A stretch of 64,000 nt of DNA from a candidate division WOR-3 bacterium (GCA_965649215.1 CBFGJZ010000006.1:17193-81192); one strand, 5' to 3'; counted from the first letter of the stretch, positions 1-64,000 are shown. Made by a program: numbers and translations. Notes: a model not told the origin generated them from the letters alone.

Positions 1-712
1 AAATGATTATCAGCAGTATCTAACTATCTCATATTTATTCGATAAGTATGAGCAATATTATGACCATGGGTTAGGTGTCTTTTATCAATTTAATAATGCA
101 AAGTATTTTCCCTATTCTATCAGTTATGAACAAGGTAGTTATTTAGGTGTGTTAGGTGAGATTTTTGATAAAAGACTATTAAGCGATCATAATAAAGCCG
201 ATGCTTCGTTAGTCTATGCTCAATTTATCAATTTACCAATGAAAAATCATATTCTAATGTTTAATTGTAATATTGGTTTTACTTGGGGTGATTACTTTTA
301 TACGGTGGGTAGCCCAAATGCATCATTTGTCATTCGGGGTAGTAAGCAACGCATAAGTGCGCATCATGGTATTTCTTTAATTACTGAATATCGTTTGCCA
401 ATTTTATGGATTGAACGGGGCTTAGGTACCTTACCCTTATTCTTTCAAAATATTAGTGGTAAAGTATTCTTTGATATTGGAACGGCTTATAATTCGTTCG
501 CGCAATTACAGAATGCCGAAATCCTGAAAGGTGCAGGTCTTGAATTGTCATTACAAACCTTATGTTTTTATCAAATACCCGTAAAATTTAGTATTGGTTT
601 CGCTTCAGATTTACAGAAAGCCAAGATCACCGAAATCTATTTTAAGATAAATCCCACTTTGCCTTTATTTAATAACTTCATTTTTAAAATTCCTCAGGCA
701 GTACTAAATTGA
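1..712 (+). CDS. BamA/TamA-family outer-membrane beta-barrel protein, C-terminal part (5' truncated by window)
   Basis: Frame is open from position 2 with no stop. Omp85-like C-terminal motifs: IRG, EYRLP, FFDIGTAY, GAGLEL. Confidence 0.7.
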   Translation, partial: NDYQQYLTISYLFDKYEQYYDHGLGVFYQFNNAKYFPYSISYEQGSYLGVLGEIFDKRLLSDHNKADASLVYAQFINLPMKNHILMFNCNIGFTWGDYFYTVGSPNASFVIRGSKQRISAHHGISLITEYRLPILWIERGLGTLPLFFQNISGKVFFDIGTAYNSFAQLQNAEILKGAGLELSLQTLCFYQIPVKFSIGFASDLQKAKITEIYFKINPTLPLFNNFIFKIPQAVLN

Positions 713-714
713 TG

Positions 715-743
715 TTGACATTTTTAAGAAAATAAATTATCCT
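715..743 (+). promoter_or_regulatory. sigma70-type promoter, probably leaderless, ECF sigma gene
   Basis: TTGACA(715-720)-N17-TATCCT(738-743); ATG 7 nt later; no SD. Confidence 0.65.
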
Positions 744-750
744 TAATTTT

Positions 751-1404
751 ATGATTAAGCAATTACAAAAGCCCACGGTGCATCCTGCCCTTCCTCCCGC
801 TGACTCTGAATTAGTTAAACGAGCACAACATGGAGATAATCAAGCTTTTGAAGAGTTAGTGCGGCGTTATGAACAGAAAATTTATAATACCGCATTTCGG
901 ATGTTGGGTAATCACGAAGAAGCCAAAGATGCGATGCAAGATGCTTTTTTACGGGCTTATCGTTTTCTTAAAAAATTTAAAGGGGATTCATCATTTTACA
1001 CTTGGTTGTATCGTATTACCACAAATGTCTGTTTAACCCGTCTTAAACAACGCCAGAATAAAGAAGCCAAAACCGAATCGTTAGATGCCCCTCTAAGCGA
1101 AAATGAAGATTTGCAATGGGAAATTCCTGATTATAAATATAATCCTGAGTTATTATATGAACGCCAGCAGATGCAAAAAGCCCTGCAAGATGCGATTAAT
1201 GAATTGCCATCTGACTATCGTTCCGTAGTAATTTTACGAGACCTGCAAGGGCTTTCTAATAAAGAAGTGAGTAAAGCACTACGATTGTCTGTCGCATCAG
1301 TCAAATCTCGCTTACATCGAGGCCGAGTCTTTTTACGACATCGGTTGTCTAAATATATAGATAAAAAAGTTATTAGTAATGAGAAATTGAAAGGCTATTT
1401 ATGA
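751..1404 (+). CDS. ECF RNA polymerase sigma factor (RpoE/SigW-like)
   Basis: Region 2 (AFEELVRRY, QDAFLRAY, FYTWLYRI) and region 4 (LSNKEVS, VKSRLHRGR). Confidence 0.95.
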   Translation: MIKQLQKPTVHPALPPADSELVKRAQHGDNQAFEELVRRYEQKIYNTAFRMLGNHEEAKDAMQDAFLRAYRFLKKFKGDSSFYTWLYRITTNVCLTRLKQRQNKEAKTESLDAPLSENEDLQWEIPDYKYNPELLYERQQMQKALQDAINELPSDYRSVVILRDLQGLSNKEVSKALRLSVASVKSRLHRGRVFLRHRLSKYIDKKVISNEKLKGYL

Positions 1405-1667
1405 TAAATTGTGAAAAGTTTGACTATTATCTTTCTGCCTATTTTGATGGCGAATTATCAAAAGATTTGTGTATTGAAATAATTGAACATATTGAAATTT
1501 GTCCGAATTGTCGAAACACTCATTATGCTTATTCTCGCCTGTTGACCTTCTGCCATCATTGCTGTGAAATTAAAGTACCCGAAAATGCCCATCAAGAATT
1601 ATGGCAAACCTTAACTAATATTTTACAACATCCCAAAATAAAACCAAAACGCAAATCCCGTCGCTAA
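1401..1667 (+). CDS. zf-HC2 (ZAS) anti-sigma factor, soluble
   Basis: LSAYFDGEL and HIEICPNC (HxxxCxxC); 4-nt overlap with the ECF gene; no TM segment. Confidence 0.9.
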   Translation: MINCEKFDYYLSAYFDGELSKDLCIEIIEHIEICPNCRNTHYAYSRLLTFCHHCCEIKVPENAHQELWQTLTNILQHPKIKPKRKSRR

Positions 1668-1739
1668 ACATTAAAAGTTGTAATCAAGTATCTAATCTCA
1701 TAAGATAAATTGAAAAAGAGCTAATAAAATCAGCATTTT

Positions 1740-1769
1740 TTGAATCTCTTCACCACCCTGTGAGTCTAA
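1740..1769 (+). promoter_or_regulatory. Putative ECF-sigma promoter of hsp20
   Basis: TTGAATCT(1740-1747)-N14-GAGTCTAA(1762-1769); identical motif and spacing at 29865-29894 on the minus strand. Confidence 0.7.
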
Positions 1770-1806
1770 ATAATTGAGAGAAAATAAAAAGAAAGGGGTG
1801 ATGAAT

Positions 1807-2256
1807 ATGAAAAAATGGTTAACACCTTGGGAACCTTTAAAAGAATTAGAAGAAATTCGTCGAGAAATCGACGACATCTTCGAAATGAGACCTTTTCGCT
1901 TTGGCTTAAAACCGCTCTTGGCGCGCTCTTTCTCACCGGCGATCGATATCATTGATAAGAAAGATAAAATCGTAGTTAAAGCCGAAGTTCCTGGGGTTGA
2001 TAAAAAGGATATGACAATTTCTATCTCAGACGATGAATTGGTAATTAAAGGTGAGGTGAAACGCGAACAAGAAGTCAACGAAAAAGACTACTACCACAGC
2101 GAACGATTCTATGGCACTTTCTCCCGTTCGATTGCGCTACCGGCAATGGTTGATAAATCCAAAGCCAAAGCATCCTACAAAGATGGTATCTTAGAAATTA
2201 CGCTTCCGAAAGCCGAATCCGAGAAGTCGAAAGAAGTCAAACTCGAAATCGAATAA
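1807..2256 (+). CDS. Hsp20/alpha-crystallin small heat-shock protein
   Basis: PAIDI, AEVPGV, ERFYGTFSRSIALP, YKDGILEITLPK. SD-like AGGGGTG lies 6 nt before ATG 1807. Confidence 0.95.
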   Translation: MKKWLTPWEPLKELEEIRREIDDIFEMRPFRFGLKPLLARSFSPAIDIIDKKDKIVVKAEVPGVDKKDMTISISDDELVIKGEVKREQEVNEKDYYHSERFYGTFSRSIALPAMVDKSKAKASYKDGILEITLPKAESEKSKEVKLEIE

Positions 2257-2272
2257 CCATACAGTACAACAT

Positions 2273-2310
2273 AAGGCTGGGCTTAAGAAACAGTCCAGCC
2301 TTTTTCTTTT
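2273..2310 (+). terminator. Rho-independent terminator
   Basis: AAGGCTGGGCT-loop-AGTCCAGCCTT followed by a T-run. Confidence 0.85.
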
Positions 2311-2331
2311 ATTTAGGTAACTAATTATCAA

Positions 2332-2360
2332 TTGACTAAATATTAGGAATAGTTTATGAT
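2332..2360 (+). promoter_or_regulatory. sigma70 promoter, leaderless mnmA
   Basis: TTGACT-N17-TATGAT; ATG 6 nt later. Confidence 0.7.
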
Positions 2361-2366
2361 TATGTC

Positions 2367-3428
2367 ATGACTAAACGCGTATTAGTCGCATTAAGTGGCG
2401 GCGTTGATTCCGCAGTCGCTGCTTTTTTATTAAAAGAAATGGGTTATCAAGTCATTGGTATCCATTTTAATGTTATTCCGCAATCAAAGTATTTTCATAA
2501 CCTTAAAAAAAATGAAAATGATCTGAAAAGCATCTGTGAGAAACTTGATATCCCATTACAGATTATCGATCTTCAAACTGAATTTCAAAGTCAAATAATT
2601 GATAATTTTTGTGCTGAATATATCGCCGGCCGAACACCCAATCCTTGTGTTTTATGTAATCGGATTATTAAATTTAAAAGTTTGCTTGAATACGCCATAA
2701 AATATGATGCTCAAAAGATTGCAACTGGTCATTATGCGATCATTGATTATGATAAAAGTAAAAACCAATGGCTATTACGACAAGCCGTGGATAAACAAAA
2801 AGATCAGTCCTATGTACTTTATAAATTAAATCAAGAAATACTTACTAAGACCTATTTACCATTAGGGAAACTGACTAAATCCGAAGTTCGCAGTATCGCT
2901 CAAAAATTACACTTAACAGTTGCTGATAAACCTGATAGTCAAGAAGTCTGTTTTATACCAGATCGTAATTATATCAAGTTTATAACATCCGCTCAAAGTT
3001 ATCAACCGCAAACCGGTAATATTATTAATCTCCAAGGTAAAGTGATTGGTAAACATCCCGGCATAATTTACTATACAATCGGTCAGCGTAAACGAATTGG
3101 CATTGCTTCTAAAAAGCCCTATTATGTTGTTAAGATTGATGTAAAGAACAATCAGATAATAGTAGGCGAAGAAAAAGATGTGTATCAGAAGCGATTTCAA
3201 GTAAAAGATCTCAATTATATCAATTTTAAGCGATTAACCAAAACAATAAATGCTCAAGTAAAAATTAGATATACCCATCAGCCTGCCTTAGCTTTAATTA
3301 AACCCATTAATGATCGAGTAGAAGTTGAATTTCAAGAAGCACAATGGGCTATTACTCCGGGTCAAGCTGCAGTTTTTTATGACCATGACATTGTGATTGG
3401 GGGAGGCACAATTGAATATGTTTTATGA
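2367..3428 (+). CDS. mnmA: tRNA 2-thiouridine(34) synthase
   Basis: SGGVDS, TPNPCVLCN, ATGHYA, KDQSY, DSQEVCF, TIGQR, ITPGQAAVFY. Confidence 0.97.
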   Translation: MTKRVLVALSGGVDSAVAAFLLKEMGYQVIGIHFNVIPQSKYFHNLKKNENDLKSICEKLDIPLQIIDLQTEFQSQIIDNFCAEYIAGRTPNPCVLCNRIIKFKSLLEYAIKYDAQKIATGHYAIIDYDKSKNQWLLRQAVDKQKDQSYVLYKLNQEILTKTYLPLGKLTKSEVRSIAQKLHLTVADKPDSQEVCFIPDRNYIKFITSAQSYQPQTGNIINLQGKVIGKHPGIIYYTIGQRKRIGIASKKPYYVVKIDVKNNQIIVGEEKDVYQKRFQVKDLNYINFKRLTKTINAQVKIRYTHQPALALIKPINDRVEVEFQEAQWAITPGQAAVFYDHDIVIGGGTIEYVL

Positions 3429-3444
3429 AATTGTGACTTAAAAG

Positions 3445-3472
3445 TTGACAGAAAGAAATTTTTTAATATACT
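3445..3472 (+). promoter_or_regulatory. sigma70 promoter, leaderless nfnA
   Basis: TTGACA-N16-TATACT; ATG 3478 is 5 nt later. The ORF-track TTG start is the -35 box. Confidence 0.7.
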
Positions 3473-3477
3473 ACATT

Positions 3478-4326
3478 ATGTTTAAAATACTAAAAACGCA
3501 AATTTTAGCACCAAATATAAAATTATTTGAATTTGATGCACCACTAATTGCCCGTAAAGCTAAGCCTGGTCAGTTTGTCGTCATTCGAATTAACGAACCC
3601 GGTGAACGCATTCCCCTGACTATTGCTGATGCTAAAAAAGAAGAAGGCATTTTAGTAATCGTCTTTCAAGAAGTTGGTAAATCAACTAAATTGTTAGGGA
3701 CTCTTAAAGCAGGTGATGCAGTATTAGATTTAATTGGACCATTAGGAAAACCATCGGAAATTGAAAAATATGGCACCGTTGTTTGTGTTGCTGGTGGGGT
3801 TGGCACTCCAGAAATCTTTCCCGTTGCCCGCGCCTTAAAAGAGACTGGCAATAAAGTAATTTCCATAATTGGTGCTCGCAGTAAAGAACTTTTAATTATG
3901 GAAGCAGAGATGAAGTCAGTTTCTGATGAGCTCTATCTTACCACTGATGATGGAAGTTATGGACATAAAGGATTAGTCACTGATGAACTAAAACGCCTGA
4001 TTGAGCAAGGTGTCAAAATTAATATGGTTTTTGCAGTCGGACCGGTGATCATGATGAAAGCAGTAAGCGAATTGACCAAGCCATATCAAATACCCACCAT
4101 TGTCAGTTTAAATCCAATTATGCTTGATGCGACCGGTATGTGTGGTGTTTGTCGAGTTGAAGTTGGTAAGGAAACCAAATTTGCTTGTGTTGATGGTCCG
4201 GAATTTGATGGTCACCAAGTAAATTTTGAAACTTTGATGGCACGATTGAAAACTTATCTGAAAGAAGAAAAAGAATCATTAGAACTATTTATGAAAAAAT
4301 CGCAATGTTGTTGTGGAGGTAAATAA
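3478..4326 (+). CDS. nfnA: NADH-dependent ferredoxin:NADP+ oxidoreductase small subunit (NfnA/SudB)
   Basis: PGQFV, GERIPLTI, GPLG, VAGGVG, GPVIMM, DATGMCGVCRV, CVDGPEFD. Confidence 0.9.
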   Translation: MFKILKTQILAPNIKLFEFDAPLIARKAKPGQFVVIRINEPGERIPLTIADAKKEEGILVIVFQEVGKSTKLLGTLKAGDAVLDLIGPLGKPSEIEKYGTVVCVAGGVGTPEIFPVARALKETGNKVISIIGARSKELLIMEAEMKSVSDELYLTTDDGSYGHKGLVTDELKRLIEQGVKINMVFAVGPVIMMKAVSELTKPYQIPTIVSLNPIMLDATGMCGVCRVEVGKETKFACVDGPEFDGHQVNFETLMARLKTYLKEEKESLELFMKKSQCCCGGK

Positions 4327-4328
4327 CT

Positions 4329-5726
4329 ATGCCCAAACCTGCTGAAAAGAAAACTCCAATGCGAGAACAACCACCCCAAGAACGTATCAAGAATTTTAAA
4401 GAAGTACCTTATGGATATTCAGAACAAGAAGCAATTTTAGAAGCGCAACGATGCTTACAATGTAAAAAACCATCTTGTGTGAAAGGCTGTCCGGTGGAAA
4501 TTGATATTCCCGGATTTATCAGTCGAATTGCCGAAAAAGACTTTAAGGGTGCTATAACAATTTTAAAGAAAAAGAATGTTTTACCAGCAATTTGTGGTCG
4601 AGTTTGTCCACAAGAAGATCAATGTGAAAAAGAATGTGTGCTGCGTAAGAAAATGGAACCTGTTGGCATCGGACGTTTAGAAAGATTTGCTGCGGATTGG
4701 GAAGCTCAAAGTGGTGTTACTGAAATTCCCCCGAAAATGCCACCGACCGGTAAAAAAGTAGCAGTAGTAGGTTCTGGACCAGCCGGTTTGGTTTTTGCGG
4801 GTGATCTTGTTCAATTAGGACATGAGGTTACGATTTTTGAAGCATTACATAAAGCTGGTGGAGTATTAGTCTATGGCATTCCAGAATTTCGTCTGCCCAA
4901 AGCAATTGTGCAAAGAGAAGTTGAATACGTCCAAAATTTAGGTGTCAAACTGATAACCAGTTTTGTAGTTGGTAATACAAAAACCGTGGATGAATTGTTA
5001 GCCGATTTCGATGCGGTCTTTATTGGAACTGGTGCTGGATTACCTTGGTTTATGAATATCCCAGGTGAAAATCTTAATGGTATTTACTCTGCTAATGAAT
5101 ATCTGGTTCGGTCTAATTTAATGAAAGCATATCTGTTTCCAGAATACGACACCCCGATTGTGCGTGGTCGTAGGGTAGCAACTATCGGCGGTGGTAATGT
5201 TGCAATGGACGCAGCTCGCACTGCCCTAAGATTGGGTGCAGAAAAATCAATGATTATTTATCGACGTAGTAAAACCGAAATGCCTGCTCGAATTGAAGAG
5301 ATTCATCACGCTGAAGAAGAAGGTGTTGAGTTTGAATTCTTAACCCTACCCGTTAGATACTATGGTGATGCAAACGGTTGGGTTAAAGAAATGGAATGTT
5401 TACGAATGGAATTAGGTGAGCCCGATGCTTCGGGACGCCGAAAACCAATTGCGATACCGAACTCTGAATTTCGTATTCCAGTTGATACAGTTGTTGTTGC
5501 TATTGGTCAAAGTCCTAATCCTTTAATACCCCAAACCACACCGGATTTAGCAGTTGGTAAACACGGAAATATCATTGCTGATGAAAGAACCGGGAGAACT
5601 ACCAAAAAGGGTGTTTTTGCTGGCGGTGATATTGTGACCGGTGCTGCAACTGTCATTTTGGCAATGGGCGCAGGACGAATTGCTGCCCGCTCTTGTGACG
5701 AATATCTTCGAACTGGTATTTGGTGA
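4329..5726 (+). CDS. nfnB: NfnB/SudA large subunit (GltD-like, often annotated NADPH-dependent glutamate synthase)
   Basis: RCLQCK, CPV, CGRVCPQEDQCE, GSGPAG, YGIPEFRLPK, GGGNVAMD; directly follows nfnA. Confidence 0.9.
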   Translation: MPKPAEKKTPMREQPPQERIKNFKEVPYGYSEQEAILEAQRCLQCKKPSCVKGCPVEIDIPGFISRIAEKDFKGAITILKKKNVLPAICGRVCPQEDQCEKECVLRKKMEPVGIGRLERFAADWEAQSGVTEIPPKMPPTGKKVAVVGSGPAGLVFAGDLVQLGHEVTIFEALHKAGGVLVYGIPEFRLPKAIVQREVEYVQNLGVKLITSFVVGNTKTVDELLADFDAVFIGTGAGLPWFMNIPGENLNGIYSANEYLVRSNLMKAYLFPEYDTPIVRGRRVATIGGGNVAMDAARTALRLGAEKSMIIYRRSKTEMPARIEEIHHAEEEGVEFEFLTLPVRYYGDANGWVKEMECLRMELGEPDASGRRKPIAIPNSEFRIPVDTVVVAIGQSPNPLIPQTTPDLAVGKHGNIIADERTGRTTKKGVFAGGDIVTGAATVILAMGAGRIAARSCDEYLRTGIW

Positions 5727-5769
5727 TATAAAAGTTTTAAGCTAATCTCTAATATTTAAGGAGGAAATT

Positions 5770-6012
5770 ATGAATGCAACAGCTTATATCTTAATAACTG
5801 TTGCTCATGGTACTGCTAAAAAAGTATATGAGCAATTATCCAAAATTAAAGAAATTACCCATGTTCATGCTATCTCTGGACCATATGATCTTATTGCAAT
5901 GATTCAAGCCAGTGATTTTAATACCATTGGGAATATCATTGTTGACAAAATCCAACCTATTGATGGTATCGAACGAACGTTAACTTGTAATGTGATCCAA
6001 TTTGAACAATAA
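5770..6012 (+). CDS. Stand-alone Lrp/AsnC ligand-binding (RAM) domain protein
   Basis: AYILI, ISGPYDLIA, IDGIERTLT; no HTH; SD AAGGAGG. Confidence 0.88.
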   Translation: MNATAYILITVAHGTAKKVYEQLSKIKEITHVHAISGPYDLIAMIQASDFNTIGNIIVDKIQPIDGIERTLTCNVIQFEQ

Positions 6013-6063
6013 CACATTATTTTGAGGTCAAATACTTCATAATACAACATTTAGTAGTAAATG

Positions 6064-6092
6064 TTGACTAATTAGCTTATTTATGGTAATAT
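6064..6092 (+). promoter_or_regulatory. sigma70 promoter of gdhA (extended -10)
   Basis: TTGACT-N17-TAATAT with TG extension; leadered, SD AAGGAG. Confidence 0.6.
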
Positions 6093-6158
6093 TTTATTTA
6101 ATTTAGAGGCGAGGAAAATTATTTATATTAAATTCGAAATAGAGAGAAGGAGTAAAAT

Positions 6159-7499
6159 ATGAGTGATAAAATAAACGCCTTTATGGAATATGTTAAGGCA
6201 AAAAACCCAAATGAACCGGAATTTCATCAAGCCGTGTTTGAAGTAGTATCATCAATAATGCCTTTTGTCGAAAAGCATCCAAAATACGAAAAGGCTAAAA
6301 TCCTACAAAGAATGGTTGAACCTGAGCGAGTAATAATCTTTCGAGTACCGTGGATTGATGATAAAGGAGAAATACAAGTAAATCGTGGTTATCGTATTCA
6401 AATGAACAGTGCAATCGGTCCTTACAAAGGTGGTTTACGTTTTCATAAATCAGTCAATCTCAGTATCTTAAAGTTCCTTGCTTTTGAACAAGTCTTTAAG
6501 AATGCCCTAACAACCTTACCGATGGGGGGAGGCAAAGGGGGAAGTGATTTTGACCCAACCGGCAAATCAGAAAATGAAATTATGCGATTCTGTCAATCCT
6601 TTATGAATGAACTATTCCGACATATTGGCGCCGACACTGATGTTCCCGCAGGTGATATTGGGGTCGGTACTCGAGAAATCGGATACCTCTTTGGACAATA
6701 TAAGAAACTTCGTAATGAGTTTACCGGTGTTTTAACCGGTAAAAGTCCTTATTGGGGCGGTAGTTTAATTCGTCCTGAAGCAACTGGTTATGGTTTAGTC
6801 TATTTTGCTCAAGAAATGCTCAAAACTAAAGGAATGAGTTTCGAAGGTAAAACTGTTGCAGTCTCAGGATTTGGTAATGTTGCCTGGGGTGCAGTTCAAA
6901 AAGTAAATGATTTAGGTGGTAAAGTAGTTACTTTATCAGGACCGGACGGCTTTATCTATGACCCCGATGGCGTTAAAGGTGAAAAAGTAGATTTTATGTT
7001 AGAAATGAGAGCGAGTAATCGAGACCAAGTTAAAGATTATGCGGATAAATTCAAGGTTAAGTTTTTCCCAGGCAAGAAAGCATGGAGTGTTAAATGTGAT
7101 ATTGCTCTTCCATGTGCGACCCAGAATGAAATTTATGAAGAAGATGCCTTAGAATTAGTTAAAAATGGCTGTATTTGTGTTGCCGAAGGCGCCAATATGC
7201 CAAGTCGCCCTGAAGCGATCGATGTTTTCTTAAAAGCAAAAATTCTTTTTGCACCTGGTAAAGCTGCTAATGCTGGTGGGGTATCAGTGAGTGGTTTAGA
7301 AATGACCCAAAACAGTATGCGTCTAAATTGGAGTCGGGAAGAAGTTGATAAAAAATTACAAACGATAATGAAAGATATTCATGAACAGTGCGTTAAATAT
7401 GGTAAACAAGCTGATGGTTTTGTTAATTATGTGGAAGGTGCAAATATCAGTGGCTTCATCAAAGTTGCAGAAGCAATGTTAGCACAAGGTGTAGTATAA
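6159..7499 (+). CDS. gdhA: NAD(P)-specific glutamate dehydrogenase
   Basis: GPYKGGLRFH, MGGGKGGSDF, DVPAGDIGVG, RPEATGYG, EGANMP, KAANAGGV. Confidence 0.97.
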   Translation: MSDKINAFMEYVKAKNPNEPEFHQAVFEVVSSIMPFVEKHPKYEKAKILQRMVEPERVIIFRVPWIDDKGEIQVNRGYRIQMNSAIGPYKGGLRFHKSVNLSILKFLAFEQVFKNALTTLPMGGGKGGSDFDPTGKSENEIMRFCQSFMNELFRHIGADTDVPAGDIGVGTREIGYLFGQYKKLRNEFTGVLTGKSPYWGGSLIRPEATGYGLVYFAQEMLKTKGMSFEGKTVAVSGFGNVAWGAVQKVNDLGGKVVTLSGPDGFIYDPDGVKGEKVDFMLEMRASNRDQVKDYADKFKVKFFPGKKAWSVKCDIALPCATQNEIYEEDALELVKNGCICVAEGANMPSRPEAIDVFLKAKILFAPGKAANAGGVSVSGLEMTQNSMRLNWSREEVDKKLQTIMKDIHEQCVKYGKQADGFVNYVEGANISGFIKVAEAMLAQGVV

Positions 7500-7522
7500 T
7501 AACTATTAATCTCTTAATATGC

Positions 7523-7550
7523 AGGGCATCTTAACGAGATGCCCTTTTAT
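7523..7550 (+). terminator. Rho-independent terminator
   Basis: AGGGCATCT-TAACG-AGATGCCCT followed by T-rich tail. Confidence 0.85.
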
Positions 7551-7578
7551 TTACTTAGAAAGGAAAATCTTTTATAAT
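7550..7578 (+). promoter_or_regulatory. sigma70 promoter, leaderless
   Basis: TTTACT-N17-TATAAT; ATG 7 nt later. Confidence 0.6.
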
Positions 7579-7585
7579 ATCTTAG

Positions 7586-8551
7586 ATGGTAAAAGCAATT
7601 GGATTAATTTCTGGCGGTTTAGATAGCATTCTAGCCGTAAGAATGATTTTAGAGCAAAATATCCAAGTGATTGGAGTGTGCTTTACCTCGCCATTTTTTG
7701 ATAATTCTCAAACCGTACAAGAAATCTGTAAAAAGTTACAAATCAAATTAAAAATTATTAAATGTGGAACAGACTATATTGAAATAATCAAACATCCCCG
7801 TTACGGTTATGGAAAAAACTTAAATCCTTGTATTGATTGTCATGCTTATATGCTAAAAAAAGCTCGACAAGTAATGACACAAGAAAATGCAGATTTTGTT
7901 TTTACTGGTGAAGTTCTTAATGAACGTCCGATGTCGCAAAATCGGCAAGCTCTCTCTAACATTGAACGATTAGCCGGTTTAACTGGTCGCCTATTAAGAC
8001 CTTTATCTGCAAAATTATTAGAGATAACTATTCCTGAACAAATGAATTTAGTTGATCGATCAAAGCTTGGCCAAATCAGTGGTCGCTCTCGCAAACCCCA
8101 ATTATTATTAGCAAAATATTATAGCATTGAGGAAATACCCCAGCCGGCTGGCGGATGTTTACTTACTGATCCTAATTACAGTAAACGCCTAAAAGATGCT
8201 TTATCTCATCATGAAGAAACTTTTGATGATTTTGAATTATTAAAAATTGGACGCCATTTCCGCTTGCCGGATGGTGCAAAAATCATTGTTGGTCGTAATC
8301 AATCAGAAAATGAGCGGTTACTAAAATTAACTAATAAAGCAGATCTGATAATTGAACCAAGTGAAACTACTGGGCCGCTGGTATTGGTTTTTAATAGTAA
8401 AGATCGTGAACAAGCGAAAAATTTTGCAGTTGGCTTATGTTCCTATTATAGTGATAAAAATAACACAAATCTTGTCAAAGTCAAAGTTAACAGTATAATA
8501 ATTGAAGCACACCCAATAAGTAAGAAACTTATTGAGCAAATGCGAATTTAA
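7586..8551 (+). CDS. PP-loop tRNA thiouridylase-like protein (ThiI/MnmA-like, no THUMP, C-terminal DUF814/NFACT-R-like)
   Basis: SGGLDS, NPCIDCH, TGEVLNERPMSQ, PAGGCLLTD, GRHFR, GRNQSEN. Confidence 0.8.
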   Translation: MVKAIGLISGGLDSILAVRMILEQNIQVIGVCFTSPFFDNSQTVQEICKKLQIKLKIIKCGTDYIEIIKHPRYGYGKNLNPCIDCHAYMLKKARQVMTQENADFVFTGEVLNERPMSQNRQALSNIERLAGLTGRLLRPLSAKLLEITIPEQMNLVDRSKLGQISGRSRKPQLLLAKYYSIEEIPQPAGGCLLTDPNYSKRLKDALSHHEETFDDFELLKIGRHFRLPDGAKIIVGRNQSENERLLKLTNKADLIIEPSETTGPLVLVFNSKDREQAKNFAVGLCSYYSDKNNTNLVKVKVNSIIIEAHPISKKLIEQMRI

Positions 8552-8566
8552 TTAGAAGGAGCAATC

Positions 8567-8806
8567 ATGACCGAAGAAATAAAACAAAAAGTCAAAGAAA
8601 TTATTGATAACACCATCCGGTCCAGTCTTAAAGCAGATGGTGGTAATATTGAACTAGTGGAAATAACGGACAGTGGAATTGTTCGGGTTAAATTACAAGG
8701 TGCCTGCGCTACTTGCCCTTTTTCTCAATTAACGATGGCAATGGGAGTTGAACGAACCATTAAAGAGGCAATTCCTGAAATTGAACGAGTTGAATTAGCA
8801 GAATAA
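8567..8806 (+). CDS. NifU C-terminal/NfuA-type Fe-S carrier
   Basis: ADGGNIEL, LQGACATC; SD AAGGAG. Confidence 0.92.
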   Translation: MTEEIKQKVKEIIDNTIRSSLKADGGNIELVEITDSGIVRVKLQGACATCPFSQLTMAMGVERTIKEAIPEIERVELAE

Positions 8807-8817
8807 TTGATAAGGCT

Positions 8818-9831
8818 ATGTCGAAAAAAGTTATTACCAGTGGTATGAGACCAACCGGTAGTTTACATTTAGGTAATCTACACGGAGCTTTAGAAAATTG
8901 GATAAAGTTACAAGATCAATATAATTGTTTTTATTTTATTGTTGATTGGCATTCGTTGACAACACCTGGTTCAATAAATTCAGCTGGTTATCAATATCCC
9001 GAACATTTGGCAAATAATGTCTATCAAATGGCATTGGATTGGTTAAGTGCGGGGCTTGATCCACAAAAAGCTACTATTTTTGTTCAATCTCATGTTCCCC
9101 AAGTTGCTGAGTTATTTTTACTATTAAGTATGATTACCCCCCTTGGTTGGTTAGAACGAAATCCGACTTATCGAGAAATGCTTGAAGATTATAAAATTGA
9201 ATACCCAAGTTTTGGCCTTTTAGGTTATCCGACCCTACAAGCAGCCGATATTTTAATTTATAAAGGTGAATTAGTACCTGTTGGTAAAGATCAAGAATCC
9301 CATGTTAATCTCTCTCGTGATATTGCCGGTCGTTTTAATAATCTCTATGGCAAAAATGTCTTTCCTTTACCAGAACCTTTACTAACTGAAACCCCGAAAA
9401 TACCCCGTTTAGATGATGTTAATAAAAAGATGAGTAAAAGTGGTGGTAACTATATCGCAATCGCTCATAGTGAAGAAGAAACAGTCAATCGAATTAAAAA
9501 TATGTTTACCGACCCGGTTAAAATTCGTAAAAACGATAAAGGACACCCTGATGGATGCGTTGTTTTTGCTTTTCATAAAATTTACAATAAGGCGGAAATC
9601 AATGTTGTTCGTACAGAATGTGAAGCAGGCGAACGAGGCTGTGTTGATTGTAAAATGGAACTTGCTGGAAAAATGAATAATGCTTTGCTACCAATTCGAA
9701 ATCGCCGTAAAGAATTAGCTGCCCAACCGCAAACAATAAAGGAAATCTTAAATAATGGAGCGCAGAAAGCACGGTTAGTTGCTCAAAATACACTTGAAGA
9801 AGTAAAAGAAATTATGAAGCTCAATTATTAA
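8818..9831 (+). CDS. trpS: Tryptophan--tRNA ligase
   Basis: SGMRPTG-LHLGN (HIGH), YPTLQAADIL, VPVGKDQ, KMSKS. Confidence 0.97.
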   Translation: MSKKVITSGMRPTGSLHLGNLHGALENWIKLQDQYNCFYFIVDWHSLTTPGSINSAGYQYPEHLANNVYQMALDWLSAGLDPQKATIFVQSHVPQVAELFLLLSMITPLGWLERNPTYREMLEDYKIEYPSFGLLGYPTLQAADILIYKGELVPVGKDQESHVNLSRDIAGRFNNLYGKNVFPLPEPLLTETPKIPRLDDVNKKMSKSGGNYIAIAHSEEETVNRIKNMFTDPVKIRKNDKGHPDGCVVFAFHKIYNKAEINVVRTECEAGERGCVDCKMELAGKMNNALLPIRNRRKELAAQPQTIKEILNNGAQKARLVAQNTLEEVKEIMKLNY

Positions 9832-9835
9832 GAGC

Positions 9836-11383
9836 ATGTTAGATGTTTATACTTTTTTTATTAAAGAATTTAGAAAGCTATTAGACTTTAAATCTCCTTC
9901 GAATCGCTATTTTTTACCTCGTCCTTATCGAAATAGTGCGGTGCAATTCCGAAAGTGTCGGATTGAAGATTACGAAGAACGAGTAGAAATTTTAGAATCA
10001 GTTGGTCTTAATGCATTCTTTTTCCCTGCGCAAAAAATTCCCGGCTGTGATTTATTATCTGATTCAGGAACTACAACTATGACTATTGAGCAATGGTCTC
10101 AACTGTTATTAGGTGATGAAGCTTATGGTGCCAATGAGGGTTATTTTGAACTCAAAGAACAAATTGTTAAGACTTTTGGACAAGATTGGCGTCAATCTGT
10201 ACCTCAAATCGAAAATATGTTTATCTTTCATCAAGGTCGTGCTGCTGAATATGCTCTTTTTTCACAACTTGCTTATCTATTGAAACAACAAGGACATAAT
10301 TTAACAGAAATAATCATTCCTAGTAACTCCCATTTTGATACAACACAAGCAAACATTGAAAATCAACAAATGATCGCACTTAACCTGCCCTGTCAAGAGC
10401 ACCTTACTAACAACGAACAATATCCCTTTCGTGGTAACATCGATCTGAAACGACTTGAAGAGTACTTAGAACAAAAAAGTTCCCAGATTCCGCTTGTTTA
10501 TCTTACTATCACCAATAATACTGTTGGTGGTCAACCTGTCTCAATGGCTAATATTCGACAGACACGAGAAATCACCCAGCGTTACCAAATTCCATTGTTC
10601 TTAGATGCAAGCCGTTTTGCTGAAAATGCTTGGTTTATTAAGCATAAAGAAGCAGGATACCACTTAAAGACTATTCAAGAAATTATTTATGAGATGTTTC
10701 AATATTGCGATGGTTTTCATGCTAGTTTTAAAAAAGATGGTTTAGTGAATATCGGGGGTATGTTAGTCATAAAACCTGATGGATTATTCTCCCAAAAATA
10801 TCCTCACTTTTGGCAAAGACTAATCGACCATCAAATTCTTATTGAAGGTAATCCTTCGTATGGTGGTTTAGCAGGACGGGATCTCAAAGCATTAGTACAA
10901 GGTTTAAAAACAGTAGTTAATGAAGATTATTTGACATATCGAATTAGACAAGTAGAAAAATTTGGCAATAAATTAATTGAATACAATATTCCAATTATCC
11001 GACCAATCGGTGGTCATGCAATTTATATTGATGTCGATAAATTTTTTAATACAAAACGGGCAGATGAAGATTTTTTAGGTATTAGTTTAACCGCCCTGAT
11101 GTTAATTGCTGGTCATCGATTATGTGAACTTGGGTTATATGCTTTTGGAAAGTATCGAAATGGTCAAGAAATTTTGCCGACGCCAAGAGTTAATTATGTT
11201 CGCGCTGCAATACCACGCTTAGTCTATGAAGATCAGGATTTATTAGCAGTTGCTGAAGCAATCAAAATTTTATATAACAATCAAGATAATATCCCTGGTG
11301 TAGAAGTTATTTATGGTCGTGAATTACCTCTTCGCCATTTCAAATCAAGATTTAAATTTAAAGCAATCTTTTGCCTTTTTTGA
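9836..11383 (+). CDS. tnaA: Tryptophanase (PLP beta-eliminating lyase)
   Basis: DLLSDSGT, GDEAY, HQGRAAE, HFDTT, GGQPVSM, SFKKD (PLP Lys). LRHF is the tryptophanase type; tyrosine phenol-lyase has LRFF. Confidence 0.85.
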   Translation: MLDVYTFFIKEFRKLLDFKSPSNRYFLPRPYRNSAVQFRKCRIEDYEERVEILESVGLNAFFFPAQKIPGCDLLSDSGTTTMTIEQWSQLLLGDEAYGANEGYFELKEQIVKTFGQDWRQSVPQIENMFIFHQGRAAEYALFSQLAYLLKQQGHNLTEIIIPSNSHFDTTQANIENQQMIALNLPCQEHLTNNEQYPFRGNIDLKRLEEYLEQKSSQIPLVYLTITNNTVGGQPVSMANIRQTREITQRYQIPLFLDASRFAENAWFIKHKEAGYHLKTIQEIIYEMFQYCDGFHASFKKDGLVNIGGMLVIKPDGLFSQKYPHFWQRLIDHQILIEGNPSYGGLAGRDLKALVQGLKTVVNEDYLTYRIRQVEKFGNKLIEYNIPIIRPIGGHAIYIDVDKFFNTKRADEDFLGISLTALMLIAGHRLCELGLYAFGKYRNGQEILPTPRVNYVRAAIPRLVYEDQDLLAVAEAIKILYNNQDNIPGVEVIYGRELPLRHFKSRFKFKAIFCLF

Positions 11384-12848
11384 AGACTGCAATAATTTTA
11401 TTATCTGTTGTAGCAAGGGGATCTTTTTCTAAAACAATAAAATCAGCATCTGCGCCGATTGATAATGACCCGATCCGATTTTCTGCTTGAATTGCATAAG
11501 CACCATTACAAGTAAACATTTTTAGTGCTTCTTGTAAAGTTATACTGTGTTCAGGATTAGGCATGTTCGCCGCAGTGCTAATACCTAACAAAGGATTAAT
11601 CGGAGTAATTGGAGCATCTGAACCACCAGCGATTATTATACCCTTTTCAATTAATTTTCGGTAGGGATTAGTATTCTGCCATCTTTGTCCTAATCGTTCT
11701 GCATACATTTTATTAGGGCCACCCCAATAAAATTCAAATGCGGGTTGCACACAGATTATTAAATTCAGTTTGCTTATTTCATCAATTAAAGCATCGGTTA
11801 GTAATTCACAATGCTCAATACGATGACGATTATGATTATCTTTAAGACAATGTTTTACAACTTTGATAACTTGTTTAATTGCTCGATCACCAATTGCATG
11901 AACCGCAGTCTGTAAATTATTCGTATCAGCGTTTAGATAAAATTCTTCTAATTCCTGATCAGAATAATATAAGATACCATAATGATTGGGTTTGTCAGCA
12001 TAAGGTTCATTAAGTGCTGCAGTATGAGAACCAAACGAACCGTCAATAAGAATACACCCACCAATTCTAGGCAAATTTAATCTTTGCACTCTTTGGATAT
12101 CTCGAGTTTGATAAAAGGGAATTACTTCAATCGGTAATCTTGATGAATTAGCGACTAAAAGCTCGCAGGTAAGATTGTCAAGTTCTGAACCTACCATTGT
12201 CACCATCGTAGTAACTCCCTGTTGAATTGCCAATTCTGAAGCCTTAAAAAATGATTCAATTCTTAATGCTGGATCAATTTTTTTTATAAAGATGCGGCTT
12301 GCTAATTCAAATACTTCACCACGTAAAACACCGGTCGGCTCTTTATATTGATCAACTTCAATGCCACTTTGAGAAGAATCACCATAATTTGTTAAAACTT
12401 CATTTAAGCCAGAGCTATTAAGTACTGCAGAATGCCCATCAATACGATATATTAAAATGGGATATTTTTTGAGAATTTTATCTAATTCCTTTTTTGTTGG
12501 ATACCGTTTTTCTTTAATATTATCAGGGTCAAAATTATACACAATAAGATATTTAAGTTCTTGTGCTAAATTGTAGGCAGCAAAAACTCTGTCAAATAAT
12601 TCTTCTAAAGATTGAATATCAGAGACTTCGGGAAATATTTTTTGTAACCCAACTCCTAAAATATGAGTGTGTGAATCAATAAAACCCGGCATTATATAAT
12701 TATCAGAAAAGGATATTTTATCTAATAAAGAGGGGAGAGCTGTTGATGAAAGTTCTTTAATCATGCCATCATCAATTAGCATCCAATGATACACATCATT
12801 ATTTTTGTTAATACTATATATTTTTTTAGCAGTTACTAAATATTTCAT
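11358..12848 (-). CDS. Amidohydrolase family 3 (YtcJ-like)
   Basis: PGFIDSHTH, DGSFGSHTAAL, HAIGDRA, RIEHC, GSDAP. Confidence 0.92.
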   Translation of the reverse strand: MKYLVTAKKIYSINKNNDVYHWMLIDDGMIKELSSTALPSLLDKISFSDNYIMPGFIDSHTHILGVGLQKIFPEVSDIQSLEELFDRVFAAYNLAQELKYLIVYNFDPDNIKEKRYPTKKELDKILKKYPILIYRIDGHSAVLNSSGLNEVLTNYGDSSQSGIEVDQYKEPTGVLRGEVFELASRIFIKKIDPALRIESFFKASELAIQQGVTTMVTMVGSELDNLTCELLVANSSRLPIEVIPFYQTRDIQRVQRLNLPRIGGCILIDGSFGSHTAALNEPYADKPNHYGILYYSDQELEEFYLNADTNNLQTAVHAIGDRAIKQVIKVVKHCLKDNHNRHRIEHCELLTDALIDEISKLNLIICVQPAFEFYWGGPNKMYAERLGQRWQNTNPYRKLIEKGIIIAGGSDAPITPINPLLGISTAANMPNPEHSITLQEALKMFTCNGAYAIQAENRIGSLSIGADADFIVLEKDPLATTDNKIIAVFKKGKRLL

Positions 12849-12855
12849 ATATTAT

Positions 12856-14202
12856 TTATTGTGCGACTATTTTAGCAATTGATTCAACATGATAAGTTTG
12901 TGGAAACATATCAATGAGATGGTACTTATCTAATCGATATCGATATTTTTGAAATATTACTAGATCACGAGCAAAAGTTGCTGGATTACATGAAATATAA
13001 ATAATTTTTTCTGGTCTCATTCTAATTATGTTGGTGAGTAACTTTTCCGAACAACCTTTACGAGGTGGATCAAGGATTATCGTGTCGATATCTTTGTAGT
13101 CTTGTATGACATTTTCTACTGATGAAGCAATAAATTCAATATTATTAATATTATTCAACTGAGCATTTTTTTGAGCATCATGAATTGCATCTGCATTTAT
13201 CTCAATTCCGATTACCTTTTTAGCTAATTCGCTTAACATAATCGCAAAAAAGCCAACTCCACAATACAAATCTAATAATCGATGCGCTGAAACTAAATAT
13301 TCTTTAATGATATTGACCATTTTTTTAGCCTGATCGACATTGACTTGAAAGAATGCCGAAGCTGAAATATTAAAAGTCTTGTCAAGAATCTTTTCTTGAT
13401 AATAATTTTTGCCATATAAAATAATATTTTCTTTACCTAAAATACGATTCGTCCGTTCAGGATTAACATTTTGAATAATACTGACAATATTAGGAAATAA
13501 ATTAGGTAAAAACTTATATAAAAGAGGATTAATTGAATGAGTTCGGGTTACAAAAATTACTAAAACTTGATTGGTATTCATTCCTTGTCTAATTATAATA
13601 TGTCGTAAATTGCCTTTATGTTTTTTTTCATTATAAATTGATTCCTTAATCTTATTAAGTTGTTTTCTTAAAGATTCTCGTATTTTATCAAATAAAGGTG
13701 GATGTAGTAAACATTGATCAATATTTATAACATTATGGCTAAATTTTTGATAAAAACCTATTCTCAGTGGCCGTTCACTCAGGGGATATTGGGTTTTATT
13801 ACGATAGTGAAAAGGTTGTGACGATGATAGTGCTGGTAAATCTTTTAGATTCAGTTTACTAATTCGTTGGAGTGATTCAATGAAAAATTCTTGTTTAATT
13901 CTTAACTGATTTTCATATTTAATATGTTGTAAGTCACATCCTCCGCAAACAGTAAAATATTGACAGGGGGGAGTTGTGCGGAAAGGGGACGGTTCGATTA
14001 GTTTATGAATGGTTGCTTTGTAGTATGTTTTTTTGCGCTCTTTAATTTTTAATTGGACATAATCAAGGGGTACGCCATATGGGACAAAGACTTTTATCCC
14101 ATTATAATTACATAAACCATACCCACCATAGACGATTTTATCAATTCTCGTTGTGAATGTGTTTGATGGATAGAGTTTTGCTTTTTGGGGGTGGTTTACC
14201 AA
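12856..14202 (-). CDS. rlmD: 23S rRNA m5U1939 methyltransferase
   Basis: TRAM domain, CQYFTVCGGC, FFQVN, DLYCGVG, DPPRKG, YISCNP, DMFPQTYHVE. Confidence 0.93.
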   Translation of the reverse strand: MVNHPQKAKLYPSNTFTTRIDKIVYGGYGLCNYNGIKVFVPYGVPLDYVQLKIKERKKTYYKATIHKLIEPSPFRTTPPCQYFTVCGGCDLQHIKYENQLRIKQEFFIESLQRISKLNLKDLPALSSSQPFHYRNKTQYPLSERPLRIGFYQKFSHNVINIDQCLLHPPLFDKIRESLRKQLNKIKESIYNEKKHKGNLRHIIIRQGMNTNQVLVIFVTRTHSINPLLYKFLPNLFPNIVSIIQNVNPERTNRILGKENIILYGKNYYQEKILDKTFNISASAFFQVNVDQAKKMVNIIKEYLVSAHRLLDLYCGVGFFAIMLSELAKKVIGIEINADAIHDAQKNAQLNNINNIEFIASSVENVIQDYKDIDTIILDPPRKGCSEKLLTNIIRMRPEKIIYISCNPATFARDLVIFQKYRYRLDKYHLIDMFPQTYHVESIAKIVAQ

Positions 14203-14675
14203 GCGGTAAGAACTTTTCTTAAAATTTCTAAAGATAATTTTTTGATTACTTTATTGATACCGTCGTCTTCACTTTCTTGTGAAACATCATATGTAATCCA
14301 ACTAGAAACTTCACCACGATATAAAGATTCATTACTAAATTTAGTTTTATCAATTATATCAATAAAAGCACTCATTGTTATACGATAATTAATAACTTCT
14401 TGATTTGCCGTATACGATTGAGGAGACCGCTCATAATTTATAATACGACATTCTAAAATAAGATTTGCCCGCTCATTGGGTACAATTACGAGAGTTCGAT
14501 CATTTGTAAAATCATCAATTAATTGATTTGTTAAAAGTTCACCTAAATTAGGCTTGACCGTTTGATTACCTACTAAGGGAATAGCAATAGATTTATACTG
14601 AGGTGGTAAAGTTGAGCGAGTACTGTAGCCACAACAACTTAAAAATAAAACTATAAAATATAATAATTTATTCAT
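14196..14675 (-). CDS. lptE: LPS assembly lipoprotein LptE family
   Basis: Lipoprotein signal (FLSCCGYS), LPPQYKSIAIP, NQT. Start moved to ATG 14675 because TTG 14711 is the -35 box. Confidence 0.8.
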   Translation of the reverse strand: MNKLLYFIVLFLSCCGYSTRSTLPPQYKSIAIPLVGNQTVKPNLGELLTNQLIDDFTNDRTLVIVPNERANLILECRIINYERSPQSYTANQEVINYRITMSAFIDIIDKTKFSNESLYRGEVSSWITYDVSQESEDDGINKVIKKLSLEILRKVLTAW

Positions 14676-14681
14676 TAATTT

Positions 14682-14711
14682 ACTATAATCAGAGAAGACT
14701 AGGGTTGTCAA
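14682..14711 (-). promoter_or_regulatory. sigma70 promoter, leaderless lptE
   Basis: TTGACA-N18-TATAGT; ATG 6 nt later. Confidence 0.6.
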
Positions 14712-14951
14712 TAGTTTTAGATTTATTAACAGAATTAACTAAATAATAACTTTAGGGCAAACGAATTCTTAATTACCATAATAGATATAAACATTAGTTA
14801 GTATATTAAACAAATATAAATATGACGCAAGGGGCGGAACGGCTCTCGGGCTTGCCTTTAAATTAATTAATGTTGTATATAAGTGAAGATATTTTGTAAG
14901 AAATTACTCATATCTATTCCTGAATATTATATCAAAATAAAAAATCTTTTG

Positions 14952-14979
14952 TTGACATTCAAGAAATTTTATTTATATT
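14952..14979 (+). promoter_or_regulatory. sigma70 promoter, leaderless
   Basis: TTGACA-N16-TATATT; ATG 6 nt later. Confidence 0.65.
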
Positions 14980-14985
14980 AAATAT

Positions 14986-15360
14986 ATGGAAAATGAACGC
15001 AATAAGATTTTAGCAGCAGTTGGCTATATTCCTTTTTTATGTTTTATACCAATTTTCGCAGCACGAGATGATGAATATTGCCAGTTTCATGGTAAACAGA
15101 GCTTAGTGCTATTTATAGCATATATAATAATTTCATTATTTTTATGGGTGATTAGTCTTATTTTAAGAGGATTGTTAGGTCATATTCCGATAATTGGATT
15201 AGTTTTTAAGTTTTTTGGATGGATTAGCCATAATTTCATTGGAACGATTATTGGAATTGCCTATTTAATTTTGATTATATTAAGTATCATATATGTAATT
15301 CTAGGACATAAATGGGAAATTCCGATTATTTCTAAATACGCAAAATCCCTTAATATCTAA
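14986..15360 (+). CDS. DUF4870-like membrane protein
   Basis: LAAVGYIPFL, FHGKQSL, WEIPII; several hydrophobic helices. Confidence 0.75.
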   Translation: MENERNKILAAVGYIPFLCFIPIFAARDDEYCQFHGKQSLVLFIAYIIISLFLWVISLILRGLLGHIPIIGLVFKFFGWISHNFIGTIIGIAYLILIILSIIYVILGHKWEIPIISKYAKSLNI

Positions 15361-15451
15361 TAAAAAAAATATTATTTATTGTTCTGATAATTTATCTTAT
15401 GTAAACAATGATTTTTTATTAAATCTTTTCTTCTTCTCCTCTTTTTAATAT

Positions 15452-16906
15452 CTACTTGTCTATTTTTTCGTAATTCGGTGCTTCTTTGGTGATTACAATA
15501 TCGTGTGGATGACTTTCTTTTAAACCAGCATTACTTAAGCTGATAAATTTTGCTTTAGTTTGCAATTCTTTTATATTTTTTGTTCCACAATACCCCATTC
15601 CTGCTTTGAGTCCACCAATTAATTGATAGATAACTTCACTAACTTTACCACGATATGGGACTCTCCCTTCAATTCCTTCAGGAACAAATTTTTTAACTCC
15701 CTCCTGAAAATACCGATCTGCTGAACCACTCTTCATAGCGTCAATTGAACCCATAGCTCGGTAGATTTTATATTTTCTACCTTCTAATAAAACTTCTTCG
15801 CCAGGACTTTCTTCCGTACCGGCAAATAAATTGCCAATCATTACTGAACTTGCCCCTGCGGCTATTGCCTTTACGATATCTCCTGAATATCTGATTCCAC
15901 CATCAGCAATTAATGGTATTTTATATTTACGCGCAAGGGTAACACAATTCATTATTGCAGAAAACTGAGGAACACCAATCCCAGCAATGACTCGTGTTGT
16001 ACAAATCGAACCAGGACCAATGCCAACTTTAATAGCATCAATGTCTAATTTAATTAAATCTCTTACTGCTTCAGTAGTTGCCACATTACCAACAACTAAT
16101 TGAATATTGGGAAACTTCTGACGAATAATTTTCGTTACTTTCATAACATTTAATGAATGACCATGCGCAGTATCAATAACTAAAGCGTCAACTTCGGCTT
16201 CAATTAAAGCGCTCGCTCTTTCTAAAAATTCACTACTCGTGCCTATTGCTGCAGCTACCCGCAATCGCCCTAATTTATCAACTGTAGAATGTTTATATTC
16301 TTGCTTTTTTATAATATCTTTTATAGTTATTAATCCTTTGATATGACCCTTTTTATCAATAATTGGTAATTTTTCAATCTTATATTTCTTTAAAATCAAT
16401 TGGGCTTGTTTAAAGGTAGTTCCGACCGGAGCTGTAATTAAATTATCTTTTGTCATTACTTGCGATACTTTTTTAGATAAGTTATTTTCAAAAATGACAT
16501 CGCGTTTTGTCAGCATGCCAATTAATTTTCCAAAATTATCAATTACCGGTAAACCTGAAATCTGATATTTATTCATCAAATTATGAGCTTCTTGAATAGT
16601 TTGATTAGGTTTTATTGTAATTGGATTTATTATCATTCCACTTTCTGCACGTTTTACTTTAATAACTTCTTTGGTTTGTTCATCAATGGATAAGTTTTTA
16701 TGAATAACACCGATCCCACCGCACTGAGCTAAGGCAATCGCCATTTTTGCCTCGGTAACCGTATCCATTGCAGCACTAACTAATGGTATTGATAAGCTAA
16801 TTTTACGAGTAAAATAGGTTTGGGTATCAACATCTTTAGGAAGAATTGATGATTTTTGGGGAATTAATAAAATATCATCAAAAGCAAAAGCTTGTTTTAT
16901 GTTCAT
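15452..16906 (-). CDS. guaB: IMP dehydrogenase
   Basis: [11 protein letters not shown] pair, [35 protein letters not shown] before ATG 16906. Confidence 0.97.
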
Positions 16907-16925
16907 AAAATTAACTTCTCCCTGT

Positions 16926-17336
16926 TTAAGTTCGTTCAAAGGAAAAAGTTATTTCAGGGGGATTTTTTAATGTCCAAAATACTGAACAATAACGATCACG
17001 TGATAGTTCAAACACTTTTTGTAAATCAGCATCCGCAATTTCAGAATTCGTTTTAAATATCAAATTAATTTTTATAAATCGCTTGGGATGTTCTGTCGCT
17101 CTCTCACCAATTACAGTTACTGAAAAATTTTTAAGGTCTACCCTCATCTTTTTCAGGATTGACACCATATCAAATGCCATACACCCAGCTAAAGAAACTA
17201 ATAGTAAATCAACCGGTTGAAACCCCATTTCAGTACCACCAACTTCCTTTTTCGTATCGATAATAAAACTATGTCCTGCTTCATCATCAACAACAAATCT
17301 TAAATTATCAATCCACTTTAATGTTACCTTTTGCAT
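16926..17336 (-). CDS. OsmC/YhfA-family protein
   Basis: PVDLLLVSLAGC, RYCSV. Confidence 0.9.
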   Translation of the reverse strand: MQKVTLKWIDNLRFVVDDEAGHSFIIDTKKEVGGTEMGFQPVDLLLVSLAGCMAFDMVSILKKMRVDLKNFSVTVIGERATEHPKRFIKINLIFKTNSEIADADLQKVFELSRDRYCSVFWTLKNPPEITFSFERT

Positions 17337-17341
17337 ATTCT

Positions 17342-17830
17342 CTATTGTTCTAATAGCTCTTTTATTTTAATTTCAAGTTGTGATTTGCTTTTTTCACTAA
17401 AACCAACTTCTTTATAAACGATATTACCACTTCGATCAAAAACAAAAAATGTTGGAATGCCTTGAATTTGGTACTTTTTGGCAACTTCTTGATTACCAAG
17501 AAGAATTGGGTAATTTATCTTGTATTCATTGATAAAGGGTGGTATTGCTTCTTTATTCTGATCTAAAGAAATACCTAATATTGCTAATCCTTTATCTTTG
17601 TATTTATCATATAAATCTACTAAATGAGGAATCGCTTCCTGACAAGGTGGACACCAAGTTGCCCAAAAATCAATTAATATAACTTTTTTCTTTAATTGTG
17701 ATAAAGTGATTGTTCCGCCATCAATCTTTTCTAAAGTAAAATCGGTATCTTTAAAAACCGCCGGTGATTTTGTTTTAACACAACTTATTATTAAAAATAT
17801 GGTACTGATGATTATAATGATATATTTCAC
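17342..17830 (-). CDS. TlpA-family thiol:disulfide oxidoreductase lipoprotein
   Basis: Lipobox IISC, FWATWCPPC, GIPTFF. Confidence 0.92.
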   Translation of the reverse strand: MKYIIIIISTIFLIISCVKTKSPAVFKDTDFTLEKIDGGTITLSQLKKKVILIDFWATWCPPCQEAIPHLVDLYDKYKDKGLAILGISLDQNKEAIPPFINEYKINYPILLGNQEVAKKYQIQGIPTFFVFDRSGNIVYKEVGFSEKSKSQLEIKIKELLEQ

Positions 17831-17846
17831 TTTTACCTCTTATTTT

Positions 17847-18167
17847 TTATTGGATAATTTTATTAATTCGGTCAATTAAAAAACCTTTTGGTACAGCGCC
17901 GATAATAGAATCAATAACTTTACCATCTTTAAAAAATAATAATGCAGGAATACTCATGATTTGATATTTTTGTGCCAACTCACTTTCATTATCAACATTC
18001 ACTTTTGCAACTTTAATTTTTCCTTCGTATTCTTGAGCAACCTGATCAATTACGGGAATCATCATTTGACACGGCATACACCAACTTGCCCAAAAATCTA
18101 CTATGACTGGTATTTCTGAATCAATTACTTCTTTTTGAAAATTTGTGTTATTTAATTCTATTGGCAT
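17847..18167 (-). CDS. trxA: Thioredoxin
   Basis: DFWASWCMPC, SIPAL. Confidence 0.95.
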   Translation of the reverse strand: MPIELNNTNFQKEVIDSEIPVIVDFWASWCMPCQMMIPVIDQVAQEYEGKIKVAKVNVDNESELAQKYQIMSIPALLFFKDGKVIDSIIGAVPKGFLIDRINKIIQ

Positions 18168-18172
18168 TAGAT

Positions 18173-18200
18173 ATTATACTGTGAATCAATCATCTGTCAA
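18173..18200 (-). promoter_or_regulatory. sigma70 promoter, leaderless trxA (-35 inside dprA 3' end)
   Basis: TTGACA-N16-TATAAT; ATG 5 nt later. Confidence 0.7.
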
Positions 18201-19053
18201 GTTGATTCAATAATTCGGAAATATTATTTATTGTCACTGCCCCCAGTGAGATTATTTTCTCATTCATAATTGAATTAATCCCTTTCAAAATAAACACTTT
18301 TTTATTATATTGAGTCGCATATTCAACAGTACTTAAAGTTCCACCGCTATCACCGGCTTCAATTACTAAGAGGTAATCAGAAAGCATTGCAGTAATTCGA
18401 TTTCTTAATAACGCATTTGCTAATGACCATTCACTTAAAGGGAAAAATTCGGATAATAATATCGCTTGGCTAGAAAATTCATCGGCTGATTGCTTGAGCT
18501 CTTCATGTAATCGGAACTTTAAAATTCCTGTCGGTAAGACTGCAATCGTTAACTGATTATTATCGACTGCACCGTGATGGGCAGCCGTATCAATTCCCTT
18601 AGCATAACCACTTACAATTATAAATCCATTGCGGGCAAGTTCTGAAGCAAACTTATAAGCCTGTTCTTTACCGTATTGCGAGGCATCGCGAGTTCCGATT
18701 ATACCAAAAGTTTTACCGTTTGGTAAATAGCGAGAAAGATATAATAGTGACGGTGCATTACTAATTTTATTTAGAACAAAAGGATATGATTTATCGTGTT
18801 TAGTAATAACTTTAATATTACGATTATATAATTGTTGTAAAATTTTCTCCATTTCATCAAGTTTATCTTTTGCTCGAAGTATCTCATTAATAATTCTTTG
18901 ATTAAGGCGAGGAATCTTTTCTAATTCATCGAATGTCGCTTCAAATACTGCTTTTGGATTTTTATAATTTTCTAAAAGATTCTGAAAAGTTGCAGGTCCG
19001 ATTCCTTCGATACTCTGTAATAATAAATAATATTTTAAATTATTTGCATCCAT
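18190..19053 (-). CDS. dprA: DNA-processing protein DprA/Smf
   Basis: GIIGTR, VSGYAKGIDTAAH, RNRI, VIEAG-SGGTL. Confidence 0.92.
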   Translation of the reverse strand: MDANNLKYYLLLQSIEGIGPATFQNLLENYKNPKAVFEATFDELEKIPRLNQRIINEILRAKDKLDEMEKILQQLYNRNIKVITKHDKSYPFVLNKISNAPSLLYLSRYLPNGKTFGIIGTRDASQYGKEQAYKFASELARNGFIIVSGYAKGIDTAAHHGAVDNNQLTIAVLPTGILKFRLHEELKQSADEFSSQAILLSEFFPLSEWSLANALLRNRITAMLSDYLLVIEAGDSGGTLSTVEYATQYNKKVFILKGINSIMNEKIISLGAVTINNISELLNQLDR

Positions 19054-19079
19054 TAAAATTAATTATCAATAACTTGTAT

Positions 19080-19763
19080 TTAAAATTTTTGGATTTTATT
19101 TTTCATAGCAAGAACATAAGCAAGCTCAGATTTTGCTTGTTCAGCATTTTCCCCGGGCGGCAATTCTTTAATCGCTAATTGGTAAATTTTTTCGGCATTA
19201 TTAAGGTCATTAAGCGTTCGATATGCACGACCCGCAGCAAGTAAAGCATCCGCGGCTAAAGGAAATTTTTTATATTTGTGATAAACTTGTTCATATATTA
19301 GTGCCGCTTTACGATAATTCTGTTGTTCTTCATAGCAATTACCAATAGCAAATAACGATGCTGGTCCTAACACATCATTATTTTTTAGTCTGCTATAGGC
19401 TTTTTCATAAAAACTGCGTGCTTTTGTAAAATCCTGGTTTTGATATGCAATATTACCTAAATAAAAAAATGCTTTTGCAGATAAGTAATGACGACCGAAA
19501 CGGCGTGTAAATTCAATAAATTTCTCATTTGCCGCATCTAATTGGTCAGGACTTTGCGCTACTGAATAAATACCTAATGCTTCGGTGAAACGTAATTGTA
19601 CTTCCGGATTTTCTTTTCCCCGACCGGATAGACTAATAATAATTGCAACAATAATAACGATAATTACACCAATACCAATAAAAAACTTTTGTCTCTGATG
19701 ATAATATAAAGAAACAATTTTTGTTATAAATTCTTGAAACTTATCTTCCGTCGTATGTGCCAT
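19080..19763 (-). CDS. Membrane-anchored TPR protein (YfgM/CpoB-like)
   Basis: N-terminal TM helix followed by several TPR-like repeats. Confidence 0.8.
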   Translation of the reverse strand: MAHTTEDKFQEFITKIVSLYYHQRQKFFIGIGVIIVIIVAIIISLSGRGKENPEVQLRFTEALGIYSVAQSPDQLDAANEKFIEFTRRFGRHYLSAKAFFYLGNIAYQNQDFTKARSFYEKAYSRLKNNDVLGPASLFAIGNCYEEQQNYRKAALIYEQVYHKYKKFPLAADALLAAGRAYRTLNDLNNAEKIYQLAIKELPPGENAEQAKSELAYVLAMKNKIQKF

Positions 19764-19794
19764 AAAAAACCTTTCTTTGTATTAATTCCTAAAC

Positions 19795-19868
19795 TACCCC
19801 TGGTGAGATTCGAACTCACGACCTACGGTTTAGGAAACCGTCACTCTTTCCAACTGAGCTACAGGGGC
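19795..19868 (-). tRNA. tRNA-Arg(CCT)
   Basis: Acceptor GCCCCTG/CAGGGGT, anticodon arm ACGGT-TTCCTAA-ACCGT, T-loop TTCGAAT; CCA not encoded. Confidence 0.97.
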
Positions 19869-19878
19869 TAATCATATC

Positions 19879-19906
19879 ATTATATTAGATTAATAAATTC
19901 TGTCAA
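19879..19906 (-). promoter_or_regulatory. sigma70 promoter of tRNA-Arg
   Basis: TTGACA-N16-TATAAT, 10 nt upstream of the tRNA. Confidence 0.75.
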
Positions 19907-19915
19907 TCAATTATC

Positions 19916-20278
19916 TTACAAACCTTGACAACTTTCTGCCTCATATTTTTCTTTGATCATATCTTCGATTGTTTTAGTAGTTTCTTCGCTTATTAATGAC
20001 TTTACATGTTCAAAATCGGCTTCAATGTTGCGTGAATATTCTTCTAATTCTCTAAGTGCTTTTTTCCCACTCGCATATTCTAAACATTTTAAACGTCTCA
20101 ATAGTACTTCATAAGGTTTATCCGAGGTATAGGTTAATAGCGTATATCTAGCAACAAAACTATGACAATTAGCACATTCGATGTAAACTCTGATATGTTC
20201 ACCGGTTTTAACATGAACATAATTAATTAATGTTGTGCTATTGCACTTCGGGCATGCTTCTTTTTTAGCATTTTCCAT
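19916..20278 (-). CDS. Hypothetical protein with N-terminal Zn-ribbon (CPKC...CANC)
   Basis: Two CxxC pairs; SD AAGGAG; last gene of the operon. Confidence 0.75.
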   Translation of the reverse strand: MENAKKEACPKCNSTTLINYVHVKTGEHIRVYIECANCHSFVARYTLLTYTSDKPYEVLLRRLKCLEYASGKKALRELEEYSRNIEADFEHVKSLISEETTKTIEDMIKEKYEAESCQGL

Positions 20279-20299
20279 TATTATAACTCCTTTAAGACT

Positions 20300-21652
20300 T
20301 TATTTGAAAAATAAAATTGTTATTAGTTTTATATAAAATATAATAACGATCGCTGATATTATTGCAATAATACTACCATATTTAATCATATTCCTAATTT
20401 TTATTAAACCTGAACCATAAGCAATTGCATTTGGTGGCGTACTAACTGGTAAAATCATCGCAATTGATGCTGCAATACTAACAATTAATGCAGTATCTAT
20501 TGATTTAGCAGTAAGGCCGACTGCGATCGGCAATAAAATTGCAGCAGTACTAGTATTGGAAATAAAACTAGTTAATATTATAGTTATAATAGATAGCCCA
20601 GCTAAGAGTAATAAACTCGGAAATGCTTGAAAATTTAATAAATTAACAAACCAATTGGAAAGGCCACTTTTTTCGATCGACATTCCCAGTGATAATCCAC
20701 CACCCATTAATATTAAAGTATCCCAACCTAAATTACCAAAATGCTCTTCTTTTAATAAACCAAAACCACTAAAAATTATTACTGGAATTAACGAAACAAT
20801 ACTCGTTGGAATTTTATGCAATTCTGCTGTTAACCATAATAAAAATGTAAGCCCAAATACTCCTAATACTAACTTTTGTTCAGATGTAAATCCTTGTGTC
20901 TTATTTTCAATTAATTGAACATTTTTTATCTTGGATTTAAAGCCCATCTTTAATATCAAATAAATAATGATAAAAAGTAAAATTGTTAATGGGACAGCAA
21001 ATGCCATCCAACCGATAAAAGATAAATTAATATTTTTAGAACGCAATATGCTAATTGCTAATGCATTTGGTGGTGTTCCAATGGGAGTAGCAATTCCACC
21101 GATATTAGCGGCAAAAGGAATGCCTAAAGCAAGGGCGGGTATTAGCGGGTCTTCGGGAGGGATATTTTGCTTTAAGACTAATACTAAGCCAATCATTAAA
21201 GCGGTTGTTGCTGTATTAGACATCCACATTGAAAGAAATGCAGTAACTGCCATTAATCCAATTAGAACCCGATTAGAATCGTTACCAATGCGTTTTAGAA
21301 TTAAGAATACAAACCATTCATCTAAATCATATTTTTTTAAAGCTTGAGCTAATACTAAACCACCTAAGAACAATACAATAACTGAATCAAAAAAAGGTAC
21401 AAGAAATATTCGAAAATTATCACCCATGGGCGGAATATGAGTGAGAAATACTGCTTGTAAAAATAAGATAATAAACGAGGTAACATACAAAGGAACAACT
21501 TCACTAATCCAGAATAAAGAAGCGATAATCAAAATGCAAAGAGTCCTTTTACTTGCTTCGGTTAATCCATGAATAGGAAGTAAATAAATAATTAATGTAA
21601 TTAGGGTAAATAATAAAATTAAGATTATTTTTTTTATTGTTTCTTTTTTCAC
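20300..21652 (-). CDS. SLC13/DASS Na+-coupled dicarboxylate/sulfate transporter
   Basis: SMWMSNTAT, ANIGGIATPIGTPPN, SNTSTA, PVSTPPNAI. Confidence 0.93.
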   Translation of the reverse strand: MKKETIKKIILILLFTLITLIIYLLPIHGLTEASKRTLCILIIASLFWISEVVPLYVTSFIILFLQAVFLTHIPPMGDNFRIFLVPFFDSVIVLFLGGLVLAQALKKYDLDEWFVFLILKRIGNDSNRVLIGLMAVTAFLSMWMSNTATTALMIGLVLVLKQNIPPEDPLIPALALGIPFAANIGGIATPIGTPPNALAISILRSKNINLSFIGWMAFAVPLTILLFIIIYLILKMGFKSKIKNVQLIENKTQGFTSEQKLVLGVFGLTFLLWLTAELHKIPTSIVSLIPVIIFSGFGLLKEEHFGNLGWDTLILMGGGLSLGMSIEKSGLSNWFVNLLNFQAFPSLLLLAGLSIITIILTSFISNTSTAAILLPIAVGLTAKSIDTALIVSIAASIAMILPVSTPPNAIAYGSGLIKIRNMIKYGSIIAIISAIVIIFYIKLITILFFK

Positions 21653-21670
21653 AGGATAGTTTAATGTATC

Positions 21671-23782
21671 TTATAAGAGGAATCGGGCATCAATTGCTAC
21701 TGCTCCTTTTCCCTCTTCATATACAACAAATGGGTTTATGTCTATTTCATTAAACTCAGGAAAGTCGGTTGTTAATTGGGATAATCTTTGTAAAGATTCT
21801 TCAATTATTTTTATATCCGCTGGCCCTTTACCTCTAAATCCCTTAAGAATTCGATAACTCTTTATTTCTTGAATCATATGGAGTGCTGATAAAGCTTTAA
21901 TTGGACAAATTCGAAAACTGACATCGCGCAGTACTTCCACATAAATACCACCTAAGCCAAACATAATAAGCGAACCAAATTGAGGATCTTTTTTAATACC
22001 CATAATTGTTTCAATACCGCGTGCTGCCATTTTTTGTATGAGAAATCCTTCAATTCGTGTGGTTGGTTTTAGAGCTTTAATTTTATTTTGCATTTCTTTG
22101 TATTTGCTTATTAATTCGTCATCATTGTTGATATCAATTGCAACACCACCAACATCGGTTTTATGCAGGATATCTGGTGAAACTACTTTCATAACTAGCG
22201 GATAACCGATTTCCTTTGCTTTTGTTATTAATTCATCAGGAGTTTTAACTAAAGTATTTGGTAAAATAGGAATCTTATAAGCATTGAGAATTTGGTAACC
22301 TTCATTTTCAAGAAGTGCCTTGGGAGAACGATTTTGAACATTTTTAATAATCATTGCTACTGTTTCTTTGTCGACATCATCAAAATATCTTACTTCGCTT
22401 TTTGGTAGTTGAGTCCAATCATAAAATGAACACATGTTGGCTAAAGCTTTTGCCGCAGTTTCAGGAAAAGGATAATATGGTATTTTAGCTTGCCATAATG
22501 TTTGAATTACTTCTTTTGTATTTTCTAACGATAAAAGACAACCCATAATTGGTTTAGCATAATTGGGAGCAATTTTGATGATTTCTTGAGCAATCGTTTT
22601 TGTCTCAGCCATTAAAGTTGGTGTCCAGATCGCGATGATGCCATCCACATTATCATCTTCTAATAATAATTTAAGCGCTTGGGAATATCTCTTTTCGTCC
22701 GCATCTCCAATTACATCAAGAGGATTGTTAATACTCGCTGAAGAAGGTAAGAAGTTTCTAAGACTCTGTTTTGTTGTTTCGGTGAAAGTAGATAATTGTA
22801 ATTCATTTCTAATTACAGAATCCGTTGCCATAATACCCATTCCACCCGCATTGGTAATAATTGCCATCTTACGAGATTTTGGAATTGGTTGTCCAGAGAA
22901 TGCTTTAGCATAATCAAATAACTCACTTACTGTATCGACTCGGATAATACCACATTGATGTAAAAATGCGTTATATGCCTCATCAGAACCAGCTAAAGCA
23001 CCAGTATGAGAAGATGCCGCCTTTGCACCTTCTGTAGTCCGGCCTGACTTAATTGCCAAAATTGGTTTACCAATATTTGCTGTGACATCATACGCTACAT
23101 CCATAAATTTTTTAGGATACACTAAATCCTCTAAATAAAGGATAATTACAGTTGTTTGTTCGTCGTCTCGAAGATATTCCAATAAATCATTTTCATTGAT
23201 ATCAGCTTTATTACCAATTGAAATAAACTTTGATAATCCAATTCCCTCTGCTTCTGCATATTCTAATGCAGTTACCCCAACTGCACCACTCTGAGAAACA
23301 AAAGCAATATTACCACTCGGTGGCAATGCTTTACCAAAAGTTGCATTAAGCCGAACCCGATGATCAGAATTTATCATACCAAAACAATTAGGACCGATTA
23401 AAGAAAGATTGTGTTTCTGGGCAATTTCTTTAATTCGTTTTTCTAACTTAAGACCGCTCTCCCCTATTTCTTTAAACCCCGCAGTAATAATTATGGCACC
23501 TTTTACATTTTTTTGACCGCATTCTTCAATTATTTCTGGAACTGCCGGAGCAGGAACAATTATAACCGCTAAATCAACCTCGTCAGGAATATGCAAAACC
23601 GATGGAAATGCTTTTACTCCGAGCACGCTCCGAACATTAGGATTAACCGGATAAACAATACCTGTAAATCCGTTCATTAGGATATTAGCAAAAGTTGCTT
23701 GCCCAACACTGCCGGCTCGAGTTGAAGCCCCAATTACGGCAATTGAGCGCGGCCAGAAGATAAACTTTAAATTCGGATTCAT
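21671..23782 (-). CDS. ADP-forming acetate/acyl-CoA synthetase, alpha-beta fusion
   Basis: CoA-binding domain, GPNC, SQSGA, SHTGALAG (phospho-His), NPLD, ATP-grasp ILHKTDVGGV, DINP. Confidence 0.92.
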   Translation of the reverse strand: MNPNLKFIFWPRSIAVIGASTRAGSVGQATFANILMNGFTGIVYPVNPNVRSVLGVKAFPSVLHIPDEVDLAVIIVPAPAVPEIIEECGQKNVKGAIIITAGFKEIGESGLKLEKRIKEIAQKHNLSLIGPNCFGMINSDHRVRLNATFGKALPPSGNIAFVSQSGAVGVTALEYAEAEGIGLSKFISIGNKADINENDLLEYLRDDEQTTVIILYLEDLVYPKKFMDVAYDVTANIGKPILAIKSGRTTEGAKAASSHTGALAGSDEAYNAFLHQCGIIRVDTVSELFDYAKAFSGQPIPKSRKMAIITNAGGMGIMATDSVIRNELQLSTFTETTKQSLRNFLPSSASINNPLDVIGDADEKRYSQALKLLLEDDNVDGIIAIWTPTLMAETKTIAQEIIKIAPNYAKPIMGCLLSLENTKEVIQTLWQAKIPYYPFPETAAKALANMCSFYDWTQLPKSEVRYFDDVDKETVAMIIKNVQNRSPKALLENEGYQILNAYKIPILPNTLVKTPDELITKAKEIGYPLVMKVVSPDILHKTDVGGVAIDINNDDELISKYKEMQNKIKALKPTTRIEGFLIQKMAARGIETIMGIKKDPQFGSLIMFGLGGIYVEVLRDVSFRICPIKALSALHMIQEIKSYRILKGFRGKGPADIKIIEESLQRLSQLTTDFPEFNEIDINPFVVYEEGKGAVAIDARFLL

Positions 23783-23784
23783 AT

Positions 23785-25623
23785 TTATTCTTGAAAATTA
23801 ATAATTAATGTATATACACCATCTGACCATTTACTTTTAACTGGATAACCCATTTTATGAGTTAAACGATAAGCTGCAACATTCGTATCTAATACATATC
23901 CGATAAATCCTTTGATTTGTTTCATTTTGGCAATTTTTATCAAATCTGCAAAAAGCACCGTTCCGATGCCTTTATTTTGCCATTCATCTGCTATTGCAAA
24001 AGCAAATTCAGCAAAACCACTTGCTTTATCTAAACTATATCCGGCCATCCCGATAATTTTTTCTTCACCGGCTTGTTTTAACACTACTACTAATACTAAT
24101 TCATTATCATAATCGACATTAACGAATTTAGATAGCCGATCATGAGGTAAGGCATTAAGATAAGAAAAAAAGCGATAGTAAATAGTTTGGCTTGAAAACT
24201 TATAAAAAAGTTCTCTCACTAATGGTTCATCAGTCGGACGTACTGGCCGAATAAAGACTTTTAATCCATTTTTTGTTTCAGCCCATGTCTCGAGTTCTTC
24301 GGGATAACGAGCATGAACTAATGGTAATTCCGGCTGGTCTTGATAAACGTAATTTAATTCTTTTGCTTTCTTGAGTAGTTCAGCACGGAATTTGGGATGC
24401 GCAATCGATATCAAAGAAAGTGCTCGTTCCCGGATAGTTTTACCATAGAGATTAGCCACGCCCCATTCGGTTACAACATAATGAACATCACCTCTCGTTG
24501 TTACTACTCCAGCGCCTTCGGAAAGAGCTGGTACGATTCTTGATTTACTTTCATCTGAGCGAATTGATGGGACAACAATAATTGCTTTGCCATCTTTTGC
24601 TCGAGCTGCACCCCGTACAAAATCAAGTTGTCCCCCAATCCCCGAATAGAATTTATATCCGATTGAATCCGCACAAACTTGTCCAGTGAGATCTATTTCA
24701 ATTGCGGAATTAATCGAAACCATTTTTTCATTTTGAGCAATTACAAAAGGATCGTTAGTATAACTTACGGGATGAAATTCAAAAAAGGGATTATTATCAA
24801 GATAGCGGTACAATCTTTTAGTACCCATTGCAAAAGCAGCTATACATTTACCTTTATGAAGCGATTTTTTTCGGTTGGTAATAACACCTTTATCAATTAA
24901 ATCAATTAAATTATCAGAAAAGACTTCGGTATGAATACCGATATCTTTTTTATTCTCTAAGAAATCAAGTAGTGCGGTTGGTACACCCCCATAGCCAACT
25001 TGAATTGTTGAACCATCTTCAATTAAATCAGATACATTTTTAGCAATGCGTTTAACGATTTCTGGTTGTGCTTTAACCGTATATTCAAGAATTGGTTCTT
25101 CTGAGTATACTACATAATCAATTTCATTAAGATGAATAAATGAATCGCCAAGAGTTCTAGGCATATTTGGATTAATCTCGGCAATAACAATTCTTGCCGC
25201 TTCTGTCGCAGGTTTAGTAATATCTACAGAGATACCGTAACTACAATAACCATGTTCGTCAGGTAATGATACGGTTATCAACGCAACATCAATTGGCAAT
25301 CTTCCTGATAAAAATAACTTGGGAATTTCGGATAAGAATATCGGTGTATAATCAGCGCCACCTTGTTGAACTCGTTCTCGTAAATCTCTACCGATAAAAA
25401 AAGTATTGGTCCGAAACTTATCTTTTAGAGTTTCTTGTGCATAATCAACAATACCCAGATTTAAAATTTGTGTTATTTCAACATCTTCGGCAGGTGCTAA
25501 AGTTAATGCTTTAACCAAAGACTGTGGTGCTCCACAAGCCGAACCAATAAAAACGCGAAACCCAGATTTTATAGCTTTTACTGCTTGTTCAGGTTTAATT
25601 ATTCTTTTTTTCCAATCAATCAT
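23785..25623 (-). CDS. Acetyl-CoA hydrolase/CoA-transferase fused to C-terminal GNAT
   Basis: GIHTE, EIDLTGQV, SGIGGQLDF, VTEWGVA; then IRPVRPTD, YYRFF, AEFAFAIADEWQNKGIG. Confidence 0.92.
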   Translation of the reverse strand: MIDWKKRIIKPEQAVKAIKSGFRVFIGSACGAPQSLVKALTLAPAEDVEITQILNLGIVDYAQETLKDKFRTNTFFIGRDLRERVQQGGADYTPIFLSEIPKLFLSGRLPIDVALITVSLPDEHGYCSYGISVDITKPATEAARIVIAEINPNMPRTLGDSFIHLNEIDYVVYSEEPILEYTVKAQPEIVKRIAKNVSDLIEDGSTIQVGYGGVPTALLDFLENKKDIGIHTEVFSDNLIDLIDKGVITNRKKSLHKGKCIAAFAMGTKRLYRYLDNNPFFEFHPVSYTNDPFVIAQNEKMVSINSAIEIDLTGQVCADSIGYKFYSGIGGQLDFVRGAARAKDGKAIIVVPSIRSDESKSRIVPALSEGAGVVTTRGDVHYVVTEWGVANLYGKTIRERALSLISIAHPKFRAELLKKAKELNYVYQDQPELPLVHARYPEELETWAETKNGLKVFIRPVRPTDEPLVRELFYKFSSQTIYYRFFSYLNALPHDRLSKFVNVDYDNELVLVVVLKQAGEEKIIGMAGYSLDKASGFAEFAFAIADEWQNKGIGTVLFADLIKIAKMKQIKGFIGYVLDTNVAAYRLTHKMGYPVKSKWSDGVYTLIINFQE

Positions 25624-25655
25624 ATTACCTTCTTTTAAATTACATCAAAATAACC

Positions 25656-25674
25656 ATGCTTACTAAGTAAGTAT
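25656..25674. promoter_or_regulatory. Palindromic operator candidate
   Basis: ATGCTTACT-A-AGTAAGTAT (8/9 inverted match); half-site AGTAAGTAT repeated at 25704-25712. Confidence 0.55.
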
Positions 25675-25707
25675 AAAATATTATTTTATGTTACATTAAT
25701 TAAAGTA

Positions 25708-25736
25708 AGTATAAATTATAATTTAGTATTTGTCAA
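25708..25736 (-). promoter_or_regulatory. sigma70 promoter of the CoA-transferase operon
   Basis: TTGACA-N17-TATACT on the minus strand. Confidence 0.65.
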
Positions 25737-25745
25737 TAATAGTTC

Positions 25746-25773
25746 TTGACTTAAGTATAATATTAAGTAAAAT
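25746..25773 (+). promoter_or_regulatory. sigma70 promoter, (near-)leaderless thi4
   Basis: TTGACT-N16-TAAAAT; ATG 8 nt later. Confidence 0.6.
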
Positions 25774-25781
25774 TAACAACT

Positions 25782-26573
25782 ATGAAATTAAATAATAAAC
25801 AAATTTTAGACGAAACTATTATAACCAAGGCAATTATTGATTGTTATTTAAGGGAGTTTATTGATAATTTATCAGTCGATGTTATTATTGCTGGTGCCGG
25901 TCCTTCAGGATTAACTGCGGCATATTATTTAGCTAAAAATGGAGTAAAAACAATTGTCTTTGAAAAAACACTTAGACCTGGTGGTGGTATTGCTGGTGGT
26001 GGTATGATGTTTAATAAAATTGTTGTTCAAGAAAGTTGTTTAGCTATTTTAAAAGAATTAGATATTAGTTATCAGCGGTATCAAAAGAATTATTATGTTG
26101 CTGAAGCTTTAGAAGCATTAGGGCAACTTTTAGCCAAAACGATCAAAAAAGGTGTCAAATTATATAATGCAATAACCGTTGAAGATGTTATGATTCGCGC
26201 CGAACATATTACTGGCGTTGTCATTAACTGGAGTGCCGTGATAACCGCACAATTACACGTTGACCCATTAACCATAAAGAGTAATTTTGTGATTGATGCC
26301 ACAGGTCATGCTGCTGAAATAGTAAGAATTGTTGAAAAGAAAATTGGCGCCACACTCTATACTGAAACTGGGTATGTTATCGGTGAAAAACCAATGTGGG
26401 CTGATGTTGGCGAACAACTAATTATGAATAATACCAAAGAAGTATATCATAATCTATATGTCACTGGTATGGCAGCAAATGCAGTTTTCGGTGCTCCGCG
26501 CATGGGACCAATCTTTGGCGGTATGTTTTTATCTGGCAAAAAAGTAGCAGAATTAATTCTAAAAAAACTGTAA
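25782..26573 (+). CDS. thi4: Sulfide-dependent ADP-thiazole synthase (non-Cys Thi4)
   Basis: GAGPSG, GGGIAGGG, LHVDP (His at the site of the suicide Cys), DATGH, PRMGPIFGGM. Confidence 0.92.
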   Translation: MKLNNKQILDETIITKAIIDCYLREFIDNLSVDVIIAGAGPSGLTAAYYLAKNGVKTIVFEKTLRPGGGIAGGGMMFNKIVVQESCLAILKELDISYQRYQKNYYVAEALEALGQLLAKTIKKGVKLYNAITVEDVMIRAEHITGVVINWSAVITAQLHVDPLTIKSNFVIDATGHAAEIVRIVEKKIGATLYTETGYVIGEKPMWADVGEQLIMNNTKEVYHNLYVTGMAANAVFGAPRMGPIFGGMFLSGKKVAELILKKL

Positions 26574-27056
26574 TCGCTGTTTAAGCCGTGATTATCTGTG
26601 GCAAAAACAAAAATATTATCTAAACCATAATTTTAACAATTAACAATATAACTTTATTAAATAAGTATTATTTGCGTGTATGATAATTTTATTTTTAAAT
26701 AGAATAAAAAATAAATATATATTAGATATAACATACTAAATTTCAAATAGATAAACCACTTTCGCTTAAAGTATGAGTATAGTGCCCTCGTAAGTCTATT
26801 TATATTCGATTGAATTCAATTTATAAAGCTACTTGGCGACTAAACGAATTATCTTTTCATCATTTACAATATCAATATCTTAATAACTTAATCAATTCTC
26901 ACGTTTGTATTTTTTCTTCTTGATAGTCTTTATTTTAATTTTTTAATATACTTCAGAATTAAAACACTTAATTATATGTCTTATTATTAATGGATCAATA
27001 TAATAATTTACTTACCTTTATATATCAGATATAGAGAACTTTGGAAATTAGAGATT

Positions 27057-29417
27057 TTACTTTTTTATCTTTTTTGAATTGAATATAACTGAGTGTACAT
27101 CTTTTATGGTTTTGACAAACTTAAAGACTAACCGTTTTTTAACTTTATCTGGTATTTCAATTAAATCTTTTTTATTTTCACTGGGCATAATTACAGTTTT
27201 GATTCCTGCCCGATTGGCCGCAATAATTTTTTCTTTAATACCACCAACTGGTAGTACACGCCCTGTTAAAGTGATTTCACCTGTCATTGCGATACGAGGA
27301 TTTAGTGGTTTATTCTTTAAAAGAGATAGAAGTGCTGCCGAAATTGCAACGCCTGCTGATGGACCATCTTTAGGTGTTGCTCCCGCAGGAATATGAATAT
27401 GGACATCAGAATTAGTAAAGAAATTTTCATCGATTCCAAATTCTTTACTATGGCTACGAATATAAGACAACGCAGCTTGAGCTGATTCTTTCATTACATC
27501 GCCCAATGAACCAGTTAGTAAAAGACCTTTTTGTCCTTTCATCTTTGTTGCTTCAATAAATAAGATTTCGCCGCCAAATGGAGTTACAGCCAAACCTGTA
27601 GAAACACCGATTGTTCCTTGCCGCGACGCAACTTCAGAAATATATTTAACAGGACCTAAATATTTATTTAAATTTTTATCAGTGATTACAACCTTCCTTT
27701 TATCCCCTTCAGCATAGGCTCGGGCGACTTTTCTGATAATCGAACCAATTTCTCTTTCTAAATTTCTTACGCCAGCTTCTCGGGTATATTCACGAATTAT
27801 CTTTTGAATAGCTTTGTCCGTAAAACTTATATTTTTTTCTGTTAGACCGGCTTCCTTTAATTGTCTGGCAATTAAGAATTTCTTAGCAATCAACAATTTT
27901 TCATCATCAATATAACCAGGTATTTCAATAATTTCCATACGATCCCGTAAGGCAGGGATAATTGTATCAGTCATATTTGCAGTAGTTATAAACATAACTT
28001 TAGATAAGTCAAATGGTACTTCTAAATAATGGTCTGAAAAAGAAAAATTTTGTTCTGGGTCTAATACTTCTAATAATGCTGAAGATGGATCTCCTCGAAA
28101 ATCACTACCCACTTTATCAATTTCATCCAGCATAAAAACAGGATTATTTGTTCCAGCATTACGAATTCCCTGGATAATGCGACCTGGTAGAGCACCAACA
28201 TATGTTCGTCGATGACCACGAATTTCCGCTTCATCACGAATACCACCTAATGAAAAACGCACAAATTTTCGTCCCATTGCACGAGCAATTGAACGACCTA
28301 AACTTGTTTTGCCAACCCCTGGTGGCCCAACAAAACACAAAATCGGACCCTTTGAATCTTTACGTAATTTTTTAACTGCTAAATATTCTAAAATTCGTTC
28401 TTTTACTTTAGTTAAATTATAATGATCTTCATCTAAAATTATCTTTACATTTTTAATATCTAAATTATCTTCTGAGCTAACTGACCACGGGAGATTAATG
28501 AGCCAATCAATGTAAGTTCGAACAACGATATATTCCGCTACTTGTGGAGACATTCGAGAAAGTCGAGAAATCTCTTTCATAGTAATCTCATAAACATTTT
28601 GCGGCATGTTGGCTTTCGTTGCTTTTTCTTTGAGCTCATTAATTTCTTTAGTCAAATCATCACTCTCACCTAATTCTTTTTGAATTGCTTTAAGTTGTTC
28701 TCGTAATACATAATCACGTTGATTTTTATCAATTTCGCCTTTTACTTGTTCACGTATTTTTTCACTTAATTCTAAAATTGCAATTTCTTTATTCATTAGT
28801 GGAACTAATTGGGATAAACGTTCAATTGGATCCACTATTTCTAATAATTTTTGCTTTTCTTCAAGTGAAATATTTAGATAATTCGCAATAAAATCAGCAA
28901 GTTTTGACGGTGATTCTATATTCAGAATAACCGTAGTTAGTTCATCAGGAATATATTGAGCTAACTCAGCTAATTTCTGGAACATATTTACAATATTACG
29001 CATGAGGGCTTCAGTTGAAATATCTTTAACTTCTGATTCATTAATTGTGGTTATAACTGCTTTTAAATAAGGTTCAGTCTGAACATAATTTTCTATCCGA
29101 GCACGTTTAATACCTTGTAACAGAATTCGCATAGTCCCATCAGGAAAACGAAACATTTTAATAATATAAGAGACAGTTCCTACCGTATAAAGATCGGTTG
29201 GTCCTGCTTCTTCGATATCTTGATTTTTCTGCATAACAGCACAAACGATTTTATTTCCAATCAACGCATCATCAACTAATTTTGATGCCCGTGATGTCGA
29301 AACTATTAATGGGGTTATAACACCAGGAAAGATAATTCCGCCTCTTATCGCTAAAACGGGTAATTGATCAGGAATGTTTAAACTTTTCTGTTCTTCGTCT
29401 AATTTAACTTCGGGCAT
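27057..29417 (-). CDS. lon: Endopeptidase La (LonA)
   Basis: GPPGVGKTS, RRTYVGALPG, LDEIDK, PKDGPSAG, GGIKEK. Confidence 0.97.
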   Translation of the reverse strand: MPEVKLDEEQKSLNIPDQLPVLAIRGGIIFPGVITPLIVSTSRASKLVDDALIGNKIVCAVMQKNQDIEEAGPTDLYTVGTVSYIIKMFRFPDGTMRILLQGIKRARIENYVQTEPYLKAVITTINESEVKDISTEALMRNIVNMFQKLAELAQYIPDELTTVILNIESPSKLADFIANYLNISLEEKQKLLEIVDPIERLSQLVPLMNKEIAILELSEKIREQVKGEIDKNQRDYVLREQLKAIQKELGESDDLTKEINELKEKATKANMPQNVYEITMKEISRLSRMSPQVAEYIVVRTYIDWLINLPWSVSSEDNLDIKNVKIILDEDHYNLTKVKERILEYLAVKKLRKDSKGPILCFVGPPGVGKTSLGRSIARAMGRKFVRFSLGGIRDEAEIRGHRRTYVGALPGRIIQGIRNAGTNNPVFMLDEIDKVGSDFRGDPSSALLEVLDPEQNFSFSDHYLEVPFDLSKVMFITTANMTDTIIPALRDRMEIIEIPGYIDDEKLLIAKKFLIARQLKEAGLTEKNISFTDKAIQKIIREYTREAGVRNLEREIGSIIRKVARAYAEGDKRKVVITDKNLNKYLGPVKYISEVASRQGTIGVSTGLAVTPFGGEILFIEATKMKGQKGLLLTGSLGDVMKESAQAALSYIRSHSKEFGIDENFFTNSDVHIHIPAGATPKDGPSAGVAISAALLSLLKNKPLNPRIAMTGEITLTGRVLPVGGIKEKIIAANRAGIKTVIMPSENKKDLIEIPDKVKKRLVFKFVKTIKDVHSVIFNSKKIKK

Positions 29418-29423
29418 TTTCTT

Positions 29424-29855
29424 TTATTCAATCTTTAAGATTTTTATATTCTTTTTATCTTTATTAAATGACAAAGTTAAAATTCCATTTTTAAGATTTA
29501 TCATGACTGACTTCGTGGATATTCGAAATGGTAAAAACAAACGTCGTTTAAAATGTCCATACGGGATTTCCATGTTATAAAAGGTTACACCGGCTCGAAG
29601 AATTTCAGGATCTCGCCTGATACCTTTAACTATAACCATATTGGGACCAATTGCAATTGATAAATCTTTTTTTTCAACACCCGGTAGTTCCATAATTAAA
29701 AATATCTTGTCATCAAATTCAAATATATCAACCGCAGGTTCGTAATATGTCTGATTAGAAATTATTTCACATTCTTCGTTAAAAATTTCATCAATAAAAC
29801 CTGAAACATCATCAAAGAACTTTATTATACTTTTAAATGATGCTCTACTCTTCAC
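29424..29855 (-). CDS. Hsp20-family protein (lon-associated)
   Basis: PAVDIFE, ELPGV, MEIPYGHFKR, KNGIL; GTG start. Confidence 0.88.
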   Translation of the reverse strand: MKSRASFKSIIKFFDDVSGFIDEIFNEECEIISNQTYYEPAVDIFEFDDKIFLIMELPGVEKKDLSIAIGPNMVIVKGIRRDPEILRAGVTFYNMEIPYGHFKRRLFLPFRISTKSVMINLKNGILTLSFNKDKKNIKILKIE

Positions 29856-29864
29856 TTTAAATTA

Positions 29865-29894
29865 TTAGACTCAATATTTACTTTTCAGATTCAA
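29865..29894 (-). promoter_or_regulatory. Putative ECF-sigma promoter of hsp20-lon
   Basis: TTGAATCT-N14-GAGTCTAA, identical to 1740-1769. Confidence 0.7.
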
Positions 29895-30699
29895 TAATAG
29901 CTTTATCATATCGTTTAATAAGTTGAGCTTTGCCCGTTGACTGGTCAATCGAAAGAATTACCCCTTGCAGATGAATGTTTTTATTCGCCGGTTCTAGTTT
30001 TAAAGGAATATTATACATTATTTTTTTAATAGATAAATCAATTCGCATACCTAATACTGAGTCCATGGCACCACACATCCCCATATCTGTAATATAAGCA
30101 GTGCCATTGGGTAAAATTCGTTCATCTGCCGTTTGCACATGAGTATGAGTTCCAACTACAGCCGATACACTACCATCTAAAAACCACCCTAAAGCTTGTT
30201 TTTCAGCAGTTGCTTCAGCATGAAAATCAATTATAATATTTGGAGTTTGCGTAATAATTTCATTTAGTAAATTATGTACTGCTCTAAAAGGACAATCGAT
30301 TGGTTTTAGATAAACCCTTCCTAACAGACTAATAACTGCGATTTTAGTATTATTTTTGGTATAAATATAAGATCCAATACCAGGTACTTCGTTAGGGAAA
30401 TTAACAGGTCTTAAAATACGATTATCTGAAATTAACATTGTAACGATATCTTTTCGATCCAAAAAATGATCGCCTAAAGTTATACAATCAATACCTGCTG
30501 AAAAAAGTTCATTGGCAAGTTTTGGCGTGATTCCATATCCATTAGCAACATTTTCAGCTTCCGCAATAGTAAAAAAAATATTCTCTTCTTGTTGAATTTT
30601 AGGCAGGTATTTAATTACTGCTTCTCGCCCACTTACAGAACATATATCGCCTAATAATAGAATATTTATTGAATTACTGATTTCTATTTGTTCGTTCAA
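29878..30699 (-). CDS. ymdB: YmdB/TIGR00282 metallophosphoesterase
   Basis: LGDI, TLGDH, DFHAEATAEK, GTHTHVQTAD, TDMGMCG; follows rny. Confidence 0.9.
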   Translation of the reverse strand: MNEQIEISNSINILLLGDICSVSGREAVIKYLPKIQQEENIFFTIAEAENVANGYGITPKLANELFSAGIDCITLGDHFLDRKDIVTMLISDNRILRPVNFPNEVPGIGSYIYTKNNTKIAVISLLGRVYLKPIDCPFRAVHNLLNEIITQTPNIIIDFHAEATAEKQALGWFLDGSVSAVVGTHTHVQTADERILPNGTAYITDMGMCGAMDSVLGMRIDLSIKKIMYNIPLKLEPANKNIHLQGVILSIDQSTGKAQLIKRYDKAIIESEK

Positions 30700-30719
30700 T
30701 TTTGTTTTCCAATTATAAA

Positions 30720-32288
30720 TTATTTTGCATATTCAATGGCTCGAATTTCACGAATAACAACAACTTTAATCTGTCCGGGATATTTCAATTCAGTCTGTAT
30801 TTGCTGCGAAATTTTACGAGATAACTCTTCAGCCTGAGCATCTGAAATTTTCTCGGGTTTTACCATAACGCGAATCTCCCGACCGGCTTGAATCGCAAAG
30901 GCTTTTTCTACGCCATCAAATGAAACGGCAATATTTTCAAGTGCTTGTAAACGATTTATATACGATTCAAAATTATCTCTTCGCGCACCAGCTCGAGAAC
31001 CCGATATTGCATCAGCTGCAGCGGTTAAGAAAGCGTACGGCGACCGTGGTTCCACTTCTTCATGATGGGCAGCAATGGCATTTACAATAATTTCGTTTTC
31101 ACCATAACGTTCAGCTAAATCAGCACCGATTTTAGCATGAGGACCTTCAAAATGAATATCTGCTGCCTTACCAATATCATGAAGTAATCCCGCTCGTTTT
31201 GCCATCATTGGATCAAGATTTAATTCTTGTGCCATTGCGTTTGCTAATATCGCAACTTCTTTAGAATGTAATAAAACATTTTGTCCATAACTGGTTCGAT
31301 ATTTGAGTCGACCTAAATGTTTTATAAGTTCAGGGTCAATATTACTAATTCCGAATTCAAGAACTGTTGTTTCCCCGATATTCATAATGATACTTTCCAT
31401 TTCATTCTTTGTTTTTTCAACAATCTCTTCAATTCGAGTTTGATGAATTCTACCATCCGCAATTAACTTTTCCATAGCTAATCGAGCAATTTCTCTACGA
31501 ATTGGATCAAACGCGGATAAGATTATAGCATTTGGTGTGTCATCTATAATTACTTCAACACCAGTTAGTGTTTCAAACGCACGTATATTCCGTCCTTCCC
31601 GACCAATTATTCGGCCCTTCAACTCATCAGAAGGAATATTAATAACTGATATTGTCGTATCAGAAACTTGTGAAAGAGCACACCTTTGTATTGCATTCAA
31701 AATAATCTCCATAGCTTGTTTATCGGCTTCACGTTTTGCTTTTTCACGAATATCTCGGATCATTTGAGCAGCTTCTAATTGTACTTGAGCTTCTAGATTC
31801 TGCAGTAATTCTTTCTTCGCATCTTGGATACCCAAATTTGCAATACGTTCTAACCGTTGGTTCTGCATATTAATCAACTGGTCTAATCTTTCAGTCTTCG
31901 CTTTAATTATTTTCTCTTTCGTTGTAATTTCTCGTTGATTTTTAAGTAACTCGCTTTCCCGAGTTGCTAAATTAATATCCTTGATATTTAGTAATTCCTC
32001 TTTCTCACGAAGTCGTTTTTCAAGTTTTTCTAGATCTTTTTTAGTTTCCAATAATTGTTGTTCTAATTTTATTTTTTCTTGATGTATTTTTTCGTTAACT
32101 TCCAGCTGGGCTTGTCGTTTAATATTTTCCGCTTCCGTTTTTGCATCTTCAATAATTCTAAATGCCGAACGACGTGTTGTGTTAAGATAATTTTTATTTA
32201 TTATCCGAATAATAAAATATGCTAAAAGTATGCAAATAAATAATAATAATACAGGCATTATAAACTTTAAAATTTCAAAAGATAACAT
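30720..32288 (-). CDS. rny: Ribonuclease Y
   Basis: N-terminal TM, coiled coil, KH (KGRIIGREGRNI), HD (LLHDIGK); SD GGGGG before ATG 32288. Confidence 0.97.
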   Translation of the reverse strand: MLSFEILKFIMPVLLLFICILLAYFIIRIINKNYLNTTRRSAFRIIEDAKTEAENIKRQAQLEVNEKIHQEKIKLEQQLLETKKDLEKLEKRLREKEELLNIKDINLATRESELLKNQREITTKEKIIKAKTERLDQLINMQNQRLERIANLGIQDAKKELLQNLEAQVQLEAAQMIRDIREKAKREADKQAMEIILNAIQRCALSQVSDTTISVINIPSDELKGRIIGREGRNIRAFETLTGVEVIIDDTPNAIILSAFDPIRREIARLAMEKLIADGRIHQTRIEEIVEKTKNEMESIIMNIGETTVLEFGISNIDPELIKHLGRLKYRTSYGQNVLLHSKEVAILANAMAQELNLDPMMAKRAGLLHDIGKAADIHFEGPHAKIGADLAERYGENEIIVNAIAAHHEEVEPRSPYAFLTAAADAISGSRAGARRDNFESYINRLQALENIAVSFDGVEKAFAIQAGREIRVMVKPEKISDAQAEELSRKISQQIQTELKYPGQIKVVVIREIRAIEYAK

Positions 32289-32336
32289 AATTCTTCCCCC
32301 CAATTTTAATATCCTAAGACTTTTAAATAATAAAAA

Positions 32337-32504
32337 TCCCCGCTACAATTCGTGTAAGCAGGAGTCTTTGAACCCTAAAAACAAGTGGGCGTCATCGCTA
32401 ATATTTTCTGTACGCAATAAAAGCTTACATCGACATCAGCATCAGACACCCAAACAATGGGTGTTAGCTCAAGACTTCATGGCTTATCACGAAGCGAGCA
32501 GGGA
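32337..32504 (-). ncRNA. ssrS: 6S RNA
   Basis: Lies between zapA and rny (known synteny). Long rod with complementary ends TCCCTGCT/AGCGGGGA, TTCGTG/CACGAA and GTCTTGAGC/GTTCAAAGAC flanking a central bubble. Confidence 0.9.
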
Positions 32505-32558
32505 GTTAATCTCTAATTCAAATAACAATTTACAAAAAGGTATTACTGTTATTTGAAT

Positions 32559-32825
32559 CTAAACAATTCTTTCCAATTTTTCAATGAGCAAACCGATACG
32601 ACGATTTATTTGATCACTTTCATTCTCTTGAGCAGTTAAAAAATCATCAACTAAATTTATACATGATACAATTGCAGTTTTTGCTAAAGAACCTTGTGGA
32701 TATTGTGTATTTATCATTTTCATTTTTTCATCAACAATTTTTCCAATTTTATAAATATAATCACCGTTACGATCGGTTTTTATTTTGTATTCACTACCAA
32801 AAACATTTAAACTGTAAGTTTTCAT
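32559..32825 (-). CDS. zapA: Cell division protein ZapA
   Basis: VFGSEYKI, IVDEKM, AIVSCINL; pheT-zapB-zapA-6S-rny synteny. Confidence 0.88.
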   Translation of the reverse strand: MKTYSLNVFGSEYKIKTDRNGDYIYKIGKIVDEKMKMINTQYPQGSLAKTAIVSCINLVDDFLTAQENESDQINRRIGLLIEKLERIV

Positions 32826-32848
32826 ACAACTCCCTACTAAAATATATC

Positions 32849-33037
32849 TTATAACATTTTAGATAAATTGTCAAGCATAATATTAATTTTTTCAATTAAT
32901 TGGTTATCGCGATGTTTCAAGGACTCAAGGATATTTTTCAGACATCTGTTCTCTTCTTGTAAAACATTAATCAGATTTATTGCTTTATCAATTTTATCTT
33001 CTAAGTATCTTAAATTAGCATCAACTTTTTCGTTCAT
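32849..33037 (-). CDS. ZapB-like short coiled-coil protein
   Basis: LEDKIDKAINLINVLQEEN; upstream of zapA. Confidence 0.7.
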   Translation of the reverse strand: MNEKVDANLRYLEDKIDKAINLINVLQEENRCLKNILESLKHRDNQLIEKINIMLDNLSKML

Positions 33038-33076
33038 AAAATATAATTTACGACTTTTTTGAATTTTTCTTCAAAT

Positions 33077-35368
33077 TTAACTTCTAATTTTAATATTGAA
33101 TTTGTCTTTTAAATACTTAATAAGATATTCACAAATTCTATCAACTTCCATTTGATTTAAAGTTTTTTCATTCGATTGGAGTGTTATTCTAATCCCTAAA
33201 TTCCTTGTTCCATTCGGTAAAGATGGTCCTTGAAAATAATCAAAAACTTCAATATTTTTTAGTAAATCACCAATTATGTGTTTAATATTCATTTTTAATT
33301 CTTGTACGGAATGCTCTTCTTTTATTAAGAAAGCAAAATCACGCGTAATTGCCGGAAATCGAGAAAGTTCACAATAGTAAAAATTAGCGGGTATTAGTTT
33401 TAATAATTCATTTAGGTTGTAACTTAATACATAAATATTTGTATTCAGATCAAATTTTTGTAAAATTGTTCTTTTTATTTCACCTAAAAAACCAATGCTA
33501 TTACCTTTATATTTCAAACTTAGTGAATTCCCTGTCAAAAAATTGATATTTTCTTTAATATATTCTATATCGTTAAGCTTTAAATATTCAAAAAAAGAAT
33601 CTGAAATTCCTTTGATATCAAAGAAATCGTAATACACTGTTTTTATATTATCCCAGAATAATGGTGCTCTATTACCAGCAATAAGCGCTGTAAGGTTTAA
33701 ACTTTCCTTAGCTTTATCATTAACGAAAATATTGCCAATTTCAAATAATCTGATATCTATATTGCTCCGAAAGTAATTAAATTTGACGGTTTCTAATAAA
33801 GTTACTAAAAGATTTGGTCGTAATGCTGAATATCTTTCATTTAACGGATGTGGCAAATAGATGATATTTTGCTCAGTAAATAATTTTGCATTATTAGGAT
33901 CGCAAAAACTAATTGTATAACATTCGTAAAAACCGAGTCCGACAAAGAAATTTTTTATTAAATGAACAATTTTATTTAACTGATCGATATGCCCAATATT
34001 TCTACAATGTAAAACATATTCTGAAGGAATTTTATCGTAGCCGTATAACCTTGCAATTTCTTCAATAAGATCGATATCCCTTATTAGATCAAAACGATAA
34101 GAAGGTATTTTTATAGAAAAATAATTTTTTTTCTCTTCTGATTCACAATTTAATTTATCAATAATTCGTTTAATTTGTTTTGTTCTTAAATTAGTTTTTA
34201 GTAATCGGTTTACTTTTGAGATATTAAAATTAATAGTTTTTTCATATTGTTTACTTCGGCATTCAATTTTATCTTGAATAACTATTCCGTTTCCTAAGAA
34301 AGCAATTAAATTTGTGGCTTCCTGTGATGCTCTATCTAAAATATTCGTATCAATACCCATTTCAAATCTTTGAGAAGCATCTGTCATCAATTGAATACTT
34401 TTGGCACTAATTCTAATTGTTTGAGGATTAAAACGAGCGCATTCTAACAAGACTTTTTTTGTTTTATAAGTAATTTCAGTATCTTTTCCACCAATAATTC
34501 CAGCTAGAGCAATAGGTGACAGTTTGTCAGAAATTAATAAAACTTGCTCATTTAATAAATATTCTTTTCCATCAAGTGCGATGATTTTTTCTCCTTTTTT
34601 TGCAAATCGTACATTAATAGTACTTTCTTGAATTCTATCGAAATCGAATGCATGAAGTGGAGTACCATATTTAAGCATAATATAGTTAGTCGCGTCCACC
34701 ACATTATTGATTGGTCTCAAACCAGACGCAATCAGTCTCCATTGTAAAGGAAATGGAGAATTTTGAATCTTTACATTATAAATTAAACGGGCAATATAAT
34801 CAAAACATGCACTTTTATCACTAATAACTAATTGTACTTTTCTATCCAGAAAATTTATTATATTTTGGTTAATTTCAGGCTCCTTTGGTATATTTAATGA
34901 TTCAGTAATTTCCTCATAGGTAGAAAGTTCTCTCGCAATTCCTAAGATTGACAGTAAATCTCCACGGTTGGGTAATATTTCTAATTCTATAATATCGTCA
35001 TCGAGATAATTTAATACATTAGAACCTGTTTCATATTGATTTGGTAATATATAAGGTAATGTATCTTCACTTAGACCAATTAAAGAGGGATTCAACCAGC
35101 TATTTTTTTGTGGTTTAAAAGCAATTTTGTCATTAATTCTTAAGTGATATGTGATTGTTGAAATGTTATAAGATCTCAAACCATCGAAAATAGTAACTTC
35201 ATTTTTATTAATATCTTTGATTTCACAAACTACATATCCTTCTAAAATATTACCAATTCTATACCTGCTTTTTACTTCGATACCCTTTTGCGTAAACAAA
35301 TTAACTATTTCTTCTGTTGTTTTTGATGTTGGAATAAATTCTTTTAACCATTTAATTGATAATTTCAT
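33077..35368 (-). CDS. pheT: Phenylalanine--tRNA ligase beta subunit
   Basis: PNRGDLLSILGIARE, NNVVDATNY, GTPLHAFD, RFEMG, DLIEEIARLYGYD, FPAITRD. Confidence 0.95.
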   Translation of the reverse strand: MKLSIKWLKEFIPTSKTTEEIVNLFTQKGIEVKSRYRIGNILEGYVVCEIKDINKNEVTIFDGLRSYNISTITYHLRINDKIAFKPQKNSWLNPSLIGLSEDTLPYILPNQYETGSNVLNYLDDDIIELEILPNRGDLLSILGIARELSTYEEITESLNIPKEPEINQNIINFLDRKVQLVISDKSACFDYIARLIYNVKIQNSPFPLQWRLIASGLRPINNVVDATNYIMLKYGTPLHAFDFDRIQESTINVRFAKKGEKIIALDGKEYLLNEQVLLISDKLSPIALAGIIGGKDTEITYKTKKVLLECARFNPQTIRISAKSIQLMTDASQRFEMGIDTNILDRASQEATNLIAFLGNGIVIQDKIECRSKQYEKTINFNISKVNRLLKTNLRTKQIKRIIDKLNCESEEKKNYFSIKIPSYRFDLIRDIDLIEEIARLYGYDKIPSEYVLHCRNIGHIDQLNKIVHLIKNFFVGLGFYECYTISFCDPNNAKLFTEQNIIYLPHPLNERYSALRPNLLVTLLETVKFNYFRSNIDIRLFEIGNIFVNDKAKESLNLTALIAGNRAPLFWDNIKTVYYDFFDIKGISDSFFEYLKLNDIEYIKENINFLTGNSLSLKYKGNSIGFLGEIKRTILQKFDLNTNIYVLSYNLNELLKLIPANFYYCELSRFPAITRDFAFLIKEEHSVQELKMNIKHIIGDLLKNIEVFDYFQGPSLPNGTRNLGIRITLQSNEKTLNQMEVDRICEYLIKYLKDKFNIKIRS

Positions 35369-35374
35369 TTGTTT

Positions 35375-35403
35375 AGATTAAATATTATATTTATATTTGT
35401 CAA
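35375..35403 (-). promoter_or_regulatory. sigma70 promoter, leaderless pheT
   Basis: TTGACA-N17-TAATCT; ATG 6 nt later. Confidence 0.7.
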
Positions 35404-35424
35404 GATATGTTAAAGTAAAAAATC

Positions 35425-35919
35425 TTATTCTTCTGTTTGCAAAATAATTAATTTTTGATTTTTTTCAACAGTTTGGCCTATTTTTGTTAATATTTCTAAA
35501 ACTTTACCATTTATAGGGCTTTTGATTTCATTTTGCATTTTCATTGCTTCTAAGATCAGTAATTGACTATTTTTACTTACTAAATCACCAACTTTTATAG
35601 GTAATTTTATTACTAATCCTGACATTGGTGAAAAAACCGTAAAAATTTTTGGATTCTCTTTAAGAGTAATATTTTCAATTTTATCTTGATTTATTAAAAC
35701 AGTTATTGGTTTTTCAAAAATACTGATTTGATATGAATTTTTTAACTTTCCTATTTTAACACTATATTTTTTGTCATTAATTATAATTGCATTTAATTCC
35801 CCATTATTATTAAACTCAGGCATGATATCAAATGATTCATTATTTATTGATGCGCGATATCGTTTATTTGATTCCATAATCACTATATTATATTCTTTAT
35901 TATCAACAGTTATTTTCAT
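35425..35919 (-). CDS. Biotin carboxyl carrier protein with N-terminal BT-like domain
   Basis: SPMSG, LEAMKMQNEI. Confidence 0.9.
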   Translation of the reverse strand: MKITVDNKEYNIVIMESNKRYRASINNESFDIMPEFNNNGELNAIIINDKKYSVKIGKLKNSYQISIFEKPITVLINQDKIENITLKENPKIFTVFSPMSGLVIKLPIKVGDLVSKNSQLLILEAMKMQNEIKSPINGKVLEILTKIGQTVEKNQKLIILQTEE

Positions 35920-35963
35920 AAGAGTTATAATTTACACTATAAATTTTAATATTTGCCTATTTA

Positions 35964-37499
35964 TTAATGAAGCCTTTCTTGCCGAGCCTGAATTTTCCAT
36001 TTCGATGTGTATGATGAATTTAATCTAATACTTTTAGGTAATTTATGATTTTCCTCAAGATAATTATATAATGCTATAGTTATCGCAGCTATTTTATTAA
36101 AATCATTACTTTCTTGGTTATAAGTATTTCTTTCTGTTTCGATGTTCTCTTCTACAATTTCACCTTTTAAAAATTTAATTGCTATTTGAGGAAATAATGT
36201 ATAAGTCATTAAATCTTCTTCTTCATGTCCTCTTCGTAGGAGATGTAAAGTTTCTACCTCTTGTTTTTTTACAGATAATTCCGGTTTTAATAAGTCAGCG
36301 GGTCGACAATCTATTGGTTTTTCATTACCAATGATTATTTTTAATATGTCTTTTTTAATTGTTGCCGGAGGTCTGCCATATAAACCCAAACAATAATCTT
36401 TAACTTCTTTACTAATTTGTGAATATCGTTTACCTGATAATACATTCAATACGGCTTGAATACCTACAATTTGACTTGTTGGAGTAACTAAAGGTGGATA
36501 TCCTAAATCTTCTCTTACTCTTGGTGTTTCCGCTAATACTTCTTGGTATTTATCTAGCGCATTTTGTTCTTTTAATTGTGCATGTAAATTTGAAAGCATT
36601 CCTCCCGGAATTTGATGAACTGCTACTGATGCATCAGTCATTTCCGCAATTGGACTAATATATTTTGAATATTTCTTCTTCATGTCTAAAAAATAATAAC
36701 CAACATTGATAATCTTTTTTATGTCGAGTTTCGTATCATAAGGACTATCTTGAAGACTCACGACAATATTTTCTAATGAGGGTTGCGAACTACCACCACT
36801 AAAAACTGATACTGCAGTATCAACAATGTCCACTCCCGCTTGAATGGCAGAATAATAACTTATCAATCCCATTCCACTGGTACAATGAGTGTGTAAATTA
36901 ATTGGTACTTTTATAATTTGTTTTAAAGCTTTCACTAATTCATAAGCTATGTGTGGTGAAATCAAACCAGCCATATCCTTTATACAGATATAATCACAAC
37001 CCATCAATTCTAATTGATGACCCATTTCAACAAATTTTTCAATAGTGTGAACTGGACTTGTAGTATAACAAATCGTTCCTTGTACTTCGCTACCAAGATC
37101 TTTAGCGGTTTTAATTGCTTTTTCCATATTCCGAATATCATTTAAAGCATCAAAAATTCTAAAAATATCAATCCCATGTTTTTTAGCTAACTTTATGAAA
37201 TTTTCAACGACATCATCAGCATAATGTCGATAACCCACAAGATTTTGGCCTCTGAGTAACATTAATAATTTTGTATTAGGTAAGTGTTCCCTTAATTTAT
37301 CTAATCGAAACCAAGGATCTTCTGCTAAATAACGAATACAGACATCAAAAGTTGCGCCGCCCCAAACTTCCATTGCAAAAAATCCAATTTTATCCATTTG
37401 GTCACATATTGGTATCATATCAGAAATTCTCATCCGGGTAGCCATCAATGATTGATGCGCATCACGAAAAGTAGTATCAATAATCTTTACGGTATTCAT
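35964..37499 (-). CDS. Pyruvate carboxyltransferase (PycB/OadA/transcarboxylase 5S-like), no biotinyl domain
   Basis: RDAHQS, WGGATFD, IKDMAG, HTH, PPLVTPTSQ; lacks AMKM. Confidence 0.9.
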   Translation of the reverse strand: MNTVKIIDTTFRDAHQSLMATRMRISDMIPICDQMDKIGFFAMEVWGGATFDVCIRYLAEDPWFRLDKLREHLPNTKLLMLLRGQNLVGYRHYADDVVENFIKLAKKHGIDIFRIFDALNDIRNMEKAIKTAKDLGSEVQGTICYTTSPVHTIEKFVEMGHQLELMGCDYICIKDMAGLISPHIAYELVKALKQIIKVPINLHTHCTSGMGLISYYSAIQAGVDIVDTAVSVFSGGSSQPSLENIVVSLQDSPYDTKLDIKKIINVGYYFLDMKKKYSKYISPIAEMTDASVAVHQIPGGMLSNLHAQLKEQNALDKYQEVLAETPRVREDLGYPPLVTPTSQIVGIQAVLNVLSGKRYSQISKEVKDYCLGLYGRPPATIKKDILKIIIGNEKPIDCRPADLLKPELSVKKQEVETLHLLRRGHEEEDLMTYTLFPQIAIKFLKGEIVEENIETERNTYNQESNDFNKIAAITIALYNYLEENHKLPKSIRLNSSYTSKWKIQARQERLH

Positions 37500-37519
37500 A
37501 ATTTTGTAGCTGTGATTTT

Positions 37520-39397
37520 TTAAACCATAGGTTCTACTGTAAACAAAGGTTGTCCATATTCAACTGTTTGGCCATCTTTCGCTAATATTTCAACAATTCG
37601 ACATTTTTTTTCAGCTTCAATTTCATTCATAAGTTTCATTGCTTCAATAATACATAACGTTGAACCTGCTTCTATAACATCATTAATATTAACAAAAGGT
37701 GGGGCATCGGGACGAGGGCGAGAATAAAAAGTTCCCACCATTGGTGATTTAATTTGTTCTAATGTATGTTTAGAGGAAGGAGTTTGAATTTCATTGATAA
37801 CATCTGACTGTGGCTGAGATGGTGTATTAATTTTAGTAATTATTTGTGGTTCATTTGATATTTGTTGAGTAGGAACAGCATAGGTTTGATTAATTTTACG
37901 AATTTTAATTTTGTGACCAGAGCATTCCCATTCTAATTCAGCTAAATTATGTTTCGCTGCTAATTCAATTAATTCTCTTATAACCTCCATATCATCTTTA
38001 TTTTCTTGTTTCATAATATTTTTCCCCTCATCTTGTTTTATAATTTCTAGTTTTTCTGGGTTATCTCTTGTTTCAAAAAAATTTATAGCAATTTCTGGAA
38101 ATAATGCAAAAGTAATAAAATCTTCTTCTTTTTTAATATATTTTGAATTAACTTCTTTTTTTATTTTATTTAATACTGGTTCCAATAAATTTGCTGGTCG
38201 TTGAGATATAGGCCGTTCATTACCAAGAATTTTACGTCGTATTGTATCTTTTATAGGAACTGGTGGTTTCCCATATAATCCTCGTACATAATCTTTAACT
38301 TCATTAGGAATTATTTTATATCTTTCATTAGTGAGAACATTGAATACTGCTTGTACACCAACTATTTGGCTAGTCGGAGTTACTAACGGTGGATACCCTA
38401 AGTCTTTTCGTACTTTAGGAACTTCTTCTAATACTTCTCTCAGACGATGTTCTGCATTTTGCTGTTTTAATTGAACTATAAGATTCGAAACCATTCCTCC
38501 TGGTATTTGATGAATTGTAACCATTTCATCAATAATTTTATCATATTTTATATCACGTTTATTTTTGATTTGTTCTAAATAATTTGAGACCTCTTCGATT
38601 AAATTTTTATTCAGTTGTAATGTGTATTGGGTATTATCTAACATTGCAATTAAAGTTTCAATTGCTGGTTGAGAAGTTCCGAATGATAATGGTCCATGTG
38701 CCGTATCAACAATATCTACTCCTGCTTCAATCGCTTTTAGATAACTAGCAACTGCCATTCCACTTGATGCATGAGTATGAAGTTGTACTGGTAATCTTAT
38801 GTCCTCTTTTAAACGTTTAATCAATTCAAAAGAAATATGCGGGGCAAGAATTCCCGCCATATCTTTAATACAGATACTGTCTATTCCCAGATCAAGTTGT
38901 TTTTTAGCTATCTCTAAATAATATTCTATAGTATGAATAGGACTTATCGTGTAACATAAGGTACCTTGAGCATGCTTTTTATATTTTCTTACAAACTCTA
39001 TTGCCTTTTCAATATTACGAATGTCGTTTAAAGCATCAAAGATTCGAAAAATATCTATACCGCGTTCCACACTCTTTTCAATAAATGCTTCTAATAAATC
39101 ATCAGGATAGTTCCGATAACCGACAATATTTTGGCCACGCAACAACATCTGTAATTTCGTCTTTTTTACATATTTCTTTATTAAAGATAAACGTTCCCAT
39201 GGATCTTCATATAAATATCGCAAACACACATCAAATGTAGCTCCACCCCACATTTCCAATGACCAATAACCGATCTCGTCAATTTTTGATAAAATTGGTA
39301 ATATTTCTTCTGTTTTCATTCGTGTTGCCCATAATGATTGATGAGCATCACGAAAGGTTGTATCGGTAATTTTAATTTGTTTTGATTTTGCAAGCAT
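37520..39397 (-). CDS. Pyruvate carboxyltransferase fused to full AccB-type biotin carrier
   Basis: Same CT motifs, then IRELIELA..LAELE, SPMVGTFY, EAMKLMNEI. Confidence 0.9.
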   Translation of the reverse strand: MLAKSKQIKITDTTFRDAHQSLWATRMKTEEILPILSKIDEIGYWSLEMWGGATFDVCLRYLYEDPWERLSLIKKYVKKTKLQMLLRGQNIVGYRNYPDDLLEAFIEKSVERGIDIFRIFDALNDIRNIEKAIEFVRKYKKHAQGTLCYTISPIHTIEYYLEIAKKQLDLGIDSICIKDMAGILAPHISFELIKRLKEDIRLPVQLHTHASSGMAVASYLKAIEAGVDIVDTAHGPLSFGTSQPAIETLIAMLDNTQYTLQLNKNLIEEVSNYLEQIKNKRDIKYDKIIDEMVTIHQIPGGMVSNLIVQLKQQNAEHRLREVLEEVPKVRKDLGYPPLVTPTSQIVGVQAVFNVLTNERYKIIPNEVKDYVRGLYGKPPVPIKDTIRRKILGNERPISQRPANLLEPVLNKIKKEVNSKYIKKEEDFITFALFPEIAINFFETRDNPEKLEIIKQDEGKNIMKQENKDDMEVIRELIELAAKHNLAELEWECSGHKIKIRKINQTYAVPTQQISNEPQIITKINTPSQPQSDVINEIQTPSSKHTLEQIKSPMVGTFYSRPRPDAPPFVNINDVIEAGSTLCIIEAMKLMNEIEAEKKCRIVEILAKDGQTVEYGQPLFTVEPMV

Positions 39398-40763
39398 AAT
39401 ATTTTTGTAAATTGTAAATAATTTCTTCCATTTTTAAAGCTCGAGAGCCTTTGATAAGTATTTTATCACTTTTACATGTAATGTCAACCAATTTATTAAC
39501 AATATCAGAAATAGAATCTAATAAAAAAGTGTCTTTAACTTTATTATTTAATTTTGCTTGTTCTGCTATATAATGTGCATATTGACCAAAGGTGATAATT
39601 ATATCAATACCATTAGGGAAAGTTTCACCAACTTTCTTATGTAATTCTACGCTTTTCTCTCCTAATTCAAGCATATCACCTAATACAACTATTTTCTTAC
39701 CTTTAGCAGAAAAATTGGCAAATGTTTGAAGTGCCGCAATCATCGATTGCGGGTTAGCATTATATGCATCATTAAAAATTTCAATACCATTAATATCAAT
39801 CTTTTGCATTCTCATATCTAATAATTTAAATGATTTTAAATCATCAATGATCTTCTCCCAACTAATATTAAATATTTGAGCAACACTGATTGCGGCTAAT
39901 GCATTATAAATGTTATAGCGACCAGGAAAATTCAATCTGATTTTGTATTTATTAGATAACAAAAATTCACAGCCATTTTCACCAAAATCTTTTATATCAG
40001 TGGCATAAATATCAGCTGTATTATTAATACCGTAAGTTATTTTTTTTCTGAATTGAAAGATTTCACCGATTTCCATAACTAATGGATCATCTTTATTTAA
40101 AACTGCAATCCCTCTTGATGCAATCGATTCCAACAATTCCGCCTTTTCTTTCTGAACTCCTTGACGATTAGTTAAGTATAACAAATGACTATCACCAATG
40201 TTCGTCAAAACCCCAATATCTGGCAAGGAAATATCACATAATCGTTTAATACCACCATACTCATTCATTTCCATCTCTAAAATCAATACTTCTGTTTTTT
40301 TATCTATTTTAAGAACAGTTAAAGGAACACCAATATTATTATTATAACTATTTGGAACCTTAACAATATTATAACGATTCTGTAATAAGTGACTTATCAT
40401 TTCTTTGGTAGTAGATTTACCATTGCTACCTGTTATGGCAATTACCTGTGGAGAAAATTTTCTACGATAATATGCTGCTATATCACCTAATGCTTTCGTT
40501 GTATCCTGAACTAAAATTATATTAGCTAAAGTCTGACTGGTAGAAAATAATTTACTAACTATTAACGCTTTGGCACCATTTTTAATGGCATCAACACAAT
40601 AATCATGACCATCTAATCTTTGTCCTTTAATAGCAATGAAACAATCACCATCTTTTATTTTTCTCGAATCAATTTCAATATTATTAATAATATCTTGTTT
40701 TTTACCATCTATTAATTTTCCTTCACAAGCTTTTATTATTTCTTCTATCTTTAGTTTTTCCAT
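39372..40763 (-). CDS. murF: UDP-MurNAc-tripeptide--D-Ala-D-Ala ligase
   Basis: DSRK, ITGSNGKSTTKE, NNNIGVP, NDAYNANP, GDMLELG, KGSR. Confidence 0.95.
   Translation of the reverse strand: MEKLKIEEIIKACEGKLIDGKKQDIINNIEIDSRKIKDGDCFIAIKGQRLDGHDYCVDAIKNGAKALIVSKLFSTSQTLANIILVQDTTKALGDIAAYYRRKFSPQVIAITGSNGKSTTKEMISHLLQNRYNIVKVPNSYNNNIGVPLTVLKIDKKTEVLILEMEMNEYGGIKRLCDISLPDIGVLTNIGDSHLLYLTNRQGVQKEKAELLESIASRGIAVLNKDDPLVMEIGEIFQFRKKITYGINNTADIYATDIKDFGENGCEFLLSNKYKIRLNFPGRYNIYNALAAISVAQIFNISWEKIIDDLKSFKLLDMRMQKIDINGIEIFNDAYNANPQSMIAALQTFANFSAKGKKIVVLGDMLELGEKSVELHKKVGETFPNGIDIIITFGQYAHYIAEQAKLNNKVKDTFLLDSISDIVNKLVDITCKSDKILIKGSRALKMEEIIYNLQKYYACKIKTN
39460..39487 (-). promoter_or_regulatory. Internal promoter in murF 3' end for the carboxyltransferase genes
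   Basis: TTGACA-N16-TAAAAT with TG extension. Confidence 0.5.
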
Positions 40764-40764
40764 T

Positions 40765-41793
40765 TTAGTAGATAAACATAGCATCACCGAAACTATAAAA
40801 ACGAAATTTATTTTTTATTGCATAATCATAAGCTTTGAAAATATATTCTTTCGTTGCAAAAGCTGATACTAGTAATAATAAAGTGGATTTCGGAAGATGA
40901 AAATTAGTAATTATCGCATCAACTATCTTAAATTGATAAGGAGGATATATAAATAATTTAGTATTAGTATGTGCTGGTTTAACTTGCCATACACCATCTC
41001 TTTGAATATTTGCTTGTGATTCTAATGCTCTGACAACAGTTGTACCAACTGCAATTACTCTTCTTTTATCTTTTTTAGCCATATTAATTGCTTGACTGGC
41101 TTGTACACTAATTTCAAATTCTTCTGAATACATCTTATGTTCTTCGACAATTTCAGTTAAAATTGGTCGAAAAGTACCCAAGCTCGCATGTAAAGTAATC
41201 ATTTCAACAAATATTCCTTTTGCTTTGATTTTTTCAAGTAGTTTTTCTGTAAAATGTAATCCTGCTGTAGGAGATGCGATCGCACCAGGTGTCTGCGCAT
41301 AGACGGTTTGATAGCGATCTAAATCAGGTATTTTTGTTTTAATATACGGAGGTAAAGCAATTTCACCCTGCTCGTTCATGATCTCAAAAGCATTTTTTCC
41401 GAAAAACTCAATAATTCTTAGACCTGTTTCTTTATACTCGACAACTTTTGCAAAAGCGCCATTAAATTTTATGGTAGATCCCACTTTTAGTTTTTTAGCT
41501 GGTTTTGAAAGAGCTTCCCATGTGTTTTTTTTTATACTCTTTATTAAAAGTATTTCAATTTCTTGATTAGTATCTTCTAATTTACCTAAAATACGCGCAG
41601 GAATAACCTTTGTTTGATTTAGAACTAATAAATCACCAGGAATCAAATAATTAACAATATTTTCAAATATAGTTTCTAAAATCTCGCCGCTTTTTCTATT
41701 AAGTAATAACAATCTTGATTCGTCACGCTTTTCTAAAGGATATTGAGCAATTAATTCTTTAGGAAGAAAATAATCAAAGTCTTTAACTAACAT
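40765..41793 (-). CDS. queA: SAM:tRNA ribosyltransferase-isomerase
   Basis: DFDYFLP, LPPYI, RYQTVYA, PTAGLHF, TNFHLPKSTL, FYSFGDAM. Confidence 0.97.
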   Translation of the reverse strand: MLVKDFDYFLPKELIAQYPLEKRDESRLLLLNRKSGEILETIFENIVNYLIPGDLLVLNQTKVIPARILGKLEDTNQEIEILLIKSIKKNTWEALSKPAKKLKVGSTIKFNGAFAKVVEYKETGLRIIEFFGKNAFEIMNEQGEIALPPYIKTKIPDLDRYQTVYAQTPGAIASPTAGLHFTEKLLEKIKAKGIFVEMITLHASLGTFRPILTEIVEEHKMYSEEFEISVQASQAINMAKKDKRRVIAVGTTVVRALESQANIQRDGVWQVKPAHTNTKLFIYPPYQFKIVDAIITNFHLPKSTLLLLVSAFATKEYIFKAYDYAIKNKFRFYSFGDAMFIY

Positions 41794-41800
41794 TATAAAT

Positions 41801-41829
41801 AGAATAAAATTAAAAAACTAGATAGTCAA
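41801..41829 (-). promoter_or_regulatory. sigma70 promoter, leaderless queA
   Basis: TTGACT-N17-TATTCT; ATG 7 nt later. Confidence 0.7.
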
Positions 41830-41865
41830 GTATATTCTATAATCGCTTTATAATTTATTTATTTT

Positions 41866-42555
41866 TTATTCAATTCTTAATGATTTACCGTACCCAAAAC
41901 CATAATTGCCATCATCAACATCTTGGGTGCTCCATAATAAATCATTGCGATAACTTGGGGAAAACGTATAACTAGATCATGATAAAAAAGTATTTAAATA
42001 ATTTATTTTTAGATCCAACACTATAATTTCTTAATCTCTTTCTCCCCTAATAACAAAAAAATATTTATCTGACGTATTGATACCTTTTACAAATCTGTGC
42101 TCTTTAGTGTAAATTATTATTTTATTTATTTTTCTTGCCAACCATTTTTAAAATTTATAAATCGGATATATTTCTTTTTGATTAGTTAGTAAGCATATTT
42201 TTTGGAAAAAACTGAATTGTTATCATAAAGAAATATATTTGAATAGAGTAATATTTTATTTCATTGATAAATTCTGTTTGTATAAATCTGGATAATAAAT
42301 CTTTGACAATTTATTTGTTTTGTAATTATAAAAAATTGTAAGATTATCAATATTAAAATCATAATCGGTCATCATGTCATCATATTCATAACAAGTATTG
42401 ATTAAACAATAACCCTCGTTGTCGCCATTTATAGTAATTATAACTGTCACAATTAATTGCTATATTATAATAAAAGACCTATCTTCTATTACAATTTCTT
42501 CAGTAGGTGTAATTATTACTTTTTGTGATTTTCTGCAAGTGGCATTAAGTTTTAT
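41866..42555 (-). pseudogene. Possible decayed gene remnant
   Basis: Protein-like minus-strand fragments interrupted by stops (TAG at 42460-42462) within an 860-bp gap. Confidence 0.35.
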
Positions 42556-42615
42556 TTATAGTAATTAAAGCCTTTATTTTAATTTAATTATAATTTTATT
42601 ATTAATAAATACTAA

Positions 42616-42644
42616 TTGACTTTAAGATATCTCTTAAATATAAT
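42616..42644 (+). promoter_or_regulatory. sigma70 promoter, (near-)leaderless ispD
   Basis: TTGACT-N17-TATAAT; GTG 8 nt later. Confidence 0.7.
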
Positions 42645-42652
42645 AATGAATT

Positions 42653-43312
42653 GTGAATACTGCAATTATTCTTGCGGCCGGGCAAGGTCAACGTTTTGGA
42701 CGACTAAAGCAATTTATTATCCTTAATGGAAAACCAGTTGTATATTATAGTTTATATAAATTTAGCCGTTCCTCCTGTGTTGATAATATTATTGTAGTAA
42801 CTCTCAAATCAAAAATATCTTATTTGAACAAATTAATAAAAAAATATAATTTCCCTAAAATATCAAATATTGTCTTTGGTGGTAAAACACGTCAAGACTC
42901 TGTGGCTAATGCTTTAAAACTAATATTATCAAAAGGCTATGTTGCTATTCACGACGCAGCGCGGCCTAACTTTCCCGAAGGATTTATTCAAGTCGGTTTT
43001 AAATTAGTAAAAAAGTTTAAAGCAATTATTCCAGTTATACCAATTACTGATACCATTAAAATGATTAATCATAATCAAGTGATTCAAACAATTGATCGTA
43101 AGTCATTATATTATGTTCAAACACCTCAGTTTTTTGAACTCGATTTAATAAAAAAAGCCTATGATGTTGCGGCACAAAAAAAGTACAATACAACAGACGA
43201 TGCATCTTTAATTGAAAAATTAGGTTTTAAAGTATATACATTTAAAGGTACCAAATCTAATATTAAATTAACAGATTATGAAGATTTTATTTTATTAAAA
43301 AAAATTATATGA
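42653..43312 (+). CDS. ispD: MEP cytidylyltransferase
   Basis: LAAGQGQRFG, KQF, GGKTRQDSV, HDAARP, VQTPQ, TDDA, NIKLT. Confidence 0.95.
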   Translation: MNTAIILAAGQGQRFGRLKQFIILNGKPVVYYSLYKFSRSSCVDNIIVVTLKSKISYLNKLIKKYNFPKISNIVFGGKTRQDSVANALKLILSKGYVAIHDAARPNFPEGFIQVGFKLVKKFKAIIPVIPITDTIKMINHNQVIQTIDRKSLYYVQTPQFFELDLIKKAYDVAAQKKYNTTDDASLIEKLGFKVYTFKGTKSNIKLTDYEDFILLKKII

Positions 43313-44451
43313 AAAAAATAGCAATTGTGGGTTCAACGGGTTCGATTGGAAAAGCATCAATAAAAGTAATTCGACATTTGAAATCAAAATTCTTAATTTA
43401 TGCTTTAGCAGCAAAAGAAAATTATCGTATATTAGCTGAACAAATATTAGCTCTTAAGCCCAAAATAATTGTTGTTGGTGATAGTCAAATAAGAGAAAAA
43501 TTATATAAATTAATTTCTCGTCATACCACAAACATTCAAATTTTAACAGGTGAAGATGGTTTAAATACAATTGCCACTGATCATAAGATTGATATAATTG
43601 TTTTTGCAATGACAGGCACTTCTGGAATTATACCCTTAATTAATGCTATAAAGCATCGTAAGCAAATTGCTTTGGCAACAAAAGAGCTTTTAGTAAGTTT
43701 TGGAAAAATAATAATGCATTATGCACAGCAATATAATATTAAAATAGTACCCATCGATTCTGAACTGGTTGGTCTTCATCAATGTTTTACTGGACATAGT
43801 ATTAACCAAGTTAAAAGAATAATAATCACTGCTTCTGGTGGTCCTTTTTACCAAAGAACAAATCTAAAAAATATCTCAATAAATGAAGCACTCAGGCATC
43901 CAATTTGGCAAATGGGGAAAAAAAATACTATTGATTCTGCCACCTTAGCAAATAAAGGGTTGGAAATAATTGAGGCTGCTCATCTTTTTTCAATTCCCTC
44001 AGAAAAAATTCAAGTCGTTATTCATCCTCAAAGTATTATTCATGCACTAATTGAGTTAAATGATAATTCTGTTATTGCTCAATTGGCTATGCCGGACATG
44101 AAAATTTGCATTCAATATGCTTTGACTTATCCTGAGCGACTTCCATCGATGATAAAACCAATTGATTTTTCAAATTTACAATTAACATTCTTAAAACCTA
44201 ATTTTAAAAAATTTCCTGCATTACAATTAGCGTATCAAGCATTAAGAATAAACGGTATTGCACCCTGTGTTTATAATTCTGCTAATGAAGTTGCCGTAAA
44301 CTATTTTTTAGAGGGAAAGATCGACTTTACAATGATACCGAAAATAATCAAAAAAACACTACAAAACATGCCAATTATTAAAAATCCATCATTAACGCAA
44401 TTATTAAAATATCAATCATTAAGTAAAAAATATGCACAGAGTTTAATATGA
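43309..44451 (+). CDS. dxr: 1-deoxy-D-xylulose 5-phosphate reductoisomerase
   Basis: GSTGSIG, PIDSE, TASGGPF, HPIWQMG, DSAT, NKGLE, HPQSIIH. Confidence 0.95.
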   Translation: MKKIAIVGSTGSIGKASIKVIRHLKSKFLIYALAAKENYRILAEQILALKPKIIVVGDSQIREKLYKLISRHTTNIQILTGEDGLNTIATDHKIDIIVFAMTGTSGIIPLINAIKHRKQIALATKELLVSFGKIIMHYAQQYNIKIVPIDSELVGLHQCFTGHSINQVKRIIITASGGPFYQRTNLKNISINEALRHPIWQMGKKNTIDSATLANKGLEIIEAAHLFSIPSEKIQVVIHPQSIIHALIELNDNSVIAQLAMPDMKICIQYALTYPERLPSMIKPIDFSNLQLTFLKPNFKKFPALQLAYQALRINGIAPCVYNSANEVAVNYFLEGKIDFTMIPKIIKKTLQNMPIIKNPSLTQLLKYQSLSKKYAQSLI

Positions 44452-45704
44452 TATCATCAATTTTTTTAGTGGCTATCGTAATTGGATCGTTAGTAATTAT
44501 CCATGAATTTGGACATTTGTTTTCAGCAAAATTATTAAAAATACCAGTCGAAATTTTTTCAGTTGGTTTTGGTCCTGTTATAGTTAAAAGACGTTTTGGC
44601 TCAACTGAATATCGCTTATCAATCATCCCATTAGGAGGTTATATTAAGCTAACCGGTGATGAACCTGATGCGAATATAGGTTTTAATACTGTACCATTTA
44701 TTAAAAAGGCATTAGTTATAATTTCTGGACCAATCGCTAATTTTATCTTAGGAATTATTTTAACTATTATCCTTTATAGCAGTTTTGGTGTTTCTATAAT
44801 CGAACCCAAAATCATCATCGATGATGCAAACCTTACTACTTATTTACAAACCGGCGATGAAATTATCAAAATCAATGCTGATACTATAAAAAGCTGGGAC
44901 GATGTTGAAAAACATTATCAATCTAACATTGGCCAAAAAGTTATATTGACATTAAAACGAAAAGAACAATTATTAAGAATTGAATATTTAATTAATAGTG
45001 AAAGCATTCCGTTCCGCCCCCTGGTAAAACCAATTATTGAAAGAGTAAAAAAATCGAGTCCTGCGGATAAAATTGGAATTAAAAAAGATGATTTAATTCT
45101 ACAAATTGATACGGTACCAATATATGAATGGAGTCAATTTGTAAATCTTATTCAAGATATTAATACAAAAAAGCATTATCTAAAATGGCAAAGAGCAAAT
45201 CGTATTTTTGAAGATAGCATTACTGTTTTAATCACCCAAGATGACTTAAGTAAGACGAAAATCGGAACAATCGGAGTCTGGGTCAAATTACCAGAAAAAA
45301 AATTGCCAATTTTACAATCAATTCTAACGGCTACTAAACGTTCAGTTTATGTTGCGATTCAAACAGTTGTAATATTATATAAAATCATTATTGGCGAAAT
45401 CTCCAAATCAGCAATTGGAGGCCCAGTTATGGTTGGTAAACTTACTTATGAAGGTGCTCAATGGGGTATTAAATATCTTTTAGGTTTGTGGGCAATCCTC
45501 TCGATTAATTTATGTGTCATAAATCTCTTTCCAATACCAATTTTAGATGGCGGACGAGTTTTACTCTTTGCAATTGAAAGTAGCATAAGGAAAAAATTTA
45601 CAAAAAAGCAATGGGAATTTGCATTCTATATCGGTTATGCTTTAATTGCCATCTTGCTGATTTTTGCTTTATCGAATGATTTAACTCGTTTAATAAAAAA
45701 ATAA
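44448..45704 (+). CDS. rseP: Site-2 (RIP) metalloprotease
   Basis: HEFGH, PLGGY, GPIAN, two PDZ-like segments, NLFPIPILDGG. Confidence 0.95.
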   Translation: MISSIFLVAIVIGSLVIIHEFGHLFSAKLLKIPVEIFSVGFGPVIVKRRFGSTEYRLSIIPLGGYIKLTGDEPDANIGFNTVPFIKKALVIISGPIANFILGIILTIILYSSFGVSIIEPKIIIDDANLTTYLQTGDEIIKINADTIKSWDDVEKHYQSNIGQKVILTLKRKEQLLRIEYLINSESIPFRPLVKPIIERVKKSSPADKIGIKKDDLILQIDTVPIYEWSQFVNLIQDINTKKHYLKWQRANRIFEDSITVLITQDDLSKTKIGTIGVWVKLPEKKLPILQSILTATKRSVYVAIQTVVILYKIIIGEISKSAIGGPVMVGKLTYEGAQWGIKYLLGLWAILSINLCVINLFPIPILDGGRVLLFAIESSIRKKFTKKQWEFAFYIGYALIAILLIFALSNDLTRLIKK

Positions 45705-46062
45705 ATATTTATGCCAATCGTTTTATATTCACCATGTTGTAAAGTTTTTCGACTTTAATATACTAGATCACCATACCTATTATTAATTATTGAAATCATA
45801 AATTCAAAGATGTGAACTAATTAGTTAATTATTTTGTTGTGTTTTTTTATATAATATATTCATAATCAATAACTAACAATAAAAATCTGTATTTTAGGGG
45901 TATAGTGCTCTACTTTAAATTTTGATATTAATAGGATTGAATGATGTAAATTAGTTTTGTAGATTTAGTATTTATCAGGAAATTTAGATATCAAAGTTCT
46001 TCTAAAGATATTTATTATTTATGATCTATGATTCAGTTTTATAATTAAATAATTTATCTCTG

Positions 46063-46275
46063 TTAATTTGTCTCTTTAGATTTTGATTTATTTATCATAC
46101 TTACTAAAACTCCAATTACAAATCCTATAGCTGTAGTGATTATTAGTAATAATATTAAGGGCATTTGTATTGAGATAAAAAGAATATGCGCTTGGACAGG
46201 TGCTCGATTCTGAATGATTACAATGACAAGAATAATGACTAATATAATTATACTAATCAACTTCTTAATGTTCAT
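46063..46275 (-). CDS. LapA-family small membrane protein
   Basis: TM-IIQN..PV..ILF..MPL-TM pattern; SD GGAG. Confidence 0.8.
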   Translation of the reverse strand: MNIKKLISIIILVIILVIVIIQNRAPVQAHILFISIQMPLILLLIITTAIGFVIGVLVSMINKSKSKETN

Positions 46276-46390
46276 ATTATCCTATCTCCTTTTTTAGAAT
46301 AAATAATCTCAATAAATGTTAATTTAATAATCAATAATGTCAATATTAAATATATCTAAATGCAGTGAATTATAATGTTAACATTACCTA

Positions 46391-46418
46391 TTGACAAAAG
46401 TATTTTTTTTGTTAAAGT
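46391..46418 (+). promoter_or_regulatory. sigma70 promoter of the hydrogenase operon
   Basis: TTGACA-N16-TAAAGT; ATG 12 nt later. Confidence 0.55.
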
Positions 46419-46430
46419 TTTATTCAAATA

Positions 46431-47471
46431 ATGGCTATTTTATATTTAAGTCGATATAACTTAAATAAGTGGTTAGAAAAAATTGCCGTTAAATATTTAG
46501 TATACATACCCACATATCAAGAAAATAAACTACATTATAAAAAAATAACAACTATTAATGAATTGCCGGAAGAACAATTATTCAACAAGGCATTACAACA
46601 AATTCGGGTAACTGAATCATTAAAAGGCTTTTTCTTTAGTCCTAAAGTCTTAGTCGCTGGTTTAAACAAAACGGTTCAAATAGATATTAATATTGATAAA
46701 AGTCCACGTATTATTTTTGGTGCTAAAAATTGTGATTTACATCCACTACAGGTTCATCAGAAAATGTATCTAGAAAATGAATATTGTGACAATTTATATA
46801 AATCAGAATTAGAACGAACATTAATCATTGCTGCTGACTGTCCTTATCCCCAAGAAACTTGCTTTTGTAATTTAGTTGGATTAAATCCGTATCCTGAAAA
46901 AGGAGCAGATATTATCATTAGTGTTCTTGAAACAGGTTATCTTTTTGAAACTATAACTGTCAAAGGTAATGAACTTATTCATAGTACCAATCACTTCTTT
47001 CAAGAAGCATCCCTGGAAGACATTAAACAACGAGATTTATTGCGAGAACAAGCAATAAAAAAGTTGCATAGTACAAATGATTTAGTACTCAAAAAAGAAA
47101 TACCTCTTTTAATTGAACAAAAACATGATGAAAAATTTTGGCAACATCATGCTGATAAGTGTGTTGAATGTTTTGGTTGTTTAATGGTGTGTCCAACCTG
47201 TTTTTGTTTTCTTTTATATGATACGCCTATTAACGATGAAGGATTTAAAAGATATAAAATTTGGGATGCCTGTTATTTTAGTGCTTATGCTCGAGTTGGT
47301 GGAGGCATGAATACACGCCCTGAATTTTGGAAACGTTTTCGCAATCGATTCCATTGTAAATTTATGAATTTTAAAAATGACTATAATTTTTTTGCTTGTT
47401 CCGGATGTAATCGATGTTATTTAGTATGTATGGGTAAAATTGATATCAGAAACATACTTAAATCACTATGA
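46431..47471 (+). CDS. AsrA/HydB(beta)-like multi-[4Fe-4S] subunit
   Basis: FGAKNCD, CFC, CVECFGCLMVCPTCFC, WDAC, CSGCNRCYLVC. Confidence 0.88.
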   Translation: MAILYLSRYNLNKWLEKIAVKYLVYIPTYQENKLHYKKITTINELPEEQLFNKALQQIRVTESLKGFFFSPKVLVAGLNKTVQIDINIDKSPRIIFGAKNCDLHPLQVHQKMYLENEYCDNLYKSELERTLIIAADCPYPQETCFCNLVGLNPYPEKGADIIISVLETGYLFETITVKGNELIHSTNHFFQEASLEDIKQRDLLREQAIKKLHSTNDLVLKKEIPLLIEQKHDEKFWQHHADKCVECFGCLMVCPTCFCFLLYDTPINDEGFKRYKIWDACYFSAYARVGGGMNTRPEFWKRFRNRFHCKFMNFKNDYNFFACSGCNRCYLVCMGKIDIRNILKSL

Positions 47472-48286
47472 TGAATCCATTTCAACCATTTGCAGTAAAA
47501 ATAACTAAAATTATTGATGAAACCCCAACAATAAAAACATTTGTTTTAGATCTATTAGGGAATAAATTTTCATTTGATGCGGGTCAATTTATTGAATTAA
47601 CTGTTCCTGGTGTTGGTGAAGCTCCTTTTACTCCTTCATCTTCACCATATATTAAAGATACCTTAGAAATGACAATTATGAAAGTCGGACGTGTTACTTC
47701 TGCACTTTTTGAAAAGAAAGTCGGTGATATTTTAGCAATTCGAGGTCCTTTTGGAAAACGATATCCTATTGAAAAGTTCGAAAAGAAAGAAGTTTTAATT
47801 CTTGGTGGTGGTGTTGGATTAGCGCCGTTACGCTCTCTATTTTTAGCATTAGCAGAAAATATTAAAAAATATGGAAAAATTTATATAAAATACGGGGCTA
47901 GAACTCCTCAAGATATTGTATATAAATATCAAATTCCAGAATGGCAAACATGGAAAGGTGTAGATGTTGATTTATCCGTTGATGTTGGCAACAATGCATG
48001 GAAGGGTAAAATTGGAGTTGTAACTATACTACTAGAAAACTCTTTACCAAATCCACAAGAGATGGTCGCAGTTGTCTGTGGCCCCCCAATTATGATGAAA
48101 TTTGGAACTATTAAACTTCTTGAAAAAGGATTTAAGGGAAGTAATATTTATCTTTCTATGGAAAAGAATATGTCATGCGGAATCGGTCAGTGCGGACATT
48201 GTCGCTGTGGTAGATATTTCGTTTGTAAAGATGGTCCAGTTTTAACTTGGGACCAAATTAAAGACATTGAAGATCCTTTCCTATGA
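47468..48286 (+). CDS. AsrB/HydG(gamma)-like FAD/NAD(P)-binding [2Fe-2S] subunit
   Basis: GQF..PGVGEAPF, GGGVGLAPLRS, CGPPIMM, MSCGIGQCGHC..VCKDGP. Confidence 0.9.
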   Translation: MMNPFQPFAVKITKIIDETPTIKTFVLDLLGNKFSFDAGQFIELTVPGVGEAPFTPSSSPYIKDTLEMTIMKVGRVTSALFEKKVGDILAIRGPFGKRYPIEKFEKKEVLILGGGVGLAPLRSLFLALAENIKKYGKIYIKYGARTPQDIVYKYQIPEWQTWKGVDVDLSVDVGNNAWKGKIGVVTILLENSLPNPQEMVAVVCGPPIMMKFGTIKLLEKGFKGSNIYLSMEKNMSCGIGQCGHCRCGRYFVCKDGPVLTWDQIKDIEDPFL

Positions 48287-49971
48287 ACCCAAAATATAAA
48301 ATTTTGACAACTATTTGCCCGTTCTGTAAATATGGGTGTGAACTAAGTATTCAAGAAATGAATCAAGGAAATTATAAATTGCATCAAATAGAATATTTAA
48401 AAAGTTCAGGAATAAATCAAGGACGACTTTGCCCTCGTGGCAATTCTGCTAAAATACTGTTGAGTCATCCCAAACGATTAACTTATCCTCTATTTAATAA
48501 TAAAATTTTAAAATGGAGCGATATCATTCAAGATATACAAAAATTGATCCAAAACAGTTCTCCAGAGAACATAGCAATTACATATGATTGCAATAATACA
48601 CTTGAAGAATTTTCTGATATCTACAATTTTGCGCATGCCCTCAAAACTGAAAACATAAGCTGCGTTTATTTTCATCCCGAACAATTTTTTAATTATGCGG
48701 TTAGCGAAATCAAACAAATTGATATAAAAGACTTAAATAATAGCAAATTTTTACTAGTAATTGGTGATATTTTTGCTAAATCACCAGTCATTTCTAAACA
48801 TATTTTAGATATTAAATATAGCGATCGAAATAACAAAATATTTTATTTTGATGTGATTAAATCAAAATTAGCAGGTTTTGCAGATAAATTTATTTGGCTA
48901 AATCCAAATACAGAACCGTTGGTTTTATTAGCCCTAATTTTAGAATCAAGTCGAGCAGCAAAGAATATTATAAGCAATAAGTACTACAATGAATTAACAA
49001 AGTTATTACCAACAATCTATGAATTTCTTAATGTCAAACAAAAAGATATTCAAGATATTTGTCAAACTTTATTGAACAATCCCCATAGTCTAGTGCTTGT
49101 TGCCACAGACTTCGGTAAGACTAAAGACCCTTTATTGCTATCTCTCTTAAGTCAATTGTTTGCATCAATAACTCCATCTAAAAAATATTGTAGTTTAGCT
49201 TTAGCATCGATTCCTTTATCGAACATTAAATTTAGCACTATCTTAAATAAGATTAGAGATAATAAGATTAAAATACTAATTCATTTTGGTGAAGAATTTC
49301 CATATTATTATCCACAATTACATCAATTTTTAATTAATTTAGATGTATTTATTTACACTTCAATGCTACGCAGTAACAGAGATCTATTAGCTAAACGAAA
49401 TTACATTTTACCTGTTACTTCAACAATAGAAAAACAAGGGACTATAAATACTTTATGGTCAAAAACAACTATAAAACCAGTTATAGCTCCGATTGATGGC
49501 GCAAAATCCGTATCAGAAATAATTACTTTGCTTCATCCACATTTAAACCGAAATGCAAAAGTCAATTTAAATTATAAATCTCCTATTGATATAGAACGAT
49601 TAATAAATCGTTGTATCGAATATTGTAAGAATTTCTCTATAAATACTAATTCTGATGACTTTCATTTAATTGGTGAAGAATCAGCATATAATTATCGTGG
49701 GTATTTTAACGATTGCTCAAAGGAAGTTAAAATTAATCCTATCACAGCTAAAAAAATTAATATTAAAAATAACGACAGAATCCTTCTTATTTCTAACAAT
49801 TGTCAAAAAGTATTTATTACAAAAATTGTTAACTACTTGCCTTTAGATACAGTCTCAGTATCAACCGATTTACCCGATAATCGTTTACTATTTCCGATAC
49901 AATTTGATAATTTAACAAATGAAATTATGATAAGCTCTAGTTTAGTAAAAATACAAAAAGAAAAAGTGTAA
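48283..49971 (+). CDS. Divergent molybdopterin-oxidoreductase-fold (NuoG/FdhF-like) Fe-S protein
   Basis: TTICPFCKYGC...GRLCPRG, RLTYP, ILP..EKQGT, C-terminal INPITA; cofactor-binding region degenerate. Confidence 0.75.
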   Translation: MNPKYKILTTICPFCKYGCELSIQEMNQGNYKLHQIEYLKSSGINQGRLCPRGNSAKILLSHPKRLTYPLFNNKILKWSDIIQDIQKLIQNSSPENIAITYDCNNTLEEFSDIYNFAHALKTENISCVYFHPEQFFNYAVSEIKQIDIKDLNNSKFLLVIGDIFAKSPVISKHILDIKYSDRNNKIFYFDVIKSKLAGFADKFIWLNPNTEPLVLLALILESSRAAKNIISNKYYNELTKLLPTIYEFLNVKQKDIQDICQTLLNNPHSLVLVATDFGKTKDPLLLSLLSQLFASITPSKKYCSLALASIPLSNIKFSTILNKIRDNKIKILIHFGEEFPYYYPQLHQFLINLDVFIYTSMLRSNRDLLAKRNYILPVTSTIEKQGTINTLWSKTTIKPVIAPIDGAKSVSEIITLLHPHLNRNAKVNLNYKSPIDIERLINRCIEYCKNFSINTNSDDFHLIGEESAYNYRGYFNDCSKEVKINPITAKKINIKNNDRILLISNNCQKVFITKIVNYLPLDTVSVSTDLPDNRLLFPIQFDNLTNEIMISSSLVKIQKEKV

Positions 49972-49979
49972 GTGAACGT

Positions 49980-50450
49980 ATGGCAAAACAAAATAAAAGA
50001 ATTTTTCTTGATTTAGACTATTGCATTGGTTGCCGTTCTTGTGAAACTGCCTGTCGTAGTGCATTCGGGGAATCGCGTATTTGTTATGGAGAAATTTCAG
50101 AAACTGTAACATTACCAATTGCCTGTCGCCATTGTGAAGAACCATTATGCGCTCGAGCTTGTCCATTTGAAGTTTTAAAAGTTTCAGAAGAAGGATTAGT
50201 TCTACAAGCAAGTTTCCATTGTGTTGGTTGTAAATCATGTATTTTAGCGTGTCCCTTTGGTGTCTTAGATAAAAATCTTTTTTATAGAGTATCCCAAAAA
50301 TGCAATCTCTGTTATGATCGAGAAGATGGTCCAAGATGTGTCGCTAGCTGTGCTTCCGGAGCGTTAAAATATTTGACCGAAGCCGAAATAAATAAAATAT
50401 TAATTAGTAAACGTTTTATCTCTCGTTCTCCCTTTTGGAGAAGAACATGA
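49980..50450 (+). CDS. 4x[4Fe-4S] ferredoxin-like subunit (HycB/DmsB type)
   Basis: CIGCRSCETAC, CRHCEEPLCARACP, CVGCKSCILACP, KCNLC..CVASC. Confidence 0.9.
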   Translation: MAKQNKRIFLDLDYCIGCRSCETACRSAFGESRICYGEISETVTLPIACRHCEEPLCARACPFEVLKVSEEGLVLQASFHCVGCKSCILACPFGVLDKNLFYRVSQKCNLCYDREDGPRCVASCASGALKYLTEAEINKILISKRFISRSPFWRRT

Positions 50451-51364
50451 AATTAATTTATTTATTCTATTTTCTCGTTTTCCCGGGATTTCTTTTCACT
50501 TCAATTGTTGGTCTTTTGTTAACTTGGATTGATAGAAAAGTAACTGCGCGTATTCATTGGCGTGTCGGTCCACCATGGTATCAACCTTTTGCAGATTTTT
50601 TAAAATTATTAAGTAAAGAAACATTAATTCCTAGTGGAGCTCATAAAGTTATCTTTTTACTAGCACCAATTTTAAGTATTTTAGCAATGACAGTAATTGC
50701 AGTAATGCTTTTTTTGATGAACTTTTTCCCAGAAAAATCATTCATCGGTGATTTAATTGTTCTTCTTTATTTATTTGCATTGCCTCCGTTAGGACTTATT
50801 ATCGGTGGCTCTGCTTCAAAAAACCCATTAAGTGCGGTTGGTGCTTCACGAGAGATGACTTTATATTTTGGATACGAATTACCATTTCTCGCAGCAATTT
50901 TAATAACAGTCATCAAAACAAATGGATTGATACAAATTGGAGAAATTATTAATTTTCAACATGTCAATGGTCCTATTTTTTATTCGATTTCTGGTATAAT
51001 AGCAATGATTATTTCTTTATTTGTAATTCAAGCAAAATTAGGTTATGTACCATTTGATATAGCTGAAGCTGAACAAGAAATTATGGCTGGTCCGATCTTA
51101 GAATATTCTGGCTTAGCTTTAGCACTTTTTCGCCTAAGTAAAGCTATGATGTTTTTCTTATTACCCTGTTTTTTAGTAACTATATATTGGGGCGGCTTAA
51201 CTCATTGGACAGCTATTTTAAAAGTTTTACTTTTAGTAGTAATAATTATTCTCATTAAAAATACTAATCCTCGTTTAAGAATTGACCAAGCTTTAAAATT
51301 TTTCTGGTTAATACTTTTACCCTTTGCAATAATAGGTATTATTTTAGCGTTTAATAATTTATAA
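50447..51364 (+). CDS. NuoH/MbhM-like membrane subunit
   Basis: DRKVTAR..RVGPP, QPFADFLKL, PFDIAEAEQE, PRLRIDQ. Confidence 0.92.
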   Translation: MKLIYLFYFLVFPGFLFTSIVGLLLTWIDRKVTARIHWRVGPPWYQPFADFLKLLSKETLIPSGAHKVIFLLAPILSILAMTVIAVMLFLMNFFPEKSFIGDLIVLLYLFALPPLGLIIGGSASKNPLSAVGASREMTLYFGYELPFLAAILITVIKTNGLIQIGEIINFQHVNGPIFYSISGIIAMIISLFVIQAKLGYVPFDIAEAEQEIMAGPILEYSGLALALFRLSKAMMFFLLPCFLVTIYWGGLTHWTAILKVLLLVVIIILIKNTNPRLRIDQALKFFWLILLPFAIIGIILAFNNL

Positions 51365-51393
51365 AAATGATAAAACTTTTTTATATCTAAACC

Positions 51394-51810
51394 ATGAAGG
51401 ATATAAGAATTCAAGGATTAAAGAAATCACCTTGGGTATTTCATGTAGCAGCTGCTTCCTGCAACAATTGTGACATCGAAATATTAGATTTACTTACTCC
51501 ACGCTTCGATGTAGAAAGATTTGGAATTGTATTAGTAGGTTCTCCCAAACACGCTGATGCTTTATTAGTTACTGGAGTAATTAACCGTAAGTCACTTCCT
51601 CGAGTATTACGTGTTTATGAACAGACGCCGAAACCATGTTTAGTAATTGGTATTGGAACTTGCACTTGTGATACACATATCTTCAAACATTCATATAATG
51701 TTGTGGGACCTTATAATAAATATCTTCCTGTTGATGTATATATTCCAGGTTGTCCTCCCAAACCTGAAGCAATGATATTAGGTATTGTTAAAGCTTTACA
51801 AAAATTATGA
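51394..51810 (+). CDS. [NiFe] hydrogenase small subunit (MbhJ/NuoB-like)
   Basis: SCNNCDIE, SPKHAD, GTC, PGCPPKP. Confidence 0.93.
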   Translation: MKDIRIQGLKKSPWVFHVAAASCNNCDIEILDLLTPRFDVERFGIVLVGSPKHADALLVTGVINRKSLPRVLRVYEQTPKPCLVIGIGTCTCDTHIFKHSYNVVGPYNKYLPVDVYIPGCPPKPEAMILGIVKALQKL

Positions 51811-52247
51811 ATGATATAATAAATCAAATTCAGCAAGAGCTAATTATAAAATTTCCCGAAGCAAATATTTATAAACATAATGACCGACGATATTACATCT
51901 CAATTCCAAAACGAAAAATTAAAGAAATGGCTTTATTTCTATATCAAGATAAAGGATTTCGGTTATCAATTGCAACTGGTATCGATACGCGGGACGGATT
52001 TGAAATTATCTATCACTTCTCGATGGATAAATTTGGTACTTATTTTAATATAAAGGTATTGATTTCTAAAGAAGATCCGATTATTGAATCTATCACGCCT
52101 ATTTTAGCCGCTGCAAATTGGATAGAACGAGAAATACATGAATTATTAGGTATTGATTTTCAAGGTCATCCAAATTTAAAACCATTATTAACAGCAGAAG
52201 ATTGGCCTGAAGAAAAATTTCCTTTAAGGCGGGATTATGAACAATAA
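51807..52247 (+). CDS. MbhK/NuoC-like subunit
   Basis: ATGID, YHF, WIEREIHELLGIDFQGHP. Confidence 0.92.
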   Translation: MNDIINQIQQELIIKFPEANIYKHNDRRYYISIPKRKIKEMALFLYQDKGFRLSIATGIDTRDGFEIIYHFSMDKFGTYFNIKVLISKEDPIIESITPILAAANWIEREIHELLGIDFQGHPNLKPLLTAEDWPEEKFPLRRDYEQ

Positions 52248-53421
52248 TCGTAGAATTGTACCAATAGGTCCATACCACCCCCTACAAGAAGAACCCGAAT
52301 TCTTTAAACTTTTCGTTGAAGGTGAAAAAGTTGTTGATATCGAGATTAATATCGGATACAATCATCGAGGACATGAATATATTTCTCCAAAATTAACTTT
52401 CGAACAAATTCCTTTCTTAGTCGAACGTATATGTGGAATCTGTTCGAATTCTCATCCCTTAGCTTTTGTTCTTGCGGTTGAAGATGCTGCTCATATTAAA
52501 GTACCAGAGCGAGCTCAATATTTACGTTCAATTGTACATGAATTAGAACGCATCCATTCTCATTTGCTTTGGCTTGGATTAGCAGGACATTTTATTGGCT
52601 ACAATACAGTTTGGATGTGGGCGTGGCGTTATCGTGAGCCTATTTTAGATTTATTTGAAATGATTACGGGTAATCGAAACCATTATGCCATGAATAAAAT
52701 TGGAGGTGTACGCCATAATATAGAAGCTAGTCAAATACCACAAATAGAATCGTGTCTAAATCTTGCTGAACAAAAAATTGCTATGTTTACAAAAGCCATT
52801 TTAGATGACCCCGTAATTCGTGCCCGCTTAGAGAATGTAGGCATTTTACCTAAAGAAATTGCAATTTCTTATGGTGTGTTAGGACCAACTGCTCGTGCTT
52901 CCGGCGTTGCTATTGATGTTCGGAAAGACGATCCTCATTGCGCTTATGATAAAGTAAATTGGAATATGATTGTCTTTACAGAAGGTGATATTCTTGCTAA
53001 AGCTAAAGTAAGATTATTAGAATGTTTCGAATCAATAAAGATAATTCGACAATGTCTAAAACAGTTACCAGATGGACCTATTGAAAATCGGATAGAAGAA
53101 ATTCCTGCTGGAGAAGGTTGTGGCCGTGCGGAAGCACCCCGCGGCGAAGTTTTTCATTATGTACGGACTGATGGTAGTAACCATCCTGTACGTCATAAAG
53201 TACGAGCACCAAGTTTTATGAATTTACCATCAAATGAATATGCTGTTAAGGGATATTCAATTGCTGATGCTGCATTATGTTTAGCTGCGATTGATCCTTG
53301 TTATTGTTGTACTGAAAGGATCGCTGTTTTCTCTGAAGGTAAACAAATTTATACTGGGAAAGAATTATTAAAATTGTCGTGGCAAAAAACAGAATATCTT
53401 AAATCAAAATATCGAAAGTAG
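52237..53421 (+). CDS. Group 4 [NiFe] hydrogenase large subunit (MbhL-like)
   Basis: L1 ERICGIC and L2 DPCYCC both present; EAPRGE; C-terminal extension after L2. Confidence 0.93.
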   Translation: MNNNRRIVPIGPYHPLQEEPEFFKLFVEGEKVVDIEINIGYNHRGHEYISPKLTFEQIPFLVERICGICSNSHPLAFVLAVEDAAHIKVPERAQYLRSIVHELERIHSHLLWLGLAGHFIGYNTVWMWAWRYREPILDLFEMITGNRNHYAMNKIGGVRHNIEASQIPQIESCLNLAEQKIAMFTKAILDDPVIRARLENVGILPKEIAISYGVLGPTARASGVAIDVRKDDPHCAYDKVNWNMIVFTEGDILAKAKVRLLECFESIKIIRQCLKQLPDGPIENRIEEIPAGEGCGRAEAPRGEVFHYVRTDGSNHPVRHKVRAPSFMNLPSNEYAVKGYSIADAALCLAAIDPCYCCTERIAVFSEGKQIYTGKELLKLSWQKTEYLKSKYRK

Positions 53422-53423
53422 TA

Positions 53424-55010
53424 ATGATATCTTTAACACTTATAATTAGCATTCCTATTATTACCGCCATTTTAGGTTATCTGATTCCCAAACTACGAAA
53501 TGAATTTCATTATTTAGGAATTTTTATAACTTTATATTATGCATTTTTGCTCTTTTTTAACTTAAGAAAAATAAATACAATCTCTAAAAATCTCTTTAAT
53601 ATTAAAAACATTACTTTTGCTTTTAATCTTGATAATTTAGGAAGTTTATTTGTATTAGCCGTTGCAATTGTTATTTTTTTAGTTTTAGTTTTTTCATTTC
53701 GTTTTATTCGAAATTGGAAGAATGCTAACAATTATTATTTATATTTATCTTTAGCAATTGGCATTACAAATGCTATGATAATGGCAAATAATTTATTTTT
53801 TTATAGTATTCTTTCAATGTTATTAAGCTTTCTTTTAATACTTTTCATATTCATTGACTCCAATTTGAATCGTAATCATACTATTTCGATTATTTCACAA
53901 ATTGCACTCTATGATATTATTTTTATAATTGGTGTCTTTCTGTTATATTATAATAAAGTAGATATCGCATTATTTTCTTTATCTCCGTCTGAATTATCAT
54001 CTTTCATGCCAAAATTTGGTATTATGTTAATTGTTGTAAGTATTTTTAGTAAATTAGGTTTTATACCATTTCATAGCTATATAAATAAAATTTCGTTGCA
54101 GAACAGTTTACCCGTTTATATGATTATACCCGCGATCCTCCAAAAGATTACTAACATTTATTTACTAATTAGAATTTTATATTATACAATTAATTTTAAT
54201 CAGAATAATTGGTTACTAATCATTATGATTATAATTGGTATTATCAATATAATTATCGCAAGTTTTACTGCCTTTACCTCAAAAACAATTTATCATCTTC
54301 TTAATCAAAATGCTATTGTTCAAATCAGCTTAATTGTAATTTCGATAAGTCTCCTAAATCCATTTGGGTTAGTAGGAGGCATTTATCATGTCATAAGTTA
54401 CTTGACCTTTCAACCTTCTTTACTTTTTACTGCTGGTTCCTTTGAGTATTGGACAAAAAATACTTATTGGGGAAATTACGAAACCTTAAGTTTTAATATG
54501 CCGATTACTTTTATTCTCTTCATTTTAGCTATTTTAGCAACTGTTGGTATTCCACCATTTAGTAGTTTTTTCTCTAAATGGATGATTTTTGAAGGTATTT
54601 TAAGTTTTTCCACATACAAATTGTTAAAAATCTTAGGTATAATTACATTTTTCATTGGATTAATTGTTAACCCGATCTATTTATTACGGTTTTATGATTT
54701 ACTTAAAAGGCCTAAAACTCAATATTCCCATCGAATTCGAGATCCTGGTTTCACAATGTGGATTCCTTCTGCAATGGCGTTATCAATCTCATTGTTTTTA
54801 GGTATTTTTATTAATAAGATTAGTCTGCAATATCTTCTACAACCTATAATATCAAATGTGTTACAACGTTCAATTTTTTTTTCAATTAACATTTATCACT
54901 CATTAAAATTCGAATTTTCCTGGATAACTTTACTTCTTATAATATCGTTCAGTATTGGTATAATAATATATTACATAAAACCGATTAATAAAAAATTACG
55001 AGGTGTTTGA
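53424..55010 (+). CDS. MrpA/MrpD (NuoL/MbhH)-like antiporter subunit, divergent
   Basis: Polytopic membrane protein; KLGFIPFHS, GIPPFSSFFSKW. Confidence 0.85.
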   Translation: MISLTLIISIPIITAILGYLIPKLRNEFHYLGIFITLYYAFLLFFNLRKINTISKNLFNIKNITFAFNLDNLGSLFVLAVAIVIFLVLVFSFRFIRNWKNANNYYLYLSLAIGITNAMIMANNLFFYSILSMLLSFLLILFIFIDSNLNRNHTISIISQIALYDIIFIIGVFLLYYNKVDIALFSLSPSELSSFMPKFGIMLIVVSIFSKLGFIPFHSYINKISLQNSLPVYMIIPAILQKITNIYLLIRILYYTINFNQNNWLLIIMIIIGIINIIIASFTAFTSKTIYHLLNQNAIVQISLIVISISLLNPFGLVGGIYHVISYLTFQPSLLFTAGSFEYWTKNTYWGNYETLSFNMPITFILFILAILATVGIPPFSSFFSKWMIFEGILSFSTYKLLKILGIITFFIGLIVNPIYLLRFYDLLKRPKTQYSHRIRDPGFTMWIPSAMALSISLFLGIFINKISLQYLLQPIISNVLQRSIFFSINIYHSLKFEFSWITLLLIISFSIGIIIYYIKPINKKLRGV

Positions 55011-55540
55011 TGACAGCTATCTATCTATTAGTAATAGCAATGCTTGCAGCTGCTTTAGTCGCTATTGAAATAAAAGATTTATTAGCTGCAGCAGTTGCTG
55101 TAGGAATTGTTGGTTTTTCAGTTGCAATTATGTTTATTTTAGTTCAAGCGCCTGATTTAGCGATAGTTCAAATCGTAGTTGAAATTTTAACTGTTGTTTT
55201 CTTTGCGGCAACTATATTACGAACCACGCATACAGATAGCACAATTCAAAAAGGTATTCAACCAGAAAGTATCTTTCCTGTAATTGTCTTTTTTATATTT
55301 GGCACTTTAATAACTGTTCTTTCGATCTATGCACTAAAAGATTTACCACATTTCGGCGAACCAATAATGAATGTCGCAAGTTACTATATTAATAATGCAT
55401 TAAACCAAATTGGTGCTGCAAATATTGTTGCTGCCATTATTTTAGACTATCGAGGTTACGACACTTTTGGGGAAGCAGTTGTTTTATTTACTTCTGTTTT
55501 AGGTGTTTTAACTATTTTAAGAATTAAGGGGCGAAAATGA
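55010..55540 (+). CDS. DUF4040 + MbhE-like subunit (MbhD/E fusion)
   Basis: APDLAIVQIVVE; NIVAAIILDYRGYDTFGE. Confidence 0.88.
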   Translation: MTAIYLLVIAMLAAALVAIEIKDLLAAAVAVGIVGFSVAIMFILVQAPDLAIVQIVVEILTVVFFAATILRTTHTDSTIQKGIQPESIFPVIVFFIFGTLITVLSIYALKDLPHFGEPIMNVASYYINNALNQIGAANIVAAIILDYRGYDTFGEAVVLFTSVLGVLTILRIKGRK

Positions 55541-55971
55541 AAGGAATGACTATAATTGTTAAAACAATCGCGCGAATAATTGCAGGGTTTATCTTTCTGT
55601 ACGGTTGTTATATAATTATTCATGGACATCTTTCGCCAGGCGGTGGTTTTGCAGGAGGTGTGATAATTGCTGCTTCATTTATATTACTAATTCTATCTTT
55701 TGGAGCTGCTGAAATTAAAGAAAGAACTTCCTATACTTTTTCCTCGATTTTTGAAAGTTTAGGTGGTATTATGTTTTTAACCTTGGCTTTATTGGGACTC
55801 TTGATGGGAACATTTTTTTTCACTAATGTTCTTGATAAAGGAATTCCTTTTAAAATTCTTAGTGCGGGCATAATTCCTTTAGCAAATATTGCGATCGGTA
55901 TGAAAGTTGGTGCTGGACTTTTAAGTATTTTTATTGCATTAGCGGCTTCACATTTTATTATGAAGGAGTAA
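55537..55971 (+). CDS. MrpB/MbhF-like subunit
   Basis: GHLSPGGGFAGG. Confidence 0.92.
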   Translation: MKGMTIIVKTIARIIAGFIFLYGCYIIIHGHLSPGGGFAGGVIIAASFILLILSFGAAEIKERTSYTFSSIFESLGGIMFLTLALLGLLMGTFFFTNVLDKGIPFKILSAGIIPLANIAIGMKVGAGLLSIFIALAASHFIMKE

Positions 55972-55973
55972 AA

Positions 55974-56312
55974 ATGTTACCTTTTATTGGTTGTATCTTA
56001 CTAATCATTATTGGGCTTTATGCCATAATTACCAAAAGAAATTTAATCAAAATTGCAATCGGGTTTTGTATGGTGGAATATGGAGTTAATCTTTTATTCG
56101 CTTTCATTGGTTTTAAAAAAGATGCTTTAGCTCCTATAATTACCTCTACTACCCAACAAATGAATTTTGTTGATCCGATCCCACAGGCATTAGTTCTAAC
56201 CGCGATTGTTATTGGTTTAGGTACCACTGCAGTTATGTTATCGTTAATAATACGTATTTATCAAAAATATCAAACATTTGATATTAATGAAATTAAAAAA
56301 TTAAGAGGATAA
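55974..56312 (+). CDS. MrpC/MbhG-like subunit
   Basis: NLIK, DPIPQALVLTAIVI. Confidence 0.93.
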   Translation: MLPFIGCILLIIIGLYAIITKRNLIKIAIGFCMVEYGVNLLFAFIGFKKDALAPIITSTTQQMNFVDPIPQALVLTAIVIGLGTTAVMLSLIIRIYQKYQTFDINEIKKLRG

Positions 56313-56316
56313 CAGC

Positions 56317-56805
56317 ATGTCACAAAGGATAAGTTATGGTGTTTTATGTTTTGTATTATGGTTGACTCTTACGTGGACTCTTAATTATTTTTCAATTATA
56401 GTTGGTTTAATTGTATCCTTAATTGTGGCAATAGTCTTTGGTGGGTATTTTTCTTATCATCCTATTAAAATTTTACAACCTCATCGTTTGTTGTGGTTAT
56501 TAGTATATATACCTATTTTTGGTTGGGAATGTTTAAAAGCTAACTTTGATGTTGCTTATCGAGTTATTCATCCTGAGCGACCTTTAAAACCTGGGATTGT
56601 AAAAATTAAAACAAAACTCAAAACTGATTTAGCAAAAACTATGTTAGCAAATTCAATTACTATGACACCGGGGACAATGAGTGTTGACATTGAAGGAGAT
56701 ATTTTATATATTCATTGGATCTGGATTAGAGATACGGATATAGAAAAAGCATCAAAAGATATTGCAGGAAATTTTGAAAAATATTTATTGAAAATATTTG
56801 AATAG
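56317..56805 (+). CDS. MrpE/MbhA-like subunit
   Basis: ANFDVAY, PGIV, LANSITMTPGT, LYIH. Confidence 0.93.
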   Translation: MSQRISYGVLCFVLWLTLTWTLNYFSIIVGLIVSLIVAIVFGGYFSYHPIKILQPHRLLWLLVYIPIFGWECLKANFDVAYRVIHPERPLKPGIVKIKTKLKTDLAKTMLANSITMTPGTMSVDIEGDILYIHWIWIRDTDIEKASKDIAGNFEKYLLKIFE

Positions 56806-56814
56806 CGGGGAAAT

Positions 56815-57069
56815 ATGGAAATACTTATTATTTTATTATCTTTAGGTGCTTTCTTTTGTCTATATCGAGCATTGCAAGGACCAAGTATTTCAGATCGAGT
56901 AATATCAGTTGATATTATGAGTATAATTTTTACTTGTATAACAGCATTGATGGCATTGCGTTATAATATTGCCTTTCTAATGGACTTAGCAATAACCTTA
57001 GCAATATTAAGTTTCATAGGAACATTAGCGTTAGCAAAATATTTAGAAGGTAGGAGTTTGGATGATTAA
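56815..57069 (+). CDS. MrpF/MbhB-like subunit
   Basis: GPSISDRVISVD, SFIGTLALAKYL. Confidence 0.92.
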   Translation: MEILIILLSLGAFFCLYRALQGPSISDRVISVDIMSIIFTCITALMALRYNIAFLMDLAITLAILSFIGTLALAKYLEGRSLDD

Positions 57070-57439
57070 CGTCTTAGGTTGGATATTTATTATAATTGGA
57101 GTATGTTTTGCTCTTTTAGGATGTCTTGGTTTAGTTAGATTTCCTGACTTATATAATCGCATGCAAGCAGCGACAAAAGGTGTTACCTTGGGTGCTTGTG
57201 GTTTAATGTTTGGTGTTTTTCTATTAAAAGGGTTTTCAGTTATGGGTGTAAAAGCATTAGTGTGTGCAACATTTATTTTGTTAACTATGCCTGTTGCTGC
57301 GCATGTTTTAGCTCGAAGCTCTCTTCTCTTCGGAATCAAAATGTGGCACAAAACCCAGCTCGATAAATTTGGACCCGATAAAGTGAATCAAGTATTAATT
57401 GAACCATATCAGGAGAAAGAAAATAATGAGAAAGCCTAA
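57062..57439 (+). CDS. MrpG/MbhC-like subunit
   Basis: RFPDLYNRMQAATK, TMPVAAH. Confidence 0.92.
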   Translation: MINVLGWIFIIIGVCFALLGCLGLVRFPDLYNRMQAATKGVTLGACGLMFGVFLLKGFSVMGVKALVCATFILLTMPVAAHVLARSSLLFGIKMWHKTQLDKFGPDKVNQVLIEPYQEKENNEKA

Positions 57440-58043
57440 ATTACGCGAACTAGGTGAAGCAATTCGTGCCTTAATTAAAGGACCTTATACTGCCAAATTC
57501 CCCAAAGCGCCTCCCATTACAGCAAAAGAATTTCGCGGCATTATCAAATATAACGAAGAGCGTTGTATTGGATGTGGTGCATGCGCAGAAGTTTGTCCTG
57601 CGAATGCTCGAGCAATCGAGGACGATTGGGAGCGAAAAGTTCGTAAAGTAATCCATTATCAAGAAAAATGTATTTATTGCGGACAATGCGTCAATTATTG
57701 TACAACTCAGGAAGGCATTAAACACACTCAGGAATACGACTTAGCAAAACTTGAAAACAAAGGTTTTGAAAATATTATTGAAAAAGAACTGGAATTTTGC
57801 GAAATGTGCGGAGAAGTGGTTGCACCCAAAGCCCAACTCATCTGGATTGCTCACAAGTTAGGCGAACTCGCTTATGCCAACCCGACTTTGTATCTTAGCA
57901 TTCATCAAAATTTAGATACAATTCAAAAAGAAGAAAAAGTTAAACTGCAAAATAAAGAACTACCCTATCGTTCACAACATCAGCGTATTCTCTGCGTAGA
58001 TTGCCGACGCAAAGCATATCTCAATGAAGTTTGGGGATATTAA
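57426..58043 (+). CDS. MbhN/NuoI-like 2x[4Fe-4S] subunit with extra CxxC pairs
   Basis: YTAKFP, FRG, CIGCGACAEVCP, CIYCGQCVNYC, CEMC..CVDC; SD AGGAG before ATG 57426. Confidence 0.9.
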   Translation: MRKPKLRELGEAIRALIKGPYTAKFPKAPPITAKEFRGIIKYNEERCIGCGACAEVCPANARAIEDDWERKVRKVIHYQEKCIYCGQCVNYCTTQEGIKHTQEYDLAKLENKGFENIIEKELEFCEMCGEVVAPKAQLIWIAHKLGELAYANPTLYLSIHQNLDTIQKEEKVKLQNKELPYRSQHQRILCVDCRRKAYLNEVWGY

Positions 58044-58682
58044 ACTATATATAAAAAATTAAAAACCATTAAAAAGCAAAAATTAAAAATTTCAGAAAAT
58101 ATCATTAAAAGTTATGATACCCAGAAAACCAATCGGATTCCGCCCAATCAACGATTAACCAAAGATTTTCCAATTTTACATTACAATGGCATACCGCAAT
58201 TTAACCGAGCAAAGTGGTCATTTCGTATCTGGGGTTTGGTTGAAAAAGAAAAGCGTTTGAATTATCAGGAATTTACAAGCTTGCCGCAGGTTAAAGTTTA
58301 TGCCGATATTCACTGCGTTACCGGCTGGTCAAAACTTGATAATATCTGGCAAGGAATTAGTTCACAAGTAATTAAGGATTTGATTTCAATAAAGCCCGAT
58401 GCAAAGTATATCCTGATTAATTGCGATGATGGTTATTATACAAATCTATCTTTTGACGATTTTTTTCAAGACGATGTGCTTTTTGCGTTTAAACATAATA
58501 ATCAAGACATCACACCCGAACATGGTTATCCAGTTCGGCTGGTTGTTCCCAGACTCTATTTTTGGAAAAGCGCGAAATGGGTCAACGGCGTTCAATTCTT
58601 GGCAAAAGATGTACCCGGTTTCTGGGAATCGCGTGGTTATCATAATCATGGCGACCCCTGGCTGGAAGAGCGCTATTCGTAA
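58044..58682 (+). CDS. Sulfite-oxidase-like Mo-MPT oxidoreductase (YuiH/MsrP-like, cytoplasmic); start codon unclear
   Basis: In-frame RIPPNQ..FPILH upstream of the TTG at 58236; DIHCVTGWS, HGYPVRLVVP, WKSAKW, GFWESRGYH. Confidence 0.8.
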   Translation, partial: TIYKKLKTIKKQKLKISENIIKSYDTQKTNRIPPNQRLTKDFPILHYNGIPQFNRAKWSFRIWGLVEKEKRLNYQEFTSLPQVKVYADIHCVTGWSKLDNIWQGISSQVIKDLISIKPDAKYILINCDDGYYTNLSFDDFFQDDVLFAFKHNNQDITPEHGYPVRLVVPRLYFWKSAKWVNGVQFLAKDVPGFWESRGYHNHGDPWLEERYS

Positions 58683-58698
58683 CAAAAATATTCAATTC

Positions 58699-58745
58699 TT
58701 GACAAAAATGTTTTTTTTATTAAAATATATGCGTATATGTGCATT
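58699..58745 (+). promoter_or_regulatory. arsR promoter and operator candidate
   Basis: TTGACA-N16-TAAAAT followed by imperfect palindrome ATGCGTATATGTGCAT. Confidence 0.65.
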
Positions 58746-58754
58746 AATTTATAA

Positions 58755-59153
58755 ATGGATATCGATATGAAACTCTTAATTGAACAACTGCTGGATATGT
58801 TAAAAGCATTGTCTGACCAGACTCGCTTGCGCATATTCTGGGTGTTGCAAAAAGCCGCTACAGAACTCTGCGTTTGCGAGCTGATAGATATCCTTGACCA
58901 GACTCAATACAATGTTTCCCGTCATCTGAAAATACTCAAATACGCTGGTTTAGTTAAAGAGCGTAAACAAGGTACCTTTGTTTACTACTCGGTTTCAAAA
59001 TTAGGAGATAAAGTATATAAGTATCTTTTAGAAATGGTCTCGGCAATTTCCGAAGACATTTTACCAGCAGATGCTAAAAGACTTAAAAAACGGCTTAGTT
59101 TGCGTAAAAACGGCATCTGCGTGATTGGCATGCGCGGTAAAAAAATAAAATAA
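58755..59153 (+). CDS. arsR: ArsR/SmtB-family repressor
   Basis: KALSDQTRLRI, ELCVCEL, VSRHLKILK. Start is 58755 or 58767. Confidence 0.92.
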   Translation: MDIDMKLLIEQLLDMLKALSDQTRLRIFWVLQKAATELCVCELIDILDQTQYNVSRHLKILKYAGLVKERKQGTFVYYSVSKLGDKVYKYLLEMVSAISEDILPADAKRLKKRLSLRKNGICVIGMRGKKIK

Positions 59154-59170
59154 AAAATATGGAGGTAAAT

Positions 59171-59416
59171 ATGGAAATCAAAATCCTTGGCACTGGCTGT
59201 CCCAGATGCCATGAACTAGAAAAACGAACCTTAGATACATTGGCAGAGCTGAAAATAGTCGCTGATGTTCAAAAAATAACTGATATTAAAAAAATTATGG
59301 AATATAAAATTCTGGGTACACCTGGTTTGGTTATTAACGGCAAAGTCAAATCTGCGGGTCGAATTCCGTCTAAAGAAGATATCAAAAAGTGGATACAAGA
59401 AGAAATGAATCAATGA
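59171..59416 (+). CDS. Small redox-active disulfide protein (thioredoxin-like)
   Basis: GTGCPRC, TPGLVING; SD GGAGG. Confidence 0.92.
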   Translation: MEIKILGTGCPRCHELEKRTLDTLAELKIVADVQKITDIKKIMEYKILGTPGLVINGKVKSAGRIPSKEDIKKWIQEEMNQ

Positions 59417-60582
59417 AAGACCGCACCAAACTTTTCTTATTTATTGTAATTTTTCTTTTGTTCTATTTCGTTCCGTTCAGCGGAATTAGGATACAAAACG
59501 CAATACATGAAGCGTTTCTTATGGTTCAGGAATATGCCCGCGAACATGTTCTCTTTTGCTTGATTCCTGCTTTTTTCATTGCCGGTGCTATCAGTCTATT
59601 TATATCTAAAGAAGCAGTCATTAAATATTTTGGCGCCAAAGCTAATAAGATACTTGCCTATGGCGTTGCTTCAATTTCGGGCACGATTCTTGCAGTCTGT
59701 TCATGTACCGTTTTACCGATGTTTGCCGGCATTTATTCGCGCGGTGCTGGCATTGGACCTGCGACCGCTTTTCTATATGCAGGTCCGGCGATAAATGTTC
59801 TCGCAATAATTATGACTGGACGCATATTAGGCGCCGAAATGGGTATTGCCCGTGCCGTTGGTGCAATAGTCTTTTCAGTCATTATCGGACTTTTAATGTC
59901 CTTATTTTTCAAAGATAAAAAAACAGCAGATGACGATAATAATTTCATAGTCGAATCCAGCACTAAATCGCGTAGTCTTTTGCAAAATGCGATATATTTT
60001 GTATCCTTAATAATGATTCTCATTTTTGCGGCGTGGGCAAAACCAAAAGAGCCAATCGGCTTTTACAGCACAGTATATAATATCAAATGGTATCTCTTGA
60101 TTGCTGTCCTGATTGTTTTATTTTTTATTTTGGTGAAATGGTTTAACAAACAGGAACGAAAAGACTGGGTTTTATCAACCTGGATATTTGCTCAACAGAT
60201 TTTGCCATTGCTTTTTATTGGCGTTTTTATTGCCGGCTTTTTCTTAGGGAGACCTAATACTGATGCCGGAATTATCCCCTCTCACTATGTTACATCCTTA
60301 GTCGGTGGTAATTCGATTTTTGCTAATTTCTTTGCGTCCCTTGCCGCTGCATTTATGTATTTCGCTACCCTCACTGAAGTTCCGATTTTACAGGGTCTTA
60401 TAGGCAGTGGCATGGGTAAAGGTCCTGCGCTTTCTTTATTACTTGCTGGACCAGCGGTCAGTTTACCAAGTATGCTGGTTTTACGAAGTATTATGGGCAC
60501 TAAAAAAACAGTAACTTATGTTTCATTAGTAATTATCTTATCAACCATTGTTGGTTGGATATATGGCAGTATATTTTATTAA
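59413..60582 (+). CDS. ArsP/DUF318-family permease
   Basis: LAVCSCTVLP, GPAINV, YFATLTEVP, GPAVSLP. Confidence 0.9.
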   Translation: MKDRTKLFLFIVIFLLFYFVPFSGIRIQNAIHEAFLMVQEYAREHVLFCLIPAFFIAGAISLFISKEAVIKYFGAKANKILAYGVASISGTILAVCSCTVLPMFAGIYSRGAGIGPATAFLYAGPAINVLAIIMTGRILGAEMGIARAVGAIVFSVIIGLLMSLFFKDKKTADDDNNFIVESSTKSRSLLQNAIYFVSLIMILIFAAWAKPKEPIGFYSTVYNIKWYLLIAVLIVLFFILVKWFNKQERKDWVLSTWIFAQQILPLLFIGVFIAGFFLGRPNTDAGIIPSHYVTSLVGGNSIFANFFASLAAAFMYFATLTEVPILQGLIGSGMGKGPALSLLLAGPAVSLPSMLVLRSIMGTKKTVTYVSLVIILSTIVGWIYGSIFY

Positions 60583-60596
60583 AAGTAGGAGGAAAA

Positions 60597-60908
60597 ATGG
60601 CATGGCTAACCGGCTATCCACGAGAAAAAGTTGAATGGTATCCAACAATTGACCCGAAAAAATGTGTCAAATGCGGAATGTGTATGAATTGCGGAAAGAA
60701 TGTTTTTGATTGGACTCAACAGGGTGCCCGAGTTGCTCGACCTTACAGTTGTGTTGTCGGTTGTACAACCTGTGCTAATCTCTGTCTTGGTAATGCGATT
60801 ACTTTTCAGGATATAAATTCAATCCGTGAACTATACAAAAAACAAGGAATATGGAATAAAGTAAAAAAACAACTAGAAGCAGAAGGAAAATTGAAAATTA
60901 ACGAATAA
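60597..60908 (+). CDS. 4Fe-4S dicluster ferredoxin
   Basis: CVKCGMCMNC, CVVGCTTCANLC; SD AGGAGG. Confidence 0.88.
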   Translation: MAWLTGYPREKVEWYPTIDPKKCVKCGMCMNCGKNVFDWTQQGARVARPYSCVVGCTTCANLCLGNAITFQDINSIRELYKKQGIWNKVKKQLEAEGKLKINE

Positions 60909-60931
60909 CACATTAAAAAATGGAGAGTAAA

Positions 60932-61711
60932 ATGATAACAAAAACTATTGGATTTATTGGTGGTGGTCGGGTCACTCGGATATTTTTAGGTGGGCTGAAG
61001 AAAGCCGGATTATCTCTGAAAAATATTGTTATTAGCGATACTAATGCTGAGACCTTACACAAACTCAGAACTGAATTTCCCGAAATAAATATTGCACCTA
61101 ATGATAATACGCAACCAGCCACGAAAGATATTATATTTTTAGCAGTTCATCCACCAGTTGTTAACAATGTTCTTACTGAGATTAAATCTCAAATACACCA
61201 GAACTCAATTCTTGTTTCATTAGCACCACGATTTTCAATTGCAAAAATATCTGAGAGTTTAAATGGTTTTTCAAGGATTATCCGAATGATTCCTAATGCA
61301 CCATCAATAATCAACACTGGTTATAATCCAGTCTGTTATTCAAAGACAATAACCGAAGCAGAAAAAAATGAACTAATTAGTCTTTTTAAGTTATTAGGTG
61401 AATGTCCAGAGGTTGCTGAAGAAAAATTAGAAGCCTATGCAATATTAACTAGTATGGGTCCGACCTATTTCTGGTTTCAATTCAATGAACTCAAAGAAAT
61501 TGCTCAAAAATTTGGATTAACTGAAATGGAAACTAAAACTAGTATTGAAAAGATGGTGACCGGTGCATTAAAAACACTCTTTGAATCAGAGTTGTCGCCC
61601 AATGAGGTAATGGATTTAATTCCTTTGCGACCGCTTCATGATTTTGAAACAAACATAAAAGAGACATTTCATATTAAACTTGAATCTTTATATAACAAGA
61701 TGACAAGTTAA
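60932..61711 (+). CDS. Pyrroline-5-carboxylate-reductase-like NAD(P)-binding oxidoreductase
   Basis: GFIGGGRV, RMIPNAPS, SMGPTY; diverges from canonical ProC (AVKP, SGSGP, SPGGTT). Confidence 0.75.
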   Translation: MITKTIGFIGGGRVTRIFLGGLKKAGLSLKNIVISDTNAETLHKLRTEFPEINIAPNDNTQPATKDIIFLAVHPPVVNNVLTEIKSQIHQNSILVSLAPRFSIAKISESLNGFSRIIRMIPNAPSIINTGYNPVCYSKTITEAEKNELISLFKLLGECPEVAEEKLEAYAILTSMGPTYFWFQFNELKEIAQKFGLTEMETKTSIEKMVTGALKTLFESELSPNEVMDLIPLRPLHDFETNIKETFHIKLESLYNKMTS

Positions 61712-61734
61712 ATAGAAAACAAAAGTAGAATAAT

Positions 61735-61751
61735 ATATTGCAATATTGCGA
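61735..61751. promoter_or_regulatory. Second palindromic operator candidate
   Basis: ATATTGCAATAT (perfect 12-mer) overlapping TTGCAATATTGCGA. Confidence 0.45.
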
Positions 61752-61814
61752 CTTATATTGTTTTTTTAGGATAACTGATAGTAAATAATATTAAAAATAC
61801 GAAAGGACATTGTA

Positions 61815-62807
61815 ATGAAAAAAAACTGGAGTAAATGGATAATTGTAATCATCCTAATCTTAATCGTGGTAGTAATCATTGTGAAAAAGAGCAATCAAAC
61901 TAAATCAATAGTAAAACCAGCAATAATAAAAACCGATAGTCTCGCACAAGAAACAATACCGGTACTAGAAGGAGCTATTTATGAAAGTCTATCCGAACCA
62001 ATCAAACCGCAATTAGCTCAGCTCGATAAAAACACTTTGGCAGTAGTCAATAATTTTCCAATCACCAAAAATTATTTAGACAAAGTGTATCAAACCATGC
62101 CCGACCAATTCAAGGCACAATACAAAAATGATAAGGAAGGATTTTTAGAACAACTCATTATTCGAGAATTATTATATCAAGAAGCGGTGCGACAAGGATT
62201 CAATAAAGGTCTTGATTATATTAGCGATTCCGAACAACACAAGGACGAAGCAATTAACCGATACATTATTGATTTTACCAAGAAAATAAAAGTATCAGAC
62301 CAAGAAATTCAAGCATTTTATAATGCTAATATCAATCAGATGCGGGGAATGACTCTTGACCAGGTCAAAAATGATATTAAAAATTACTTAGCTCACCAAA
62401 AACAAGGTGAACTTTTCCCTCAGTTAATAGATGAATTGATTACCAAAGCTCATATTACAAGAAATGAGCAATGGTTAAAAGAACAACGAGCATCAAAACC
62501 AGAAAATCCTTTAAATAAAGCACTAAAGAATGGTATGCCAACTGTTTTGGATTTGGGCTCAGCAACTTGCGTTCCTTGCAAAATGATGAAACCGATTTTT
62601 GCCGAACTAGAAAAAGAATATCAGGGTAAGGCAAACATAATTTTATTGGATATTTACGAAAATCGGGAATTATCCAGTAAATATAAGGTGCGGGTCATTC
62701 CGACTCAGATTTTCTTTGATAAAACCGGTACCGAGGTTTGGCGTCACGAGGGTTATCTCTCCAAAGAAGATATCATAAAAAAACTGATTGAACTGGACGT
62801 TGAGTAA
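61815..62807 (+). CDS. Exported SurA-N-like + thioredoxin fusion protein
   Basis: N-terminal TM; LAVVN..IT, LEQLIIRELLYQEA, VSDQEIQAFY; C-terminal CVPC, VIPTQIFF. Confidence 0.8.
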   Translation: MKKNWSKWIIVIILILIVVVIIVKKSNQTKSIVKPAIIKTDSLAQETIPVLEGAIYESLSEPIKPQLAQLDKNTLAVVNNFPITKNYLDKVYQTMPDQFKAQYKNDKEGFLEQLIIRELLYQEAVRQGFNKGLDYISDSEQHKDEAINRYIIDFTKKIKVSDQEIQAFYNANINQMRGMTLDQVKNDIKNYLAHQKQGELFPQLIDELITKAHITRNEQWLKEQRASKPENPLNKALKNGMPTVLDLGSATCVPCKMMKPIFAELEKEYQGKANIILLDIYENRELSSKYKVRVIPTQIFFDKTGTEVWRHEGYLSKEDIIKKLIELDVE

Positions 62808-63508
62808 TGTTAACTGCAATCTTTACCTGGTTAACCAATACGATTCAAGGTGTGCCGGTCATTGCAATTCTCGGCTCTTTTCTCTGGGGTGTTTTAAGTA
62901 TTCTTTTAAGCCCGTGCCATTTAGCAAGCATTCCTTTGATTGTCGGATTTATCTCAGGACAGGAAACCACATCAACCAAACGCGCATTCTGGCTCGCAAC
63001 CTTATTTTCGCTGGGTATTCTTGTCACAATCGCGATAATTGGAATAATAACCGGCTTAATGGGCAGGATGCTTGGCGATGTTGGCAAATATGGCAATTAT
63101 ATCGTTGCCGTGATATTCTTTATTGTCGGTCTCTATCTTTTAGAAATCATAAAATTACCATTCTTAAGTAACGCCGCTCAACCAGGACTTAAAAAACGGG
63201 GTTTGCTCGCATCGTTCGTTTTAGGACTTGTTTTTGGCATTGCTTTAGGACCTTGCACATTTGCTTATATGGCGCCAATGCTTGCCTTGACATTTAGCAT
63301 CGCATCAACCCGTCTCTTTTATGGAATCTTTTTACTCTTAATTTATGGTCTTGGTCATTGCTCAATCATTGTTGCCGCAGGCACTTTTACGGAAATCATC
63401 GAGCATTACCTGCACTGGAGCGAAAAATCCAATGGCATAAAAATTGTCAAAAAAGTCTGCGGCGTTTTAGTAATCTTAGGCGGTATTTATCTGTTATGGA
63501 TAGCATAG
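62807..63508 (+). CDS. ccdA: CcdA/DsbD transmembrane electron transporter
   Basis: LSPCHLASIP, GPCTFAY, YGLGH. Confidence 0.88.
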   Translation: MLTAIFTWLTNTIQGVPVIAILGSFLWGVLSILLSPCHLASIPLIVGFISGQETTSTKRAFWLATLFSLGILVTIAIIGIITGLMGRMLGDVGKYGNYIVAVIFFIVGLYLLEIIKLPFLSNAAQPGLKKRGLLASFVLGLVFGIALGPCTFAYMAPMLALTFSIASTRLFYGIFLLLIYGLGHCSIIVAAGTFTEIIEHYLHWSEKSNGIKIVKKVCGVLVILGGIYLLWIA

Positions 63509-63524
63509 CTTCTAAGGAGTGATT

Positions 63525-64000
63525 ATGGATGATACTCAAAAATCCAAAGGTCTTGGCATCTGGGAAAAATATCTGACTTTATGGGTTTTATTATGTATTG
63601 CAATCGGCATTGGTCTGGGTCGGATTTTTCCCCAAATATCAACGACTTTAAGTAATTTTGAAGTCGCTAAAGTATCAATCCCAATTGCGATATGTTTATT
63701 CTGGATGATATATCCGATTATGGTGCAGATTGATTTTAAGCGGGTTATTGCCGCTGGTCGCACACCCAAACCGATTATGGCAACTTTGATTGCTAACTGG
63801 GCAATTAAACCATTTACAATGGCATTTTTTGCCTGGCTTTTTTTAAGTGTTGTTTTTAAGAAATATATTCCATTTGAAACTGCTCAACAGTATCGCGCAG
63901 GTATGATATTACTCGGGGTTGCGCCCTGCACGGCAATGGTGCTAATGTGGAGTTATTTAGCTAAAGGCAATATGGCGCATACTCTGGTTATGTGTGCGGT
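63525..64000 (+). CDS. acr3: ACR3-family arsenite efflux transporter (3' truncated by window)
   Basis: EKYLTLWV, IPIAICL..MIYPIM, NWAIKPF, LLGVAPCTAMV; SD AAGGAG. Confidence 0.95.
   Translation, partial: MDDTQKSKGLGIWEKYLTLWVLLCIAIGIGLGRIFPQISTTLSNFEVAKVSIPIAICLFWMIYPIMVQIDFKRVIAAGRTPKPIMATLIANWAIKPFTMAFFAWLFLSVVFKKYIPFETAQQYRAGMILLGVAPCTAMVLMWSYLAKGNMAHTLVMCA

What the first reader, a model, noticed from the sequence alone, without database searches (positions are those of the whole stretch)
46431..58043. Hybrid 16-gene complex: sulfhydrogenase/Asr-type NAD(P)H module wired to an Mrp-linked group 4 [NiFe] hydrogenase
Seen: one promoter, then overlapping or abutting genes for HydB/AsrA-like, HydG/AsrB-like, Mo-oxidoreductase-fold and HycB-like proteins, followed by NuoH/B/C/D-like subunits, a set of Mrp-like subunits and a NuoI-like protein. 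The large subunit has both Ni-binding CxxC motifs, so it is not Mbx/Ehr-type. Known: Pyrococcus Mbh is ferredoxin-dependent and lacks a flavin module, while HydBG belong to soluble group 3b enzymes. Inference: a membrane complex linking NAD(P)H directly to H+/H2, either by ion-gradient-driven reverse electron flow or in a flavin-based confurcating mode. I know of no biochemical characterisation of this arrangement.
Basis: partly seen in the sequence, partly recalled or inferred. Interest (0 to 1): 0.78.

Follow-up and report, generated by a model that had tools for sequence, protein, structure and literature searches.

The report
Hun-type membrane hydrogenase operon, WOR-3
This is a real 16-gene operon for a membrane-bound, ion-pumping nickel-iron hydrogenase with a built-in NAD(P)H-type flavoprotein entry module; the design was already named "Hun" from genomes but has never been tested biochemically.

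Summary
Sixteen abutting or overlapping + strand genes (46431-58043) encode an AsrA/HydB-like and an AsrB/HydG-like protein, a Mo-enzyme-fold protein, a HycB-like ferredoxin, NuoH/B/C, a [NiFe] large subunit with both CxxC motifs, Mrp-type membrane subunits and a NuoI-like protein.

The front genes are co-conserved with the hydrogenase. No break in gene order was seen in 20 of 20 genome loci or in 19 of 19 metagenome loci of a much more distant clade.

The arrangement is not new. It was described from genomes in 2019 (Saganbacteria; PMC6349859) and named the Hun supercomplex in 2021 (bioRxiv 10.1101/536078), including the variant with a molybdopterin-domain protein. This scan has also met it in at least seven other genomes.

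Findings added here:
- The Mo-fold subunit lacks the catalytic Cys/Sec. It sits in an order where MoeA was found in 0 of 41 and MoaC in 1 of 41 genomes, while the subunit itself is in 38 of 41. It is therefore most likely a cofactor-less, NuoG-like scaffold.
- The genome has a separate group 3b hydrogenase with its own beta/gamma subunits, and no AsrC.

NAD(P)H coupling remains an inference; the authors who named Hun proposed ferredoxin.

The parts
46431..47471 (+). g01, HunA-like: AsrA / sulfhydrogenase-beta-like iron-sulfur protein (346 aa)
   Evidence: Fer4_22 at 1.7e-23. ShyB 3.8e-48, HydB 2e-40 and AsrA 1.5e-31, all below the equivalog cut-offs. The best solved relative is P. furiosus sulfhydrogenase 1 beta, 9nez_B, at 8.7e-38, with all Cys motifs aligned. 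16 Cys are invariant in 16 sequences.
47468..48286 (+). g02, HunB-like: AsrB / sulfhydrogenase-gamma-like FAD + NAD(P)-binding + [2Fe-2S] protein (272 aa)
   Evidence: FAD_binding_6, NAD_binding_1 (1.1e-14) and DHODB_Fe-S_bind. AsrB 9.4e-65 and HydG 7.1e-53. It aligns over residues 3-264 to sulfhydrogenase 1 gamma, 9nez_C, at 9.2e-53, and keeps the GGGVGLAPLRS, CGPP and CGIGQCGHC...C motifs.
48283..49971 (+). g03: short FdhF-like Mo/W-bisPGD-fold protein with one [4Fe-4S] site and no catalytic Cys/Sec; proposed cofactor-less scaffold (562 aa)
   Evidence: Molybdop_Fe4S4 at 4.2e-08; the Molybdopterin domain is below cut-off. The AF2 model has pLDDT 88.6 and pTM 0.90. Foldseek top hits are FDH1 7vw6_A, FdhH 1fdi (TMq 0.78) and FHL 7z0t_A; NuoG 8e9g_G gives TMq 0.66. 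C12, C15, C19 and C50 are invariant, and there is no conserved Cys in the active-site segment. MoeA is in 0 of 41 and MoaC in 1 of 41 genomes of the order.
49980..50450 (+). g04, HunC-like: HycB-type ferredoxin with four [4Fe-4S] motifs (156 aa)
   Evidence: Fer4_11 at 5e-15. 16 invariant Cys in four CxxCxxCxxxC-type groups. Best solved relatives are HDCR HycB3 7qv7_A at 2.9e-23 and FHL HycB 7z0s_B at 5.2e-17.
50435..51364 (+). g05: NuoH / MbhM-like membrane subunit (309 aa)
   Evidence: NADHdh PF00146 at 9.8e-67.
51394..51810 (+). g06: NuoB / hydrogenase small-subunit-like protein (138 aa)
   Evidence: Oxidored_q6 at 4.7e-28. Translation.
51807..52247 (+). g07: NuoC-like protein (146 aa)
   Evidence: Complex1_30kDa at 1.5e-29.
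52237..53421 (+). g08, HunG-like: group 4 [NiFe] hydrogenase large subunit (394 aa)
   Evidence: Complex1_49kDa at 4.5e-69 and NiFeSe_Hases at 2.2e-16. It has RICGICSNSH and DPCYCCTER plus a 33-aa tail. Best solved relatives are MbhL 6cfw_L at 2.9e-85 and HycE 7z0s_E at 1.2e-77.
53424..55010 (+). g09: the single antiporter-like MrpD / NuoL / MbhH-type subunit (528 aa)
   Evidence: Proton_antipo_M at 2.1e-24. The best solved relative is MbhH 6cfw_H at 1.4e-24.
55007..55540 (+). g10: fused MbhD + MbhE (MrpA C-terminal-like) subunit (177 aa)
   Evidence: MbhD at 4.4e-15 and MbhE at 6.4e-10.
55537..55971 (+). g11: MnhB / MrpB-like subunit (144 aa)
   Evidence: MnhB PF04039 at 9.1e-28.
55974..56312 (+). 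g12: MnhC / NuoK-like subunit (112 aa)
   Evidence: Oxidored_q2 at 1.5e-25.
56317..56805 (+). g13: MnhE / MrpE-like subunit (162 aa)
   Evidence: MNHE at 6.9e-44.
56815..57069 (+). g14: MrpF-like subunit (84 aa)
   Evidence: MrpF_PhaF at 6e-15.
57062..57439 (+). g15: MrpG-like subunit (125 aa)
   Evidence: PhaG_MnhG_YufB at 2.8e-23.
57399..58043 (+). g16, HunP-like: NuoI / HycF-like 2x[4Fe-4S] subunit with a Cys-rich C-terminal extension; likely start at ATG 57426
   Evidence: Fer4 at 2e-12. FHL iron-sulfur subunit 1.3e-24 and NuoI 9.5e-18. Translation.
58089..58682 (+). Possible 17th gene: sulfite-oxidase-fold (Oxidored_molyb) protein with no canonical start codon; membership in the operon is uncertain
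   Evidence: PF00174 at 8.6e-38. Homologues lie at the same position after the NuoI-like gene in L001 and L020 and start with ATG, where the window has ATT.

Best explanation
The region is a Hun-type operon. It encodes a complex-I-like, Mrp-linked group 4 [NiFe] hydrogenase whose peripheral arm is extended by a dedicated electron-entry module.

Proposed electron path (inferred from cofactor motifs and homology, not measured):
- NAD(P)H is oxidised at the FAD of g02.
- Electrons pass its [2Fe-2S] cluster and the three or so [4Fe-4S] clusters of g01.
- They continue through the four [4Fe-4S] clusters of the HycB-like g04, possibly also through the single cluster of g03.
- They then cross the two clusters of the NuoI-like g16 and the proximal cluster of the NuoB-like g06.
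- They reach the Ni-Fe site of g08, where protons are reduced to H2, or H2 is oxidised in the reverse direction.

g03 has the fold of formate dehydrogenase H. It has lost the catalytic Cys/Sec and sits in a lineage without molybdenum-cofactor synthesis. It therefore most likely serves as a structural connector, as the C-terminal domain of NuoG does in complex I.

The membrane arm is g05 and g09-g15. It has one antiporter-like subunit plus Mrp B/C/E/F/G-like parts, as in Pyrococcus Mbh. It couples the small redox span between NAD(P)H and H2 to H+/Na+ movement. Ion influx would drive H2 evolution from NAD(P)H, or H2 oxidation would export ions.

Shown: gene content, motifs, fold, co-conservation, and absence of Moco genes, AsrC and a second NuoD. 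Inferred: physical assembly, NAD(P)H as the partner, and the direction of the reaction.
For: - Domain content of all 16 products.
- g02 aligns nearly end to end with the NADPH-binding gamma subunit of P. furiosus sulfhydrogenase 1 and keeps its flavin, nucleotide and [2Fe-2S] motifs.
- g01 keeps every Cys motif of the beta subunit.
- g04 has 16 invariant Cys.
- The large subunit keeps both Ni-Fe motifs in 27 of 27 related loci, and its nearest solved relative is MbhL.
- Order g01-g02-g03-g04-NuoH-B-C-LSU is unbroken in 20 of 20 genome loci: 18 reach g04, 16 reach the large subunit, and 3 show the identical 16 genes.
- The same order holds in 19 of 19 metagenome loci of a clade whose g03 is only about 20-25% identical; 13 of these reach the large subunit.
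- A g03 homologue is in 38 of 41 genomes of the order, and in 35 of 35 high-quality ones.
- The front module has no other client in this 95%-complete genome. There is no AsrC and no second NuoD, and the group 3b operon has its own beta/gamma.
- g03 is not a formate dehydrogenase. It has no conserved Cys/Sec. MoeA is in 0 of 41 genomes with the control ringing in 11 of 14, MoaC is in 1 of 41, and FdhD is absent from the own genome.
- The published description of the same operon type gives CGIC-CYCC motifs in HunG.
Against: - No biochemical, structural or expression data exist for any member (paper searches).
- The authors who named Hun proposed ferredoxin, not NAD(P)H, as the donor. HydDB lists group 4g as putatively ferredoxin-coupled.
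- NAD(P)H to H2 is uphill under standard conditions, so the direction and the need for an ion gradient are assumptions.
- No Rex gene or Rex-like operator links this copy to NADH sensing.
- Whether the g03 cluster lies on the electron path is unknown. In complex I the equivalent cluster N7 is off-path (recalled, not tested here).
- An Oxidored_molyb gene directly downstream fits poorly with a lineage that makes no molybdenum cofactor.
Confidence: 0.55

Rival explanations
1. Ferredoxin-coupled Mbh-like hydrogenase, which is the published reading. HunA/B/C merely extend the iron-sulfur wire that accepts electrons from reduced ferredoxin. The flavin/NAD domain of g02 is then vestigial or regulatory.
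For: Glass et al. propose this for Hun (passages). HydDB annotates group 4g as putatively ferredoxin-coupled. The nearest solved large subunit and antiporter-like subunit are those of ferredoxin-dependent Mbh. The genome has an Rnf/Nqr-type complex, so ferredoxin turnover matters to it.
Against: g02 keeps the full FAD, NAD(P) and [2Fe-2S] motifs of the NADPH-dependent sulfhydrogenase gamma subunit. It is 46-86% identical across all 39 loci, which is not what a vestigial domain would show. Mbh itself needs none of g01-g04 to take electrons from ferredoxin (recalled).
Confidence: 0.25
2. Confurcating or bifurcating enzyme. NAD(P)H and reduced ferredoxin are oxidised together to make H2, or the reverse.
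For: The genome lacks an [FeFe] hydrogenase, so no known confurcating hydrogenase is present. There are many extra iron-sulfur clusters.
Against: No component resembles a known bifurcating flavoprotein. g02 belongs to the PyrK/AsrB/HydG family, whose FAD is not known to bifurcate (recalled). The complex already has an ion-translocating arm that can supply the missing energy.
Confidence: 0.07
3. Formate hydrogenlyase variant. g03 is a divergent formate dehydrogenase feeding HycB and the hydrogenase, and g01/g02 link it to NAD(P).
For: g03 has the FdhH fold. Its profile hits FdhA/FdhF best. The g03-g04 order mirrors FdhF-HycB, and g04's best solved relatives are HycB proteins.
Against: The active-site segment has no conserved Cys/Sec-His. 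MoeA is in 0 of 41 and MoaC in 1 of 41 genomes of the order. MoaA does not reach its cut-off and FdhD is absent from the own genome. g03 is the fastest-evolving soluble subunit, 47% identical in L001 where its neighbours are 62-92%.
Confidence: 0.03
4. g01-g04 form a separate soluble oxidoreductase that is only co-transcribed with, and not bound to, the hydrogenase.
For: Physical association is not shown.
Against: None of g01-g04 has a recognisable catalytic site other than the NAD(P)/FAD site. Order and adjacency are kept across very deep divergence. The HycB-like g04 has a docking role in solved FHL and HDCR complexes.
Confidence: 0.05

Closest known systems
Hun supercomplex (hunA-P), Glass et al. 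2021, bioRxiv 10.1101/536078 (passages read)
   Same: It is a 16-gene operon. The first two products are AsrA- and AsrB-like, and no AsrC is present. The large subunit has the unusual CGIC / CYCC motif pair. P-module-like and Mrp/Mnh-like membrane subunits are present. The paper notes that some genomes have a 4Fe-4S molybdopterin-domain protein between HunB and HunC, as this window does.
   Different: This copy has only one antiporter-like (MrpD-type) gene. The gene found between MnhC and MnhE in the distant clade is missing here and in L001, L002 and L020. My mapping of letters to genes is inferred from the text, because the figure is not held. The paper lists Atribacteria, Firmicutes, Omnitrophica, Elusimicrobia, Bacteroidetes and Kosmotoga, not WOR-3. 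The authors propose ferredoxin as the donor.
'Enigmatic' group 4 [NiFe] hydrogenase region of Saganbacteria RX5A, Matheus Carnevali et al. 2019, PMC6349859 (passages read)
   Same: [quoted passage not shown] The authors suggest these 'might compose an oxidoreductase module'.
   Different: It comes from a different phylum. I did not compare sequences directly. Supplementary Fig. 3e and Note 5 were not seen.
Pyrococcus furiosus membrane-bound hydrogenase Mbh (PDB 6CFW; HydDB group 4d)
   Same: It is the nearest solved relative of the large subunit (2.9e-85) and of the antiporter-like subunit (1.4e-24). MbhD/MbhE and MrpB/C/E/F/G-type subunits are present.
   Different: Mbh has no g01-g04 equivalents and takes electrons from ferredoxin (recalled).
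E. coli formate hydrogenlyase (PDB 7Z0S/7Z0T) and Mrp-linked formate-respiring hydrogenases (HydDB 4a/4b)
   Same: An FdhF-fold protein is followed by a HycB-like ferredoxin and then a NuoH/B/C/D/I-type hydrogenase core.
   Different: g03 lacks the Sec/Cys-His site, and the lineage lacks Moco synthesis genes. An NAD(P)/FAD module has been added.
P. furiosus sulfhydrogenase 1 (group 3b; PDB 9NEZ) beta and gamma subunits
   Same: g01 and g02 are their nearest solved homologues, with all cofactor motifs kept.
   Different: They are joined here to a group 4 membrane enzyme. The genome's true group 3b operon lies elsewhere, on contig C2, with its own beta/gamma subunits.
Respiratory complex I N-module (NuoE/F/G)
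   Same: It works alike in outline. A nucleotide-oxidising flavoprotein is joined through a cofactor-less Mo-enzyme-fold protein to the NuoI/B/D wire. NuoG 8e9g_G matches the g03 model at TMq 0.66.
   Different: The flavoprotein family is unrelated (PyrK/AsrB type, not NuoF/NuoE). The NuoD homologue keeps its Ni-Fe ligands, and nothing indicates a quinone site.

Membership tests
Hun supercomplex (Glass et al. 2021) | The operon begins with AsrA-like and AsrB-like genes and contains no AsrC | tested here: met
   No AsrC reaches the cut-off anywhere in the genome.
Hun supercomplex (Glass et al. 2021) | Large subunit HunG has L1 CGIC and L2 CYCC motifs | tested here: met
   RICGICSNSH and DPCYCCTER. 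CYCC is kept in 15 of 15 close loci; the 12 distant-clade loci have CYSC.
Hun supercomplex (Glass et al. 2021) | NuoH/B/C/I-type core plus Mrp/Mnh-like membrane subunits in the same operon | tested here: met
Hun supercomplex (Glass et al. 2021) | HydDB assigns the large subunit to group 4g | not testable with these tools
   HydDB is not available here. Only the nearest solved relatives are known.
Mbh, group 4d ferredoxin-coupled Mrp-linked hydrogenase | 14-gene mbhA-N set with no flavin or NAD module | tested here: not met
   Four extra genes, g01-g04, include an FAD/NAD(P) protein.
Formate hydrogenlyase / formate-respiring group 4a/4b | Catalytic formate dehydrogenase with a Sec/Cys-His site and Mo/W-bisPGD | tested here: not met
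   There is no conserved Cys/Sec in the aligned segment. MoeA is in 0 of 41 genomes, MoaC in 1 of 41, and FdhD in 0 of 1.
Group 3b sulfhydrogenase | Beta/gamma subunits encoded with a group 3 large subunit and a delta small subunit | tested here: not met
   The adjacent large subunit is NuoD/Mbh-type. A complete beta-gamma-delta-alpha operon lies on contig C2.
Anaerobic sulfite reductase AsrABC | Siroheme subunit AsrC | tested here: not met
   The best TIGR02912 match is 40 bits against a cut-off of 324.1.
Respiratory complex I | NuoD without Ni-Fe ligands, and a NuoE/F NADH module | tested here: not met
   Both CxxC motifs are present. The only PF00346 matches in the genome lie in this gene. 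NuoE/F were not searched as families; none is in the operon.

The most novel reading that the evidence does not exclude
Hun is an ion-gradient-coupled NAD(P)H:H+ oxidoreductase: a second, independently assembled 'N-module' solution for a complex-I-type machine. In it a dead formate dehydrogenase (g03) plays the NuoG role and a PyrK/AsrB-type flavoprotein plays the NuoF role. In fermenters that lack [FeFe] hydrogenases, as this genome does, Rnf (ferredoxin to NAD+, ions out) together with Hun (NAD(P)H to H2, ions in) would achieve by chemiosmosis what confurcating hydrogenases achieve with a bifurcating flavin. All reducing equivalents could then leave as H2. Its presence in 38 of 41 genomes of this WOR-3 order would make it their central redox valve.
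Probability: 0.4. Interest if true: 0.8.

Novelty: new member of a known kind. Interest (0 to 1): 0.4.

Why it matters
Group 4 hydrogenases are seen as the ancestors of respiratory complex I, and no characterised member takes electrons from a pyridine nucleotide. If Hun does, it would be a missing functional link: a membrane enzyme that trades an ion gradient for the NAD(P)H/H2 couple.

This window adds a concrete point. The Mo-enzyme-fold subunit of this variant is almost certainly without cofactor. That parallels how NuoG arose, and it argues against annotating these genes as formate dehydrogenases in metabolic reconstructions. An unplaceable FDH-like sequence in a WOR-3 MAG was noted in PMC9469722 (passages).

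Tried and rejected
- Complex prediction of g03 + g04 + g01(56-346) scored 0.00, which gives no verdict.
- Expression and co-transcription: no RNA holder was listed.
- Promoter and terminator scan: uninformative in this AT-rich DNA.
- Rex control, a lead from earlier scan notes: no Rex-like operator lies upstream. There were 4 matches in the window against 5.17 expected, none near 46431. No Rex DNA-binding domain is in the genome.
- The first attempt to scan metagenomes with a 17-sequence alignment of distant g03 relatives failed for lack of a conserved stretch. A 7-sequence subset worked.
- Formate hydrogenlyase reading: rejected (see rival explanations).
- AsrABC and group 3b partnership: rejected.
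- HydDB classification could not be run.
- The exact residue of g03 equivalent to Sec140 of FdhH differs between three alignments: Y129, position 131 or E133. I therefore claim only that no Cys/Sec is conserved in that segment.
- Paper searches for a biochemical characterisation found none. Subscription-only papers and the supplements of the cited papers were not seen.
Full report
**Observation.** Between 46431 and 58043 the + strand carries 16 ORFs. They overlap by 4-41 nt or are separated by at most 29 nt.

Pfam and NCBIfam give the following assignments:

| Gene | Assignment |
|---|---|
| g01 | AsrA / HydB / ShyB-like (Fer4_22) |
| g02 | AsrB / HydG-like (FAD_binding_6, NAD_binding_1, DHODB [2Fe-2S] domain) |
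| g03 | Molybdop_Fe4S4 plus a sub-threshold Molybdopterin domain |
| g04 | HycB / HydN-like |
| g05-g08 | NuoH, NuoB, NuoC, and a NuoD/[NiFe] large subunit |
| g09 | MrpD / NuoL-like |
| g10 | MbhD + MbhE |
| g11-g15 | MnhB, MnhC, MnhE, MrpF, MrpG |
| g16 | NuoI / HycF-like |

The large subunit reads RICGICSNSH and DPCYCCTER, followed by a 33-residue tail.

The 'one promoter' statement cannot be judged. A TTGACA-16-TAAAGT site lies at 46391-46418, but such sites are barely enriched over shuffles in this AT-rich DNA: 94 against 76.6 +/- 8.3. No RNA run was listed. g16 probably starts at the ATG at 57426.

**Co-conservation.**
- *Rarity of g03.* It is the least common component: 18 hits among the 8000 candidates scored from a 5.8-billion-protein collection, and the named ones come from WOR-3 and Latescibacteria MAGs.
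- *Close relatives.* A scan of one genome per prokaryotic species returned 76 loci. L001-L020 are full-length relatives of g03. I ran synteny only on these 20. L021-L076 match only part of g03, mostly its N-terminal ~220 residues, at 20-34% identity, and I took them for generic Mo enzymes. tblastn with the 16 window proteins found the same order in all 20, as far as each contig reaches. 17 loci show g01 upstream, 18 reach g04, 16 reach the large subunit, and L001, L002 and L020 have the identical 16 genes. The Stahlbacteria-type loci carry one or two extra MrpD-like genes.
- *A distant clade.* I then took a far more distant group of short Mo-fold proteins found by a profile search of 1.84 billion representatives. 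That search gave 123 proteins at E <= 1e-30, many of them 500-620 aa and matched end to end. Scanning metagenome contigs with a 7-sequence alignment of that group returned 19 loci. All 19 show AsrA-AsrB-MoFold-HycB-NuoH-B-C-LSU-MrpD-MbhDE-MnhB-MnhC-(MrpD)-MnhE-F-G-NuoI as far as the contig reaches. 13 reach the large subunit, which is 55-58% identical to the window's.
- *Ni-Fe motifs.* Both are kept in 27 of 27 large subunits of these loci.
- *Distribution in the order.* A g03 homologue occurs in 38 of 41 genomes of the window's own order, and in 35 of 35 genomes of high quality.

**Does the front module serve another enzyme?** The window's genome is 1.64 Mb in 39 contigs and 95.1% complete.
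- It has two further [NiFe] large subunits.
- One lies in a complete beta-gamma-delta-alpha operon of sulfhydrogenase type on contig C2. Its own beta and gamma are only 29% and 36% identical to g01 and g02.
- The other is Vhu/Mvh-like, on contig C15.
- No AsrC reaches the family cut-off: 40 bits against 324.
- No second NuoD-type gene exists.
- No [FeFe] hydrogenase was found.
- An Rnf/Nqr-type subunit D and a HycI-type maturation protease are present.

**The Mo-fold subunit.**
- *Fold.* An AlphaFold2 model built on 17 sequences is confident, with pLDDT 88.6 and pTM 0.90. It matches the whole Mo/W-bisPGD fold. Top hits are FDH1 7vw6_A, FdhH 1fdi (TMq 0.78), FdhF in the FHL complex 7z0t_A, and Nap, all at 12-15% identity. 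NuoG of complex I matches at TMq 0.66.
- *Iron-sulfur site.* The four Cys of the N-terminal [4Fe-4S] site are invariant.
- *Active site.* In the segment that aligns with the Sec/Cys-His of formate dehydrogenases, the family reads S-Y-L-E-P-E (window: Y-F-H-P-E). No Cys is conserved there. Eight true FDH-like rows in the same alignment read C-A-R-x-C-H. The exact residue equivalence differs between alignments, so I claim only the absence of a conserved Cys/Sec.
- *Cofactor synthesis.* The lineage seems unable to make the cofactor. MoeA_N is found in 0 of 41 genomes of the order, while the same search rings in 11 of 14 control genomes. MoaC is found in 1 of 41, as a fragment at a contig end. In the own genome MoaA does not reach its cut-off and FdhD is absent.
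- *Rate of change.* g03 is also among the fastest-evolving subunits. In L001 it is 47% identical, against 62-92% for the other soluble subunits and 98% for MrpF.

The simplest reading is a formate-dehydrogenase relic kept as an iron-sulfur-bearing connector, like the C-terminal domain of NuoG.

**The NAD(P)H module.** g02 aligns over residues 3-264 with the gamma subunit of P. furiosus sulfhydrogenase 1 (9nez_C, 9.2e-53). It keeps the GVGE.P flavin segment, GGGVGLAPLRS, CGPP, and the C-terminal CGIGQCGHC...C [2Fe-2S] motif. g01 aligns with the beta subunit (9nez_B, 8.7e-38) with every Cys motif in register, and 16 Cys are invariant in 16 sequences. g04 has four complete [4Fe-4S] motifs. Its nearest solved relatives are HycB3 of the hydrogen-dependent CO2 reductase and HycB of formate hydrogenlyase.

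These data support a continuous wire from a nucleotide/flavin site to the Ni-Fe site. They do not prove it, and they do not prove that NAD(P)H is the physiological partner.

**What is already known.**
- Matheus Carnevali et al. 2019 (PMC6349859; passages) describe in Saganbacteria an 'enigmatic' group 4 hydrogenase region with Mrp-like subunits, an unclassifiable molybdopterin oxidoreductase, cooF, asrA and asrB.
- Following a lead from earlier notes of this scan, I read passages of Glass et al. 2021 (bioRxiv 10.1101/536078). They name a 16-subunit Hun supercomplex with HunAB similar to AsrAB. HunG is classified by HydDB as group 4g and carries CGIC-CYCC motifs. In some genomes a 4Fe-4S molybdopterin-domain protein lies between HunB and HunC. 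They list Atribacteria, Firmicutes, Omnitrophica, Elusimicrobia, Bacteroidetes and cultured Kosmotoga, and they propose ferredoxin as the donor.
- The window's large subunit has exactly CGIC and CYCC, so this is a Hun operon of the Mo-domain variant. It lacks the second antiporter-like gene seen in the distant clade.
- HydDB calls 4g 'of unknown function', putatively ferredoxin-coupled (passages). Mrp-linked 4g enzymes in Cloacimonadota, Omnitrophota and Auribacterota have been read as ferredoxin-dependent (passages).
- Brazelton et al. 2022 mention an unplaceable FDH-like sequence in a WOR-3 MAG (passages). A WOR-3 survey does not mention this complex in the passages I saw.
- I found no biochemical study (searches). 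The supplements of these papers were not seen.
- The scan itself has reported the same design in at least seven other genomes.

**Mechanism and rivals.**
- I rate NAD(P)(H) coupling of a reversible, ion-translocating hydrogenase at about 0.55. The grounds are the intact and strongly conserved nucleotide/flavin subunit and the lack of any other client for it.
- The published ferredoxin reading stays at about 0.25.
- Confurcation, a formate hydrogenlyase function and an unattached soluble module are each unlikely.
- The direction cannot be told from sequence. With Rnf present and no [FeFe] hydrogenase, gradient-assisted H2 evolution from NAD(P)H is attractive. H2 uptake with ion export is equally allowed by the thermodynamics.

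**Leads that gave nothing.** A Rex-type regulator or operator was reported for other copies by earlier notes, but neither is present here. A three-chain complex prediction gave no verdict.

**Verdict.** This is a real, well-conserved operon and a new WOR-3 member of a kind already named from genomes but never tested. The modest new contribution is the evidence that its Mo-fold subunit is a cofactor-less scaffold, and that the complex is near-universal in this order.

Noticed in passing
window 58089-58682 (+); L001 17130-17699; L020 17605-18174: A sulfite-oxidase-fold (Oxidored_molyb, 8.6e-38) gene follows g16 directly and in the same frame. It has no ATG/GTG/TTG before 58236. Its homologues at the same place in two relatives start with ATG where the window has ATT. 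The order lacks MoeA (0 of 41) and MoaC (1 of 41), yet PF00174 occurs in 8 of 41 genomes. How this protein gets its cofactor, or does without it, is unexplained.
   Followed up: partly
G000 contig C2, L085 9321-13291 (-): A complete sulfhydrogenase-type (group 3b-like) beta-gamma-delta-alpha operon lies in the same genome.
   Followed up: partly
G000 contig C15, L084 8512-13585 (-): Vhu/Mvh-like large and small hydrogenase subunits are preceded by three ORFs of 209, 303 and 219 aa with no NCBIfam match at 1e-10.
   Followed up: no
G000 contig C3, about 77.7-87.7 kb: Three MrpD/NuoL-like genes lie together with no NuoD- or NuoH-type gene detected. This may be a stand-alone Mrp antiporter or another complex.
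   Followed up: no
window 48283-49971 and 53424-55010: g03 and g09 are far less conserved than the rest of the operon. In L001 they are 47% and 45% identical, against 62-98% for the other 14.
   Followed up: partly
window 46063-46275 (-): A small LapA-domain membrane ORF (70 aa, 6.8e-11) lies in the 726-nt AT-rich spacer upstream of the operon, on the opposite strand.
   Followed up: no
window 57399-58043, C-terminal third of g16: The NuoI-like protein has an extension of about 90 residues with two CxxC pairs (CEMCGE ... CVDCRRK) beyond the two ferredoxin motifs.
   Followed up: no
window 58755-60582 (+): An ArsR-type regulator, a small thioredoxin-fold protein and an ArsP-type permease lie downstream. 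Thioredoxin / DsbD-like genes follow at 61815-63508.
   Followed up: no
L006, L010, L012, L015, L017 (between the large subunit and the first MrpD-like hit): Stahlbacteria-type loci have 1.2-1.4 kb after the large subunit that matched none of the 16 query proteins, and extra MrpD-like genes further on. Their membrane arm is larger than in the window.
   Followed up: no
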